Below, piece by piece: positions 1 to 64,000 of a DNA stretch of 64,000 bases (positions are counted from its first letter, which is position 1; the number at the start of each line of letters is the position of its first letter). Below the pieces are notes generated by a model. That model did not search any database. It saw only the letters and a program-made list of their open reading frames with translations, and had not been told where the DNA came from. This stretch comes from Amphiscolops sp. MND2022 (taxonomy: Eukaryota). The stretch is from NCBI GenBank assembly GCA_964187785.1, contig OZ076409.1:9426001-9490000 (forward strand), in the 5' to 3' direction. The translations under genes and the position numbers were made by a program.

Positions 1-65
1 TATTGTTTCATTGTGCAGCTCGTGAGCTACTATTCTGCAACTTCCTGTAATTTAGGGAAAACCTC

Positions 66-265
66 NNNNNNNNNNNNNNNNNNNNNNNNNNNNNNNNNNN
101 NNNNNNNNNNNNNNNNNNNNNNNNNNNNNNNNNNNNNNNNNNNNNNNNNNNNNNNNNNNNNNNNNNNNNNNNNNNNNNNNNNNNNNNNNNNNNNNNNNNN
201 NNNNNNNNNNNNNNNNNNNNNNNNNNNNNNNNNNNNNNNNNNNNNNNNNNNNNNNNNNNNNNNNN
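66..265. other. Assembly gap (200 N)
   Basis: Run of N characters. Confidence 1.
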
Positions 266-1099
266 CAAATTTCCCTTTGAATAGTTTAGCATAATTAAAT
301 AAATCGCTACGATCCTTCTTTTCCGTTCAGTAACGAGTGAAACAACAGTTGGACTCGGTAAAAGACAAAACTGCCACATGGATGTTTATTTAGTTTTCGA
401 ATTTGAAAAGGATTCGTTTCTTTCCAGCAGTTGTACATTTCCAAGTTTATTCTTTTTGGTACTTCCAAGGAATGCGATTGTGAAATGACTTTTGAGGGAT
501 CCATTCTTGATGTGGTTTTGAAGCGAACACAGATTCAGCAACAAACTTCCATCAGATTTTAATCGTGATTTTTTGAGTAACTCGGCTGATTAAATTTTTC
601 CCACTTTAAGTCCGACGAGTTCTAATTGAAAGAAGTTTGGAATAGTATCGCAGTCGAGGTTTCAAATTTTGTTTTTCAGAATTTTTGTAATGGCGGGCGA
701 ACCTCCACATCTAGTTCATGATTGCTCTTTAGTTGAAACTACAAAATGTTGTTTATTTTTTATTTCTTTGAAATTTGAAGAAAACAAGAAACTGAATTTC
801 AGCACAAATTGTGAGACACTTTTCCAACTTCGATGTTTTTCGAATTGAAATGTCTAAAATTTTATCGCCCATTAGTCAAGTAATTTCCTTTCCTTATATG
901 TGTATGTGATTAGTGTATATACGCTATAATATATGTCACTTACTCATATATTACGTCTATTTGGCTTCCCTTGGGGACAAAATCTTTTCAATGCCTCAGT
1001 GGGTCTCAAAAGTTTCATTTGAGTCCATAAAAAATTGATACTTTTTCTAACTGAAATCGACATTTCAGAAAATGAACAGAAGTTCCAAGTGAACTTAAA

Positions 1100-2070
1100 G
1101 GCGCCGTGACATCCCAACCAATTTGACATTTTGATCGTTCTCTTCCCTACTGTTAGCCATTTTCTCAGTAAGGGCTTTCACAATCGAAGTCAGTTGTTTT
1201 GTCGATGAACCTTTGTTCATTCCTAACTTTCTCATGTTCACTTTCTTGGCTAAATTTGCTTGCTCCGTAATCTTCGGTGAGCTGAGTGATAGGTTGAAAG
1301 TCGGGAAGACTACTGTTACTGTCACCATCACTGAATGTATCCAATTCAGTCTGCTCAATTCTGCTCTCCCTGTTACTCTGCGATCTTGTGTTAACCATGG
1401 TTAAAAGGCTTGATTTTGTTTTGGATTGATATGTTTTGGAGTTGAAGTAATAGGTTTGAAAGTATGGTTGAGTGTATCCAAACTGAAGGTTTGCAATCAA
1501 ATATGTCAGGTATGTCTGTTAATTGCACCTTCAAATAATTGCGTGTTTGTTAGTGACGCTTGATCGAAAGAGTCTATTTCAACTAATTTTTCTTGTTAGG
1601 TCGCTAATTACCACTTCATTGACGACTGGTTACTTCAGTCGTTGTTAATTGGTATAGTAGCACTTCTGAACTGGTGTATATAGTTGAGTTCCAAACTCCA
1701 AAGGATATGCTAATTGACGACTAACGGTAGTAGTCGTAACTGCTGTTAAACCTCATCATCATATAATCAATAATAATTTCAAGGTAAATAACAATGCTTC
1801 ATTAAACATGACTGAACGGCATAGTTGTTGATGCGACTTTATTACTTTATGTATGATGGGTAAAAATGACTGTTAGATAATTGGGGTATACGATGAGTGA
1901 AAATGACTGTTAACTATACAATCGATGCTCTAGTTATCATGTAACATATACATATACTGAATTGCATGTAACTGTTGGGTAAAAAGACGATAGTGAGAGC
2001 TGGTCATTCTTTCCTTAGTATAAATTATGAAGTACTAGTTTACGTTGATCTGAAGTTAAAGTTCTTGACA
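1100..2070 (-). mobile_element. Degenerate LTR relic of an E1-related Gypsy family, with frameshifted Gag N-terminus; boundaries approximate
   Basis: Minus-strand ORF pieces MVNTRSQSNRE..DTFSDGDSNSSLPD..EQRF and QLTSIVKALTEKMAN parallel the LTR-encoded E1 Gag start (MVITRSQS..SDNESETSFPE..DRRF..DLTNIVLTLTNQFAS). A nucleotide motif near 1600-1630 resembles the reverse complement of E1 LTR 12243-12280. Confidence 0.6.
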
Positions 2071-3179
2071 ACAGGGAAGCGTTGTCGTCAAATTCCATCA
2101 TGCTATTCGGCATGAAACTCCGCCGCTTTTAGAAATAGAGTGATGTGCGCGGGTGGAGAAAAATGACGGATGAGAGTGGCACGTTTGGCGAGAACTGACT
2201 GAGAATCGGTAGTAGTATGCGTGGGAACGGTTCAGGGGGAAAGCTCCATTGGTTGTATTCTACGACTCCAGGTGTTAGTCGTCATCCTGCAGTGGTTAAT
2301 CTTTCGTCCAAGGGTGGAAGCGGTAAAGCATATTTGTATCGCTGTAATGGTGAATGCAACGACTGGAAGTATCAGTCGTCTTTTTGTTCATGTTTACCCA
2401 CTTTGTTTTCGGAATTGACGAGTAGCGGAAATGTCAGAGTTCATTTTGACGTCACTGTACAGCTTGCCAGGAAGTATTGCGAGTGAAAAGTAAATGGTGG
2501 CAATTGTTTGCAACGCTATCCCGTCGTGCGCGTTTGTGATTAGGATTAAAGTAAACAGTAATCGGAAGTGATCGCGGCAGTCGGAATTCCGTTGAAGGCT
2601 GGCTGTTGCTTGTAGTTGTGCGTGGATTTCTATCTATCTCTCAATTCCATTCTACTAAACTTGTTTGATGTAGCTGTTCTTGATTTATTGCTTGTTACCG
2701 TTACCGATTTTTTGTTCTCTTTGCGATCTTCTCACTCGGTAGGGGTGAATATGCTCCGGTCTGAATTGTATCCTTTGTAATTCAAGGCAATAAGTAGGAT
2801 AAAACGACTGTGTTTGTCAGGGATACGTAATTGTCAGTTCCCTGTTGATGTCCGTTGGGTTGAGATAGTTAGTGTTTCAGTGAACACGTTTTGTATTGAC
2901 GTTTGATTGGTAGGCAGTGCGGGTAAGGAAACAAATTGTAGTTGATGTTAAGTATTGAAGCGCATTCAGAGGAGGCAATGGCTATTGAACCAAGTCGTGT
3001 CGAGTTACCATGCTGTCAATTTTCTGGGCGGGACACTTCATTTTCGCTCGGGGGTATGAACGAACTGCTAGAGTTGGCCTTGCCGGAAGGTTTCCGTAAG
3101 TACTATCTGTTTACGTTTTTGATTTTCATCACGCATTCATGACGTCTATCTCTTTCCTTCCTTTTTTTGTTCCCACGAC

Positions 3180-3252
3180 GGGACAGCCGGGGGATCGAAC
3201 TCACAAGCTTTGGCGTCAAAAGCGAGTACACTACCGGTTGCGCCAATGTACC
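3180..3252 (-). pseudogene. tRNA-derived sequence (SINE head or tRNA pseudogene)
   Basis: Minus strand GGTACATTGGCGCAACCGGTAG...GTGAGTTCGATCCCCCGG carries Pol III A and B boxes, but the acceptor and anticodon stems pair poorly. Confidence 0.6.
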
Positions 3253-3330
3253 TTGTGTTGCGTTGTAAAAAGTGTATCGATGTAGATGGGTTGTCGTCTT
3301 ACTAAAACATGTCGGTGTGATAGTCAGCTC

Positions 3331-4160
3331 TTTTTAGTCAGCGCCTTTTCCCTTAAGGAAAAAAGCCCGACTATTACAGTGGGTAGTTTCTTCTCTTTTT
3401 CAGCTGACAATCTCACTCTGAATGGTCCACTTCTTACAATTTTCATGATCATGAATTTTAGCAAGCAAATTTATAAATAATTGCATAAAAGTGTACAACG
3501 TTTTTTTACATCCTCTAAGAAATTTTACTAGACCAATGGGTATTTTTCGTCTCTAACAGTATTTTCGTCTCTGAGACTTTTTTCGAAAATTTTCAAATGT
3601 TACCATAGGGTCCCCTTTTTGATGTTTTTTGTAACCATAAGCCATTTTTTGTGTCTAAAGGGTCCCCTACCGGGTTTTTCGGCACTGTCGAGGCGTCAAC
3701 ATGGGTTCTAGTTCGGATATAACGTTTCAGAGTTCGGATGTAACGTTTTCAATGTTCGCATGTAACGTTTTGAAAGTTCGGATGTGACGTTTACCAAGTT
3801 CGGATATAACGTTTTCATAGTTCGGATGTAACGTTTCAAACTTCAGATGAAATGTCCCCAAAGTTCCTATATAACGTTTTCAAAGTTCGGATGTAACGTT
3901 TCAAACGTCAGATGAAACGTCCCCAAAGTTCCTATATAACGTTTTCAAAGTTCGGATGTAACGTTTTCAAAGTTCGGATATAACGTTTTCAAAGTTCGGA
4001 TTCAACTTTTTTTATTTCTCGTATAATATCAATTTTTGCCCCAAAATGTCACATAATTTGCTTCCAAAGTATAGCTTAGGGGTCAGGATTTCAGTACTAT
4101 GAGACTTTCGGATTTTTGAGCCTTAGATATGGCGCCGACTTGGGCCGATCCCAGCTTGTT
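3331..4160 (+). mobile_element. Non-autonomous Helentron/DINE-1-like element with internal tandem repeat
   Basis: 5' TTTTTAGTCAGCGC subterminal repeat with partial inverted copy GCCCGACT; central 21-22 bp repeats; 3' GCGCCGACT followed by hairpin TGGGCCGATCCCA and CTTGTT. The same ends occur in reverse orientation at 8084-8460, and one end at 4668-4702. Confidence 0.6.
3709..4008 (+). repeat. Tandem repeat, 21-22 bp unit AAAGTTCGGAT(A/G)TAACGTTTTC, about 14 copies
   Basis: Directly visible periodicity. Confidence 0.95.
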
Positions 4161-5597
4161 TAAAAACTGGGCTGATTGAATTTCAGTCTCAGATTGATGT
4201 AACCGAATTCTTCCAAGAATTGGAAATTTATAGAAACAAGCCGGGAACAGTTCAAAGTCGGAACATGAGAAACTTAATTCATAGAAAAGTTTCCAACAAA
4301 ACTTTGGCTTTTTTTGAAAATTCCAATTTTTCGAGATTGAGAACTTTTCGTCTCTTAATACCAAAAAAAATTTCGTAGGGGATCCTCTGGTATTGCGAGC
4401 AAAAATGTCTCACCGTGCCAAAACTTTGTATGGGAGACCCAGTCGTGTTGCGAAAAAAATGGCCTCACACTGTCAAAAGATAAATTTCAGGGGAACCCTC
4501 TGATTTGTTGCAAAAAAAATGAAACTTGCTCTCACAATGTCAAAACTGCTGCAAAGGTGGGAACCCTTTGGCACTTTTTGGCAAGTAGGGAATATTGAAA
4601 AAGAGTCAACGGAAAAGTGAACAAATCGTGGCAATCTTGAAAAAAATGGAAGAAAAGTAACTACAATAGTCGGCTCTTTTCTTCGAAAGCGCCGACTAAA
4701 AAGTGGGAAAAAGAAACATTCCAGAAATTTTCGTTTTTGTGCTGATACTATCTTCTCACGTGCTCTTCATATCATATGAAACTGTAGCGGAGTGCGAACT
4801 CATGAACATATGTCTCTCCAGTCTCACGTGGTTCGTAGATGGAAGATAAAGATAAAAATTTAATTTCCCTAATTCCGCGGGGTGGACGCCGAATAATCAG
4901 ATCTGCTTTTCTATGTCGACGCCCTTTCGGAACCTATCTTCCCGTAGCAAGCTAAGGTACGATTTTTGCAGCCAGTGGTCAAGCAATTGTCGACTTGAAG
5001 CTCTGGTTTTAAAATGACTTGCTCAAGGTCTCAGTGAATATCATTCAGTCTTCCGGCTGCTACTAAAAATATGTTTGACTTTGTTTTTCTTTCCGGATTC
5101 TACAACATTCATTCCTGAACCTCAAAAATTGAGACGTTGATTTAGATGAATACATACAGGGTAGCACGCTTGCAGCTCTCAAAACCCGCTGGGAAATAAA
5201 CACATGTTTTTAGACTGACTTCGAACTTTGTATTTTTGAGTGCATTTCTTAAACTTGTGTTCCTTTGTCAATCAGAAAGAGCAAATTTCACTTCGATGGT
5301 CGCAATGTTTTGTAATTTGATCAAAAATACTCGTAGAGGGGCAGGATATTTCATCTCTTTCATTAGTCAAGGGAATTAGCTCTCGCGAAACTTCAGGAGA
5401 CTCTGACATAAGCGAAAAACAATATGTGAATGCAATGTTCAAATATGTAAATGAAATGTAAATGCAATGTAAATGCAATGTTGAAGTTGTTCAATGTTCA
5501 AATTGGACTGAATCTCTCTAGTCTCTGGCAATTATCTGGCGCTATGTCAAATCTATGACCGGTCAAATGTCACCATTTTTGGCATAATAGGTGTACC

Positions 5598-8500
5598 CTA
5601 ACAGGCTTTCCCCTTTCCTGTGCGATTCAAAACTTCGGCGGACACTCCGGGCAGCATTCCTAGTTCTTCAAGTTTAGTTTGGGATAGCAAAGATGGCATA
5701 TAAGGTCTTTCAGGGGGCCAGTCTGCCATGATTTCTCTCACAGCTGCTTCGGAGTCCTTGTCATTCTGAATCTTGTGAGCTTCTCCAATTCGATGGGCTA
5801 AATCCGTGACGTCATCAATGGCTAGAATATTTGAAGCATAAAATCGGGACAACTTTCCAGGTACGCAGACTTGGATAGCTCTTTGTCTCAACATTTTCCT
5901 GGGAAGGTAATTTTTGTTGTCCTTTTCCCGGAAAAACAAATCACGTTCCGGGTCCCATTGGATGACTCCGTTGCCTCCTCTCTCGGTCTGTGAAAGTTTA
6001 CTCTGGCTTCTTTGATCTCGATTTGTGTTCGTCAGTCTACACGTGCTAAGTATGTGCGTTATAACTCTATGTGATAAATGGATTCGTAATACACGGTTCT
6101 GGTTTGGTTTATGCCCGTAGCCTGACCTGTATAGCATCCACCCCAAACTCGGTTTTATCCAAGTACCCCGGTCAGGTTTCCATCCGCCACAACCTGTAAA
6201 CACAATTTCAGATTTTAAAAGTCGAGACCGACCTGAGTCGTACCACCCCCAAAGGCTCAAAACATGACGGGCGATGGGTTGTATACACATAATTTGTAGG
6301 GCAACGACCGATTTCGGTCTAGCAAACTTGACATTAAACTCTGGTTTGAATTCAAAAAGTCCAGCCTTTTGGTAATTTGCAGCACAAATTTGAACTGTGA
6401 TTCATCTGTAAGCAAATCACAACACAAGCACAAGCATTTATGGAATATGAATTTCTTCCTGTCAATAGCCGCCGCACTAAAATAATACTTCGCAATATCG
6501 TTTGAAGTAGTGTCACTTTTTGGTTTCAGCTAAAATTGTTAAATGCTGCTTTTTATTTTCCACCCTCACTTCAAAGTGGAATGGATGTCGAGCCCCTGTT
6601 TGGGCTGCTTTGAAGAACCTTGGGAATTATCATCTTGACTATCACTATTAGACTTCTTCAGGATAGCCATCATAAGGTCATTCAGTTGACTAAATTCTGA
6701 CTGTAAATCTTTTATTCTTTTCTTATAATTTTCTCTAATTTCAGTTAACTCGGAAGAAACGTCACTGTTTCTGATGGATTCAACTTCAGCGGAGTTACTT
6801 TCTGTCATTGTGGAGGGTTCAATTGGATTATTCTCAGAGGTAGATTCAAGAATTTTGCCGTTTCGAAGCTTGGTTCCTTGTTCTTGACTCATACGATAAA
6901 GAAAAGATGAATTTGAGTGAAGACTGGATTATAGGATGTTTTTACGATGTGTTCGTCTATTTTCGGGCGTTGCCAATTCACTAATCTGAACTGGAGATGT
7001 GTTTTCAAGCATTTCAAATATTTCAGAATTTCACGATGAAAGATGATGAACTTTACAAAATACGATAATAATTCATCGGAAATTCATCTAAGTTTTGCAA
7101 GTATAGTAGATTGATCAGTCAGTTGTTAGACACTCGTTAGTAGAGAATGTGGATGAAATCCAGATGATTTTCAGCGATGTAAAGTACCAACTTGACTGTA
7201 GCTCGATGTTATCTCTCACTGACTAATCCTTTATGACTACCAATCTTCTGGCAATTTGCGTGTCATACTGGGATGGTAAGACTCAATTCTCATTGGTTGC
7301 ACTAGTAGGTGCTAATTGGTCAACCACGTGACCACCAATGGTGAAATTGCCGCTGGATAGCCCACATATATGCCAAATTTACATATTGCTCCAAATTATA
7401 TGTGAATAATGGTTTTACAAGTCGTTAATTGCCTGCACAGCATCATTGTACTTTTGGTGATGAAAAGTAATGACTTCTACATCAATACTGCCAGCAATGA
7501 ATCATAATTACACTAAACAGTACCGTCGATGATTAAACGATGAACTTGAAGGGGATTAAGCAATTTCTAACACAGATTTGGAACCCCGATGTATAATCGA
7601 TGAATATTTCGACTGTCCGACTAAATCTAGAATCAATCATCATCGCTGATGGGTTAACGATGAACTTTTAACTCACATTGAATAATCCAGCACAAACACT
7701 GTTTTATTGATGAATTTAGGATGAACTTTCTCATTTCCGCATGTAGTCTAGTTACAGTGATGTAAAATCGATGCCTTTAGGCAAGAAAAAAAAGAAATTC
7801 ATGAGTGGGAGTATCGTTTCAGGTGATTTGCACAATAAACAAATTCTCTGATGAACTTGCGATAAGTTTTATTGATCATACAGCTACATTTAGCTAAGTG
7901 ATGAATTTACGATGAAATTAGCAAGTAAACAGATGGATGCAGATCCGCTGATGGATTTGCGATGAAATTATGCTCAGAAAACATAAGTGCACAGCGAAAC
8001 TAAATTCATCGATGAGTTTGGTACGGAGTCTGGCAATAAATGAGTCAAACTAAATTCGAATACAATAGTCAAGAGTATCGATGAACAAGACGGGAACGTC
8101 TATAGTCGGCGCTATATCTAAGGCTCAAAAAGCGCAAAAGACTTTTTTCTGCGAAAAACTTGAAATTTTTGAGTTTTTTTCTCTCAGAAAATGTCGCAGA
8201 GTGGCGAAGAAAAATCGAAATGGGGAACCCTTTAGTCTCGTCCGGTTTTGTAGGTTACGTTAAAATAGTGAAAAATGAAAGGGGGACACTTTTGGACTAA
8301 TTTCCGCTGACCGGACTTGGCCTTATGATAGTAGTTTAAGTAGTTTCGACAGTAAGAAAATTGGCCCAATCAGAGTGAGATTGTAGTCTGACGAAAAAAA
8401 GGAAAAAAACTAGCCTATTTAAGAGTCGGGCACTTTTCCCCAGAAAAGCGCCGACTAAAAACAGATGAACTTCCGTTCTCTGTTTCACAGTCTGAGTCAA

Positions 8501-10322
8501 CTGAGTTAGTAACGAAGGTTTGCTGATGTATTGTCACGATAGTTCGCTCTGAGACAGGCGCTTACTAACTAAATACTAAATTCCATCACTTTTTATCTTT
8601 CCGTACGATACATCAGCCGCAAAAGTGAACTTTCATAATCAAGTGTAGTATGTTTTCGGTGTAAAATAATCACGAAGCGTATTTTAGTGGAAGAAGGTAA
8701 CGTGTATTAGCCATTTTATTGCGTACTTCAGTAAAGCAGTGTAATGCAGATTCATGAATTTCAGTCATTAAGTTCAATTCGTAAAGAGCGTATTCCAGTC
8801 AACAAATTGTGTCAAGTGTAAATCAGTCAAACTTTAATTAGAATTCACTATTTGACGAATTCAGAAGTTAATCTCCTCGAAAAGTGGATAGTAGTCAAAG
8901 TGTGACTACTTTACACCAATTCATTACTACTAAACAATTTCTTGCTGACGCTTCAAATTTGAAATCACTCTGTAACAACTTTGACTGTTTTACGCTCCTT
9001 AATTGATTAACTTGATTGATTTACACTATTGTTTGATTGTTTAATACTGTTTTGCGCTGTTTAAGGTGATTGATATACACTAAAGTTTGATTGGTTTACA
9101 CTGTTTGCATTCAATACACTTTAAACTCTTCGGTTTCAATGAAATTGGTATCTTCCATTTTACGGACTGTGATGAGCTAGAGATAGGATTATCTTTCATT
9201 TCATCGTGCCTTTGATCATAAGTTTACCGTTTATTCATGAAATTTATTCATCTTTTATATTTATCTAATTTGGCTGAAACTACTCTCCTTTTCATCGTGA
9301 CAAGCCATACTTATTAAATAGCACCCTTTTGCTAATGACATGATCGTGTATGCGGACACGGTAGCTAGAGGGCTCATATTAAGTAAATATATAGCTCAAA
9401 ACTCAAAAAGGGAAATGGGGATTAGGTACAAGTAACGTAGGTTTGCGCACAACCATATTCCTTATTATATGGCTCCATATTGCCCATAAGTAAGTACATA
9501 AGACATAGTCTTTACATTAAAGATATTTAGTAGAATATATTTCCATCATGCTGGCATGACAATGGCAGCAAAATCATAGATTCAGACGTGTATGTATATT
9601 TTGAATTTTAAAAAATGGCCCTTTGAGATATACTCCATCTGGTATTCTTCACCTACCGCCGCAGAATTCTTAGCCGTTTATCATCTTGAACATCTTACCA
9701 AGATCCTCCAAGATCTTGTCAGGATCTTCCAGGATATTGCAAGTTCTTGAAATATCTTCGAAGAAATCCAAGATGAATGGTCCGTCTAAAATCACGATAT
9801 CCACGATAAAATTTTGTCACGATATCCACGATCTTACCAAGATTTTACCAGATCCAAGATCTTATCAAGATATCAATGATAAAATCCAAGATTCTGGCAA
9901 GATATTCAAGAATTCAATATTTTGCAAGAGCTTGGCAAGATGTCGGGGCGCTTTAGGAAATGATTTTAAAGTAACATCCCAAAAAGAGTGGCGGGAAAAT
10001 TTATGGAAATTTCAAAAGTTAAAATGTTGATGAAAAGTTGATTTCATTACAACTACTTGCCTTCAAATTTCTGATGCTGAACTGCGTAATCAGCAATGAC
10101 GTCATTGAATGCTTGGTAGACGTAGACCCCCTTTGAGTCCCAGGACCCTCTCCATAAAAACACGTCGCTCTCAAGCAACTCAGGGGGAACTGAAAACTTG
10201 GATTCATCGAATAGTTCCAAAGTTCCATCCATTGTTGCACTGATTCCAGCATTTTCATCAGCAGCATTGGCACCTTGCTCGCTTTGTTGACGGGTTAGTT
10301 GTGGGTCAGTCATGTCAGTCAT
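5598..10322 (-). CDS. DUF4291-like protein, two exons (10322-10061 and 6193-5598), about 285 aa, GC-AG intron 10060-6194
   Basis: Exon 1 GVYVYQAFNDVIADYAVQHQKF plus exon 2 TWIKPSLGWMLYRSGYGHKPNQNRVL..VIQWDPERDL..RAIQV..IDDVT reproduce the DUF4291 motif order as I recall it. Donor GAAG|GCAAGT and acceptor TTTACAG|GT are both phase 1; the joined length of 858 nt is divisible by 3. The start codon is uncertain. Confidence 0.8.
6586..9561 (-). mobile_element. Probable solo LTR of an E1-related family in the DUF4291 intron, encoding a Gag N-terminal fragment (6892-6586)
   Basis: Minus-strand start TGTCATGCCAGCATGATGGAAAT resembles the E1 LTR start TGTCATGCCCGCCAAGCATGAAGAAAT; it ends ..CTCGACA as E1 ends ..CCGACA. 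Flanks ATGGA/ATGGC form a 5-bp TSD with one mismatch. A coiled-coil-like ORF runs off the LTR end. Confidence 0.65.
8084..8460 (-). mobile_element. Non-autonomous Helentron-like element nested in the solo LTR
   Basis: Ends AACAAG..AGTCGGCGCTATATCTAAGGCTCAAAAA and AAAAGCGCCGACTAAAA match the ends of the 3331-4160 element in reverse orientation. Confidence 0.6.
9685..9942. repeat. Degenerate ~10-bp CAAGATCTT(G/A/C) repeat tract of a dispersed family
   Basis: Similar tracts at about 48040-48145, 49640-49770 and 50985-51265. Confidence 0.75.
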
Positions 10323-11233
10323 TGCTGCTTGATGGGTCGAGAAATAGAACTTGATTTTGATAATAGAATCAAGATTGGTCTGAAATTGCTTAAAAAAATT
10401 GATGAATGTCGTTTCGGAAATGTTCCATTTTATATATTGCATGACATTCCTTGCGGATTGTATGTTCTTGTCATGAAACAATGAAAAACAGGAAAAAACT
10501 TGAAAATTAGTCGTGTTTTATGTCATTCGAGGAATTCTGGGTTCCGTTTAATCAATATAGACGTTTTCAATAGCTTTAACATAGTATGAGAACCATTCGT
10601 TCCATAAGAGGACCACAGTATGAAAAACATTTTCCCATAAAATGTCCATAGATATTTTTGTATGGCCATTGTATGGCTGAACTGATTTCATAAATGCAAT
10701 ATATGACATTTTATGAACTGAATGTTTTTTGTATGGAGGTCAACCCGTGTTCATGAATTCGGGTTAGTTATCGGGGTGCTCATTTTTCTAGTGGGTGAAA
10801 ATTAGCAGAAAAATGGGGCCGAAATTAGAGTGAGAAGACGAAAAATGTCCGAGAATTGCTGATATCTTTATAACGTTCTGAGTAGTTGTGACAGGGGGTA
10901 TCAAAATTCAATTGAGTGAAAATTAATAGCAAATAATTGCTAAAAATTAATTTATTGCAGATAGTTGCAATTAAAATTAATTGATTTTTGAAACCCGATT
11001 TATTGCAATTAATTGGAAATGTTTGGGTAGCCTTTTCGCCACATTGTAGCTGAAATTATCACAGAATATCAGTGCCATTTAATTCCTCCAATTTCAAATA
11101 GCTACATGAGCAAATCGTGACTTGAAAAGGTTCCTACCGCTCCACAACTATGAATTTTCGGAGCTCAAACAACGATTTTGAGACCAAAAGTTGGAGGAAG
11201 TTCTATTCTGAGCGAAAGAGTTCAAGCTTTTAT

Positions 11234-11671
11234 GGGTACTCCTGACTAACTGTGGTACCCATCGATTTCTCCTTACCAAGTGTGGTCCCTATAATGTAAG
11301 TGTGGTTCCTGCATATTCTGTCGGAATAATTATTATAACGTAGTCAGCTATGTTCACATACTCCTAGTGCCCTAAATGCAGGAGCGAAGCGAAGCGGAGC
11401 GACGTGCCATTTGGCCATGCCTCAATGTTGCTACTTGGCGAAGGGAGCGAAGCCACCGAGCCATACAACAAATATACTTCAAATTAAGTTCCATACATAT
11501 CGGCTGTAACAGCACTAAAAGCTAGTAAATTGAATTTTGCTGTAACTGTACATGTAATGTTTGCTTTACATGATGTTTGCTATTCTCAATTTGCTAAGGA
11601 CCACACTTAGTCAAGAGTTTTTAGGCCGGCTGCATAAATTTTGTAGGGACCACACTTAGTCAGGAGTACCC
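11234..11671. mobile_element. MITE with TIR GGGTACTCCTGACTAA and 6-bp TSD TTTTAT
   Basis: TIRs at 11234 and ending 11671; TTTTAT at 11228-11233 and 11672-11677. Confidence 0.85.
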
Positions 11672-11688
11672 TTTTATGACTGTCTTGG

Positions 11689-12789
11689 TGTCATGCCCGC
11701 CAAGCATGAAGAAATGAAATAAACTCTAAAACATTAGTTCTTACATCAAACTCCCTAAAATACAGATCATCATGTAAATACATTGCAGTAATTTATTAGC
11801 TAAATATCACAGTTGGCTATACGACGACTGAAACTAGCAGTCATCAATACCAAATTTCGTTTATGTTATGGTGCATCGTTTAAAAGCTAAAACTGAAATA
11901 TTCAATCATTTCCATATTTACGACTGAAACAATCAGTCATCATCCACAGTGATAGTGCATCGTTTAACCGTTCTTTATCCATTTTTTATATTACATGTAA
12001 AGTATTACCAGAATATTCAATCATTTCGTTCATTCATATTAGCAATTTGTACAATGTCCTGCAGTAATTATCCTCCAAACGATAATCGAATCAGTAACCA
12101 TGATGATAAGAACACGCGGTAGTGAAGCCTCAGTTTAAAGAGCAATTGAGACAATTAAGTGCTAAAATGACTGGTGCTTGCGGTCATACTAAATCAAACA
12201 CGAACAATTAAACGCCGATCATCACCCGTCATGACTGGGACCACCAGTCGTCAAGTGCAATTAAATAGTAATTAGCAAGTCGAATGTTATTGGCTGAAAG
12301 AGAAAAGGTGCTAACACACCTTGATAGTGACACGGTCGGGTAAAACCGAACTCATTAACGAATTGTGACCATTGATATAACCGGTTGCTTACTACCTTGC
12401 TTACCAGTCATCAATAGTTGTTATAACATTAAAATACTTCAATTCAACTTAAAACTTCAGACTTTTCATGGTAATCACCAGATCTCAAAGTAGTCGAAAT
12501 AGACAGATTGATACTGAGAACATGGATAGAACTAGTGATAATGAAAGTGAAACCAGCTTCCCTGAACTCTTGTCTAGAGAACAAATGGTAGACCTTGACT
12601 CTGATGACGTTTTAACTAGACGTCAAAATAGTAGTAATTACGACATTGACCGAAGATTTAACGAGATAAATAGGCAAATCGGAGACCTTACAAACATAGT
12701 CCTCACGCTAACCAACCAGTTTGCCTCCGTTAATGGAGAAGGGAATAGACTGAATCCAGTAACTACTAGTACTGACAGTCGTTCCGACA
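11689..12789 (+). repeat. E1 5' LTR (1101 bp)
   Basis: TGTCATG...CCGACA; direct repeat of 25787-26887, with one mismatch noticed (12096 A vs 26194 C). Confidence 0.97.
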
Positions 12790-14006
12790 TGGTGACAGGA
12801 GTCTCGAATCCACGACCATCAGGATCCCGAACAACACCACCCAACGGGACACCAAGGAGTGACGAAAGCATGCCGCAAATAGCAGATGTGATGACGGAAA
12901 TCCACCATCTCCGAAGTACAATGGGGGAAACCTTGACGCACCCAAAAATTCTGCAGACCCAAGTACCCCTATTCAAGGGAAACCGAGACAAATACAATGA
13001 ATTCGAGCATTTATTGCTCAACCACTTACGACCACATGCCCACAAACTAACCGAAGAACAAAAACTCAACTACTTCCAGAGTCTTCTCAGGGATGATGCA
13101 ATTGAGTTTTGGCAAACCCTAACAATCACAACAGAAACGACACTGAGAGATATACTGACGGCATTCAAAAAAGAATACGCAAAGGAAGAACTCTCAGAAG
13201 TCTCGAAGTTCAAATTCGACCAACTACGATACGATCCAGCTACTGAGTCATTCAGTACCTTCCTCGCCAATTACAAAAAGATTGCCAAACAAGCCTATGG
13301 CGAAAAAGCACAGGAAATCGTCCAGACTTTCCTATTTGCCAAATTACCCATCCAGCTCCAAAACGAACTGGCAATTGCAGGAAAACACAATGCCAGCATT
13401 GAAGACATCAAAACATTCGTCCAGAGAAGATGTCAATATGCCCAGTTACTACCAAACCAACAACTGCTCCAACCGTTCAATCAGGCTATTCAGACGCAAG
13501 AAGTCCCGAACAAGCCAGTCACCCAGAAACGAAATGAAACTGATCGACCAACAATCAAAAGGAAATTCGACGGCAACTGCAGATACTGTGCGATATACGG
13601 ACACAAATGGGCAGAATGCCGAAAACGACAGCGAGACGAGGCAGCAGGTAACAACAACTCCCAGGCACAGAAAAAGCCCGAACAACAGAACAACAACCAC
13701 GCAGAAACACAACCGAAATACAACGCCAAACTGGTCTGCCAAATCTGCGGATATACAGGCCATTCTGCAAAAGACTGTAGGCATAGAATACCTCAAACCT
13801 CTGCCTACGGAAGTGTGCCCTACAACAGGCAAACCACAACTGAAAACAGGGATTTCCGACGTGACTTTAGAAGAGCACACAACAGCCCTTACCCAGCAAA
13901 TGAAATGAATGACGTTGCACCAGGGGACCAACAACAACAAATCAGTGATGAATACTACCAACAGGACTTCATTGAACCATCATCTAGCCAGCCAAAAAAC
14001 TTCTAA
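12468..14006 (+). CDS. gag: E1 Gag (512 aa), starting inside the LTR, two CCHC zinc knuckles
   Basis: CRYCAIYGHKWAEC and CQICGYTGHSAKDC; capsid-like central region (KLNYFQSLLRDDAIEFW). Confidence 0.93.
   Translation: MVITRSQSSRNRQIDTENMDRTSDNESETSFPELLSREQMVDLDSDDVLTRRQNSSNYDIDRRFNEINRQIGDLTNIVLTLTNQFASVNGEGNRLNPVTTSTDSRSDMVTGVSNPRPSGSRTTPPNGTPRSDESMPQIADVMTEIHHLRSTMGETLTHPKILQTQVPLFKGNRDKYNEFEHLLLNHLRPHAHKLTEEQKLNYFQSLLRDDAIEFWQTLTITTETTLRDILTAFKKEYAKEELSEVSKFKFDQLRYDPATESFSTFLANYKKIAKQAYGEKAQEIVQTFLFAKLPIQLQNELAIAGKHNASIEDIKTFVQRRCQYAQLLPNQQLLQPFNQAIQTQEVPNKPVTQKRNETDRPTIKRKFDGNCRYCAIYGHKWAECRKRQRDEAAGNNNSQAQKKPEQQNNNHAETQPKYNAKLVCQICGYTGHSAKDCRHRIPQTSAYGSVPYNRQTTTENRDFRRDFRRAHNSPYPANEMNDVAPGDQQQQISDEYYQQDFIEPSSSQPKNF
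12790..12801 (+). promoter_or_regulatory. E1 primer binding site TGGTGACAGGAG (possibly tRNA-Leu-like)
   Basis: TGG immediately follows the LTR-terminal CA; the same 12-mer occurs in E3 at 52916-52927. The tRNA identity is a guess. Confidence 0.85.
13994..14000 (+). promoter_or_regulatory. E1 -1 ribosomal frameshift slippery site A AAA AAC
   Basis: X XXY YYZ heptamer in the gag frame just before the gag stop; the -1 frame is open from here into pol. Confidence 0.85.
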
Positions 14007-14041
14007 AGCCACGTCATTCGACCGACCACTACAATAACAAA

Positions 14042-17000
14042 GTGCGCAACACAAACAACTACTACTACACAAAAAACTACAAAAAATGGACAACTGATCT
14101 TCGGCAGGATCAGAAACCCATGACTTCAATTACCCACGAGACAACCAACAACGAAGCGAACTCCCCATCCGAACCAACGGATGTGAAATTACAACCGACA
14201 GAAGACGGACAGCACTCTAACTTGACTACGACGACTGACTGTACAAAGAAAACAACAAACCGAAAGAAGGACGTGGCGATCCAGGTGTTAACAGCAACAC
14301 TTCAGTTAAACAAAAAGGACAAGATGTTATACGTCCCATTGCAATTCAGAGCATACGAAAACCATGGACTCCTCGACACGGGAGCAATAAGAAGTGCCAT
14401 GTCAGAAGACGAACTCAGACGAATCCTGTCTGCACACCCAGCTGCACTCCTCGAAGAGTACCCAGCACCGGACTTCAAAGTCCAAATTGCAAACGGGAGC
14501 ATCGTCCCGGTCCGGAAACAGGTACTACTTCGCTTCTTCATCGGAGGTAAAGTATTCGAGGAAACCTTCATGATTCTCCCAACCATGGGTAACATCCTGA
14601 TTGGAATGTCATTTTTCAAAAAGTATTCGGTGACACTTGACCTTGCCAACAACGTAGTCAAGTTCCCGGATATTACCCTGCAGCTGAAACCAGAACGAGG
14701 ACGATACAAAATTCAGATGATCGAATTACGAACGACGCAGAAAACAGTCATACAACCGGACCATCAAATCATTGTCCCCGTCCTAGCAGAAAAGGACCTC
14801 GGGACAATCCAGGGCACTGTAGAAACCTTTCCAGCCTTTGAAAGAAAGACCCAACTACTAGTGTCCCCCGCCTTAACACAAATCACTGAGATGAAAAGCC
14901 ATGTCCAGATCACCAACCTTACCTGCCACACAATCACCCTTAACCCGAACACAACGGTGGCCACATTCAGAATAATGACCCCCAACCAGGCAAAGAACCT
15001 ACAACCGATGTCAAACGAACAATTGACACTGATCACCAAATACCCAGACGAAGCTGATAATGTACTAAACCAGCTGTTCCAAGAGCCTGGCACCGAAACC
15101 AACCGTCGATGGTACCCAACACCGGAGACCTGTGACGACCCGTCCAAGTTGAACCGCATTGAAAGACGGATATACGACGAAATCACTAAACTCCGTGAAG
15201 AAGAAAAACTGGACCCAACAGCAGACGATAAACAACGCCAGGAGTTCCTTGCCAGCTTCAAATGGGAAAACTCAATCCTGGATGAGCACGAACGACAACA
15301 GATTGAGAACCTCCTTGTGAAGTATAACAATGTGTTCGCCAGACACCGCCTTGACATAGGCATCAATACCGATTTCAAAATTAAACTTACCCCGAAGCAT
15401 GATGAGCCAGTTTACGCACAGAGTTTGCCCACACCCACAAATCTCAAAGACGACCTGCTCGTCGAACTAGCGCTGATGCAAGAGTACGGGATAATCACGA
15501 CGTTGCCATACAGCAAGTATTCCTCACCAATATTTGCTCAACGCAAACCCAATGGGAAACTTCGCATTCTTGTAGACCTGCGCAGAATCAACCACCTTTT
15601 GAAAAATGATTACAACCAACATAATCATCCAGTCACCACCATCGCCGACGCCGCCCAGCACATGGCAGGGAAGAAGTATTTCTGCAAGCTGGACTGTTCG
15701 CAGGCGTACCACTGTTTGCAGATGGCGGACGAACAATCCATACAACTCTTGGCATTTAATTTTGGAAGTCGAACCTTTGCTTATCTACGACTGGCACAAG
15801 GACTCAATCGATCCCTATCAGCATTCAACAGCACGGTGCGAGAATACGTCGACGCACTGGTGAAAGCGGATAAATGTGCCCAATATGTCGACGACATTGG
15901 GATTGCTGCCCACACTGTAGATGAGCTACTGTCAAACATTGAAGCTGTGTTCCAACAAATCCAAAAAGCAGGACTGAAATTGTCGATGTCAAAATGTGCG
16001 TTTGGCCACCCACAGATCGACTTCCTCGGAAGAAGCATCACATCAAAGGGTGTTGCCCCACTCGAAGACAAGATAGACAACTTCCTCAAGAAGATCAAAT
16101 TGCCCACATCAGTCAAATCCCTCCAAAGGTACATCGGGTTCGTCCAGTTCTACAGGCAGTACATACCACGCCTAGCAGAAAAACTCACCCCACTGTACAA
16201 ACTACTTCAAAAAGACGTCAAATTCCAGCTGACCCAGCAGCAAAAGGACATTATCTTCGAGATTAATGAAAACCTTGCCAAAGCCGCGAAACTTTCGCTG
16301 CGTCTGCCGTTACCCGATAAACAGCTTGTTATAATGTGTGACGCCAGCGAGCATGCGGCAGGATATGTCCTCCTGATAGAAGACTACACCGAAACTAACG
16401 ACGGACCAATGAAGACGTACGCACCAGTATCATTTGGATCCCAACGATTCACGGAGGGCCAAATGTCACTTACTATGTATGCAAAAGAATTCCTGGCAAT
16501 GCATTTTGCATTCGACGAATTTGCACACATACTCTGGGGTGTCAAGAAACCAACAATCGTAATGACGGACAATAAAGCACTAACCCGTTTCTTCCAGTCC
16601 AAACGAATTCCACCGAAGCTATGGAATTACTGCGATCAGACGCTTCAATTTGAATTCGTACTTGCCCATGTTCCCGGAACCGAGAATCCTGCTGCAGACT
16701 ACCTGTCTCGTCTAGACATACGACCGGAGGAGAGAATCCACCTCAAACTCAACGACGAGATACCAGTCTTCCACGTCGAGATCGATCTGGCGTCACGAAC
16801 ACCGAAGCAGGACGAAGAAGAAGAAGAATACATACCTGATGACCAACAAACCACCACCACCAAACAAAATGAAGCCATCAACGCCATACTGGACCAGGTC
16901 CCCATATGCAGTGACGAATCGAGTGGACAGTTTCGCGAGAGGATTGAAACCATCCGTCATCAGATCACACCCATCATCACAGGGCAGCATGACGAGATGA

Positions 17001-18799
17001 CGTTCACCCGATTCAGGCGAAAGCTTCATGACAACGTGGTAAACCAGGTATGCCCCAATGGGGAGTTTCAAATCATCCAGGACCAAGCCGTAAACCTTGA
17101 CATCCAACGCATGATTAGAATTTTGAACCAAAAGGAAACCCTTCCTAATCATGTGAACTTTGAAAGTCAGTTTTTCCAAAAACTAGTTAAAAACAAGAAA
17201 AGACTTGAAGTAGTGAACAACGTTTTGTACAGGAACTTTTTCGATGGTACAGGTAAAATTAAGTGTAAACAAATTGTCACCCCCTCTGAAACAATTCGGA
17301 AAATCATTCAATCCCTGCATGATGACCCTCTGCAAGGTCACCCTGGCTGTAACAAAATGCTCCACGAACTGCGTAAAAGGTACTACTCACCAAACCTCTC
17401 TGAACTGGTACTGCAATACGTCTCGAACTGCCAGGACTGCATCCGCTCAAAACCAATCCGGAAAGCTGAAATCACACCACCACTCCAACAAATATACGAC
17501 CCCTGCAACGGACCAGAAGACATACTAGAAATCGATTTAGTCGGTGAACTCCCACCTTCCAACGGATTCACACACATCCTCACTGCATGCGACTACTTTT
17601 CTAGGTACCTCTTCGCAATACCAATCCGTAAACCGGACACGAAGTCGGTCGTCGAAGCACTCATGCAAATCTTCACGCAGCACTCGTACGTACCCAAAAC
17701 AATCTTAACTGACAAAGGAACGACATTCACATCTCAACTACTCACCGCTCTGATGGAGTCTGCCGGTATAAAAATCGAACACGCCTCTGTAAAGCACGCA
17801 CAAACGATTGGGATGGTTGAACGTTCACACCAAAAACTAAAACAAATTCTCAAAATCAACGTCTCAGCCGATTCACCACAATGGCACAAATACGTAAACA
17901 TGGCCGTGATGGCCCATAACACAACCTACCACCAGGCTATCCGATGCACACCCACTGAAGTTTTCCACGGACGCATTCCGTTCAATGCTCTTGACGTCAA
18001 ATTTGGCCATCCATTAACTGAACAACGCAACACCACTGACGTCACTGGAATACTAGATAACATGAACAAAAAATTCCAACAAACACATGACAACATAATC
18101 GAAGCCTTCCACAAATACAAGAATTACTACGACCGAAAAGCGCAAGCTTCACCTCTGAAAGTAAATGATTTCACCTTTCTGCTAAACAAAAGACTGTCTC
18201 AACAATCTGACAAAATTCCTTTCAAGGAATTCAAGTGGGAAGGCCCGTACAAAGTGGTAAAAGTCTTGTCCAATTCAAATTACATTATACGTAAGATTGG
18301 AACTCTTCGCACCCAATGCGTCCACAGAATGAGGCTCCGCCCATTTACACCAAACGCACCAATTGAAGACATTCAAGACGATACATCACAATACTATGAG
18401 GATCCTGACGCCCTCAACGAGCAGGAGTTGTTCGACAACCACCTACCCGATCACGTCCACGAACAACCACAACAAGCAATACCTGAACAATCGGACTTCG
18501 AAGAACTACATGCTGACCATGGAATGATATACTATGAACGCCATAGCCTAGAACCTGATCAAAACATTTCCATACCTGAAAGCCGAGCTGAAACACAAGA
18601 ACCACAACCGGATAATGTTAGCATGAACAATTCCGAACGCCAAACAAACGACTGCCCTCCAGCGACATCGCGAAACACCATGTCTCGATACGGGCTCAGA
18701 CACAACCCAAAACCTACCACGTACCCCGATTTCCTAATGCACGAATTACATGGAACGCCTTCGCTTCAACAGCTGCTTCTGAAAAACAGAAACCTATAA
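14042..18799 (+). CDS. pol: E1 Pol (PR-RT-RNase H-IN), intact; frame open from about 14000 and probably expressed as Gag-Pol
   Basis: LLDTGA protease; QYVDDIG reverse transcriptase; CDASEHAAG/TDNKAL RNase H; H..H..CQDC zinc finger; integrase IDLVG, TDKGTTF, MVERSH; GPY motif. Confidence 0.97.
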   Translation: MRNTNNYYYTKNYKKWTTDLRQDQKPMTSITHETTNNEANSPSEPTDVKLQPTEDGQHSNLTTTTDCTKKTTNRKKDVAIQVLTATLQLNKKDKMLYVPLQFRAYENHGLLDTGAIRSAMSEDELRRILSAHPAALLEEYPAPDFKVQIANGSIVPVRKQVLLRFFIGGKVFEETFMILPTMGNILIGMSFFKKYSVTLDLANNVVKFPDITLQLKPERGRYKIQMIELRTTQKTVIQPDHQIIVPVLAEKDLGTIQGTVETFPAFERKTQLLVSPALTQITEMKSHVQITNLTCHTITLNPNTTVATFRIMTPNQAKNLQPMSNEQLTLITKYPDEADNVLNQLFQEPGTETNRRWYPTPETCDDPSKLNRIERRIYDEITKLREEEKLDPTADDKQRQEFLASFKWENSILDEHERQQIENLLVKYNNVFARHRLDIGINTDFKIKLTPKHDEPVYAQSLPTPTNLKDDLLVELALMQEYGIITTLPYSKYSSPIFAQRKPNGKLRILVDLRRINHLLKNDYNQHNHPVTTIADAAQHMAGKKYFCKLDCSQAYHCLQMADEQSIQLLAFNFGSRTFAYLRLAQGLNRSLSAFNSTVREYVDALVKADKCAQYVDDIGIAAHTVDELLSNIEAVFQQIQKAGLKLSMSKCAFGHPQIDFLGRSITSKGVAPLEDKIDNFLKKIKLPTSVKSLQRYIGFVQFYRQYIPRLAEKLTPLYKLLQKDVKFQLTQQQKDIIFEINENLAKAAKLSLRLPLPDKQLVIMCDASEHAAGYVLLIEDYTETNDGPMKTYAPVSFGSQRFTEGQMSLTMYAKEFLAMHFAFDEFAHILWGVKKPTIVMTDNKALTRFFQSKRIPPKLWNYCDQTLQFEFVLAHVPGTENPAADYLSRLDIRPEERIHLKLNDEIPVFHVEIDLASRTPKQDEEEEEYIPDDQQTTTTKQNEAINAILDQVPICSDESSGQFRERIETIRHQITPIITGQHDEMTFTRFRRKLHDNVVNQVCPNGEFQIIQDQAVNLDIQRMIRILNQKETLPNHVNFESQFFQKLVKNKKRLEVVNNVLYRNFFDGTGKIKCKQIVTPSETIRKIIQSLHDDPLQGHPGCNKMLHELRKRYYSPNLSELVLQYVSNCQDCIRSKPIRKAEITPPLQQIYDPCNGPEDILEIDLVGELPPSNGFTHILTACDYFSRYLFAIPIRKPDTKSVVEALMQIFTQHSYVPKTILTDKGTTFTSQLLTALMESAGIKIEHASVKHAQTIGMVERSHQKLKQILKINVSADSPQWHKYVNMAVMAHNTTYHQAIRCTPTEVFHGRIPFNALDVKFGHPLTEQRNTTDVTGILDNMNKKFQQTHDNIIEAFHKYKNYYDRKAQASPLKVNDFTFLLNKRLSQQSDKIPFKEFKWEGPYKVVKVLSNSNYIIRKIGTLRTQCVHRMRLRPFTPNAPIEDIQDDTSQYYEDPDALNEQELFDNHLPDHVHEQPQQAIPEQSDFEELHADHGMIYYERHSLEPDQNISIPESRAETQEPQPDNVSMNNSERQTNDCPPATSRNTMSRYGLRHNPKPTTYPDFLMHELHGTPSLQQLLLKNRNL

Positions 18800-20682
18800 A
18801 AACACCCACCCATAATCACACTTATTAAACCAATGACTGCTAACAACAGTCACCAACAGCCTTTCTATCTGACCGTAAAGGTAATTGTTTTACAATTACA
18901 CCCTAGTACACCAAGCATCCAGCAAACAATAGTGAAAGCTCTGAACAACCTAGCAAACACTTCAATAAACGACCGTTCACTTCCGTCGTCGCTGTGTAAA
19001 CTATCTAATCTATCAGCACCAATTGTTAGCGAAACAACCAAATAGTAAAGTAACGACTGCACAAGCCTATCATTCCAACACTCGCGGTCCGGAAGTACAT
19101 GTAACGCGCAAAAGTGTGAACGATAATTTATTCAATTCGCACCAAATTTACTACATCCACAACCGGAACTAAAGCAATTTGCTTAGCAAAATCTTGATGC
19201 ATAACTAACGAAACGTGAACGAAAACAACGTTCCCTACAAACGCAACAAACTAACAATGATGATCTGCTGCCTGGCAAACGTTAGGACAACATAACCAAT
19301 ACCCCACCTATCTCGCTTTAGACTCATAGTTCTGGCTGTGTGGGTGCGTCGTCAAAAGCGTGCTTGTGTGGTTGGTCATACATACAGATGAAGGTTGCTC
19401 TTTAGCAACTGGATTCAGTGTTAGTTTTGTATAGGTGGTTCCGACGGGAATTCACCTTTCCCAATGAACTGAACATTTAAACTGAAAACTAATCACCAGA
19501 AACTAACAGAACGCCGGTACGAACAAGAACTTACCAACTCCCGAAAACAATGATCGCCCGGCCCCTTACACGTAACCTAGGATGCGAAGGCTTTGCCTCT
19601 TTAGGGAAAAGAGTAAGGAGTACGCGGCCCCAAAAAGCTACTTAACGAGGAAACCTAAACATGTCCATCCTTCCCAGCCTAACAACTTGGTACCACTGCA
19701 GTTAACATAACGTAAGAACTCGCGATCTTGACGACACACATCACGTGTGATGACGTCCCAGGACACACATCAACGATGATGACGTCGCAAACATAGACCG
19801 CCGCATGTAATAAATCGAAACACCAACATACATGTAAAGTAGTCCCTAGAACTTATAACACGTAACACTTACATGCATACCTAATAAGTCATGTATCAAG
19901 CCAAGGATCCACCCCTTGGGAATTCAGCCTTGGAAATGAGCGAGCTGCTCAGTCACGTACCTCGCGGCGCGGTGCTAAGGACCGAAAGCCACAGTCATCC
20001 TGTCTCGTTACCATTCTCGAGCATTCACGAACAACGAAGAGGAGGACTTGACTTTCGAGTACCATGCACAGCACAGCTTGGCGCGTGAACAATTTTTATG
20101 TCGGTGGTTACCGCGGTGACCACCATAACCATCATGAACTTGCTGGAAAAATTCACTTAAGACGACGCAACAAATAGAGCGAAACACCGCATGAAACTAT
20201 AGTCAAGGTATGGGTAACCCCATACAACCACCCAAGAACGATAGAGGTAGTTTAGCATCATGGACACATAGATACTCCAAAAACACGCGAAGAAGAAACC
20301 GTTTAAAACAACCCTAGATTTCACGCACTACAGAAAAACAAATCGTTCCTAGACTACATTACACCAACGAAGAAAAAATGACGAGTACATGCAGTCAGAC
20401 TGAACACTACAACATGCAAAAATTCATTTTTTTTCCCTACATGCAACAAACCGCTAATAACGCCCTAACTGCCCAGTACTACAGAAAAACAGAGAAAAGT
20501 TTTGGACGGCAGAAACCATCTAACTAAATTACTACATCATGTAAGACCAACTCAGGCCATAATAAAACACAGCATAACATCAAAACACAATATCAATATG
20601 TAATCAACATGTAAAAAGTTCTGCAAACAAATTAACAAGCCAAGTAGCAAAATCTGATTACTGCGACAAACCTGGAAGATAA

Positions 20683-23600
20683 CTAATACTCTTTGGAACG
20701 ACTACCATCTTCCTCATCACTGCTCTCCTCTAACGTGAAAGAACGCCCGCCAGCCGACTCAGGTTCAGTTTCAACAGTAGCTAATGTACGTTTTCCTTTC
20801 TTGCCTGGTTTCCCTCCCGTTCTCTGACCACGATTGCTTCCAGACGTCTTACAGGCAGATTTACGTTTTGAAGCTGAAGTACTCGGGCCCTCTGTTGGTA
20901 ACACGACTTCAGCCTGCAACTTAGGCGCTTGCGACACAGAAAGCCTTGCTCGCCCAGGACTCCGATGAAGAGCAATTGGGCTCGAATCCATTGTGCGCAA
21001 CTGATCACACACTATAGACCTATAATTGTCGACAACAGGACGAGCTGGGAGACCACCAGTCGATTCCAGAACACCCAGGCAGCGATCCAGTAGTTCATCA
21101 ATACCCCTCTTGACCAGCTGGTCCCAGGGAATAGCCCTTGCTACATCGGACAGACGAGAAACCTGCATGTCAGTATTATTGCAGTGCCTGACAAATCCAA
21201 TCATAGAGCGGCGTGAATGCCCACTAAACCCACTTGACATCCAGCTCCGAACTATGTGAAGACTGGACAACATGATGCCATCACTAAGAGCAGTGTTTCC
21301 CACATCCTGGAAATTGGCGACATATGGGTCATGAAGCATCCCCACAAACAGAATCTCCATTATGCCCTGGAATTCCTGGCACCGGTCCCACGAAGGGTAT
21401 GACAACCACAAGGACACGGCGTCGTCAATGACCGGCACCCCCGAGACACTGGACTCCCAACGGCGCTGAAAATAGGTGACCACTTCCCGATATTGTTGAA
21501 TGACGATGGCCCCCTGGTCTCCACTGCAAAGATCACCGAAGCTTAACACCGAGAGCGTACCCACGAGTATGTCCGTCAATCGATCCATGGACATCAGCTG
21601 AATCGCATGAGGATCCAACGGCAATAAGCTCAGATGCTTCACCCACCCCTGATCATAGTCGCAGATGCACATTTCACAGATAGCCCTCAGGAAATTTTGT
21701 ACTTCTTTGTAGAAGAACGACTTTTGACTGACAACGTCGAACCGGAAGTACTGACCAAACAACACTTCAAATCGGGCTTTGTTCACTGGCTCACTCTCTC
21801 CCAGTCGCATCTTCAGTACGGCAAGTACCTCGAAATCGGGTGGTATTGTTGCAGACTCGACCACTAGAGACAATAACTCCCGAAGGAAAGCAGCCAGCTC
21901 ACGCTCAAACCATAGGTTCCGATCCCGCCCAGCAGAACACAAACGGGGACACTTGGCAACAACTGAAACATACAGATGATCCCTGACCAACATGTTGAAA
22001 CACTCAACAACACACCCTACCAGCCCGAACGTCCTAACTCCCTCACAATCCACTCATCAACCACATAGCAGAAAGGAAAAATAACCATAGAGTGGATGTA
22101 CTCGGACACAGAAATAAGCACAGCATTTATACTGACCTGTCTCAGCGAGAAACTTCAACACTGCGAACCGCGGCCTGGACATGGCATCACTGAAGACCTG
22201 CGTCTCCATACTTGCAATATTGCGGGTCTCAGAAACTGTCTGCGAACGGTGACCACCAAAGTATGCCCCGAGATCGTCCCACCGATCCACAATTTCCGTG
22301 CACAGAACTGCTAACTCCCGGAAACATGCAGCACCACCACGAACGAACTAAAACAAAACAGCATAAAATTATATACAGTGCATGACTAAAAGCCTCCACA
22401 CCCAAGCGTACCAGTCATCACAAACGAGGAAAACACATACACACCAGACCAACCCACCCCCCCACCCGAATGACTAAATACTGCTTGAATTACCTCTCGA
22501 AGTCTGGGCATATTGTCGAAGGATGACTCTCCGATGACTGCAGAAAGCCGGAACCGAAAATATTCCAAAACGCAGAAGGGTTCAAGTCCACTCAAGTGCT
22601 GCAGGAAACTACGGCGAAGCAAGTCCCTCAACCAGACCACATCCAGACGACGAGTCACTACAGGCATGATCGGATGTGCAATGCTCGCCAATGCCCGCCC
22701 AAGACGCAGATTCTCGCCTACGCTAATCGCACATAAACCAGCATGCGACTCCACACAAGCCAGAACGGAGACAAGAATCCTCAGCAGGGTTTGTTCCCAC
22801 TCAGCGCCACCAGGAATCGCAACCAGAACCACAACCTTGATAGTCACAGAGGCGAAGATGTGACAGTCCACACGCTTCAATGGCCCATCAGTGCGGACAT
22901 GTAAGCCAAACCGCACCCCAGAAGAGAGAAGATCACTGACTTTCTCGACAACGAACGGATAGAGACCGTATAACACGAGACTCTGCAACAAAACGAAAAC
23001 CATGTCACTCACCACATAGTAAAGCATATTTTGTTCAAAATAAGACAAACCCATTATCCAACTACGTACAAACACCACGAGACACAGGCATACCAATAGC
23101 AACTTCAAACAAAAAAAAAAAAAAAAGACAAAATGATAAAAAAGGTATTACCTGACATTTCGGGTAAGATAGCGCCCTCTCAGCGAACACCAGCTCTCCC
23201 CGCATACTGCTGACCCATGACTCCATGGCTCGGACCACACTTGGAAACGTTTGAAGCTCGACGAAATTGCTTATGAAACAACAGAGCCAGAGGTACGAAG
23301 CACTAGACTCCGATAACTCGGGCTTAGCTCCTGCAGCCTCCTCCTCGCGCTCTATCGCAATTCTCTCCTCCACTGTCAGTTTCACATCAGATTCTAGGAT
23401 GACAGGCGGCTCTGATACTCTCGCGGCGCGAATCCTCCTATCCTCCTCCAAGGACACAGGCCTGCAGGACTTGTCCAACAAAGGCATATTGGACATGATC
23501 CGAAAACGCTGCTCAAGCCGGGTGTGCTCACGTCCCTTCCAATGGTCCCACAAGTTGTGCAGACCACGTCCGGCAATACTGAGATCGACGCGGCACAGAC

Positions 23601-24960
23601 GACATCTTGCATAACCATCGACCACCCGTTTGTTCCGGGGGAAACCAACGAAGGTCCCCACTACCCCAGACACAAAAAACGAAGGCTTGAGAGTCTTAAC
23701 AGCACGCTTCCGACCTGCTAAAACACACAACACCACATGTAAAACTTCAAAAAAAAAAAAAAAAAAAAAAAAAACTGCGTTTGTCACCAACTATTAGTAG
23801 TATGTTGTATATAATTAGTCCTACCCTACCACTAAAACCCCCCACATGATCTTTTGAGAGTTCTTACCAGGCTTTGATGTGGAGGCAACAGCACACGATG
23901 TCCCCCCAGAAGGCACAACACTTCTCTCACCAAACTCAGAGGGAACACCCGACTCTGATGGCGCACGACGATCTTCTCCACCAAAGAGGCTTCCGGCCAC
24001 AGAACGTGGGAGAGATGGCACATCATCACTCCGGGAAGCCACGGGAGCGTGACGCAGATCTTGTATTGCCTCTTTCAGCTTACTTAAGAACTCCTCCACA
24101 GCAAGGGCACCCACTGTCCCCAGTTGGCCGAGGCGGGACTCTACTGCAGCTTTCACCCAATGCTGTATCTCTTTCTCCACACGACGGAACAATTCAGCGA
24201 ATTGCCCCTCGACGACCTCAGCTCTGATGTTTGCATCTGCAAAGTTATCCACAACTCACAGAACTTACCTTGGACTCAATGCCTGAAGACCCCTATCATC
24301 AATTTATTATAGAACAGCAAACCACACACGGCGTGCAATTGGTACTTTGGACAAAAGCCCCCCCCCTACGAATAACCTAGATTATAATGCTAACAACAAA
24401 TAACGGGGTAACAGCTAATAGCCTTTGATACCAGAAAAATGTGAATAAACCTACCCATATGAGATGACAGAAAGGCATCTAGACGATGAAGGATGGACGC
24501 CGAATCTATTCCTGGACTCCCAACAGTCCCAGCAGCAACCGAAGCACGATACCGACGTAAATAGTCGGTCACGTCTGACATGTTGACATCGGCTACAAGA
24601 ACGCAATACCCTTAGTTACAAGATTATGACCAAACACTCCCTAACACTACAGGCACTATCTTGGGCAGACGACAAACTGATGATATTACCGCTTACTCAC
24701 ACTAAAAGCAAAATACGAGAGCCACACTTACCGAATTCCTGGGACAAGACGACGTCCAATAAATCGCCCAAACCAGCAATGTTTAATGATGATACGCGAG
24801 TTGCAAACTGGCAACATTGACTTGTCTCCAACATAAGATCGGGCAAATTCAGCCCGCCTCCACCTAGCTCAGCCCCCTGCATGGCCATCTGATCTTCAAC
24901 TTCAGTAACCATCTCCTCCAATTCGGGCCCGAACGACTGATTTGCCTCATCTTCCAACAT
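20683..24960 (-). CDS. E1 antisense spliced gene, predicted 7 exons (24960-24732, 24592-24455, 24236-23868, 23717-23152, 22982-22494, 22347-22137, 21962-20683), about 1093 aa; BED-like zinc finger, hAT-transposase-like
   Basis: All six introns are GT-AG with matching phases (1,1,1,0,0,1); the joined 3282 nt has no internal stop. Zinc finger CRLCRVDLSIAGRGLHNLWDHWKGREH; EIVDRWDDLGAYF motif; homologous gene in E3. Confidence 0.78.
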
Positions 24961-25772
24961 GCTGGCTCACAATATAATTAAACTCCAACGTTCCAAGGGA
25001 ATAATAACAGGCACACAGGACACGACTGCAAAAGCTCATTCTTCCATTTCTTGTTGTTATAGACTGATCACCTATCTCAATACACAATGGATACCCAACC
25101 TCCCTATCAAACAGTTTTACCCGCGTACCACTGGATATTCAAGGAACCATATTTTGGATCTACCTCCGTCAAATTTCAAATGCTATTCACACGAAGCAGA
25201 AAAAAAGCAGTCGTGGTTCCTCACCAAAAAAGCCTAGTATCCTTCCCCATTCCCTCTTCATAAAAGTACAATCAACACCCGACAAAATACCAGACTTCCT
25301 GGGAAAAACCCATAGATAGCAATATTGATATTATTGTGGAAGAATGAGCAAAACCAACGGTTGCCAAACGAAGGTGAATGATTTCAAGTTTGAACAGGCT
25401 CAAATTCTCTCCAAATATAACAACAATACTCAACTGACTTTCACTATGGTAACGCAACAAATCAATCAACTGCCGATGATCGATGAAAAGTTGCTTAAAC
25501 AAACATTCCACTATATGCGCACCACACGGATGACGTGGCTGACCGACAGTTACTATAAATAAACTCCAACTTCCGACTGCATATTATTTGCCTGCCTCGA
25601 CTTGGCCATTCACGCTTCCGAATAGCTCTCAACCGCTTCATTTGCAACCCACGCGTTTTCCATCTACCTTGCATTGCCACTTCAGCCGCTGTTCAATTCT
25701 CAACTTAACCACCTGCTACCACTCACCTCAGTCATTCACCTTTCCTACTACCCCTACAGCTCACTCTCTCTC

Positions 25773-25786
25773 AAAAAGGGGGGGAA
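25773..25786 (+). promoter_or_regulatory. E1 polypurine tract AAAAAGGGGGGGAA
   Basis: Purine run abutting the 3' LTR. Confidence 0.92.
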
Positions 25787-26887
25787 TGTCATGCCCGCCA
25801 AGCATGAAGAAATGAAATAAACTCTAAAACATTAGTTCTTACATCAAACTCCCTAAAATACAGATCATCATGTAAATACATTGCAGTAATTTATTAGCTA
25901 AATATCACAGTTGGCTATACGACGACTGAAACTAGCAGTCATCAATACCAAATTTCGTTTATGTTATGGTGCATCGTTTAAAAGCTAAAACTGAAATATT
26001 CAATCATTTCCATATTTACGACTGAAACAATCAGTCATCATCCACAGTGATAGTGCATCGTTTAACCGTTCTTTATCCATTTTTTATATTACATGTAAAG
26101 TATTACCAGAATATTCAATCATTTCGTTCATTCATATTAGCAATTTGTACAATGTCCTGCAGTAATTATCCTCCAAACGATAATCGAATCAGTCACCATG
26201 ATGATAAGAACACGCGGTAGTGAAGCCTCAGTTTAAAGAGCAATTGAGACAATTAAGTGCTAAAATGACTGGTGCTTGCGGTCATACTAAATCAAACACG
26301 AACAATTAAACGCCGATCATCACCCGTCATGACTGGGACCACCAGTCGTCAAGTGCAATTAAATAGTAATTAGCAAGTCGAATGTTATTGGCTGAAAGAG
26401 AAAAGGTGCTAACACACCTTGATAGTGACACGGTCGGGTAAAACCGAACTCATTAACGAATTGTGACCATTGATATAACCGGTTGCTTACTACCTTGCTT
26501 ACCAGTCATCAATAGTTGTTATAACATTAAAATACTTCAATTCAACTTAAAACTTCAGACTTTTCATGGTAATCACCAGATCTCAAAGTAGTCGAAATAG
26601 ACAGATTGATACTGAGAACATGGATAGAACTAGTGATAATGAAAGTGAAACCAGCTTCCCTGAACTCTTGTCTAGAGAACAAATGGTAGACCTTGACTCT
26701 GATGACGTTTTAACTAGACGTCAAAATAGTAGTAATTACGACATTGACCGAAGATTTAACGAGATAAATAGGCAAATCGGAGACCTTACAAACATAGTCC
26801 TCACGCTAACCAACCAGTTTGCCTCCGTTAATGGAGAAGGGAATAGACTGAATCCAGTAACTACTAGTACTGACAGTCGTTCCGACA
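25787..26887 (+). repeat. E1 3' LTR (1101 bp), including a second copy of the first 107 Gag codons
   Basis: Direct repeat of 11689-12789, followed by TSD CTTGG. Confidence 0.97.
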
Positions 26888-27397
26888 CTTGGGATTCGCA
26901 ATTAATAGCAATAATTGATTCTTAGAAGTTTTAGAAAATTTTTAGAAAATTCTTAGAAATTTAGAGTTTGAAACTTACCAGCTTCGCGTTCGTTTGACAA
27001 AAATACTCTTACCACCACCTGTTAGTATAATATACTGTTAGTATAAAATTCACATATTCTTACTTGAATAGTATTCAGAATACTTGTAGTATGTGACTGT
27101 AAATTCGGTTGTAGCTTCTGTGCGAACTGAAGTAACGTGAATATTTGCAGCAAATGCCGCTGTTCAAACTGAAATCGATCTACAAATTCTCTCGCTGCGA
27201 ATGAATTTGAAGCCAAATCGAGTTGGAGCTAAATATAAAATACCGTCATTCTCCAAAGTCTCTCGTAGAGCTTCATTAGCGCGGACTACGTTATCAAAAC
27301 AACGACGGTAGAATGACGTAATATGATGTCATTTACGTGACGTCATTGATGCGTGCATGGTAAGACGACACCAATCTGGATTCAGTTGTGTTAACAC

Positions 27398-28752
27398 TAG
27401 GCTTGTGCGTTTTTCACGGAAAATTCCTTCGGTTTTCACGCCGCGTTTCACGGCAATTTTTACGTAATTTCACGCTCTTTTTCACCCACAAAGACTTAAT
27501 ACACGCTCATTTCACGCTACTTTTACATTTTTTCCCAAAAAAATGATACATCCAAACCCGGATCCAAATTCACAAGTCTTCCATGCGATTCCATGCATGG
27601 AACCATATGCTACTTTACGATAATTTCATGCCGTTTCCATGCATGGAATCGCTTGGAATCATATGGTTCCATGCATGGAATCGCGTGGAATCATATGGTT
27701 CCAGGCATGGAATCGTATTGAATCATATGGTTCCAGGCATGGAATCGTATGGAATCATATGGTTCCAGGCATGGAATCGCATGGAATCATATGGTTCCAC
27801 GCATGGAATCGTATGGAATCATATGATTCCAAGCTTGGAATCGCATGGAATTGTAGGTATGAAATCGGATTGAATCATATGGAAAACGAAGGAACCCACT
27901 GTAATGACATCTGAAAATATCGAAAACATCTAAAATTACAGGAAGAACCACTAAAATAACCTCTAAAATTACTGAAAGAACCACTGGAACAAGATTTGAG
28001 AAAAAAACGATATCACAGCAGAAAATGTCGGACTCGGTTCCAAACTGCAAACGTAGTTTGCAGAAGCTGAAAACCCAAGTCCTTATGCCTAACAGTTTGG
28101 AAGCACTCCAATTTTCCAGTTTTATTGTATCGTTTTCCGTTTTCCAGTTCAAATCAAATCAAATCCAGTCGTTTTCCAGTTGTTTCCGGAAAGTGACACG
28201 CAAGTAGAACGAAAATTTGAATTTTCGAGAATTTCGAATTTTTGCTTTTTGTTCCATACCTCTCCATGCATGGAATCATATGGTTCCATGCACTTCCATG
28301 TATGGAATCATAGGATTCCATGCGTGGAATTGCATGGAAGGTCTGTAGGTCATGGTTCCATGCATGGAATCGTATGGAATCATACGGATCATATGCTTCC
28401 ATGCATGGAATTGCATGGAAGCCTTATGAATTTGGATCCGGGAAGATTTACAATTTTCCAGCGTTGAATAAGAGGAACAAAAGTGGCTCTTTTCTGTCCC
28501 CACCATCGAAATTGTTTGGAAAATTATTGAATATCTCAGTTGGAGATTGTTCTCTCGACGCCCGCCCACCGACGACCCAACTAAGTAACAATACTTGATA
28601 ATATGAGTGAGTACATTTTCTGAAATTTTACATTTCTCACAAATATAAGACCAATTTCACGCTCATTTACACGCCATTACACGCAAAAATTCAGTCGGCC
28701 GATTACACGCTATTTTACACGCGATTCACGCCGTGACATACGTACAGGCCTG
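27398..28752. mobile_element. hAT-type MITE with 8-bp TSD GTTAACAC
   Basis: Imperfect TIRs TAGGCTTGTGCG / CGTACAGGCCTG; GTTAACAC at 27390-27397 and 28753-28760; TT(C/A)CACG subterminal repeats. Confidence 0.85.
27557..28442. mobile_element. Nested TIR element (CCC..GGG ends, AA flanks, possibly CMC/EnSpm-like) with CATGGAAT subterminal arrays
   Basis: CCCGGATCCAAATTCA.. at 27557 and its reverse complement ending 28442; ~32-bp tandem units at 27583-27850 and a related array at 28250-28420. Confidence 0.8.
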
Positions 28753-28906
28753 GTTAACACCTTTTGACGATTATGCAAAACATGCTATTACCTTATTTTT
28801 TGAGGTAACAGGTTCTAATTACTGAAGTTCGAGAATGCAATAAAAACTTATAATGTTCAGGGGTGTGAAATATTGTATTTGAATATATTTTGTCAAAAAA
28901 ATAAAT

Positions 28907-29106
28907 GGATCTTTTCTGTTAATTCCCCCCCCAGACCAATTTAATTCCCCCCAGTTAAGCGGCCAAGAGAAATTATCATTGAATTATTAGTAACAATTAA
29001 ATTGCAGTATTTTATAACTCTAACTGCAACTGAAACTCATCGCTGATAGTGGTGGGGAATTAAAATTTCCGCGCTTACTGGGGGGGGTAATTAACAGAAA
29101 AGATCC
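28907..29106. mobile_element. 200-bp MITE with TIR GGATCTTTTCTGTTAATT.CCCCCC and 4-bp TSD AAAT (possibly Sola-like)
   Basis: TIRs and flanking AAAT (28903-28906, 29107-29110) are visible. Confidence 0.85.
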
Positions 29107-29307
29107 AAATAAATATATTGTTTGATTCAAGTTCAGCAATAAATATATTGTATTTATTGTCCTGCAATATTTTAGAAAAACAATAGTTTTTTGAAATATT
29201 TTATTGGGCAGAGAAACATCCATTTACAAGGCAAACATCCCAATGTTGTTTTGGCTACGACAAACAGCCGTGAGCATTATGCGTAGCGAACAGCTTAGTG
29301 AAATTAT

Positions 29308-29725
29308 TGTGATGCCATGATGAATGTCCTCAAAGATTTTATAAATCTGAAATACTCTGAACTCTTAACAAAAGAAATTAGTAAATCTAATTGAATCTAG
29401 AAACCAATTATTCTAGAAGAAACTTCGTTTAATATATCCTGTACCAAGCTTCCCCAATTCATCCTGTTGCTGTCACATTGTAATTGATGAAACCTACCCT
29501 AGTTAATAGAATATATCTACTCGGAGAAATTGAGAATTCTTCCTGACGATCAGTCTTCTTCCAACACTCCAGTAACTGAGATCTCAGAAATAGATTGTAC
29601 TCAGAACTAGCTAGCTACCAAGTATAAGATAAAAGATAAGACGACTCCGCTGTTAAAATCTTAGACTTCTTATGTCAGTTCTAACTCGTATAAAAGAAAC
29701 AACCACAAAACTTTTTAACAGCTCA
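29308..29725 (+). repeat. E2 5' LTR (418 bp)
   Basis: TGTGATGCC...AGCTCA; two mismatches noticed against 47197-47614. Confidence 0.95.
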
Positions 29726-29727
29726 AT

Positions 29728-29740
29728 TGGTGCGACCACG
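29728..29740 (+). promoter_or_regulatory. E2 candidate PBS TGGTGCGACCACG
   Basis: TGG lies 2 nt after the LTR-terminal CA; cognate tRNA not identified. Confidence 0.7.
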
Positions 29741-30837
29741 AAAATTCTTCTTTCTCTCCCATTTATTTCACACATCTACAATTGTTGTACACCTTTCCTC
29801 AACTTTCTCATTCGATATCTTTTCGTTCGACACACAGTCTCTCCACCTCTCAATATTGCATACCGTTATTAACTTCAACGTTGCAACCAATTTCTACTTG
29901 AAATTGATCCGTGTTGCTATGGTTCTGACTGCGTTCATCAACGTAATTCCTGTCAGTCATACTTCTTGGTTCTGACTACGTTTCTTCACGTAATTCCTGT
30001 CAGTTAAATTTTTCGTTCCAACCACCTCTGAGTGAATTCGTGTTGGCTTTCTTCTTCTCTCTTTCTTCCGTTCCAACCGCAGACGTGCGATACGTGTTGG
30101 CCCTTCTACAGTGCTATCCAGCGATTCCTGCTAGTAAAAATTTCTTTGGTTCTATCCGCTTGGATCAACTTTAAAGTTGGCACACCTATATAACACATAT
30201 TTTCTACATAACATAATTATAATACTTTTCTTATTCTCTCTACTATACTACAAACAACATACAAAACTCCTTTAAAACTCTCTTACGGATCCAAACATAT
30301 AACAATTAAAATATATAATACATAACAATTTAAATATATAACATATATCACATATTTCTTTACATAACTTTCATTTTTTCATACACCTATATACAACAAA
30401 GTTTTGTACAACTTCTTTGACACACTTCTATAGAACTTTATTGTACATGCCGCCTTCAGTAGACATTGTAGTCAAACTCATTGTCTGCTTTTGGTTCTTT
30501 GTTGCTATCATTGCCGGTCTTGCACTTTTTCTCGACAAATTCTTAATTTCATTTATACCAAAATTTTAAAGTACAACCTTTTCCTTCTATGTTAACAAGT
30601 ATAGTACTACCTCTTTTTGGACTACTTAGTATATACCACACTTTCACAATACTTATTCAATATATACAAAACCCATTTCTTCTTTTCATAAGTATTGTAC
30701 TTACTACTTTCCTACAAGTTATTTTCATAGATCAAATTTTACCATATAATTCACAATTCAATACAAAATATCTTCTTTTCCGATACATCTATCCTTTATG
30801 ACAATCCTATTGTACTAATCAAACCTAATATCATATA

Positions 30838-31542
30838 ATGCTCCCCACTCCATTTACAGTCTCTAATGATAAAAGACAAAATCGATCTCTTATACAATAT
30901 GTAACACCTTTTCTACAAAATATTATCTTTCAGTACACTAACCCACTTCCATTTGAAACAGAACCCCATATATTACACACTATTCCATTAATACGAGAAC
31001 ATTGTGATTCCTACTTATATTATATCCAATATAAAACACTTGACATAACACCATCACAAACTCCTTTCCAAGTTATTTTTAACCCTGTTAAAGGAATAAA
31101 CTCTGGAACATTTTATAGAACTATACACCCACAGAATATTACACTTTCTATACAAGATGTTTTTCACACATATATGCAAAAACTCATTGAATTCAATGAA
31201 CACCAAGACATACCACCTTATCGTCCTTCTCATTTACAAGAACTAAAACACTTATCTGAATATTTCGAGGTCCCTGATCTTGACACAAAAGTTCAAAGAC
31301 ATGGTAACCCTCATTATTGGCTACAACGAGATATATTACAAATAAAGAATTTCGAGTTCAAATTCTTTACAAAAATTACCCTTACAGATGACACTATACC
31401 TCAAGTCAAAATTTTTACACATTTCTTATTAAAATTCTTTAGATTTAACTACCAATTACTCTGGGAACAAAAAGACCAAAACGCTTATACTAACTTCCCA
31501 AAAGCATTAACAGATCATCTGTTAATGCTTTTGGGAAGTTAG
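30838..31542 (+). pseudogene. E2 polyprotein N-terminal segment, cut off by a 146-bp insertion (31516-31661)
   Basis: Removing 31516-31661 gives ..ACA GAT|GAT ATA GAA.. (ALTD-DIELLPY), fusing this ORF in frame to 31644-36410. Confidence 0.8.
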
Positions 31543-31643
31543 TTAATCTGTTAATCATCTGTTAATGCTTTTGGGAAAATGTGTAACATTTAATGAAGTA
31601 AGATCTATGTAATGTGAGTGTTTGTTTTTATTGTCTATGATGT

Positions 31644-34600
31644 ATGGTAAGAGTTCTATATGATATAGAACTCTTACCATACATCATAGACAATAAAAAC
31701 AAACACTCACATTACATAGATCTTACTTCATTAAATGTTACACATTTTGAACAAATAAACCTAGATCACAACTTTGTACTTGAACATTCTGAAACATCAG
31801 ATAGTAGACCTTATATTACATCTGATACTTTACATCAAACAACTCTTCAAACACAAACCTTTAATGTTGAACCTCCATATATCAGACAACAATCAGAACA
31901 ATCAGAACAAGAATCTATAACACAAGAAACACTTGTTCATCTTTTTCAAAATCCTGATTCTCCTCAAGAACAATCACCACAGCCGCCACAATCACAAATC
32001 TTTGATACGCGACAACCAAATCCGTCTGAAACACATACACTTCCCAATACATCAGAACTTTCCGACGAAACAGTACAAAATCCACAAAGTTTTACAATAA
32101 CTGAGGACTCCAATCTTATAACAATTCCTACCCACAATATCACCCAAAGGACTACAAATCAGAATCAAGACAACCCTTCAAATGTCATCACAGACAATAC
32201 TTCTGTTTTATCCCCATATAATACTAATATTACACAACCCTCTCAGACACAAATATTACCTCCTCGAAATTATGATCCACCTCCTATTCCTTCTCAATTC
32301 TTAGCTCCAATAAATACTCATGTCTCTCCTCAACCAAGCTCATCAAATACACACTCTATTACACAGAACAATAATACAGTACATTTCCAAACACCAACTC
32401 CACCTTCATCATCTGAAATACAAACTTCAACTTATACTCCAGCTCAAACTAACCCAGTACAAACTACACAGCCTACTTTAAATATTAACACAATTCATTC
32501 TAACCCGCTCTCTAACTATACTACAGCCAGACATCTGTCTCGACCTCCATTACAACCTATATTAACTGACCCATTATCATACAATCTTACCAGTACCAAT
32601 CCAAGTCATACCCAACAATCTCAGATAAATTATAACACACACAACCAATTAAACACTCTTTCTTCCCAGCATACATCCAATACAATCCCTCCTACATTAC
32701 AAACCTCTCACTTTCAAATATCAAATCCTCCTTCAACAACAATTAGAACTAACCCTCACTTTCATGATACTTCAACTATTCCTACAACTAATATTTCAAA
32801 CCATCCTACGTATAATACAACACCTCCATCTACTATGTCTCATAACACTATGTCACATCCAACATATATTAACTCTTCTACTTCTATATCAGAACCCATT
32901 AAACCTTTTGATGGACTCGATCACAACTATACACCTGAAGAATATTTACAACATATTGAGGCACGTGTTACATTCTCTTTAGGTTTACAACCTACATCAG
33001 AACATGAATATAAATTTTGGCACGCTCGCCGCATGGCTTTCATACAATGCTCTTTAACAGGTACAGCACTAAGCTGGTACATCCGTTTAAACGACACTTA
33101 TAAACATGATTGGCACGCTTTTGTACAAGCTTTCAAAAAACAATTTTCTTCACAAAAGAACGCTTATTATGCTCAAGTTGAAGCCCTTAACTTAACAAAG
33201 AAAGATAATGAAACAGTACGTCATTTTGCACTCAAAGTTCAACAACTGGTTGAAAAAGGCTGGTGTAATGAGAATGCATCTACTATCAACCTTAAATGCA
33301 ATGAAATCTTTACAAAAGGATTTCCAAAAACCCTTAAAGACTTTGCAAACAAAAGACAAGTAAAACACACCTCTACTGTTCTAGAACCTTCGATTCCTTT
33401 TCATACTTTGGTAAAACTTGTTGACGCTGAAGATATTGCAAACGACAAAATTAGAACACATGATCTTGCACTTGAAATCAACAATAATACAAAACAATTG
33501 AACACTCAAACCCTAGATCACCCATCTCAAGAACAACTTATGTATACACAACCCAAAGACCCAAATAACAAAAATAAACCTGCATATAAAAAATATTGCT
33601 CATACTGTCATAGAACAAATCACTCCATTTCTGCTTGTTTCAAAAAACAACGAGATGATCAAGATAAACGAGAAGCATATGCTCGATCAAAATCTCCACA
33701 AAAATCATTCGTTCAGTACTTTCGTTCCCCTTCAAATGACAAAACAAAACACTATGATAATCGATATCGAAGTCGAAGTACTTCACGAGACAACTCTTAT
33801 CACCAAAAATATTCACAAGATCGATACCGTTCTACATCTCGAGATAGAGACCGATTTCGTTATGATAAAAGTACTACTCCTCCACATTACTCCAGATCAA
33901 GATATGACACTTATAAACGTGATTCTCGATCTTACCGTTCTCCTTACAGATCTTCTTATAGATCTCCATATAGACAAAATTCTCGTCCTAGATACAGATC
34001 ACGCTCCTATTCAAGAGATGACAAATTTAACAAATACACAAATTCATATAGACCACCTTCTAGACCAAGAAACTCTCGATTTTCCAGATCCCGATCACAT
34101 TCAAATTCCAGAAATAAAATCAATATAATACAACAACAGGAACAAACTGATCCTATCAAATTTGAAGTACACATGTATCACCCAACAGCAATGGCAAATG
34201 CTGTCACGCCTACAAGTTGGTTTTATACTCTATATGTACACACCCCATCAAGTATAGTACAAAGAGACAACCCATCTAGATTAGAAATTGCATTCCTCCT
34301 AGATAGCGGTGCTTCCATTTCTGTACTCAACTATCCAACATACATAACTCTTACAAAACTTCTTGATATCAGACCAAATCACACCTCTGATGTTGGACCA
34401 ACTAGAAATTCCAAAACACTAACTGTTGCAAACCAAACTGAAGTTCCTATTTTACATTATGCAAATATCATTCTGAACACCACTATTGACGAAAACTCTC
34501 GATACTTTTCAGTACCCTTCGCAGTAGCTGATATTAAATACAATATCCTTGGTACACCATTCTTCGAAGACAATATACAAAACATAAACATACAAGACTT

Positions 34601-36410
34601 TACACTCGAATTTAAATACCAATCAAAAACACACCCAAATTATGCAAAATTTACAACACTTCTATCTAAAGATTATCCATACTTCTCTTACATTTATAGA
34701 ATTAACTCAAAAACTCAAATACGTTTAAAACCCAAATTTTCCAAAATTGCACACTTTCCGATCAAAAATTATCATAATCTTCATTTTACAACTACACCAC
34801 AAAACCACTTCTTTCCTTCAGTACCTCATACCTATTTTGCTACCAAATTCCGTACAACTTTCAATTTTATTGAAGTTTTTACAGACGACAAGCCAGACAT
34901 ATGTGCAACTATTATTCAAAACACTTCAAAACATATTGCAACGCTACCTACAGGACATATTGGCTACATCGAAGTTCCAATTACTAATGAAAAACCTAAA
35001 TTCTTCCAAGTTAACGACATTAATACTTTAATACATAATGTTACTCATACTTATCATCCTGATATTACAGAACCACTTCCACAGACCAATTATATTGTAC
35101 AATATGATGATCCTACAACCCCTCCTCCACAATTCTCTTTACATCAAATTTATATGACAAATGACAACATTCCAAACCAAACTTCTCCCCTATATAACGT
35201 TCAACCTACTTCTCATACCTCAGAAAAACACACTTTCCCTTCTCTTCCATATACTTCTGAAAATCTGAAATTTATTAACAAATTTAACTTCCAATTTTCT
35301 GACCTTACAGATTCAGAATACATTACTCTTTGCAATATGCTACTCAAAAATAAAACATGTTATGCAACCCATAAAAACGATGTTGGAAAAATTTCAACAC
35401 CCTTTCGCATCCGACTTAAACCAAATGCTCAACTTATGACACAACGTCCTTCCAAAGTCCCTATTCATTATCGAGACAAATTAAATGCACTTCTCAAAGA
35501 ACTCGAAAAATATAACATTATCAAACAAAATGGTTCTTCTCCTCAAGACAAACCCGTTTATGGCACAACTTATTTAAATCCTCTTATTATAATCCCCAAG
35601 GGAGATACAATAAAATGTGTATTAGACGCTCGACATCTTAATTCCAATACAGAACAATCTGATGAATCTTGGCCTATTGAACCTCTTGCTCCACAACTAG
35701 CACGCGCAAACAAAAAGTACAAATCTGCTATTGACCTTATGTATGCCTATGCACATACACCTCTTGACGAAGTTACTATAAAACTTACTAGCTTCTCTTC
35801 AGGAGACAAACTTTTCGCTTTCATACGAGGCTTTTATGGTCTCAAAGGACTACCAAATTTCTTTACAAAACAAATGTCTACTTTCTTTAAAACTCTTATA
35901 GAACAAGGTTTCGCTCTTGTCTACATTGACGATATATTACTTTTATCCGACTCTAAAGAACACATGTTTCAACTCATAGAACAATTACACATTATCAGTA
36001 CAAAAAATAATCTTAAACTAGCCCCTGAAAAATCCTTTTTCATGCTCCTTAAAGTCAAATTCCTTGGACATGAAATTGGTTACAATACAATTAAACCAAT
36101 TCATTCAAAAATTGCAGCTGTTCATAAGATCCCTTCTCCAACTGGCAAAGTTGCCCTAATGAGTTTCATTGGCGCACTCAATTTTTACACTAAATTTATT
36201 CAAAAACTACATATTAACCTCAAACCGTTTTACGATCTTTTACATGAAAACACTCCTTGGAAATGGACAGACGACCACGAAAGTCTATTCCAAAAACTTA
36301 AAATGTCTCTCACTTCTGAAACAGAATCAACAATACCGAACACAAAACATCCATTTTTCATTACAGTTGACGCTTCCCTTATTGGATTAGGCGCTGTCTT
36401 ATTCCAGTGA
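31644..36410 (+). CDS. gag-pol: E2 Gag-PR-RT (and start of RNase H) part of a single polyprotein
   Basis: S/T/P/Q-rich region; capsid-like FDGLD..SLTGTALSW; knuckle CSYCHRTNHSISAC; RS-rich tract; FLLDSGAS protease; LVYIDDIL reverse transcriptase; VDASLIGLGAVL RNase H. Ends at an in-frame TGA. Confidence 0.92.
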   Translation: MVRVLYDIELLPYIIDNKNKHSHYIDLTSLNVTHFEQINLDHNFVLEHSETSDSRPYITSDTLHQTTLQTQTFNVEPPYIRQQSEQSEQESITQETLVHLFQNPDSPQEQSPQPPQSQIFDTRQPNPSETHTLPNTSELSDETVQNPQSFTITEDSNLITIPTHNITQRTTNQNQDNPSNVITDNTSVLSPYNTNITQPSQTQILPPRNYDPPPIPSQFLAPINTHVSPQPSSSNTHSITQNNNTVHFQTPTPPSSSEIQTSTYTPAQTNPVQTTQPTLNINTIHSNPLSNYTTARHLSRPPLQPILTDPLSYNLTSTNPSHTQQSQINYNTHNQLNTLSSQHTSNTIPPTLQTSHFQISNPPSTTIRTNPHFHDTSTIPTTNISNHPTYNTTPPSTMSHNTMSHPTYINSSTSISEPIKPFDGLDHNYTPEEYLQHIEARVTFSLGLQPTSEHEYKFWHARRMAFIQCSLTGTALSWYIRLNDTYKHDWHAFVQAFKKQFSSQKNAYYAQVEALNLTKKDNETVRHFALKVQQLVEKGWCNENASTINLKCNEIFTKGFPKTLKDFANKRQVKHTSTVLEPSIPFHTLVKLVDAEDIANDKIRTHDLALEINNNTKQLNTQTLDHPSQEQLMYTQPKDPNNKNKPAYKKYCSYCHRTNHSISACFKKQRDDQDKREAYARSKSPQKSFVQYFRSPSNDKTKHYDNRYRSRSTSRDNSYHQKYSQDRYRSTSRDRDRFRYDKSTTPPHYSRSRYDTYKRDSRSYRSPYRSSYRSPYRQNSRPRYRSRSYSRDDKFNKYTNSYRPPSRPRNSRFSRSRSHSNSRNKINIIQQQEQTDPIKFEVHMYHPTAMANAVTPTSWFYTLYVHTPSSIVQRDNPSRLEIAFLLDSGASISVLNYPTYITLTKLLDIRPNHTSDVGPTRNSKTLTVANQTEVPILHYANIILNTTIDENSRYFSVPFAVADIKYNILGTPFFEDNIQNINIQDFTLEFKYQSKTHPNYAKFTTLLSKDYPYFSYIYRINSKTQIRLKPKFSKIAHFPIKNYHNLHFTTTPQNHFFPSVPHTYFATKFRTTFNFIEVFTDDKPDICATIIQNTSKHIATLPTGHIGYIEVPITNEKPKFFQVNDINTLIHNVTHTYHPDITEPLPQTNYIVQYDDPTTPPPQFSLHQIYMTNDNIPNQTSPLYNVQPTSHTSEKHTFPSLPYTSENLKFINKFNFQFSDLTDSEYITLCNMLLKNKTCYATHKNDVGKISTPFRIRLKPNAQLMTQRPSKVPIHYRDKLNALLKELEKYNIIKQNGSSPQDKPVYGTTYLNPLIIIPKGDTIKCVLDARHLNSNTEQSDESWPIEPLAPQLARANKKYKSAIDLMYAYAHTPLDEVTIKLTSFSSGDKLFAFIRGFYGLKGLPNFFTKQMSTFFKTLIEQGFALVYIDDILLLSDSKEHMFQLIEQLHIISTKNNLKLAPEKSFFMLLKVKFLGHEIGYNTIKPIHSKIAAVHKIPSPTGKVALMSFIGALNFYTKFIQKLHINLKPFYDLLHENTPWKWTDDHESLFQKLKMSLTSETESTIPNTKHPFFITVDASLIGLGAVLFQ

Positions 36411-36425
36411 AATGAACAAAACAAA

Positions 36426-39182
36426 ATGAAAGTCATATCGTACAATTCTCGTATACTTAGCCCACAAGAACAAAAACTCTCCACACTTGATAGAGAACTC
36501 CTTGGTATAGTACACGCACTTCAAATCTATGAATTTCCTATCATAGGTTCTCCACATCCAATACACATTTTCACTGATCACAAACCTTTATTACATTGTT
36601 TTACAAAGAAAGGTAATCTTAGCCCTCGTTTCTATAGAGCTCAAATGCAATTGACAAAATTTTCAAAACTCAAAATAATTCACACCCCTGGAAAAAATCT
36701 CTCTGTTGCCGATATGTTGAGTCGCTCATTCACAAAAGCTGAATTACAACCTAACCAATTAAAACATAAACACCTCCCACCACAAATCGATTTTGCACTT
36801 TTACAAGATAACACTCTTAAACCTGTACATTACTTAATAAAACATGAAGAAATTTTACCCCATCAAAAACATGACTCCCATCCAATCCTTGCTGATTATG
36901 GTACAGATCAATTCTCTATTCGTATCAATGATAAAGGAAATGACATTATTGTAAAACCCTTACAATCTTTCTCATTCAAATCTGTAACTCCTTTTCAAAC
37001 CAAATTTAAGACACCTACAAAAAGGAACAACAAAACCCTTCATCAACAATCTCTCTTACTTAATGATACTGACGTTACAAGTGATGACGAAGATCATATT
37101 TACACCAGAATTCCAAAATCTGACTCTTCCTTCTCACAAGATACTACATTACAAACAGAAAATTATTCTACTCTTAAACAATCAAGTCACAACACATCAC
37201 AGAAATCAATTTCTGCAATAAATGTACAACCAAATTTACCATCTCTCACACACTGTCAACAAATTATACCTTTTTATGATACATCATTTTTTAAGTACAA
37301 AAACTATTTTCAAGGTTTCTTCCTCCCCGATGATTACTCATTAGACATAAAAACTCTCCAACAACAACAATCTCAAGATCCGGTTCTCAGAACTGTTTAC
37401 TCTTGGTTACTAAACAATGAAAAACCCGAGTTTATAACACCTCTTATCACTGGTACTCCATTTCTACATGTATATTACAAAAGATTTTCACAACTTTTCA
37501 TTGATGAATCCACTAATCTTATTAGTCTGTATATTACAAACCCCACTGTTAATAACCAATCTTCTACTCCAAATTTTGTACAAGATACTATTCGCATATG
37601 CCTACCTTTCCGACTGTTTAAAACTGTCTTTAACAAACTTCATGAACATTCTCACACTGGTATGAAAATCACCTACAATACATTCAAACAATATTACTAT
37701 ATCCCATTCCTTGAAAAATGGCTTTCTATTTTCATACATGACTGTATTGAATGTCAACGTAATAAGCACTTCAATATGAAAATTCAAACTGCTCCTACAC
37801 AATCATTTTCAGAACATGCTCCATCTTTCAACTATAGAATCTCAATGGACACTAAAGGACCTATTAATCCTCCTTCTCATAACAAATCCTATATCCATGT
37901 AATAATTGACGCTTTTAGTCACTTTGTTGTTACAGTACCCATCAAATCAAACAACGCAAAGACTGCTATCAAAACCCTCCTACACCATTGGATTATTAAA
38001 TTTGGACCACCCATATACCTTGTCACTGATCGTGGATCAGAATATGTTAACAAAGAAATGGCACATCTTTGTACACTTATGGGAATTCGCCATTCTCCTA
38101 GAACAGCTTATTCTCCTTGGACAAATGGCCTTGTTGAAGTACAAAACAGAAATCTTGGTACTCATCTTCGAATGTTCCTACATGACACACCTAAAGATTG
38201 GGCATTTCAAGTCCATATGTACGCTTATGCACATAATTCACAACCACTTTCAGAACTCAATGTTTCACCTCATGAAATTGTTTTCCACACTAGACCCAGA
38301 ATACCCCTCACATTTGATTTAAACCTTAATCGAGATACCTCCAAGACATGTATTTCACGCTATTGTTCTCAACTTCCTGAACACTCTCATTATGATAAAT
38401 CAGATTTAAACCCATTCTTCTATAAAACACTTTCAAAACCCATTCCCCAATGGTTTCTCGCTGTAGAAACTGCTATGTTACAAATTTATTCCACAGTCTA
38501 CGAAAACACCCTACGAAAAATTAATTCACACGCATACATTACAAAAACTTACCACGAAGGTAAACCCCTTCCTATTGGTACCTTTGTTTTAAAACGCAAT
38601 TTTACACATGTTCACTTTTCAGACAAACTCAAACCCCTTCGGATTGGACCATTTAAAATTCTTGACAGACTATCAGACGTCACATATGCATTACTTGCAC
38701 AAGATGGCTCTACAGTACACGTTCATAGAAATCATTTAATTCCATATTACACTAAAGAACCACTCTTATATCCACATTTGCGTAATTTTATGCGCTTTTC
38801 AGACACAGCTCAAAACCAAATTCCACAAATTACCAGATATGCAAACAGTGATTCTTCCCCGTTTAACTCTGATGAATCTTTGTCTGAAGAAGATTCTCAA
38901 ACATTTATGACACCACCATCATTTAGTACATCCAATCAAAATACACCATCTATAACATCCAATGACAAGTCTTTACCTTCCTCAACCAATGACAACTCCT
39001 TATATAAACATATAATTAATACCCCTCACACTAATGTCCCTAGTGACAGATCGAGACACCCTTCTAACAACCAAACAACTTCACTTCCTCCTCTAATTGA
39101 CAGAACCACAAAAACCACTTATAAACTACGACAACAACCCAAATTAGATTATAGACTTTTTATTACACCTTCCCAACTATAA
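36426..39182 (+). CDS. pol: E2 RNase H-integrase, same frame as the upstream ORF after a premature TGA (36408-36410)
   Basis: DRELLGIV, FTDHKPL, VADMLSR; HEHSH..CIEC; SMDTKG, VTDRGSEY, GLVEVQN; IGPFKI. Confidence 0.92.
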   Translation: MKVISYNSRILSPQEQKLSTLDRELLGIVHALQIYEFPIIGSPHPIHIFTDHKPLLHCFTKKGNLSPRFYRAQMQLTKFSKLKIIHTPGKNLSVADMLSRSFTKAELQPNQLKHKHLPPQIDFALLQDNTLKPVHYLIKHEEILPHQKHDSHPILADYGTDQFSIRINDKGNDIIVKPLQSFSFKSVTPFQTKFKTPTKRNNKTLHQQSLLLNDTDVTSDDEDHIYTRIPKSDSSFSQDTTLQTENYSTLKQSSHNTSQKSISAINVQPNLPSLTHCQQIIPFYDTSFFKYKNYFQGFFLPDDYSLDIKTLQQQQSQDPVLRTVYSWLLNNEKPEFITPLITGTPFLHVYYKRFSQLFIDESTNLISLYITNPTVNNQSSTPNFVQDTIRICLPFRLFKTVFNKLHEHSHTGMKITYNTFKQYYYIPFLEKWLSIFIHDCIECQRNKHFNMKIQTAPTQSFSEHAPSFNYRISMDTKGPINPPSHNKSYIHVIIDAFSHFVVTVPIKSNNAKTAIKTLLHHWIIKFGPPIYLVTDRGSEYVNKEMAHLCTLMGIRHSPRTAYSPWTNGLVEVQNRNLGTHLRMFLHDTPKDWAFQVHMYAYAHNSQPLSELNVSPHEIVFHTRPRIPLTFDLNLNRDTSKTCISRYCSQLPEHSHYDKSDLNPFFYKTLSKPIPQWFLAVETAMLQIYSTVYENTLRKINSHAYITKTYHEGKPLPIGTFVLKRNFTHVHFSDKLKPLRIGPFKILDRLSDVTYALLAQDGSTVHVHRNHLIPYYTKEPLLYPHLRNFMRFSDTAQNQIPQITRYANSDSSPFNSDESLSEEDSQTFMTPPSFSTSNQNTPSITSNDKSLPSSTNDNSLYKHIINTPHTNVPSDRSRHPSNNQTTSLPPLIDRTTKTTYKLRQQPKLDYRLFITPSQL

Positions 39183-39283
39183 TCTAGTCATTCTATCTGT
39201 TGGCTTACTCAAACTTAGTCACTCTGGTTGAATGAATGTTGAATAAATGAAATAAAACCCATAACAAGTTATCTTAAAGATAA

Positions 39284-40540
39284 CCTGTTGAAAACACTTC
39301 AACAATCCTGGATCCTCCCTCTGATATCTCTCCATCAGCTCCAAGTATTCCTTCTACACATGAATCTTCAGTATCAAACACTACAAACTCTAGTAATGTA
39401 ACTCCTACTACTCCTTCTAAAAGACCCAGATCATACATCTCTGAAACCACTTCTTCTTCACTTCTTGACAGACCACCTATAACCGAAATTCCTATAAACA
39501 CTCGTCCCCAACAAACTCCTATTAACACTCCTATTATACACATACCAAACCCTGAAAGTGTTGAACAATACGTAACATACAAACACCCTACAGCTATCAA
39601 AACTGTTAGACTCCAACCTCAACTTAATCTAGTACAAATTCCTGATACTGAATATACGAAACTACCTCCACTAAAATTACCTTCAGAACTTAGCACTACA
39701 GAACTTAGCACTACTTCTTCAAAACTTTATCCACCATTAAAACCTCTTCGAAAACCCTCTACATCACTCTCAAATCTCTTAGACAATAATACTTCTGACT
39801 ACGCTCCATCACAAGACACAAGCTCATATTTTGTACCTAGACATAGATATAATCTTCGTGATCTTCCTTCACGTAGACTTAGTACAGACACTTCCACACT
39901 CAATTTTTCCGCTCTTTCTAGCAATTCTGCATTACGACTTGTAAGACAACACGCTCAACCATTGTCCTCTGACCCATCATCTTCAGAACTCTTTCAATCT
40001 CCTTATTTTACTTCTGGTTTTGAAACCGCTTCATTACTTTCATCTAATCCACAAACTGCATTCCTATCAGGAGATCTTTTTTCACAAGTAGTAATCCCTA
40101 CTCCTGTTCCTGCACATATTAGACTACCTGAATACTATACTGCAGAACATTCTAGACCTCCAACCCCAAATTTTGCTGATTACCCACTTCGAGTCGATGG
40201 TATAACTATCTACGACCCACAAAACGATCCTCGATTTCCAATTCTTGCAGAACGTTTTATTAATAACAACGATCTCTTATCTCATAAACGTAAAGAAACA
40301 GAACTAAAACGTCTCCAGACACCAAATTTAGAACTTAAATTTGAAGTCAAAGTCAAATTTCAAGGATTAAATCCTCATCCAATATTTCACGTTTCTAAAA
40401 TAGAACATAAAATCTCTCCTGCTCCTTTTGAAGTAGTACATATTGAATTCGAACGCGATCTTAATATACCCACTATCACGTATGGCAACATTGTCTTCTG
40501 TAACCCATACTCTGGTCTTAAATATAAGACATCCTTTTAA
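39284..40540 (+). CDS. E2 accessory ORF X: ~418-codon stop-free frame with no ATG, S/T/P-rich N-terminal half, unknown product
   Basis: The frame of listed ORF 39962-40540 is open back to a TAA at 39281-39283 and contains RYNLRDLPSRR. Confidence 0.55.
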   Translation, partial: PVENTSTILDPPSDISPSAPSIPSTHESSVSNTTNSSNVTPTTPSKRPRSYISETTSSSLLDRPPITEIPINTRPQQTPINTPIIHIPNPESVEQYVTYKHPTAIKTVRLQPQLNLVQIPDTEYTKLPPLKLPSELSTTELSTTSSKLYPPLKPLRKPSTSLSNLLDNNTSDYAPSQDTSSYFVPRHRYNLRDLPSRRLSTDTSTLNFSALSSNSALRLVRQHAQPLSSDPSSSELFQSPYFTSGFETASLLSSNPQTAFLSGDLFSQVVIPTPVPAHIRLPEYYTAEHSRPPTPNFADYPLRVDGITIYDPQNDPRFPILAERFINNNDLLSHKRKETELKRLQTPNLELKFEVKVKFQGLNPHPIFHVSKIEHKISPAPFEVVHIEFERDLNIPTITYGNIVFCNPYSGLKYKTSF

Positions 40541-43190
40541 ATCCTACACAACCTCTTATATAACAACTATAATTCTTTTTTTACACTTCTTTAACTCTAT
40601 CTTTTCCATACCTATAGTACTCCCTGACACAGAAAACTATCTTCCATCGGATGACCCGAATATTACAAATCTCATGGTTTCTCATTATGATTGTGCAAAA
40701 CAACACAATCTCAGACAATTTAATCTACTTAATGTAAAACAATGCACTGAAGCTCCTTCTGACATTAAACATGCAAGTGTTAAAGCCCGTGTATATGTCC
40801 GCGCAAAAGCTAAACGTATCAAAGCTTTCAAATGTGTTGCTTATGCAAAGAAAGAAAGGAAAATATGCTTTCAAGGATCTGTCAAATACCGTCGTGTTGA
40901 TCGAACCGTATGGAATCATAATACATTACCGCTTCCTGTCACTCTTGATCCGGTAGAATGTAAAAACATTATAAGACATTTAAATGGTACAAATGATAAA
41001 ATATTGAACAACCTTAACTACAACAAAACATTTACACTCTTTGAAGATCATTATTTTCAAGAACGTTTAGAACAATATCAAACTCCTTTCACTGTATATC
41101 AATTGAACAAAATGTATACAGGTACATTTACATTTATGCCTGCTGACAAAAACTGGATATATGACCCTACAAAAAACCCTTATCATAACTGTCCTGCTCA
41201 TCATCAATTTGAAGTCAACTTAGTTAGTTGGCGACTAGAAGTTTCTGAAATAGAACTTACATATGATGACACATCAAATGACATGATATTTGATGGACAT
41301 ACATTACCCTGCTATTTTGCAGATGGCTTTTGTAAACCCACTACAAAAACTCCTTTTACTCTTGTTTGGTTTAATGACGATTATTGTCTAATTTTTACCC
41401 TACAAGACTTTATTGGACGTATGACTAAAATTGAAGATAGATATTGGATTGAAACAGACTCTTTTGTACATTCTCCACATCCAGTAAAATCTCAAACTGC
41501 TTCTGGCATAAAAGGTACAGAACACCCTTATGTTCATGCTCCTCATACACAACATCCAAATAACCCAAGTCTTTCAAGATTTGAAGTTTTTCCTACAGCA
41601 CAAACCTTTTGTGGTAAACCAGACCCTCTCTATTCTACACAATACTCAGACCTTTTTGTTACATACACTGATGGTTTTAATATGCATACAGGACAACCTA
41701 ATCCTCATTCCATAATTGATGAGTATATCTCTGGTAAAATAGTATTGGACACTTCAAATAACAAATTCGTATTCCCTGCATTAAATGTATCAAACAATTT
41801 CGCTACCATTGATTATGATGCACATATAAACACCAAAATTGACTACACTATTAATCATGTTTTTCGATCAATGACAGTACAAGAACTAAATACTCTTCAT
41901 ACAATATGTGAACTAGAACGAAATCAACTCCTTACAATACTCGCAATGCCAGTACAAAATCCTCAACTTGCTGGTTTCCTTTTAACTGGTAATAGAAGTA
42001 ACTTCTTATACGTTGAAGGCTCAACCGCCTGGCTTTATGACTGTCCTCATTTTTTATCTCCTTTATACAAAGCAGATAGATGCTTTGACCGTATACCCAT
42101 ACATTTTAAAGATACCTTAATGTACGTTGATCCTATTACAAGACAAACTTATGATTATGCTACACCAATTACATGCGATAATAATCCACGTAACATTATT
42201 GAACTAGACCCTGATTCAGATGACCAAGACTTTTATATTCTTGGACCTGAACCTATCAAACGTAAACCTCCACTAATGTTTACACCCTCACAAATCAAAA
42301 CTACAATACGCCCTAATACTTTTACAGCCCAAGATGCTGGTATATATTCAAATGCAGAACTTGATCAATTTTGGAATCGTATTTTATTTTCTAAACACTC
42401 TGATTCTACACTCCAATTGCTAGGTAAAGCTCTTAGTTATTCATTCATTTCATCTAATACTCCAAATTACGATGCAGATTCCCCTCAAGACTCTGGTAAT
42501 CCTTACAATACATTACGAATAGGACTACATGATAAACTCTTGAACTTAACTCCTCTTTTTACACCTACATGGTTCTCTGATGCTTTTATTGCACTTTTTG
42601 GATACCCTTGTTACATTCTTACACAATGTGGCATATACTTTTCTACATTTCTTTTTGTACAAGCTACTCTTACACTTATTGTTAAACTTTACAAAACAAT
42701 ATCCATTAAATATAATCTTAAAAATAATATTACTTTACTTAGTTCTATTGCACATGGTTTTTTTAATGTTCTTACAGCACGAATGGTCAGTGACCTACAT
42801 GAGGCTCAAAACAAAAAACCCAAAAGTACACTTTCCAAATCCAAATCTTTAGATAACTTTATTGACACTTCTCCCACTTTAATTAACCATTCTACAGATG
42901 TTACTTCCCCTCCACCTTTTTATACTAAACGATCTAACAAAATTCAATTTCCTAAATTTAACTTCTTTCCGAAACGACACCACAATTCTCACCATAAAAC
43001 GACTCCACTTCCTTTCTCTTCTGTCCAACATCCCCCACTTCCTAATTATACTCATAAAAACTTTCACTCGAATGACAATCTAACTACTCAACATGACACT
43101 TTAATTAACAATTCTGTCACTTCTACTACGGATACACCAATTAAAATCTATTCACGAATAAACTATCCTTTCCCTCCTCCATCTTCTTGA
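40482..43190 (+). CDS. env: E2 Env-like membrane glycoprotein (~902 aa from first ATG), chuvirus-G/gB-like class III fusion protein
   Basis: Signal-like ITTIILFLHFFNSIFS; YDC-x-L-x-V-x-x-C N-terminal pattern; CELER..LA..NP..G..V.G....YDC..CFDRIPI..YVDPITR..ITCD block; N-glycosylation sequons; C-terminal TM segment GIYFSTFLFVQATLTLIV; located after pol. Confidence 0.82.
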   Translation: MATLSSVTHTLVLNIRHPFKSYTTSYITTIILFLHFFNSIFSIPIVLPDTENYLPSDDPNITNLMVSHYDCAKQHNLRQFNLLNVKQCTEAPSDIKHASVKARVYVRAKAKRIKAFKCVAYAKKERKICFQGSVKYRRVDRTVWNHNTLPLPVTLDPVECKNIIRHLNGTNDKILNNLNYNKTFTLFEDHYFQERLEQYQTPFTVYQLNKMYTGTFTFMPADKNWIYDPTKNPYHNCPAHHQFEVNLVSWRLEVSEIELTYDDTSNDMIFDGHTLPCYFADGFCKPTTKTPFTLVWFNDDYCLIFTLQDFIGRMTKIEDRYWIETDSFVHSPHPVKSQTASGIKGTEHPYVHAPHTQHPNNPSLSRFEVFPTAQTFCGKPDPLYSTQYSDLFVTYTDGFNMHTGQPNPHSIIDEYISGKIVLDTSNNKFVFPALNVSNNFATIDYDAHINTKIDYTINHVFRSMTVQELNTLHTICELERNQLLTILAMPVQNPQLAGFLLTGNRSNFLYVEGSTAWLYDCPHFLSPLYKADRCFDRIPIHFKDTLMYVDPITRQTYDYATPITCDNNPRNIIELDPDSDDQDFYILGPEPIKRKPPLMFTPSQIKTTIRPNTFTAQDAGIYSNAELDQFWNRILFSKHSDSTLQLLGKALSYSFISSNTPNYDADSPQDSGNPYNTLRIGLHDKLLNLTPLFTPTWFSDAFIALFGYPCYILTQCGIYFSTFLFVQATLTLIVKLYKTISIKYNLKNNITLLSSIAHGFFNVLTARMVSDLHEAQNKKPKSTLSKSKSLDNFIDTSPTLINHSTDVTSPPPFYTKRSNKIQFPKFNFFPKRHHNSHHKTTPLPFSSVQHPPLPNYTHKNFHSNDNLTTQHDTLINNSVTSTTDTPIKIYSRINYPFPPPSS

Positions 43191-43439
43191 ACTCTCTCTC
43201 AGTTCTTCTGTAACTCTCTTCCAGAACACTCGCCTGCTATTTCTTCACAATTGCTACTCCTCCACCACTTGAAACTCTTGCAGAAATTCATCTTCCTCAG
43301 TCCAATAATACTTCTCTCATAATAACAATCTTCAAAAACTCTTCAACTAAAGTTGACAAATCCACTCGTTAGTGTAATTTATAGTACTTTAACTTTAAAG
43401 TGCTAAGGCCTCTTGGAATAGATAACACTGTGACTGTTG

Positions 43440-44783
43440 ATGCTTTCTCAAACAATGACACAAGCACAAATTGACCTACAAACACAGCTTGAACAAGCAA
43501 CCCCAACAGATCTTATAACAAGACCTCTTTCAAATGATTCTCCTGTTCTCTATATTGATACTTCTGAAAAAACACCTCCAACTTTTCTTGAACCAATGGA
43601 ACACACAAAAGTTGAAAATGAAAATCCAAAACCTACTCCTCCACAAGATGATACTGATCATACACAATCGACACCACCTCCTCCAAAAAAGCGATATGAA
43701 ATAATGAAAGATCCAATCTTTCTTTCATCACCAATATATCCTCCTTCAATACCTTCAAAAATTTCACTTTGCACGAATCGCGATGATCATTTGATCTCAA
43801 TTCTTTCCACTGACGATTTCGTCTTCAAAGCACAACTAACTTCTCTATATATGCATCCTACTGACTACTCATTTCGCTTATATGACAAAAATCAAGACTT
43901 CTTCACATCCATTGCTTCCAAAATAATGGGTCCATACCAATATTGGCTCGAGAATGGAGTTAAAATTTTCTCTCTCCAATTCAATTTTCTTAGACCTTCT
44001 ATATACGATCTCAAAACGGATGAATCTGATCCATCCTTTCTCTCTATAGCACAAAAAGCTTCTCATCATCAGACATATACTAAATTTCTACAATACACGA
44101 AACCACAAAATTATATTTTTGTCAATTACAAATATACATCACCGTTCACAATGACAAATATGTACACTCTCGACCACTCCTGTATAACAGGCTACCTTCG
44201 GAACTATGACCCTATAAAGCAATACTTCTGTTTGCTTCCATATAACAATACTTCACGTCCACTTATTGTACCTCAAGAATATCTCATACATTACGATGAT
44301 TTTTTGTTGCCTTGCAACATCCCTACTCAAATTGCAAAACCTCTTACTGTTATTAAACACCTCGTTTCTTCTCCACTTGACGATAAAGATAGAACATACT
44401 ATACAGCACTCTACAAACAAACGTATTCCTACAATGAACTTCTCTTTATATCTGCCAAAACTATCTCTTTCATGGTACAAGCTGAACAAAAAACTGAACA
44501 TAAATCACACACTTCGCCCATCAAAAACACTCATGACAAACTTTCCTCTGTATTAAACAATCGAACACTTCGAGACATAACAAATTTACTGGAACCCTAT
44601 AAACGAAACTCCTCTGAAACACCTATCACAACACTTACACATATACTACACTGCTATGACAGAACACACAAACTCCTTCAGACACTCGATTTAGATTCTC
44701 AACGCATCACTCAATCATCCCAAGCAATACAATCTGCTTTGGAAACTATAACTACTCTTTTTAATTCAACTAATCTTCATTAA
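43440..44783 (+). CDS. E2 accessory ORF Y (~447 aa), unknown function
   Basis: Long intact ORF in AT-rich DNA with the same codon bias as the other E2 ORFs; no motif recognised. Confidence 0.75.
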   Translation: MLSQTMTQAQIDLQTQLEQATPTDLITRPLSNDSPVLYIDTSEKTPPTFLEPMEHTKVENENPKPTPPQDDTDHTQSTPPPPKKRYEIMKDPIFLSSPIYPPSIPSKISLCTNRDDHLISILSTDDFVFKAQLTSLYMHPTDYSFRLYDKNQDFFTSIASKIMGPYQYWLENGVKIFSLQFNFLRPSIYDLKTDESDPSFLSIAQKASHHQTYTKFLQYTKPQNYIFVNYKYTSPFTMTNMYTLDHSCITGYLRNYDPIKQYFCLLPYNNTSRPLIVPQEYLIHYDDFLLPCNIPTQIAKPLTVIKHLVSSPLDDKDRTYYTALYKQTYSYNELLFISAKTISFMVQAEQKTEHKSHTSPIKNTHDKLSSVLNNRTLRDITNLLEPYKRNSSETPITTLTHILHCYDRTHKLLQTLDLDSQRITQSSQAIQSALETITTLFNSTNLH

Positions 44784-45193
44784 ACTTCTCTACAGGTAAT
44801 ATAAAGTTTTAAATTTTTTTCTCTGGTACATTCTATGGTACATCTGTGGCATATTCTACAAGGTATTTTCATTTTTATTTCACAAAAATCTTTACTTTTG
44901 AATGAAATCTCAGGACTGTTTTTTAAGTACACTAATTTCTCCTACAGTACATGTCAAAAACTAACTATTTTTTTATTTTAAACACTACAATACAAGACAT
45001 ACAAGACAATCGAAAATATTACTACATATGGCACATTATAGCACCCATTTTTGTTGTACATCTTTGACTTGATATTGTCATTCTTCTTACACTTCCTTTG
45101 TTTTAGAAACATCCATTCTTCCTTCTCCTTCATCCAAATTCTTTCAGAACATCCCAACCTCTCTTTCTTCGTATCCTTCAAACTCTCGTCATA

Positions 45194-45646
45194 ATGGCTC
45201 CAAATGCTGAAACAAACGACATTCTAACAATGACTTCAGAATTTTCGAAAGTGCATAGTCTTAAAGCCGCCATATTTCATACCATGGCCTTCAAACTCTC
45301 GCTTGAAATTCACAAAAACAAAATTACGCCAAAATGTCTCATCGCTTTCTTAAAAGTACTCTACAATATCACGCAAATAAAGAAAAAGAAAATCACTTTC
45401 GAGCAATATTCGCGAATCCATCTCCAAGGACCTAAAATTGCCATTTGTGAAACGGCATCTAATGTTGTTTTCGTCCTCAATTCGTCTTTTACGTCAAAGG
45501 ATCAGTACTTTCGTACTGCTATCCAAGAAGCTACAGATGCTTTTAATAATATGCTGAAAGATTTCGGGTATACTCAACAACTAGAACTTTATGACCCGAT
45601 CCAACACCAACCTCATCCTCCATCGCAAAACTCTCTCTTTCAATAA
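45194..45646 (+). CDS. E2 accessory ORF Z (150 aa), unknown function
   Basis: ATG in good context (ATAATGG) and globular-looking composition. Confidence 0.55.
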   Translation: MAPNAETNDILTMTSEFSKVHSLKAAIFHTMAFKLSLEIHKNKITPKCLIAFLKVLYNITQIKKKKITFEQYSRIHLQGPKIAICETASNVVFVLNSSFTSKDQYFRTAIQEATDAFNNMLKDFGYTQQLELYDPIQHQPHPPSQNSLFQ

Positions 45647-45867
45647 TCTCTAACACAAACTCCTACTTACTTATATTTCACTCGTTGACTACATTTCGTC
45701 TCCAAATTCTTCATCTTCTTTCGATGATGCTTCGAAATGTGGTTGATGATTACTTCCAAGAACTCCTACACATGCTGAAACTCTTCACTTCACCCACCCA
45801 CGATGGTCAACAACATCCATCTACACTTTGGGTTCATCGACGTTGCCAAAAATTGTCCTCGTCATCG

Positions 45868-46055
45868 TTCTTCACACTTCAAATGCTGACTTCGTGACTG
45901 GTCTTCTTCACACCTCAATTGCTGACTTTGTGAACTGGTCTTCTTCACACCTCAATTGCTGACTTTGTGAACTGCTCTTCTTCACACCTCAACTGCTGAC
46001 TTCGTGAACTGGTCTTCTTCACACCTCAACTGCTGACTTCGTGAACTGGTCTTCA
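45868..46055 (+). repeat. 37-bp tandem repeat (GGTCTTCTTCACACCTCAA(T/C)TGCTGACTT(T/C)GTGAACT), about 5 copies, in the E2 3' region
   Basis: Head-to-tail units with no spacers. Confidence 0.95.
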
Positions 46056-47196
46056 TACTCCAATGGCCAATACAAATTTCAAACTGAACTGTATAATCAT
46101 TTATAACCAATATAACCTGTAATCTATTTTAATCAAATCATAACTTTAATATGGACTAGTGCTATATACTCCTATCTAATTTTTAGTGCTATATAATCTT
46201 ATCTAATCGTAGTATACTAGTGCTATATATTCCTATCTAATCTTTAGCGCTATATAATCTTATTTAATCTTAATCTTATCTAACCATTGTATAATTACCC
46301 CCCATTAACCATAATCCTTCCCCAATTCTACCCATAATTATTCTTGTAACCACAATATTATTTACTTCCATTGTATTGTGTATAGAACTTTAACATTATC
46401 TTACATAATTATCCACTTCAAAATACATTTTAATCCCCGTCTTTTTACAGAACACAAGTCCTACTTACAGCACAAGAAATTTTCTAAGATTTTTGGACAA
46501 AAATTTTTTCTTTTACAAAACATGTTCTACAACTTTCCTTTAACCCTCAAAAGCATTCCCAAAAAATTTTCCAGAATTTTCTTTCGAACTCTTGAAAATT
46601 GTCACTTGTGAAAACTGTCACTTCTAGTTTTCAAATGTTTGAAACTTGAAATAGCCAAAGTTTTTTTTCAACTCTTGCTTCTGCTCTACTCTTCACTTTT
46701 GTTGAAAATGAACTCTCACTTCAACCTTGACTTTTCAAAACTTCTTCACTTTTGGTTCACATACCCGCCAATGTTGGTTCACAACTCATTGACAACTCCA
46801 CGCTTTAATTCTTCAACTTGAAAAGTTTTCAATGCTGACTAACTCATGTTGATGAAACAAACTTTTTCAACAAGCCGATGGCTGATACGTACGAAAAAGA
46901 AACCTGAAAGAATAAATAGTTGTCAACAATAACTTCAAAGAACTTGTCAGTCAAAGAAACTGAAAGAACTTGAACCTGTTTGAACCTTTTTGCACCAATT
47001 GAATCGTCTATGATGTAAGAAGTCAAATCGTTTTAGGTTGTTCTCACTCCTTAAGTATGGTACTCTACAAAACGAAACTCATGCAACTTTAGTACAACAC
47101 ATATGAAACAAACCCATGCATATAACAAAAACTTCTAGAACTCCTCAAACTCAAAAGTGCATATATGTAATTTTTATTTTTAAATTCCCGGTTGAT

Positions 47197-47614
47197 TGTG
47201 ATGCCATGATGCATGTCCTCAAAGATTTTATAAATCTGAAATACTCTGAACTCTTAACAAAAGAAATTAGTGAATCTAATTGAATCTAGAAACCAATTAT
47301 TCTAGAAGAAACTTCGTTTAATATATCCTGTACCAAGCTTCCCCAATTCATCCTGTTGCTGTCACATTGTAATTGATGAAACCTACCCTAGTTAATAGAA
47401 TATATCTACTCGGAGAAATTGAGAATTCTTCCTGACGATCAGTCTTCTTCCAACACTCCAGTAACTGAGATCTCAGAAATAGATTGTACTCAGAACTAGC
47501 TAGCTACCAAGTATAAGATAAAAGATAAGACGACTCCGCTGTTAAAATCTTAGACTTCTTATGTCAGTTCTAACTCGTATAAAAGAAACAACCACAAAAC
47601 TTTTTAACAGCTCA
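47197..47614 (+). repeat. E2 3' LTR (418 bp)
   Basis: Direct repeat of 29308-29725, followed by TTAT. Confidence 0.95.
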
Positions 47615-47618
47615 TTAT

Positions 47619-50598
47619 CCCTTAATAGTCTTTCACTTCTGGTCCGTTTAAAATGCATATTAAATGAACTTTTATTTCTATTTCGCAATATTTTTTTGCG
47701 CAATATATTGTAGAGCTCTGACAAAATTTGTCTTATTTCAATAAATATATTGTATTTTTGCTCCAACCAAATAAATATAATAATTGTATTCAATTGCAAT
47801 ATATTGCAATACTATATAATTTTTTACACGTCTGATAATTTTGAGAGCAAAAACATGTTTCCTTTAATGTCTTTTAGTATCAGTTTTTCTTCTGTTTAAC
47901 CCTATACATGTCAGTTTTTTGGTAAGAATGAAATTTTAGATACTAGTTACAATTTGAAAATAAGAGCTTTGAATTATCCAAAAATTTCGCTAATGGTACC
48001 ATGGGACCCTTGCTAACATTATGGTTAATCATGGTTAGCCTTTGCACGATCTTGCATGGCCATGGTATCCTTGCCAAGATCATGGCAAGATCATGACAAG
48101 ATCTTAGCAAGGCTTGCAAGGAACTTGCCATGGATCTTGGCAAGGGTACCATGGCTTCGAACACTGGGTTACCTTTTAACGATATAGCGTGTAAGAAAAG
48201 CAGTGAATGTAGGGGCGGGAATACCGTCTAAGGAATAACGTCTAAAGGAATAACGTCTACATTTTACTCATTATTCAGGAAAAGATTCTAAAAATTTAGA
48301 AGTTATTCCCGTTTTTTTCGATAATATACCCCATTTTGAAATATTGTTTCTTATGCTCAAAAATTCCTCCCTTCCTCTAATTTTTCAGGAATGGACAATG
48401 AAATAATCGAAGGCCGCCGAAAAGGAGCAAAAGTCTATGTGTCTGATGGGTTTTTGTACTTAAATTGAAAAAAAAACGCTCAAAATATCAAGAAACCATC
48501 GAACTACGTCTGAAAAACGGAAAAACATATGTAATTGGGAAAAATTTAAGTCAATTAGGATTTAAAACTAAAAAGTATAAAACGTGCCTCGGATATGTCC
48601 CCATTTCCTCTAGTGCCCCGAGGCCCCTTGGGGCCGCTTATGTTCCCATCTTGCTAAGCGAGGTCGGACAGGAGCAAAGACCTAGCGGGAACGGAGATCG
48701 CGAAGCGATCGTAGTGGGAGCTGGTCTTTGCGACGATGAGGGCGATCGTGCATACACCGTATATGACCCCACATTAGGTGGGGAAAGTGTTTTAAATATT
48801 TTGAACGCTCCTTAGACGTTGTTCCACATTTTAGACGTTATTCCCGTTTTTTAGACGTATTTTGATTATGTTTTGGCATTTTAGACGTATCTCCCTATTT
48901 GAGACGTTATTTCATTTTTTCAGACCTCTCTGTTGATATTTTTTGACATTTTAGACATGTTTACCGCTTTCAGATGTTGTTTTCGATTTCAGACGTTGTT
49001 GGATTCTAGTTCGTCGATAAGAAACAAGTTCATTGAATCCAACTTTATTCTATCTTGTTCTGTTTTATAATGGACAGTTCTTCATCTGCACTAAGTAGAC
49101 AGGTATTAATAAAAGAGCATTATATCAATAAGACAATACAACTATAACATAAAAGCAGACTAATTAATGTACATTGTGTGAGTCCTCTACATTCCCCCTT
49201 CACTATTGGCTGTTGATTGGCCAATGAGGTTTTGTGTAGCTTCTGTATGGCGGTAATCCCTCCAATGGTCCATTAAGTTGTTGACGGGTAACCGATCCTC
49301 GCATTGATTTCTGTCACGGTGTCTATCTGCCCGTGACGTCTGTTTGTTGTCTGCTGTTTGGGTTAGTTGTGGCTGTTTGTCTCCATATCTGTTCTCAGTC
49401 TTAAACAGGTGAGGACTTATTAGGATTCTTGTCAAAATTTCGGAAGCCAGAATACGTTATCGTAATTTTTCACGCATTTCTGGATGCAAAATTTTTCCAG
49501 CAGGTTTAAGCATTTTGATTATGAAAACGAGTAGAAATAGTCGTTGTTGGGTGAAATGAGCCTTTAGATTGAGTATCGGCTGCTTGTAACGAAGGTATAG
49601 TGTTTTTTTTATAATCCTAAAATTTTGTCCATCGTGATAAGATACGATCTTGGAATAAGTATTATCTTAGTAAGATCTTAATAAGAATCTTGCCATGGGA
49701 TCCATGGCTGCCAAGATGTAGTAAGAATTTGGCAAGATCTTGCCAAGACAGCCAAGATGCTAGTAAGAGGGTCAACCCGGGTACCCAGGTTGTCTGTCAA
49801 GGCTCGTTCATGGAAAATCATCCATGATCATGGATTTTTTGACGCATTACTTCTACTTTCATGGAAAATCAAGAAATGATGAGTTATGTTGAAAATTTCG
49901 TTCAAAGTCGAAAAGTTTCTCTCACTGTGTCAGTTTTTGTCTTTTTTTCTTTCTCTTGTTTCTGAGCCTCAAAATCTGAGGGTTACCTTAATGGCCCGGG
50001 TTGCATTAAGGACCTTTTCGGCACCGCGTATCCTGATGCCGCGAGATAGGTAATAGTTTCGTTAGCATCAGGTGGGTTTTTGATGGTTTTGGGGATGGTT
50101 TTTGATGGAATTGCGGAAAACGCTGTCTTTTCAGATCAACTTTAGAGAAAACGTAGAATAATTCTAGTTTCTATCTAAATCAACGCCTCGGTTCTTATAG
50201 GTGGAATTACTTCTATGCAAGCAGCGCTGACGGCAAATTGCGCGCGGGGTGTAAGAAAATTTTGTCAATCTATGAAGAATTCGCACTAAATTTCCAAACT
50301 TTTGCGGGGAGAAGAGAAAAATTAGCTGTGTTTCAAGAACAAGTTTTTTGTCAGATTATTGATAAAAAATTGCACCAGAGCAGAAGTGTAAAAATTTAGA
50401 TTGTATTGCAATATTTTGCAATTAAATACAATTAATATATTTATTTAGTTGGAGCAAAAATACAATATATTTATTGAAATAAGGCAAATATTGTCACAGC
50501 TCTACAATATTTTGCGTAAAAAAATTGTTGCAGAAGAAAAATAAAATTTCATTTAATATGCATTTTAAATGGACTAGAAGTGAAAGACTATTAAGGGA
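47619..50598. repeat. Pair of ~195-bp imperfect inverted repeats (47619-47813 and 50402-50598)
   Basis: CCCTTAATAGTCTTTCACTTCT...TTGCAATAC and its reverse complement. Confidence 0.85.
48210..49000 (+). mobile_element. Deleted DNA-transposon relic, possibly MULE, with AACGTCTAA/TTAGACGTT subterminal repeats
   Basis: Opposed short-repeat arrays at 48220-48260 and 48810-49000; fragment MDNEIIEGRRKGAKVYVSDGFLY near 48390 resembles the start of a FLYWCH finger. Confidence 0.4.
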
Positions 50599-51387
50599 GA
50601 TTTTGTGGACGAAGCTTTGAAAACTGGAAGCAACACTTCCTGCCAACAAATTTGACTATTAATTTCGAGAGTGTATACACAGAGATGTCTTCTTTCGTGG
50701 GACCCTTTGGAGGCCACGTTTTCGTCGTGGGTCCTGTCACGTGGAATCAAAATGGTTCCACTAGGTGAGAGCCTCCGAACTCAATATAAGGATTGTGGTT
50801 CGAGATGGCTGCAAACTTTGTTTGCGGTTGGAAACCATATCCAACAACTATCTGATCGACTTTTGGATGCTTATAAATCTTATTTTCATTGATTTTTGAT
50901 TTCCTTCCTGAATTTTAATGGTTCGGGTTTCTTGGCGGTGGGCTAGGTTGTAACCGGGAATCTTGACACCTCCCGCTTTTTCCCGCTTATTCTTGGGTTT
51001 TCCCGGATTTCTTGGCAAGATTCTTGGATTTTCTTGGATTTCTTGACAAGATTCTTGGTACTTCTTGGTTTTTCCTGAGTGTTTTTTTGTACTAAAATCA
51101 CGTATTGTGGGTTTTTTGGTCGAAAAAACTTGGCATTTTTCTTGAAGTTCTTTGCAAGATCTTGCAAGTTCGTACATATTCTTGGCGCTCTTGGTAAGAA
51201 TCTTGCCAAGATTCTTACCAAGGGTTTCAAGAATATGCAAGATTCTTGGCAAGAGTTTCAAGATATTTTACACTGGGTAGTATTTCTTTATACAAATAAA
51301 CAACATTGGGATGTTTGCCTTGTAAATGAATGTTTCTCTGCCCAATAAAATATTTCACAATCTATTGTTTTTCTGAAATATTGCACG

Positions 51388-52915
51388 TGTCGCAAACCAG
51401 AACTTGCGTGGGATCCGGAGAGCAACAGTAGTTGAAGCGAACAGTGTGTCTGACCATCGTCTGAAAACTGTGAAACTTTCACAATAAACATTTTGTTTTA
51501 TTTGTTTTCATTTTGCCTTTTCTCTTTTTCGAAAGTCATGTAAATAACTGGTACAATTTAATGTGAAAAGGGCCTAGTTTTACATGTCATTGAGAGCAAA
51601 CAATTGCATAAAACCCGAGTTAGAGTAAAGGAAACACGTGTTGATGAGCAATATGTTACGTAACATTGATTCTTATTTAGCCCAATTTAGTTTAAATACC
51701 ATTTTGTGCTGACTACTATGCGGTAGTCTGCGGTTCGAGCAGTACCGCATACTCGTCATTATGCGTTTTTGTCAAGATTCACTATGCGGCACCCTACAGT
51801 TCGAGGAGTGACGCATACTCGTCACTATACGTTTTTTTTTTGCAGAAACACTATGCGGTATTCTGCGGATTGTGTAGTGACGTATACTCGTCATTATGCG
51901 GTTTCAGCAGGACCTTCTATATAGCTTTGGAAGCTGAAGTAATGCTATTTGGAAACCATCTTAAATGTATTTTATATCGCATTCTAGGTAATTTCCAGGG
52001 TTTTCCCTAGTCCTTTCCTTAAATATACTTAGAACGTGATGCAATTCAGCTGATGCTATAAATAGAATGACGTTACCCTGACGTAATCCTATTTTTGTCT
52101 TTTCCAAATAATGATTGCAGTAAAAATGAGTGTCATGGTATTTTTGGAGCTATTTCATTCTAAAAACTGAAGGAGAATTCATTCAATCCTGAACTGTCAA
52201 CAAGTGCAGTTGCTTCTTCAAACATCTGTAAACCTTTTGGTAATTTGCTGATACTCTTGTGTCTTGTTATTTCAAATAGACAAGATAATTCAAATTCTTC
52301 CCCAAAAGCCAAAAACCATTTTCACCCAAAGCAATACGGGAAACAAACGCAATAGACGATCTAGGAGATTAGAGACTCCTTCCCCAGAAAGAGAAGTGGA
52401 AGTAACTCAAGTAGGAATACCCATTACAGGTAATGAGACTTTAACTAATTCTAATACGGTTGTTCAAGAAAATTTAGGTGAAAACAATTCAGAGGGCCAG
52501 TTGATCCAACCCAGTGTAGTTAGTAATGAAATTCAAGCCTGGACCCAAATTATGGAACAAAAGAATAATGATCGAATTGAAAAAATGAGAGAAGAGATGG
52601 AAAACAAACTGGAAACAATCTTAAAAGAGATAAAGTCTAACAAAAGCGCTTCTACGGCAACAAATCCAAGGTCAGAAATTAACGAAAACAGAGATCAGCA
52701 ACCGTCGGGATCCAAAATAGATAGGTCTAATGGAGTTCACGCATCAAACATTGGAAATTCTGATTCTGAAAATGACGATTATCCTCTTAGGGCTTCTAAA
52801 ATGAAAGATCTTAGACATCCTGCAAAGCCTTTGTTTCGAGCTGAATCAGATGTAGACGTAACTATACATTCAGACGAAGAGTCTGATGCAGAGAGCCTAG
52901 GTGAGGATTATCACA
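51388..52915 (+). repeat. E3 putative 5' LTR (~1.5 kb)
   Basis: Ends ..TCACA directly before PBS TGGTGACAGGAG; the start cannot be confirmed without the 3' LTR. Confidence 0.6.
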
Positions 52916-54027
52916 TGGTGACAGGAGCCAACCGACAACTCCATAGACAAAGTTCACAAAAACTAAATGACACAGCAGGATTCCACGCAGACCAAAATCT
53001 GCCAAATTTAACAACAAAACCACTTGACCCAGTCAATCAAATTGCACTTGCAATTGAACGATTAGCTAACAAAAACACACAACCATCACTGTTTCATCCG
53101 AAAAACACATTGACTTTCAATGGAAAAAATGAGAAAAATGAGAAATTTGAATACTTTGAAGACTTGTTCCATACAACCCTAAAAATGCAACCAAACCTAA
53201 CTGAGGAAATGAAAATCAACCATTTCCATGCACATCTCAGAGGTTTGGCACTCAAAACGTTTAAAAATATCCAACGAACCCCAACAACGACTTTGGAAGA
53301 CATCCTAAAAGTCTTTCGCAGAAAGTATGTCAAGCCGGAATCTAGTGCCTCAGCTAAGCACAGATTCAATAGACTTGCATTTGACCCAGAACACCAGAAA
53401 CTTCCAGATTTTTTAGAGGAACTCCAAGAGAGTGCTGAAAAAGCGTTCGGCGAGAATGCATATCAGATGATAGAAAACCTACTCTACGCTAAAATGCCTC
53501 CCCACCTTAAAAAGTCCATTAATCAAGCATACCTTGAAAATGGAACATACGACCAAATCGTCAAACATCTCGAAAGAGAGATGGAGCTAAATGGTTTGGA
53601 AGCTGATGAACTCCTGGTGAAAACCCAGATGACGGCCACGAAAAAAGAACAAAACGCTGAAAAAACCAACAAAAAACAAAATGAAAAAGCCAAAACACAA
53701 ACACCAAAAACAGTACCGAATAAAACCCTCAAAACTGATCAATGCCGTTACTGCAAAGAGACAGGCCACATGATGGCTGAATGCCCTAAATTAGCCAAAC
53801 GACGTAAACTTGAGGAAGACCCAGATGCCGAAAAATGCCAAAATTGCAATACACCGGGACATGATGAAGAAAATTGCTACTTTGGCGCAAACATGGAAAA
53901 TAGACCACCTAAATGGACTCTCACAGAAGCCCAGAAAAAGGTGATCGAAAACTATAAACAAGCTAAAAAACCAATCAAACCAAGAATGGAACGACAACAA
54001 CAATCCTCGTCGAAGGATTTAAACTAG
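52264..54027 (+). CDS. gag: E3 Gag with two CCHC knuckles; frame starts within the LTR, true start uncertain
   Basis: CRYCKETGHMMAEC and CQNCNTPGHDEENC; capsid region aligns with E1 (FNGKNEKNEKFEYFE..KINHFHAHLRGLA..LLYAKMP). Confidence 0.92.
   Translation: MLFQIDKIIQILPQKPKTIFTQSNTGNKRNRRSRRLETPSPEREVEVTQVGIPITGNETLTNSNTVVQENLGENNSEGQLIQPSVVSNEIQAWTQIMEQKNNDRIEKMREEMENKLETILKEIKSNKSASTATNPRSEINENRDQQPSGSKIDRSNGVHASNIGNSDSENDDYPLRASKMKDLRHPAKPLFRAESDVDVTIHSDEESDAESLGEDYHMVTGANRQLHRQSSQKLNDTAGFHADQNLPNLTTKPLDPVNQIALAIERLANKNTQPSLFHPKNTLTFNGKNEKNEKFEYFEDLFHTTLKMQPNLTEEMKINHFHAHLRGLALKTFKNIQRTPTTTLEDILKVFRRKYVKPESSASAKHRFNRLAFDPEHQKLPDFLEELQESAEKAFGENAYQMIENLLYAKMPPHLKKSINQAYLENGTYDQIVKHLEREMELNGLEADELLVKTQMTATKKEQNAEKTNKKQNEKAKTQTPKTVPNKTLKTDQCRYCKETGHMMAECPKLAKRRKLEEDPDAEKCQNCNTPGHDEENCYFGANMENRPPKWTLTEAQKKVIENYKQAKKPIKPRMERQQQSSSKDLN
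52916..52927 (+). promoter_or_regulatory. E3 PBS TGGTGACAGGAG
   Basis: Identical to the E1 PBS and preceded by CA. Confidence 0.8.
54018..54024 (+). promoter_or_regulatory. E3 -1 frameshift slippery site T TTA AAC
   Basis: Canonical heptamer immediately before the gag TAG; the -1 frame is open into pol. Confidence 0.85.
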
Positions 54028-54197
54028 AAACGCCACGCCTCTACACAAAATCACCACAAAAACAAAACTCAGCAGATGACTGGCAGCATCCGCTGAGCCC
54101 AAAACCCACAAAAACAGCAGTTTGCGAAACTGAACTAACGACACAAAATTCGCAGCAATCGACTCTAGAAACTCAAACTGAAGACTTATACGAACTT

Positions 54198-57100
54198 TTG
54201 CACGATGCACCAGACAACTACTTTCCACAACAACCAACCCATCCCAAAAGTGACCCAACTCCAGAAATTCACCACACTCCAAAAAATCATGTTATAATAA
54301 AACCTTCTTGCAATGAAGAAAAACAACCACTTTTAGATGAAGATCTCTCTGAACATATACAATTCGACAAGGAACGGAACTTGTCATACCTTCCAATCTC
54401 AACCTCCTTGACATTGAAGAGAAAACGCCATATGTACTACATACCAATGGATTTCGAAAAACTTACGCTTGATGGTCTTATCGATACAGGAGCGCTTACA
54501 AGCGCAATCTCTGAACAAGACCTCAACAAAATCAAACTCCTAGCAAGTGAAGCTATAAAAGAAACTGGTCCCCCACCAAACTTCCAAATTATGGTTGCTA
54601 ATGGACAACTGGAAGTTCCAATTGGTACTGTATTACTTGAATTTGAAGTGGCTGACTTCATGTTGAGGGAAAATTTCATCGTCATGAGAAACCTACCAAA
54701 CCCACTCATCGGATTGTGTTTCCTCAGAAGGAACAATGCAATTTTTGATGTCAATCAAAGCATCTTAACTTTTCCCTACCTCTCGATGCAGCTCAAGCCT
54801 GATACACAAACAGCAATACGCCAAGCAACACCATTGTTTGCCGAAAATACCTATACCTTACAACCAGGGGAAACACTTGCCATAGCAAGCAAAATGCCTC
54901 ATCTGATGGATCATGATGCGACAGGAATTGTCACACCATCACAACAATTTGAAAACCACGATAGCATGTTTATCACAAAATCACTCAGCACTGTCACTAA
55001 CAATGCTATCGGATATCAAATCATCAATTTCTCCGAACTCCCATATACAATAACCCTTGATACCCATTTAGCGGATTTCAAGATACTAACTCCAGAACAA
55101 ATTAAACACATCCGACCGGTAGACCCAGCGTTGCTATCTTTCATGATACAATATGAAGAGACAACAGAGGTCTACATAAATGAATTGCTAAAGGTCCCCC
55201 AACCAAATACTGACCACGAAACATACTGGTTCCCAACACCTGAAGAACCAGGTGACCCAGCTACCTACACCCCAATTCAGCAAAGAATTTACAACGAACT
55301 TCTCGAACTAAAAGAACTCGAGAAATTGAATCCACATGACAACGAATCTTCTCGAAAAGCTTTCCTGTCGAACTTCGACTGGTCTGATACGACACTCAAC
55401 CATGAAGAACAACAGGAAATTGAAGAAATCCTCATTGAATTCCATGACATTCTTGCCAGACATCGTTTCGATATTGGCATAAATCGTGAATTCAAAATAA
55501 AACTTACACCAAATGATGACAGACCTGCTTATAGCCAAAGCCTACCAACGCCGATTAACCTAAAGGATGACATCACGGTAGAACGTGCACTTCTCCACAA
55601 ATATGGGATTATCACAACTTTACCCTTCTCTAAATACGCGAGTCCCATATTTGCACAACGCAAACCCAATGGGCGCCTTAGGCTCCTTGTTGACCTAAGG
55701 AAAATCAATAACTTAATAACTGAAGATTATACCAATAATAATCACCCGGTAAGCACTTTGTCGGATGCAGCTCAACACATGGCAGGAAAAAAGCTTTTCT
55801 GCAAACTAGATTGCTCCCAGGCTTACCACTGCCTACAAATGGCAGACTACCAATCAATTCAGATGCTAGCTTTTAATTTTGCAAGCAGAACATTTGCATA
55901 CCGTCGTCTCGCCCAGGGCCTCAGCAGATCACTCTCTGCATTCTCAAGCTTCATGAGAGAGTACCTGGACAAGGCAATAAAAGCAGACCAATGTGCCCAA
56001 TATGTAGACGACATTGGCATAGCAGCGAATGACACAAAACAATTGTGCACAAACATCAGAACAGTCTTCGAATGCATCCGCAATGCGGGATTGAAACTTT
56101 CGATGTCGAAATGTCATTTCGGAGTCAAACAAGTTGATTTCTTGGGTCGCACAATAACTCCCCATGGAGTCGCCCCACAAGCCGACAAAGTGAAAGACTT
56201 CCTCTCAAAACTTCGCTTTCCAAAATCAAAGAAGGCGTTGCAGAGATATATTGGATTTTTAAACTACTATCGCAACTATATTCCACGCCTTTCAGAACGA
56301 CTTTCTCCTTTCTTTAAACTACTTAAAGAAACATCCAAATTTTACGTACCAACAAACTTGGTAGAAGATTTCACAAACCTCAACAAACTACTCGAAAACT
56401 CTTGTCAATTGGCACTAAAGCAACCCCTGAAAGACAAACAATTGATAGTCATGTCCGATGCCAGTTTTATGGCAGCAGGATACGCAATAATGATAGAAGA
56501 CGACCCAAACCAAAAACTGCAATCCAAACGTGAAACCTATGCACCCATCGCATTCGGTTCAAAAACTTTTAATCCAACTCAAACGAAAATGTCAATATAT
56601 GCGAAAGAATTTCTTTCCATATATTTTGCATTCGTGGAATTTGGCCACCTCTTGTGGGGAACCACCTTTCCAGTCATAGTCTTCACAGACAATCGATCAT
56701 TAACTAGATTTTTCCAAACAAAAATGATTCCTCCAGCACTATGGAATGCATGCGATTATGTCCTGCAATACAATTTTGTAATCGCCCATGTTGCTGGCTC
56801 GATGAATACCGCAGCAGACTTCTTATCTAGAACAGAAGTCGACCCAACAGAAAAACTTGAAATGAATATTCGTAATGATATTCACACAAAAGCAATTGAA
56901 GTGAATATCCAATCAACAGGCATCGCTGAAGAAGAACAAATCTATGTTCTCCCAGATGATGAAATCGACGAAACCCAACTTTGGGAAGAAAAACAAAATA
57001 TCCGAAATCAAGCTCAAACTGAAACACACAACGACCCCGAAAATGAGGTCGCTGAACAACAACAATTTCACAAACCCACCTCAGGATTAATCTCTATTTC

Positions 57101-58912
57101 ATCAGGATACTTCAAGGACAATGCCAAAATCCGCCTCGAGCAGAATAATGACGTAGTCCTCAGAAACCTGAGAGCAAAAATCGAAGGCAACCCCTTCGAC
57201 GAGAATGAGTTGGCATCAGACTACAGATACCAACACTACCTACAAAACTTAACAAGAATAGAAATTAAACAAGAAGTCCTCACCCGAAAATACTATACGG
57301 ACACAGGAACCACATCTCACTACCAGATTCTCCTACCGGTTCAACTTTTAGATGAACTCTTACAAGCCCTTCATGGCCATATTTCAAACCACCCAGGAAT
57401 CACGAAAATGATTCAGGAAGCAAGACAAAAATATTACTACCCATGTATGGCTAAATACATTAAAAAATGGGTCAGTAACTGCCAAGTCTGCATTCAAACG
57501 AAACGTATCAAATCAACAACGATCTCCTCAGAACCGAACTTCTTAATTGCCCAGAATGGGATCTTGGCCCGGAAGACATTCTACAGATGGATATTCTACC
57601 AAACCTCCCCTCTAGCGGAGGTTATGATCACATCATCACAGCAATAGATGTCTTCTCGAGATACTTGTTTGCTTATCCCGTGATTCGTATTACCGCCACA
57701 GCAGTATCAAGAGTCATCATGGATATACTATGCAAGCACACCTACCTTCCAACAACGATAATCACAGATTTAGGCACTCAATTCAACGCTCAAGTAACTC
57801 ACGAAGTTGCTGCAGTGCTGGGAATTGAACTTAAACACGCAACAATGAAACATGCCCAAACAATAGGACTCCTCGAGAGAACCCATGCCTCAGTGAAAAC
57901 ACACCTAAAAGCTGCAACAGGCGAATTCAAGAATAACTGGCATAAACATCTCCCGTTAGCAGTCCTTAACCATAACACATCATACCATGCATCACTCGGT
58001 TGTGAACCTTCACGAGTCTTACATGGCAGAATACCACATAATATCCTAGACTATAAACTCGGATATAACCCTAACCCACGATATCAACCACAGGCAGATG
58101 TGGCAGAAGAAATACAAAAACGCATGAAAATCCTTTTAGATCAAACAAAGAAAAATATCATGCAATCCTATCTCAAGTACAAAGCCTACTATGATAGGAA
58201 AGCCAAAGCAGCACCGCTCGAAACGACGGACTATTGCTACATTCTCAACCCAAAAGCCGACACGCAAGCGACGAAAATACCATTTCGAGAATTCAGATGG
58301 TGTGGTCCATATAAAGTGGAAAAAGTGCTCCCTAACAATAATTATATTGTCGGGAGACTTGGTACTAACAAAACGCAACTGCTACACAGGATACGCCTGC
58401 GAAAATTCACTCCGCAAGCTCCATTAGCAGATATTTTTGTCCGCGAAACTGATTGGCAAAAAGATGACCAGATGCCTATAGCAAATGATGATCTATATGC
58501 CCAATCATGGAATACAAATTTTGGATCTAATCCGTTTGAAGATGGTCCTTCAGAATACTCAGAAGACACTGAGGAAACCGAATATACTCCAATCCAAATA
58601 CCTAATGATAACCGCCCTCCCTCCCCAGGATCTTCAAAAAATAGTGGGGGGAGCCCAGTGGAACAGACCACTGAACCAGATCAAAATTGCGACAATCATG
58701 AAAATGAAATTCCACAACACATCAGTGAAGATGATTAAAATACCCAAAAAACTCAAAAAGAACCAAATAATTCATCGGTTGATGATACCCAAAAAACCCT
58801 AGAAAATTCACAAAATACCCCATTGCAAGAAGAACCCATAAATACTCGTGGTGAAAAATACAATTTACGCCCCAATCCCAACCCAAACTACTCTGACTCT
58901 TACAGATACTAA
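54198..58912 (+). pseudogene. pol: E3 Pol (PR-RT-RH-IN), disrupted by a 5-bp duplication (ATCAA, 57507-57516) and a premature TAA (58736-58738)
   Basis: LIDTGA, QYVDDIG, SDASFMAAG, H..HPG..CQVC, MDILP, TDLGTQF, LLERTH, GPY. The frame continues after the TAA to ..KYNLRPNPNPNYSDSYRY* at 58912. Confidence 0.93.
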
Positions 58913-59095
58913 AAAACACACACAGAAGAATCGTTCTCTTATCTCTTTCCTGTCTTTTCAGTTCGTAACTAGACGAATTATCAGTTCATTCAAAGAAGAT
59001 ACAACTAAATGAGTAAATAGTCGGATAGAATAAGGCTTCCGAAACAAACAAAACAAACTAGTAATACACAGATCCAAAGTCAAGCGAGAACACTC

Positions 59096-62000
59096 TCAAT
59101 TCGTCTTCTTGTCTTTTCCAGACTTACTCTTCATTTTTTTTGATGCTCCTCCAGCTTCCAGGTCTCCACAGCGAGGAACTTCCAGGCTAACTCTGCTTAG
59201 TGAAGGGTCAGGGGACGGCGAACTATTTACACTGCTGTGCCGACTAACACTAGGTGTTGTACTGCTTGAAGTTATGGGTGGCTTCTCGGTTCGTAAAACG
59301 GCTTTCCTGTAGCCAGTCTCGAATTTTCCCAGTAACGCTGCTCGACGCGGGCTACTTCCTTTAAGGAAATTCCATACGGAAAATTTCTTGTCGGTAAGTA
59401 GATCCTCACCACGTCCCAGAAGCCGGAAGACTCGAGGGATAGATTTTGGATCACGATACAGACTTGATACGTGTGGGACAGTTAAATAGGAAGCCTGTAA
59501 ACTCCGCAAGCATGACTGAAAGGACTCAGTATTACCTTCTAAACGTAGAACTGGAACAGTGAATTCTGGAGACATTTCGATAAGAGGAGGCAAGCATAAG
59601 CAAGAGTACTTATAAAGCTGAAGCAACTCTGGACGACACCGGATCTCATAATGAGACGACAAAAAATGTACCCAATCTTCGTATTCTGGTATTGGTCCAG
59701 CACGGAGTTTAGTAACAAAGGAACGATACTGACTAATGATCTTTACTTTATCGCTGCTTGAAATCCACCCGGCACTAGAAAAGTAAGACGACAGCTTCTC
59801 AATTGCACTGGAATAGTGTTCCTCGGGACCCTCGATCATAACACTGGAGTCAAAAGCTGACAACCCCCTGATTAAGTCCGACTTTATGACATCGTGGCAC
59901 AGCAGTAACTTGCAAAAAGCCTTACAAAAGGCGATCGATTGGTCCACAAATTTCCCCGGACGGGGTAACCTACTTGCCAAAACCAACTTGTGGAAGTCTT
60001 CATTCAAAATAAATTCACTAGACGTCTTGTAAGGAAGCTCAGTTTGGTCGAGATCAATAGTGAGATATCTGTCCCAATCGGAAATACTCCCTAGCACACT
60101 ATCGGGTAGTATACTTTGTAATTGACTGTATATGAAGACGGCAAATTGATTGTACAAACGAAATCCGCCTTCAATGCGCTTCTGTACTTCCGAAAAGGCC
60201 GAATTATCTGAAACATACCAAAATCTACGTAATGGAACACATTTGTTCGGAATATATTATTGCACCAACACGTTTGGACAAACAACACAAAAACAGCACT
60301 AATTGATCAGCTATGTCTGAATCAATTTCATATGCTGCATAGTAATATGAAACGAGAGCAAACGTATAGTAAATATCTACACTATACGGAATATCATACG
60401 GGAACTATACGGCATTATGCGGATTGAAGCGCAATGAATACTCGCCATTATACGGATTGAAAGGAATTAACTATTCGGCATTATGCGGATCAAGGTATGA
60501 CGACTATACGTCACCATGCGGATCAAGGTATGACGACTATACGTCACCATGCGGATCGAGGTGCGACGACTATGCGTCACTATGCGGAAATAGCAGTGAC
60601 GATTATATGCTACTACCTTAGGCATTTACAAATGATTATACGCAAATATGCGAATGGAGATACGATGACTATTCATCATTGTTACAAAATTGAAAGCAAA
60701 TGCATGTGCTACAGTAAATGACTGGAAGAATGGATAAATGACGACCTCACGGCTCCTATTTCGAAACGGGAAGGCACGAATTACAAAATGATTGAACAGA
60801 AAATTTAAAAATCGGTAACAAATGATACTACAATACTTTATCAGAAGATGTGGAGCAACTAACAGTGGTCTAACACGCATCTGATGATGAAGAGTCTGGC
60901 TAAATAGGCTGTATCCAAGCGGAAACATTCGTCGAGAGTGTTCGGCTGAAATAAGAGAAAATATATTGAGTAACAAAGTAATTCCAAAGAAATGGGATTA
61001 TTGGGAAGTGTAATAACCTCTCTCATGTGGAATCGGTATACTGGGAGTCTTGCTACCTGGTTCAAATGCTCCCGAACACGATCCCAATGGTTTGACAATT
61101 CTTCAATGATAACTGATGCTTCATCTAATGAGTACTCGAGGCGAATTACACACTGAAACGAGAGACTTTAAGATTGTGTGAAACAAAATTGAAAACAGCC
61201 AAGAGTGAGAAATACCTTATGAAGGTAAGGCAAGCTCTGCAACCAGTCACGGTCAAGTGCAGTCCTCAATTTCATGAGGAGAAAGTCCAAAATTGTGCGA
61301 AAATCGTGACGTTCAATTATTTGGACTGTCGGCAGTGTTAAACTAACTTCGAGGTCGGTAGTCCCATAAGTATTGACAATACATGGTCTTTTTGAGCCTG
61401 GTAAAGTGTTTGACAAGCAATCATCTAACTTGTCTCCAACCCCAATAAGTGCAATACACGAAGGGGGAACGTCAAAAAGGCTGAGGAAAGAGGCAAGCAA
61501 ATTAAGAATCCTCCGGGGGAGTAATAGTCCTCGAGGAGAACTGCCTAAGCAGACACGGTGAAAGACATTCCCCGACCAGAATGATAAAATCACAAAGGAA
61601 TGGGTTGGTGAATGCTGTACTGCTAGTGAATATGCCCCAGAAGAAGTGGTCATGGTAACGCAGTAGTTCATCAATTCTCTGAACATGTACACGAGAATTC
61701 CCTGCTGAAAAAACATAGCATGAATAACAACCTAGTAAGGGAATGCTAACTAAGATCAGCAAGGTAGAGAAAAGTACTTACAAACACTCGTTGCTCACTC
61801 CAATTTTGGGTGGTCGATTGGTCATTGGACATCAGTCGAGACAATTCCTCGTAGATCCCTGTGAGGCTCTTAATGTGACCCGCATGTCTGAGTCCATGTT
61901 CCAAGACGGCGATTTGAAAGAGGACTTTGTCGGTCGGACTAGATACGACTCCTAGTGCAGGTACAGCAGATTGGCCGACCAAAGGATGACGTGAGTCCAA

Positions 62001-63539
62001 TTGGGGAGCAATTGGGTGGGAGTCTCTAGCCACCTTCTTTGCTTCCTGAAGGGCAATCCCTAGAATTTCCTTCCCATCCTTGTCAAACAGTGGGGTGCCA
62101 GGAATTTCCATGCGAATTCGGTGTTCTTTCGTCAAATGAGTGTCTGAACGGTAATGCGAAATTAATTCCAACGGTCCCCGGCTCATCAGCGATAGTTCCG
62201 TCCTACATACTCTACACCACCACTTGTAAGGTGTTTTCTCAGCATCCAGAGGACCGGTTGCGGAAAATTTAAGTACTGGATGTTTCCTGAGCATACTCAC
62301 TGTCAGTGAGTACCTAGGTCTCCTCCTCTTGCCATGTGTTGTCTGTTGCCTTTCATGCCCTTCAGATGACAGAGGTCTGGACGATGAGGGTCCGGGAAGG
62401 TCTTCCTGACTTGATGTAGCTAGGAGTGTAGGATCCAGAGTGTGATCCACGATAGTTAGCGATAAGGGCTGATTAGCATCTACCCCTTCGCCGGACATGA
62501 AGTTCTGTGGGATTCGTTCTAAGACACTACTTAGTGTCAGAATCTCCTGCCGAGTGACGTTAAGGCTGGGATAGGCAACGCCAGTAAAGTCCCCTTCAGT
62601 AGGAGCAGTGCGGGTGGTTTCTTGAAGTCCAAGATTTCCAATCTCATAATTGGCGGGGTCATCGAGTAGAGTGGGAATTTCCCCCGTAGCGTCATCAAGT
62701 AAAGTTGGAGTCAAATACTGCCCGAGTTGGAAAGGAGAAGCCTGGGCAATTTGGGGGGCAGGATAAGTCCCGGTAAAGTCATGCTGTAATACTGGATTAA
62801 AATCGCCCATGTTAGTGGTGGGGGTAGTTGCAGCTGTTTCACCAAGATTGACACGTCTATCTGGGGAGTGTAATTCAGCTCTCTGTTTTGGTTCCTGTGC
62901 TGAGCAGTTCTCTTCACGATTCACAGATGCAGGGGTAGTTACTACTTCTATACCCTCGTCAATGCTGAGAGGTTGAGCACTAGGAGACACAAAGGGAACT
63001 TGGAGACTGGCTGTTCTAGGCGAAGCTACTCCTAGTGGGGTAAACACTTTGTCAGGCGTCTTTACAGAAGGAGACTTTTCTGAAGTGGCGGAAGTTTTGT
63101 GAGGCGATTTTTCTGGTGAAGTCCGAGAAGTCCAGAGTTCAACTAAAACAATGATCTATTACCTAATGAAAGAAGGAAGTGGATCTGATCTAGCAAGCGA
63201 AACACGTTTGAAAATGCCTGAAACCGGACGCGGGGACAGGAAATGAAAGTAGAACGGAAGTAGCTTAGAAGTTCGAAGCGGAAACGTTTCAAAAAACCCG
63301 AATTTGGACTAGACATTTTCGCTAGCCATTTTCAAGCTGCAAGCCTGGCCAGCTTTGCAAAAAACCAAAAAGTCTCAAATCTGAATCAAAATGAACCAAA
63401 TCAAAACAAATGAGTTGAGCTTACCGGACATCGGATTGAGAGGTAAATCACTCCAAAAGTCGTCGCGGTGATGTGGCGATTGATCTTTTCTGGATCTTCG
63501 TTTGCCTGAAGAACCTGACCCGCCAGGTGTAGAATCCAT
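59096..63539 (-). CDS. E3 antisense spliced gene, predicted 6 exons (63539-63425, 63142-61782, 61704-61216, 61152-61018, 60945-60864, 60207-59096), about 1097 aa; BED-like zinc finger, hAT-transposase-like
   Basis: Five GT-AG introns with matching phases (1,0,0,0,1); the joined 3294 nt has no internal stop. WWCRVCRTELSLMSRGPLELISHYRSDTH; EELSNHWDRVREHL; C-terminal RPELLQLYKYSCLCLP; homologous to the E1 antisense gene. Confidence 0.78.
60400..60610 (+). repeat. 33-bp tandem repeat (ATGCGGATCAAGGTATGACGACTATACGTCACC-like) in the last intron of the E3 antisense gene
   Basis: Visible periodicity; related TATGCGG arrays at 51716-51900 and 63905-64000. Confidence 0.85.
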
Positions 63540-64000
63540 TATCCCACAAGAGTAATGAAATTATGCGAATTTGAAATTTTCCTGCTGGAAATGTTATGTA
63601 AAGAAGTCGGGGAAGATATGGATGAACTGCTTCTGTATGTGTGAACTACGACTAAAGACTGAACAAGGAAATTAACAATAAGTTGACTGAAAATGCAATA
63701 TACGTAAGAAGGCGTGGCGTAAAAGAAGGCAAAGAGCAAATGATGCAAGTTTGCGCAAATGTGCAAGAGAATACTATAATCTGATTGGTTAATTAAATGT
63801 CAATTTCGTCTGCCAGCGTGATTGATTGACTCATTGTGGATTCTGGATGAGAGAATACATGCAAATACGCTAATACGAACCAAATTGGAATGGTTTATAT
63901 GCTAGAGCATACGGCAGTATGCGGATCGACTAACAGCGAGTATACGGCAGTATGCGGAATTGCAGTGACGAGTATGCGGCAGTATGCGGAATTGCAGGCA

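Follow-up and report, generated by a model that had tools for sequence, protein, structure and literature searches.

Carrier element and antisense gene

Toward the end of the 64-kb window (the whole stretch of DNA that we analyzed) lies E3, a Ty3/Gypsy (Metaviridae-type) LTR retrotransposon that begins at position 51388 and extends beyond the window end. Its 5′ LTR (51388..52400, plus strand) measures at least 1013 nt, the comparison having ended at 52400. By blastn, the LTR pairs with window-equivalent positions 65890-66903 at 98.8% identity over 1015 columns, and the 3′ LTR copy begins ≈1890 nt past the window end. A gag open frame (52252..54027, plus strand), with a zf-CCHC match (E 1.3e-4) and a weak Ty3_capsid match, is followed by the first pol frame (53967..57647, plus strand), in which Pfam places gag-asp_proteas at residues 167-255, RVT_1 at 565-730 (7e-22), RT_RNaseH at 823-932 (7e-15), and Integrase_H2C2 at 1124-1179 (3.5e-15). 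The pol order is protease, RT, RNase H, and integrase, with rve in the following frame: after a frame break near 57528-57566, the integrase core and C terminus are read in another frame (57479..58738, plus strand), recognized by rve (2e-10) and by alignment to the pol of a further element of the window, E1. Element E2, considered as a carrier of the antisense gene, was rejected, its frames all lying on the plus strand and including a sense env-like gene. Rfam and tRNA scans of the 64-kb window returned no matches.

Between the integrase and the 3′ LTR, tail-to-tail with the integrase, E3 carries an antisense gene on the minus strand (63539-59096). The initial annotation had proposed a gene of six exons and 1097 aa here, and this model was borne out with its coordinates intact. 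The exons join into 3294 nt, or 1097 codons plus a TGA, in a frame unbroken by any internal stop, and all five introns run GT..AG, with phases 1, 0, 0, 0, and 1. Exon 1 (63425..63539; 115 nt; like all exons of this gene, on the minus strand) opens with the ATG at 63539, 2.35 kb from the 3′ LTR, and ends in phase 1. Exon 2 (61782..63142; 1361 nt) encodes an S/T/P-rich N-terminal region, a BED-like CCHH finger of the form C-x2-C-x16-H-x5-H (62121..62216), and ≈110 more residues. Exon 3 (61216..61704) is predicted to begin with a β-β-β-α RNase H-like start, followed by helices; it measures 489 nt, or 486 nt from the second AG, the acceptor in the window copy being a tandem CAGCAG. Exon 4 (61018..61152; 135 nt) holds a conserved W-D pair at residues 23-24, exon 5 (60864..60945; 82 nt) ends in phase 1, and exon 6 (59096..60207; 1112 nt including the TGA) encodes a predicted all-helical domain and an S/K/P-rich tail. 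As modeled, the 1097-aa protein is thus a disordered S/T/P-rich N terminus, one CCHH (BED-like) finger, an RNase H-like start, a helical domain of ≈300 aa, and a disordered, basic, serine-rich tail.

Intron 4 (60946..61017, minus strand; 72 nt) is in frame and stop-free in the window copy, but because in 8 of 12 relatives its length cannot be divided by three, we treat the stretch as an intron. Intron 5 (60208..60863, minus strand; 656 nt, phase 1) contains 33/66-nt tandem repeats at 60402-60607 and has been precisely lost in one subfamily. No AATAAA poly(A) signal lies nearby on the minus strand after the stop of the E1 or the E3 gene.

Extent of homology between the E1 and E3 genes

The antisense gene of E1 (20683..24960, minus strand) encodes 1093 aa, as first reported, in seven exons rather than the six originally described (24960-24732, 24592-24455, 24236-23868, 23717-23152, 22982-22494, 22347-22137, and 21962-20683, minus strand). 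Its finger (23604-23512, minus strand) has the same C-x2-C-x16-H-x5-H spacing as that of E3, and the sequence bears out the finger strings quoted for the two genes, the LQSLPYLHK and FDNMPRLRE exon ends, and a tryptophan as residue 23 of the exon that follows. By blastp, the two proteins are linked at the finger only (34% identity, E 1.3e-7; residues 348-415 against 284-349), and the next E value is at least 0.12.

Three introns, including the last, are common to the two genes at the same position and in the same phase (0, 0, 1). The claim of conserved intron positions stands to that extent, but E3 intron 4 is absent from E1, where the corresponding stretch is one 211-nt exon. The exon after the finger is indeed bounded by shared phase-0 introns; its supposed length of 489 nt in both genes, however, is not robust, since 486 nt is the only AG-compatible length in 12 of 13 diverged E3-family copies.

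Comparison of family profiles gave the significant alignment outside the finger that a shared ancestry had been expected to leave. For the last exon (21962-20683 in E1), hhalign returned P 6e-5 over 12-202 against 13-205, with a score of 43.7 versus 18.1 for the reversed control and 24.3 for the best of 30 column shuffles. The 163-aa exon (22982-22494 in E1) gave P 8e-4 over 43-162 against 43-162 (reversed control, P 0.25), and the three exons joined aligned over 41-439 against 41-440 at P 9e-4. The best E1–E3 alignments always fall on the main diagonal, at offset 0-1, and a single one-column gap suffices in a joint alignment of 27 exon sequences. Shallow family profiles were not significant outside the finger (P 0.013-0.27), and an HMM built from the shallow E1 set matched none of 150 E3-like proteins. 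The ≈100 residues that separate the finger from the following intron yielded no E1–E3 profile alignment, and neither did the N-terminal thirds of the proteins, which contain one intron in E3 versus three in E1.

On these alignments, we judge the E1 and E3 antisense genes to be the same gene, with homology that reaches past the finger. Because the same gene sits in both lineages, whose pol sequences are now 42-48% identical, it would already have been present in their common ancestor. The accessory protein has diverged faster than pol, as originally proposed, retaining <20% identity outside the finger.

Copies, splicing, and selection

Copies from elsewhere in the genome agree with the proposal that the gene is present across the family: exons 2-6 occur in 13 of 13 E3-family copies, with 63-80% identity in the last exon (exon 1 was found in 11 of the 13), and all seven exons occur in 6 of 6 E1-family copies. 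One stop was seen in each of the two sets. A first look at the genome gave 6948 candidates of the E3 type and 1037 of the E1 type. Exon 4 measures 135 nt in 12/12 evaluable E3-family copies and exon 5 measures 82 nt in 13/13. The junctions joining exons 3/4/5/6 keep their splice dinucleotides in 12/12, 13/13, 12/12, 12/13, 13/13, and 13/13 evaluable cases, and the lengths of the introns at these junctions vary (63-78, 66-86, and 445-693 nt). At all 16 E3-like loci with flank, the integrase C terminus adjoins the gene stop on the opposite strand, and identity in the integrase rises and falls with that in the accessory protein (Spearman 0.83, n=16, the loci not being independent).

One subfamily bears on splicing itself. 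At 10 or more genomic places, exons 5 and 6 form one frame of 384-418 aa, joined precisely where the junction is predicted, and residues 1-143 of the relative P0201 are contiguous across 429 nt at 97-99% identity. In a further relative, P0081, short in-frame insertions fall exactly where introns 4 and 5 lie. The precise exon 5/6 fusion indicates, at the level of genomic sequence, that splicing of this gene is real.

Among 1.84 billion proteins searched, 292 relatives came up at E ≤ 1e-3. Because the relatives P0002 and P0130 match this genome so poorly (best identity only 49% and 24-28%, respectively), the gene must occur in other organisms as well. Locus scans of metagenomes with P0002 and P0189 gave no confirmed locus, and a homologue search with the E3 last exon for longer proteins found none.

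Among subfamilies, synonymous sites are saturated (dS) and dN is 0.06-0.3. For the closest E1-family copies (L034-L036), computable ω values fall at 0.03-0.09; E1 compared with its 79%-identical subfamily gives 0.04-0.09, and E1-like copies at greater distance give 0.18-0.28. Selection on the accessory gene, as estimated from these substitutions, is purifying, in line with the suggestion that the gene is maintained by selection. The accompanying idea of host-conflict-style evolution fared otherwise, the computable ω values giving no sign of positive selection.

Possible origin and known counterparts

The finger offers one lead to the origin of the gene. Proteins with a zf-BED domain follow the spacing C-x2-C-x(n)-H-x(3-5)-H/C, which the E1 and E3 fingers fit. 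In Pfam, zf-BED (PF02892) ranks first for 8 of 9 E1-like finger exons, at 13.6-15.9 bits, below the 20.6-bit gathering cut-off; it was listed by Pfam for 0/12 E3-like finger exons. The top Atlas clusters for the finger are BED proteins (0.83-0.87, below the 0.9 lead level). Structure offers another lead. Two pieces, folded separately, each have the hAT transposase Hermes as their first or nearly first match and follow its order, although all scores are weak. A BED-type finger, an RNase H-like fold, and a large helical region, in the same order, would make the predicted protein resemble hAT transposases such as Hermes and their domesticated BED-finger derivatives. It differs in that the hAT dimerisation domain (PF05699) was found by Pfam in 0/40 last-exon relatives, no catalytic triad is assignable (acidic residues persist at columns 91, 135, and 141 in 23-26 of the 27 sequences, and these columns are not mappable onto the Hermes triad), and its carrier is a retrotransposon, whereas a hAT gene lies between inverted repeats. 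Last-exon profiles matched none of 15 hAT frames of this genome, in which 150 PF05699 matches were scored out of 2215 candidates. Pfam found no family at E ≤ 0.01 in any E1 or E3 antisense exon, with chance-level matches only; PDB sequence-profile searches with A2 and A3 gave nothing relevant; Foldseek of the last-exon model against PDB and BFVD gave nothing at E ≤ 0.001; and an ESM Atlas search with the E3 last exon gave no usable match. The resemblance to hAT transposase weakly suggests that the element captured the gene, as had been proposed. Descent of the protein from a hAT-type transposase is about an even bet. More tentatively, and with the odds somewhat against it, a large, old Gypsy lineage may have taken in a hAT-type transposase gene with its introns and kept it as a spliced antisense gene whose DNA-binding accessory product is probably non-catalytic.

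We put at roughly 0.8 the probability that this would be a real, old, selected, antisense spliced accessory gene common to E1 and E3, including the following mechanism. The genomic RNA of the element would be copied from the opposite strand, where the introns read CT..AC, so that they would remain unspliced and survive retrotransposition. The gene would be transcribed from its own promoter within the 2.35 kb between the ATG and the 3′ LTR. From domain content alone, its product may be a nuclear DNA-binding factor that serves the element, either regulating its transcription or chromatin or directing integration, and would not be an active nuclease.

Each of the alternatives accounts for part of these data. 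Were the finger alone common to both genes, through separate captures or exon shuffling of a finger module, with coincidental likeness in exon lengths, blastp would be expected to find what it found, and the shallow profiles and the unaligned 100 residues before the shared phase-0 intron fit as well. Deeper profiles, however, align two separate exons (P 6e-5 and 8e-4) where reversed and shuffled controls fail, every best alignment lies at offset 0-1, the 27-sequence alignment has its single one-column gap, and three introns share phase and column; we therefore consider this explanation unlikely. A gene belonging to an independent hAT-like DNA transposon, nested in an ancestral Gypsy element and still serving that transposon with Gypsy as its vehicle, would agree with the BED-like finger, the Hermes-like fold leads, and the many hAT copies in the genome. 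Against it stand the missing dimerisation domain, the lack of any sequence link to the hAT frames of the genome or of an assignable acidic triad, the same integrase neighbor at 16/16 loci, and the joint divergence of gene and integrase, and we find it very unlikely. Hardly more credible, and if anything slightly less so, is that the frames are unexpressed relics, a wrong exon model, or a long non-coding spacer that stays open by chance: the missing AATAAA just downstream of either stop and the absence of a Pfam family above threshold would suit it, yet the frames are open across subfamilies with saturated synonymous sites, splice dinucleotides are kept while intron lengths drift, one intron has been precisely lost, and the protein search found its 292 relatives.

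Antisense accessory genes are well known from complex retroviruses and from one plant Gypsy lineage, and the HBZ mRNA is spliced. The antisense spliced accessory gene described here is an animal-type equivalent of the antisense ORFs in plant Retand and Grande elements. In the excerpted accounts (PMC11963269, PMC7264820), aORF-3R of the plant Tat/Retand lineage (maize Grande gene23, rice RIRE2, Silene Retand) is an antisense ORF, conserved and placed between pol and the 3′ LTR, that most copies in the lineage contain and that is suspected to encode a nuclear or DNA-binding regulator. The placement, the conservation across the lineage, and the tandem repeats in the same spacer recur here. The plant proteins have a TRP28 domain (Transposase_28, PF04195) that Pfam did not find here, either among the six families matched by 40 last-exon relatives at E ≤ 5 or in the E1 and E3 antisense exons at E ≤ 0.01. 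The excerpts describe single ORFs, with no "intron" mentioned in them, whereas the genes here have 5-6 introns, ≈1100 aa, a BED-like finger, and an invertebrate-animal-type genome as host. HTLV-1 HBZ and HTLV-2 APH-2, both nuclear regulators, likewise arise from antisense transcription in the 3′ part of the provirus, according to the excerpted text of PMC11963269. HBZ, however, is a small bZIP protein, while the gene here is multi-exonic, five times longer, and without a match to bZIP or any other Pfam family. Within the literature covered, from which subscription journals and Repbase reports were mostly absent, the plant cases were found, but no account of a spliced antisense gene in a Gypsy lineage of animals.

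The finding places the retrotransposon antisense-gene layout outside plants and in a more easily studied form, namely a long, multi-exon, strongly constrained gene in thousands of copies, across subfamilies spanning >50% pol divergence, whose domains hint at DNA binding and a DNA-transposase origin. That antisense-strand introns can pass through reverse transcription is seen directly here, and one subfamily records a precise intron loss. For annotation, gene finders would call the antisense exons as thousands of orphan host genes. If true, the origin outlined above would be a case of a retrotransposon domesticating a DNA transposon enzyme, in parallel to the plant Retand antisense ORFs.

LTR elements of the window

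The window derives from a 1.07-Gb eukaryotic assembly and contains three LTR elements, E1, E2, and E3. Judging from splice signals and element types, the host is probably an invertebrate animal. E1 spans 11689-26086, with LTR segments at 11689 and 25787, and E3 extends from a 5' LTR beginning at 51388 to a 3' LTR beginning ~1.9 kb past the window end. The gag and pol of both are Pfam-typical for Ty3/Gypsy, with pol in the order protease, RT, RNase H, and integrase. E1 pol is a single 1603-aa frame, and in the window copy of E3, pol is divided into two overlapping frames within the integrase (~57528-57566). The LTR segments of the E1 copy are identical to each other, and the E1 family looks recently active; with LTRs 98.8% identical as against 100% in E1, the E3 copy was inserted earlier.

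The third element, E2 (29306-47494, LTRs starting at 29306 and 47195), is Gypsy-like and far more distant, with a pol 21-25% identical to that of E1; it has no antisense gene. Its ORF at 40437-43190 (+) is a sense env-like frame matching the Monjiviricetes fusion glycoprotein family PF24664 (E 4e-24), and by this match E2 looks like an endogenous retrovirus that captured a negative-strand-virus glycoprotein. Upstream of E1, two minus-strand frames, 5598-6401 (E 3e-31) and 10053-10517 (E 3e-5), match adjoining parts of the DUF4291 profile and are probably two exons of one host gene. An array of 22-nt units at 3688-4032 (spacings 22, 22, and 43 nt) is unrelated to the LTR elements.

An old, selected, intron-bearing antisense gene that travels with its element

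The initial annotation had proposed a six-exon gene of ~1097 aa antisense to E3 (63539-59096, minus strand), and its joined exons indeed give 3294 nt, or 1097 codons plus TGA, in an unbroken frame with no internal stops. The introns, of 282, 77, 63, 72, and 656 nt, are all GT..AG, in phases 1, 0, 0, 0, and 1. Derived independently from sequence, the E1 counterpart (24960-20683, minus strand) encodes 1093 aa in 3282 nt, as anticipated, but in seven exons with six GT..AG introns rather than in six exons; E3 intron 4 has no counterpart in it. The quoted exon ends and zinc finger strings were all located, as was the tryptophan at residue 23. The length of 489 nt attributed in both genes to the exon after the finger (E3 exon 3 and its E1 equivalent, here the 163-aa exon) is a soft equality, since the E3 acceptor is CAGCAG and 12 of 13 diverged relatives have a single AG there, which sets the exon at 486 nt. 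Such tandem NAGNAG-type acceptors occur in both genes, TAGCAG before the E1 finger exon (23714-23720) and CAGCAG before E3 exon 3 (61702-61707), making two protein forms one residue apart possible. Tandem repeats of 33/66 nt lie within E3 intron 5 (60402-60607), and a 32-nt repeat upstream of the E3 gene ATG (63937-63997) has the words ATGCGGA and TATACG in common with them; PMC11963269 describes repeat arrays in the same spacer of plant Retand elements too.

The gene is widespread in its genome. First-look searches gave 6948 candidates for the E3 last exon, of which 111 were scored, all 63-100% identical and mostly open frames, and 1037 for the E1 last exon, with 18 of the 99 scored ~100% identical. 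We fetched 13 E3-family and six E1-family copies chosen across the identity range, followed by four more distant E1-like copies. Far from the gene being absent from most family members, exons 2-6 are present in 13/13 E3-family copies (exon 1 in 11/13) and all seven exons in 6/6 E1-family copies, with one stop in each set. GT/AG dinucleotides are kept at the E3 exon 3/4/5/6 junctions in 12/12, 13/13, 12/12, 12/13, 13/13, and 13/13 evaluable cases; exon 4 is 135 nt in 12/12 copies and exon 5 is 82 nt in 13/13, and the intervening introns drift in length (63-78, 66-86, and 445-693 nt). Between subfamilies, dN is 0.06-0.3 with synonymous sites saturated. Where computable, omega is 0.03-0.09 for the closest E1-family copies (L034-L036) and 0.18-0.28 for the more distant E1-like ones, bearing out the proposal that selection maintains the gene.

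The strongest evidence that the antisense gene is spliced comes from a subfamily related to E3 and ~50% identical to it in the last exon. Two database proteins, P0136 and P0201, align without gaps over the exon 5/exon 6 junction of the spliced E3 protein, and at no fewer than 10 places in the genome, for example G000:C6:10372468-10372896, P0201 residues 1-143 are encoded by 429 uninterrupted nt (97-99% identity), in frames of 384-418 aa. The last intron was thus lost exactly at the predicted junction, as typically happens when a spliced mRNA is copied back into DNA. Another relative, P0081, has short in-frame insertions exactly at the intron 4 and intron 5 positions. On these genomic comparisons, the antisense gene is shown to be old, selected, and intron-bearing, and to travel with its element.

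Relationship between the E1 and E3 genes

By BLAST, the two proteins align in the finger only (residues 348-415 versus 284-349, 34% identity, E 1.3e-7), and shallow family profiles of the two gave nothing significant beyond it. We deepened the E1 profile with 34 E1-like proteins, down to 32% identity, and the E3 profile with 29 E3-like proteins, a search of 1.84 billion representatives having given 292 matches at E <= 1e-3, of which 150 were listed. With these profiles, the last exons (E3 exon 6 and E1 exon 7) align over 12-202 versus 13-205 (P 6e-5), with a score of 43.7 against 18.1 for a reversed profile and 24.3 for the best of 30 column shuffles. The 163-aa exons align over 43-162 in both (P 8e-4; reversed control P 0.25), the short middle exon aligns weakly over 9-27 in both, around a common W-D, and the three exons joined align over 41-439 versus 41-440 (P 9e-4). 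When 27 exon sequences from the two families were aligned jointly with MAFFT, a single one-column gap sufficed. The predicted homology of the two proteins is supported for the finger, the 163-aa exon, and the last exon; no E1-E3 alignment was obtained for the whole N-terminal third or for the stretch of ~100 residues that separates the finger from the next intron.

All these alignments have an offset of 0-1. This places three introns at shared columns with matching phase, namely the phase-0 introns flanking the 163-aa exon and the phase-1 last intron, as the initial annotation had supposed. It was also right that the accessory protein has diverged more than pol: E1 and E3 are 42-48% identical in pol and 26% in gag, and the accessory protein clearly evolves faster than either, yet remains constrained. 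Wherever an E3-like locus had sufficient flank (16 of 16), the gene stop is adjoined on the opposite strand by the C-terminal end of integrase, and integrase and accessory identities co-vary (Spearman 0.83, n=16), the loci being picked by accessory similarity and hence not independent.

Protein architecture, possible origin, and proposed role

No Pfam family scores above threshold on the antisense protein. In E1 and E3 alike, the CCHH finger is spaced C-x2-C-x16-H-x5-H; zf-BED is the best, sub-threshold family in 8/9 E1-like finger exons and 0/12 E3-like ones, and among named Atlas clusters, BED-finger proteins come closest (0.83-0.87), a lead only. AlphaFold predicts an all-helical domain over last-exon residues 1-300, then a disordered tail (40-sequence alignment, mean pLDDT 72); Foldseek with this model returned nothing at E <= 0.001. 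The model of the 163-aa exon (27 sequences, pLDDT 61) begins with a helix, followed by three strands and a second helix; beyond a poorly defined stretch come further helices. In its Foldseek list, the hAT transposase Hermes (2bw3_A) ranks second, with the list's highest probability (0.87, E 0.072), alongside sugar kinases and Cas12 RuvC domains that have an RNase H-like motif in common.

Two separately folded pieces match this same Hermes chain in the right order and at comparable spacing, behind a BED-like finger, which suggests a hAT transposase layout, all scores being weak. On the other side, the Pfam hAT dimerization domain was found in 0/40 relatives, the family profiles did not match any of 15 hAT frames of the same genome, and no catalytic triad could be assigned, although three acidic columns are kept in 23-26 of 27 sequences. 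From these models and comparisons, we put the chance that the antisense protein is of hAT origin at about one half.

According to PMC11963269, the plant Retand/Tat lineage is defined by ORFs that lie antisense between pol and the 3' LTR, most of them with a TRP28 domain. This domain is absent from the E1/E3 gene, which is therefore an analogue of the plant ORFs rather than a member of their family. Our limited literature search turned up no description of a spliced antisense gene in a Gypsy lineage of animals. Some relatives of the protein match this genome at no better than 49% or 24-28% identity, showing that other organisms have the gene too.

The introns would persist through retrotransposition since it is the complementary strand that is packaged as genomic RNA, and transcription would start in the 2.35-kb stretch separating the 3' LTR from the ATG. 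The finger and the basic tail, together with the parallel to Grande gene23 and HBZ (PMC11963269 and PMC7264820), point to a putative nuclear DNA-binding factor serving the element. Such a factor may regulate transcription, counter silencing, or guide integration, candidate roles among which the sequence does not discriminate.
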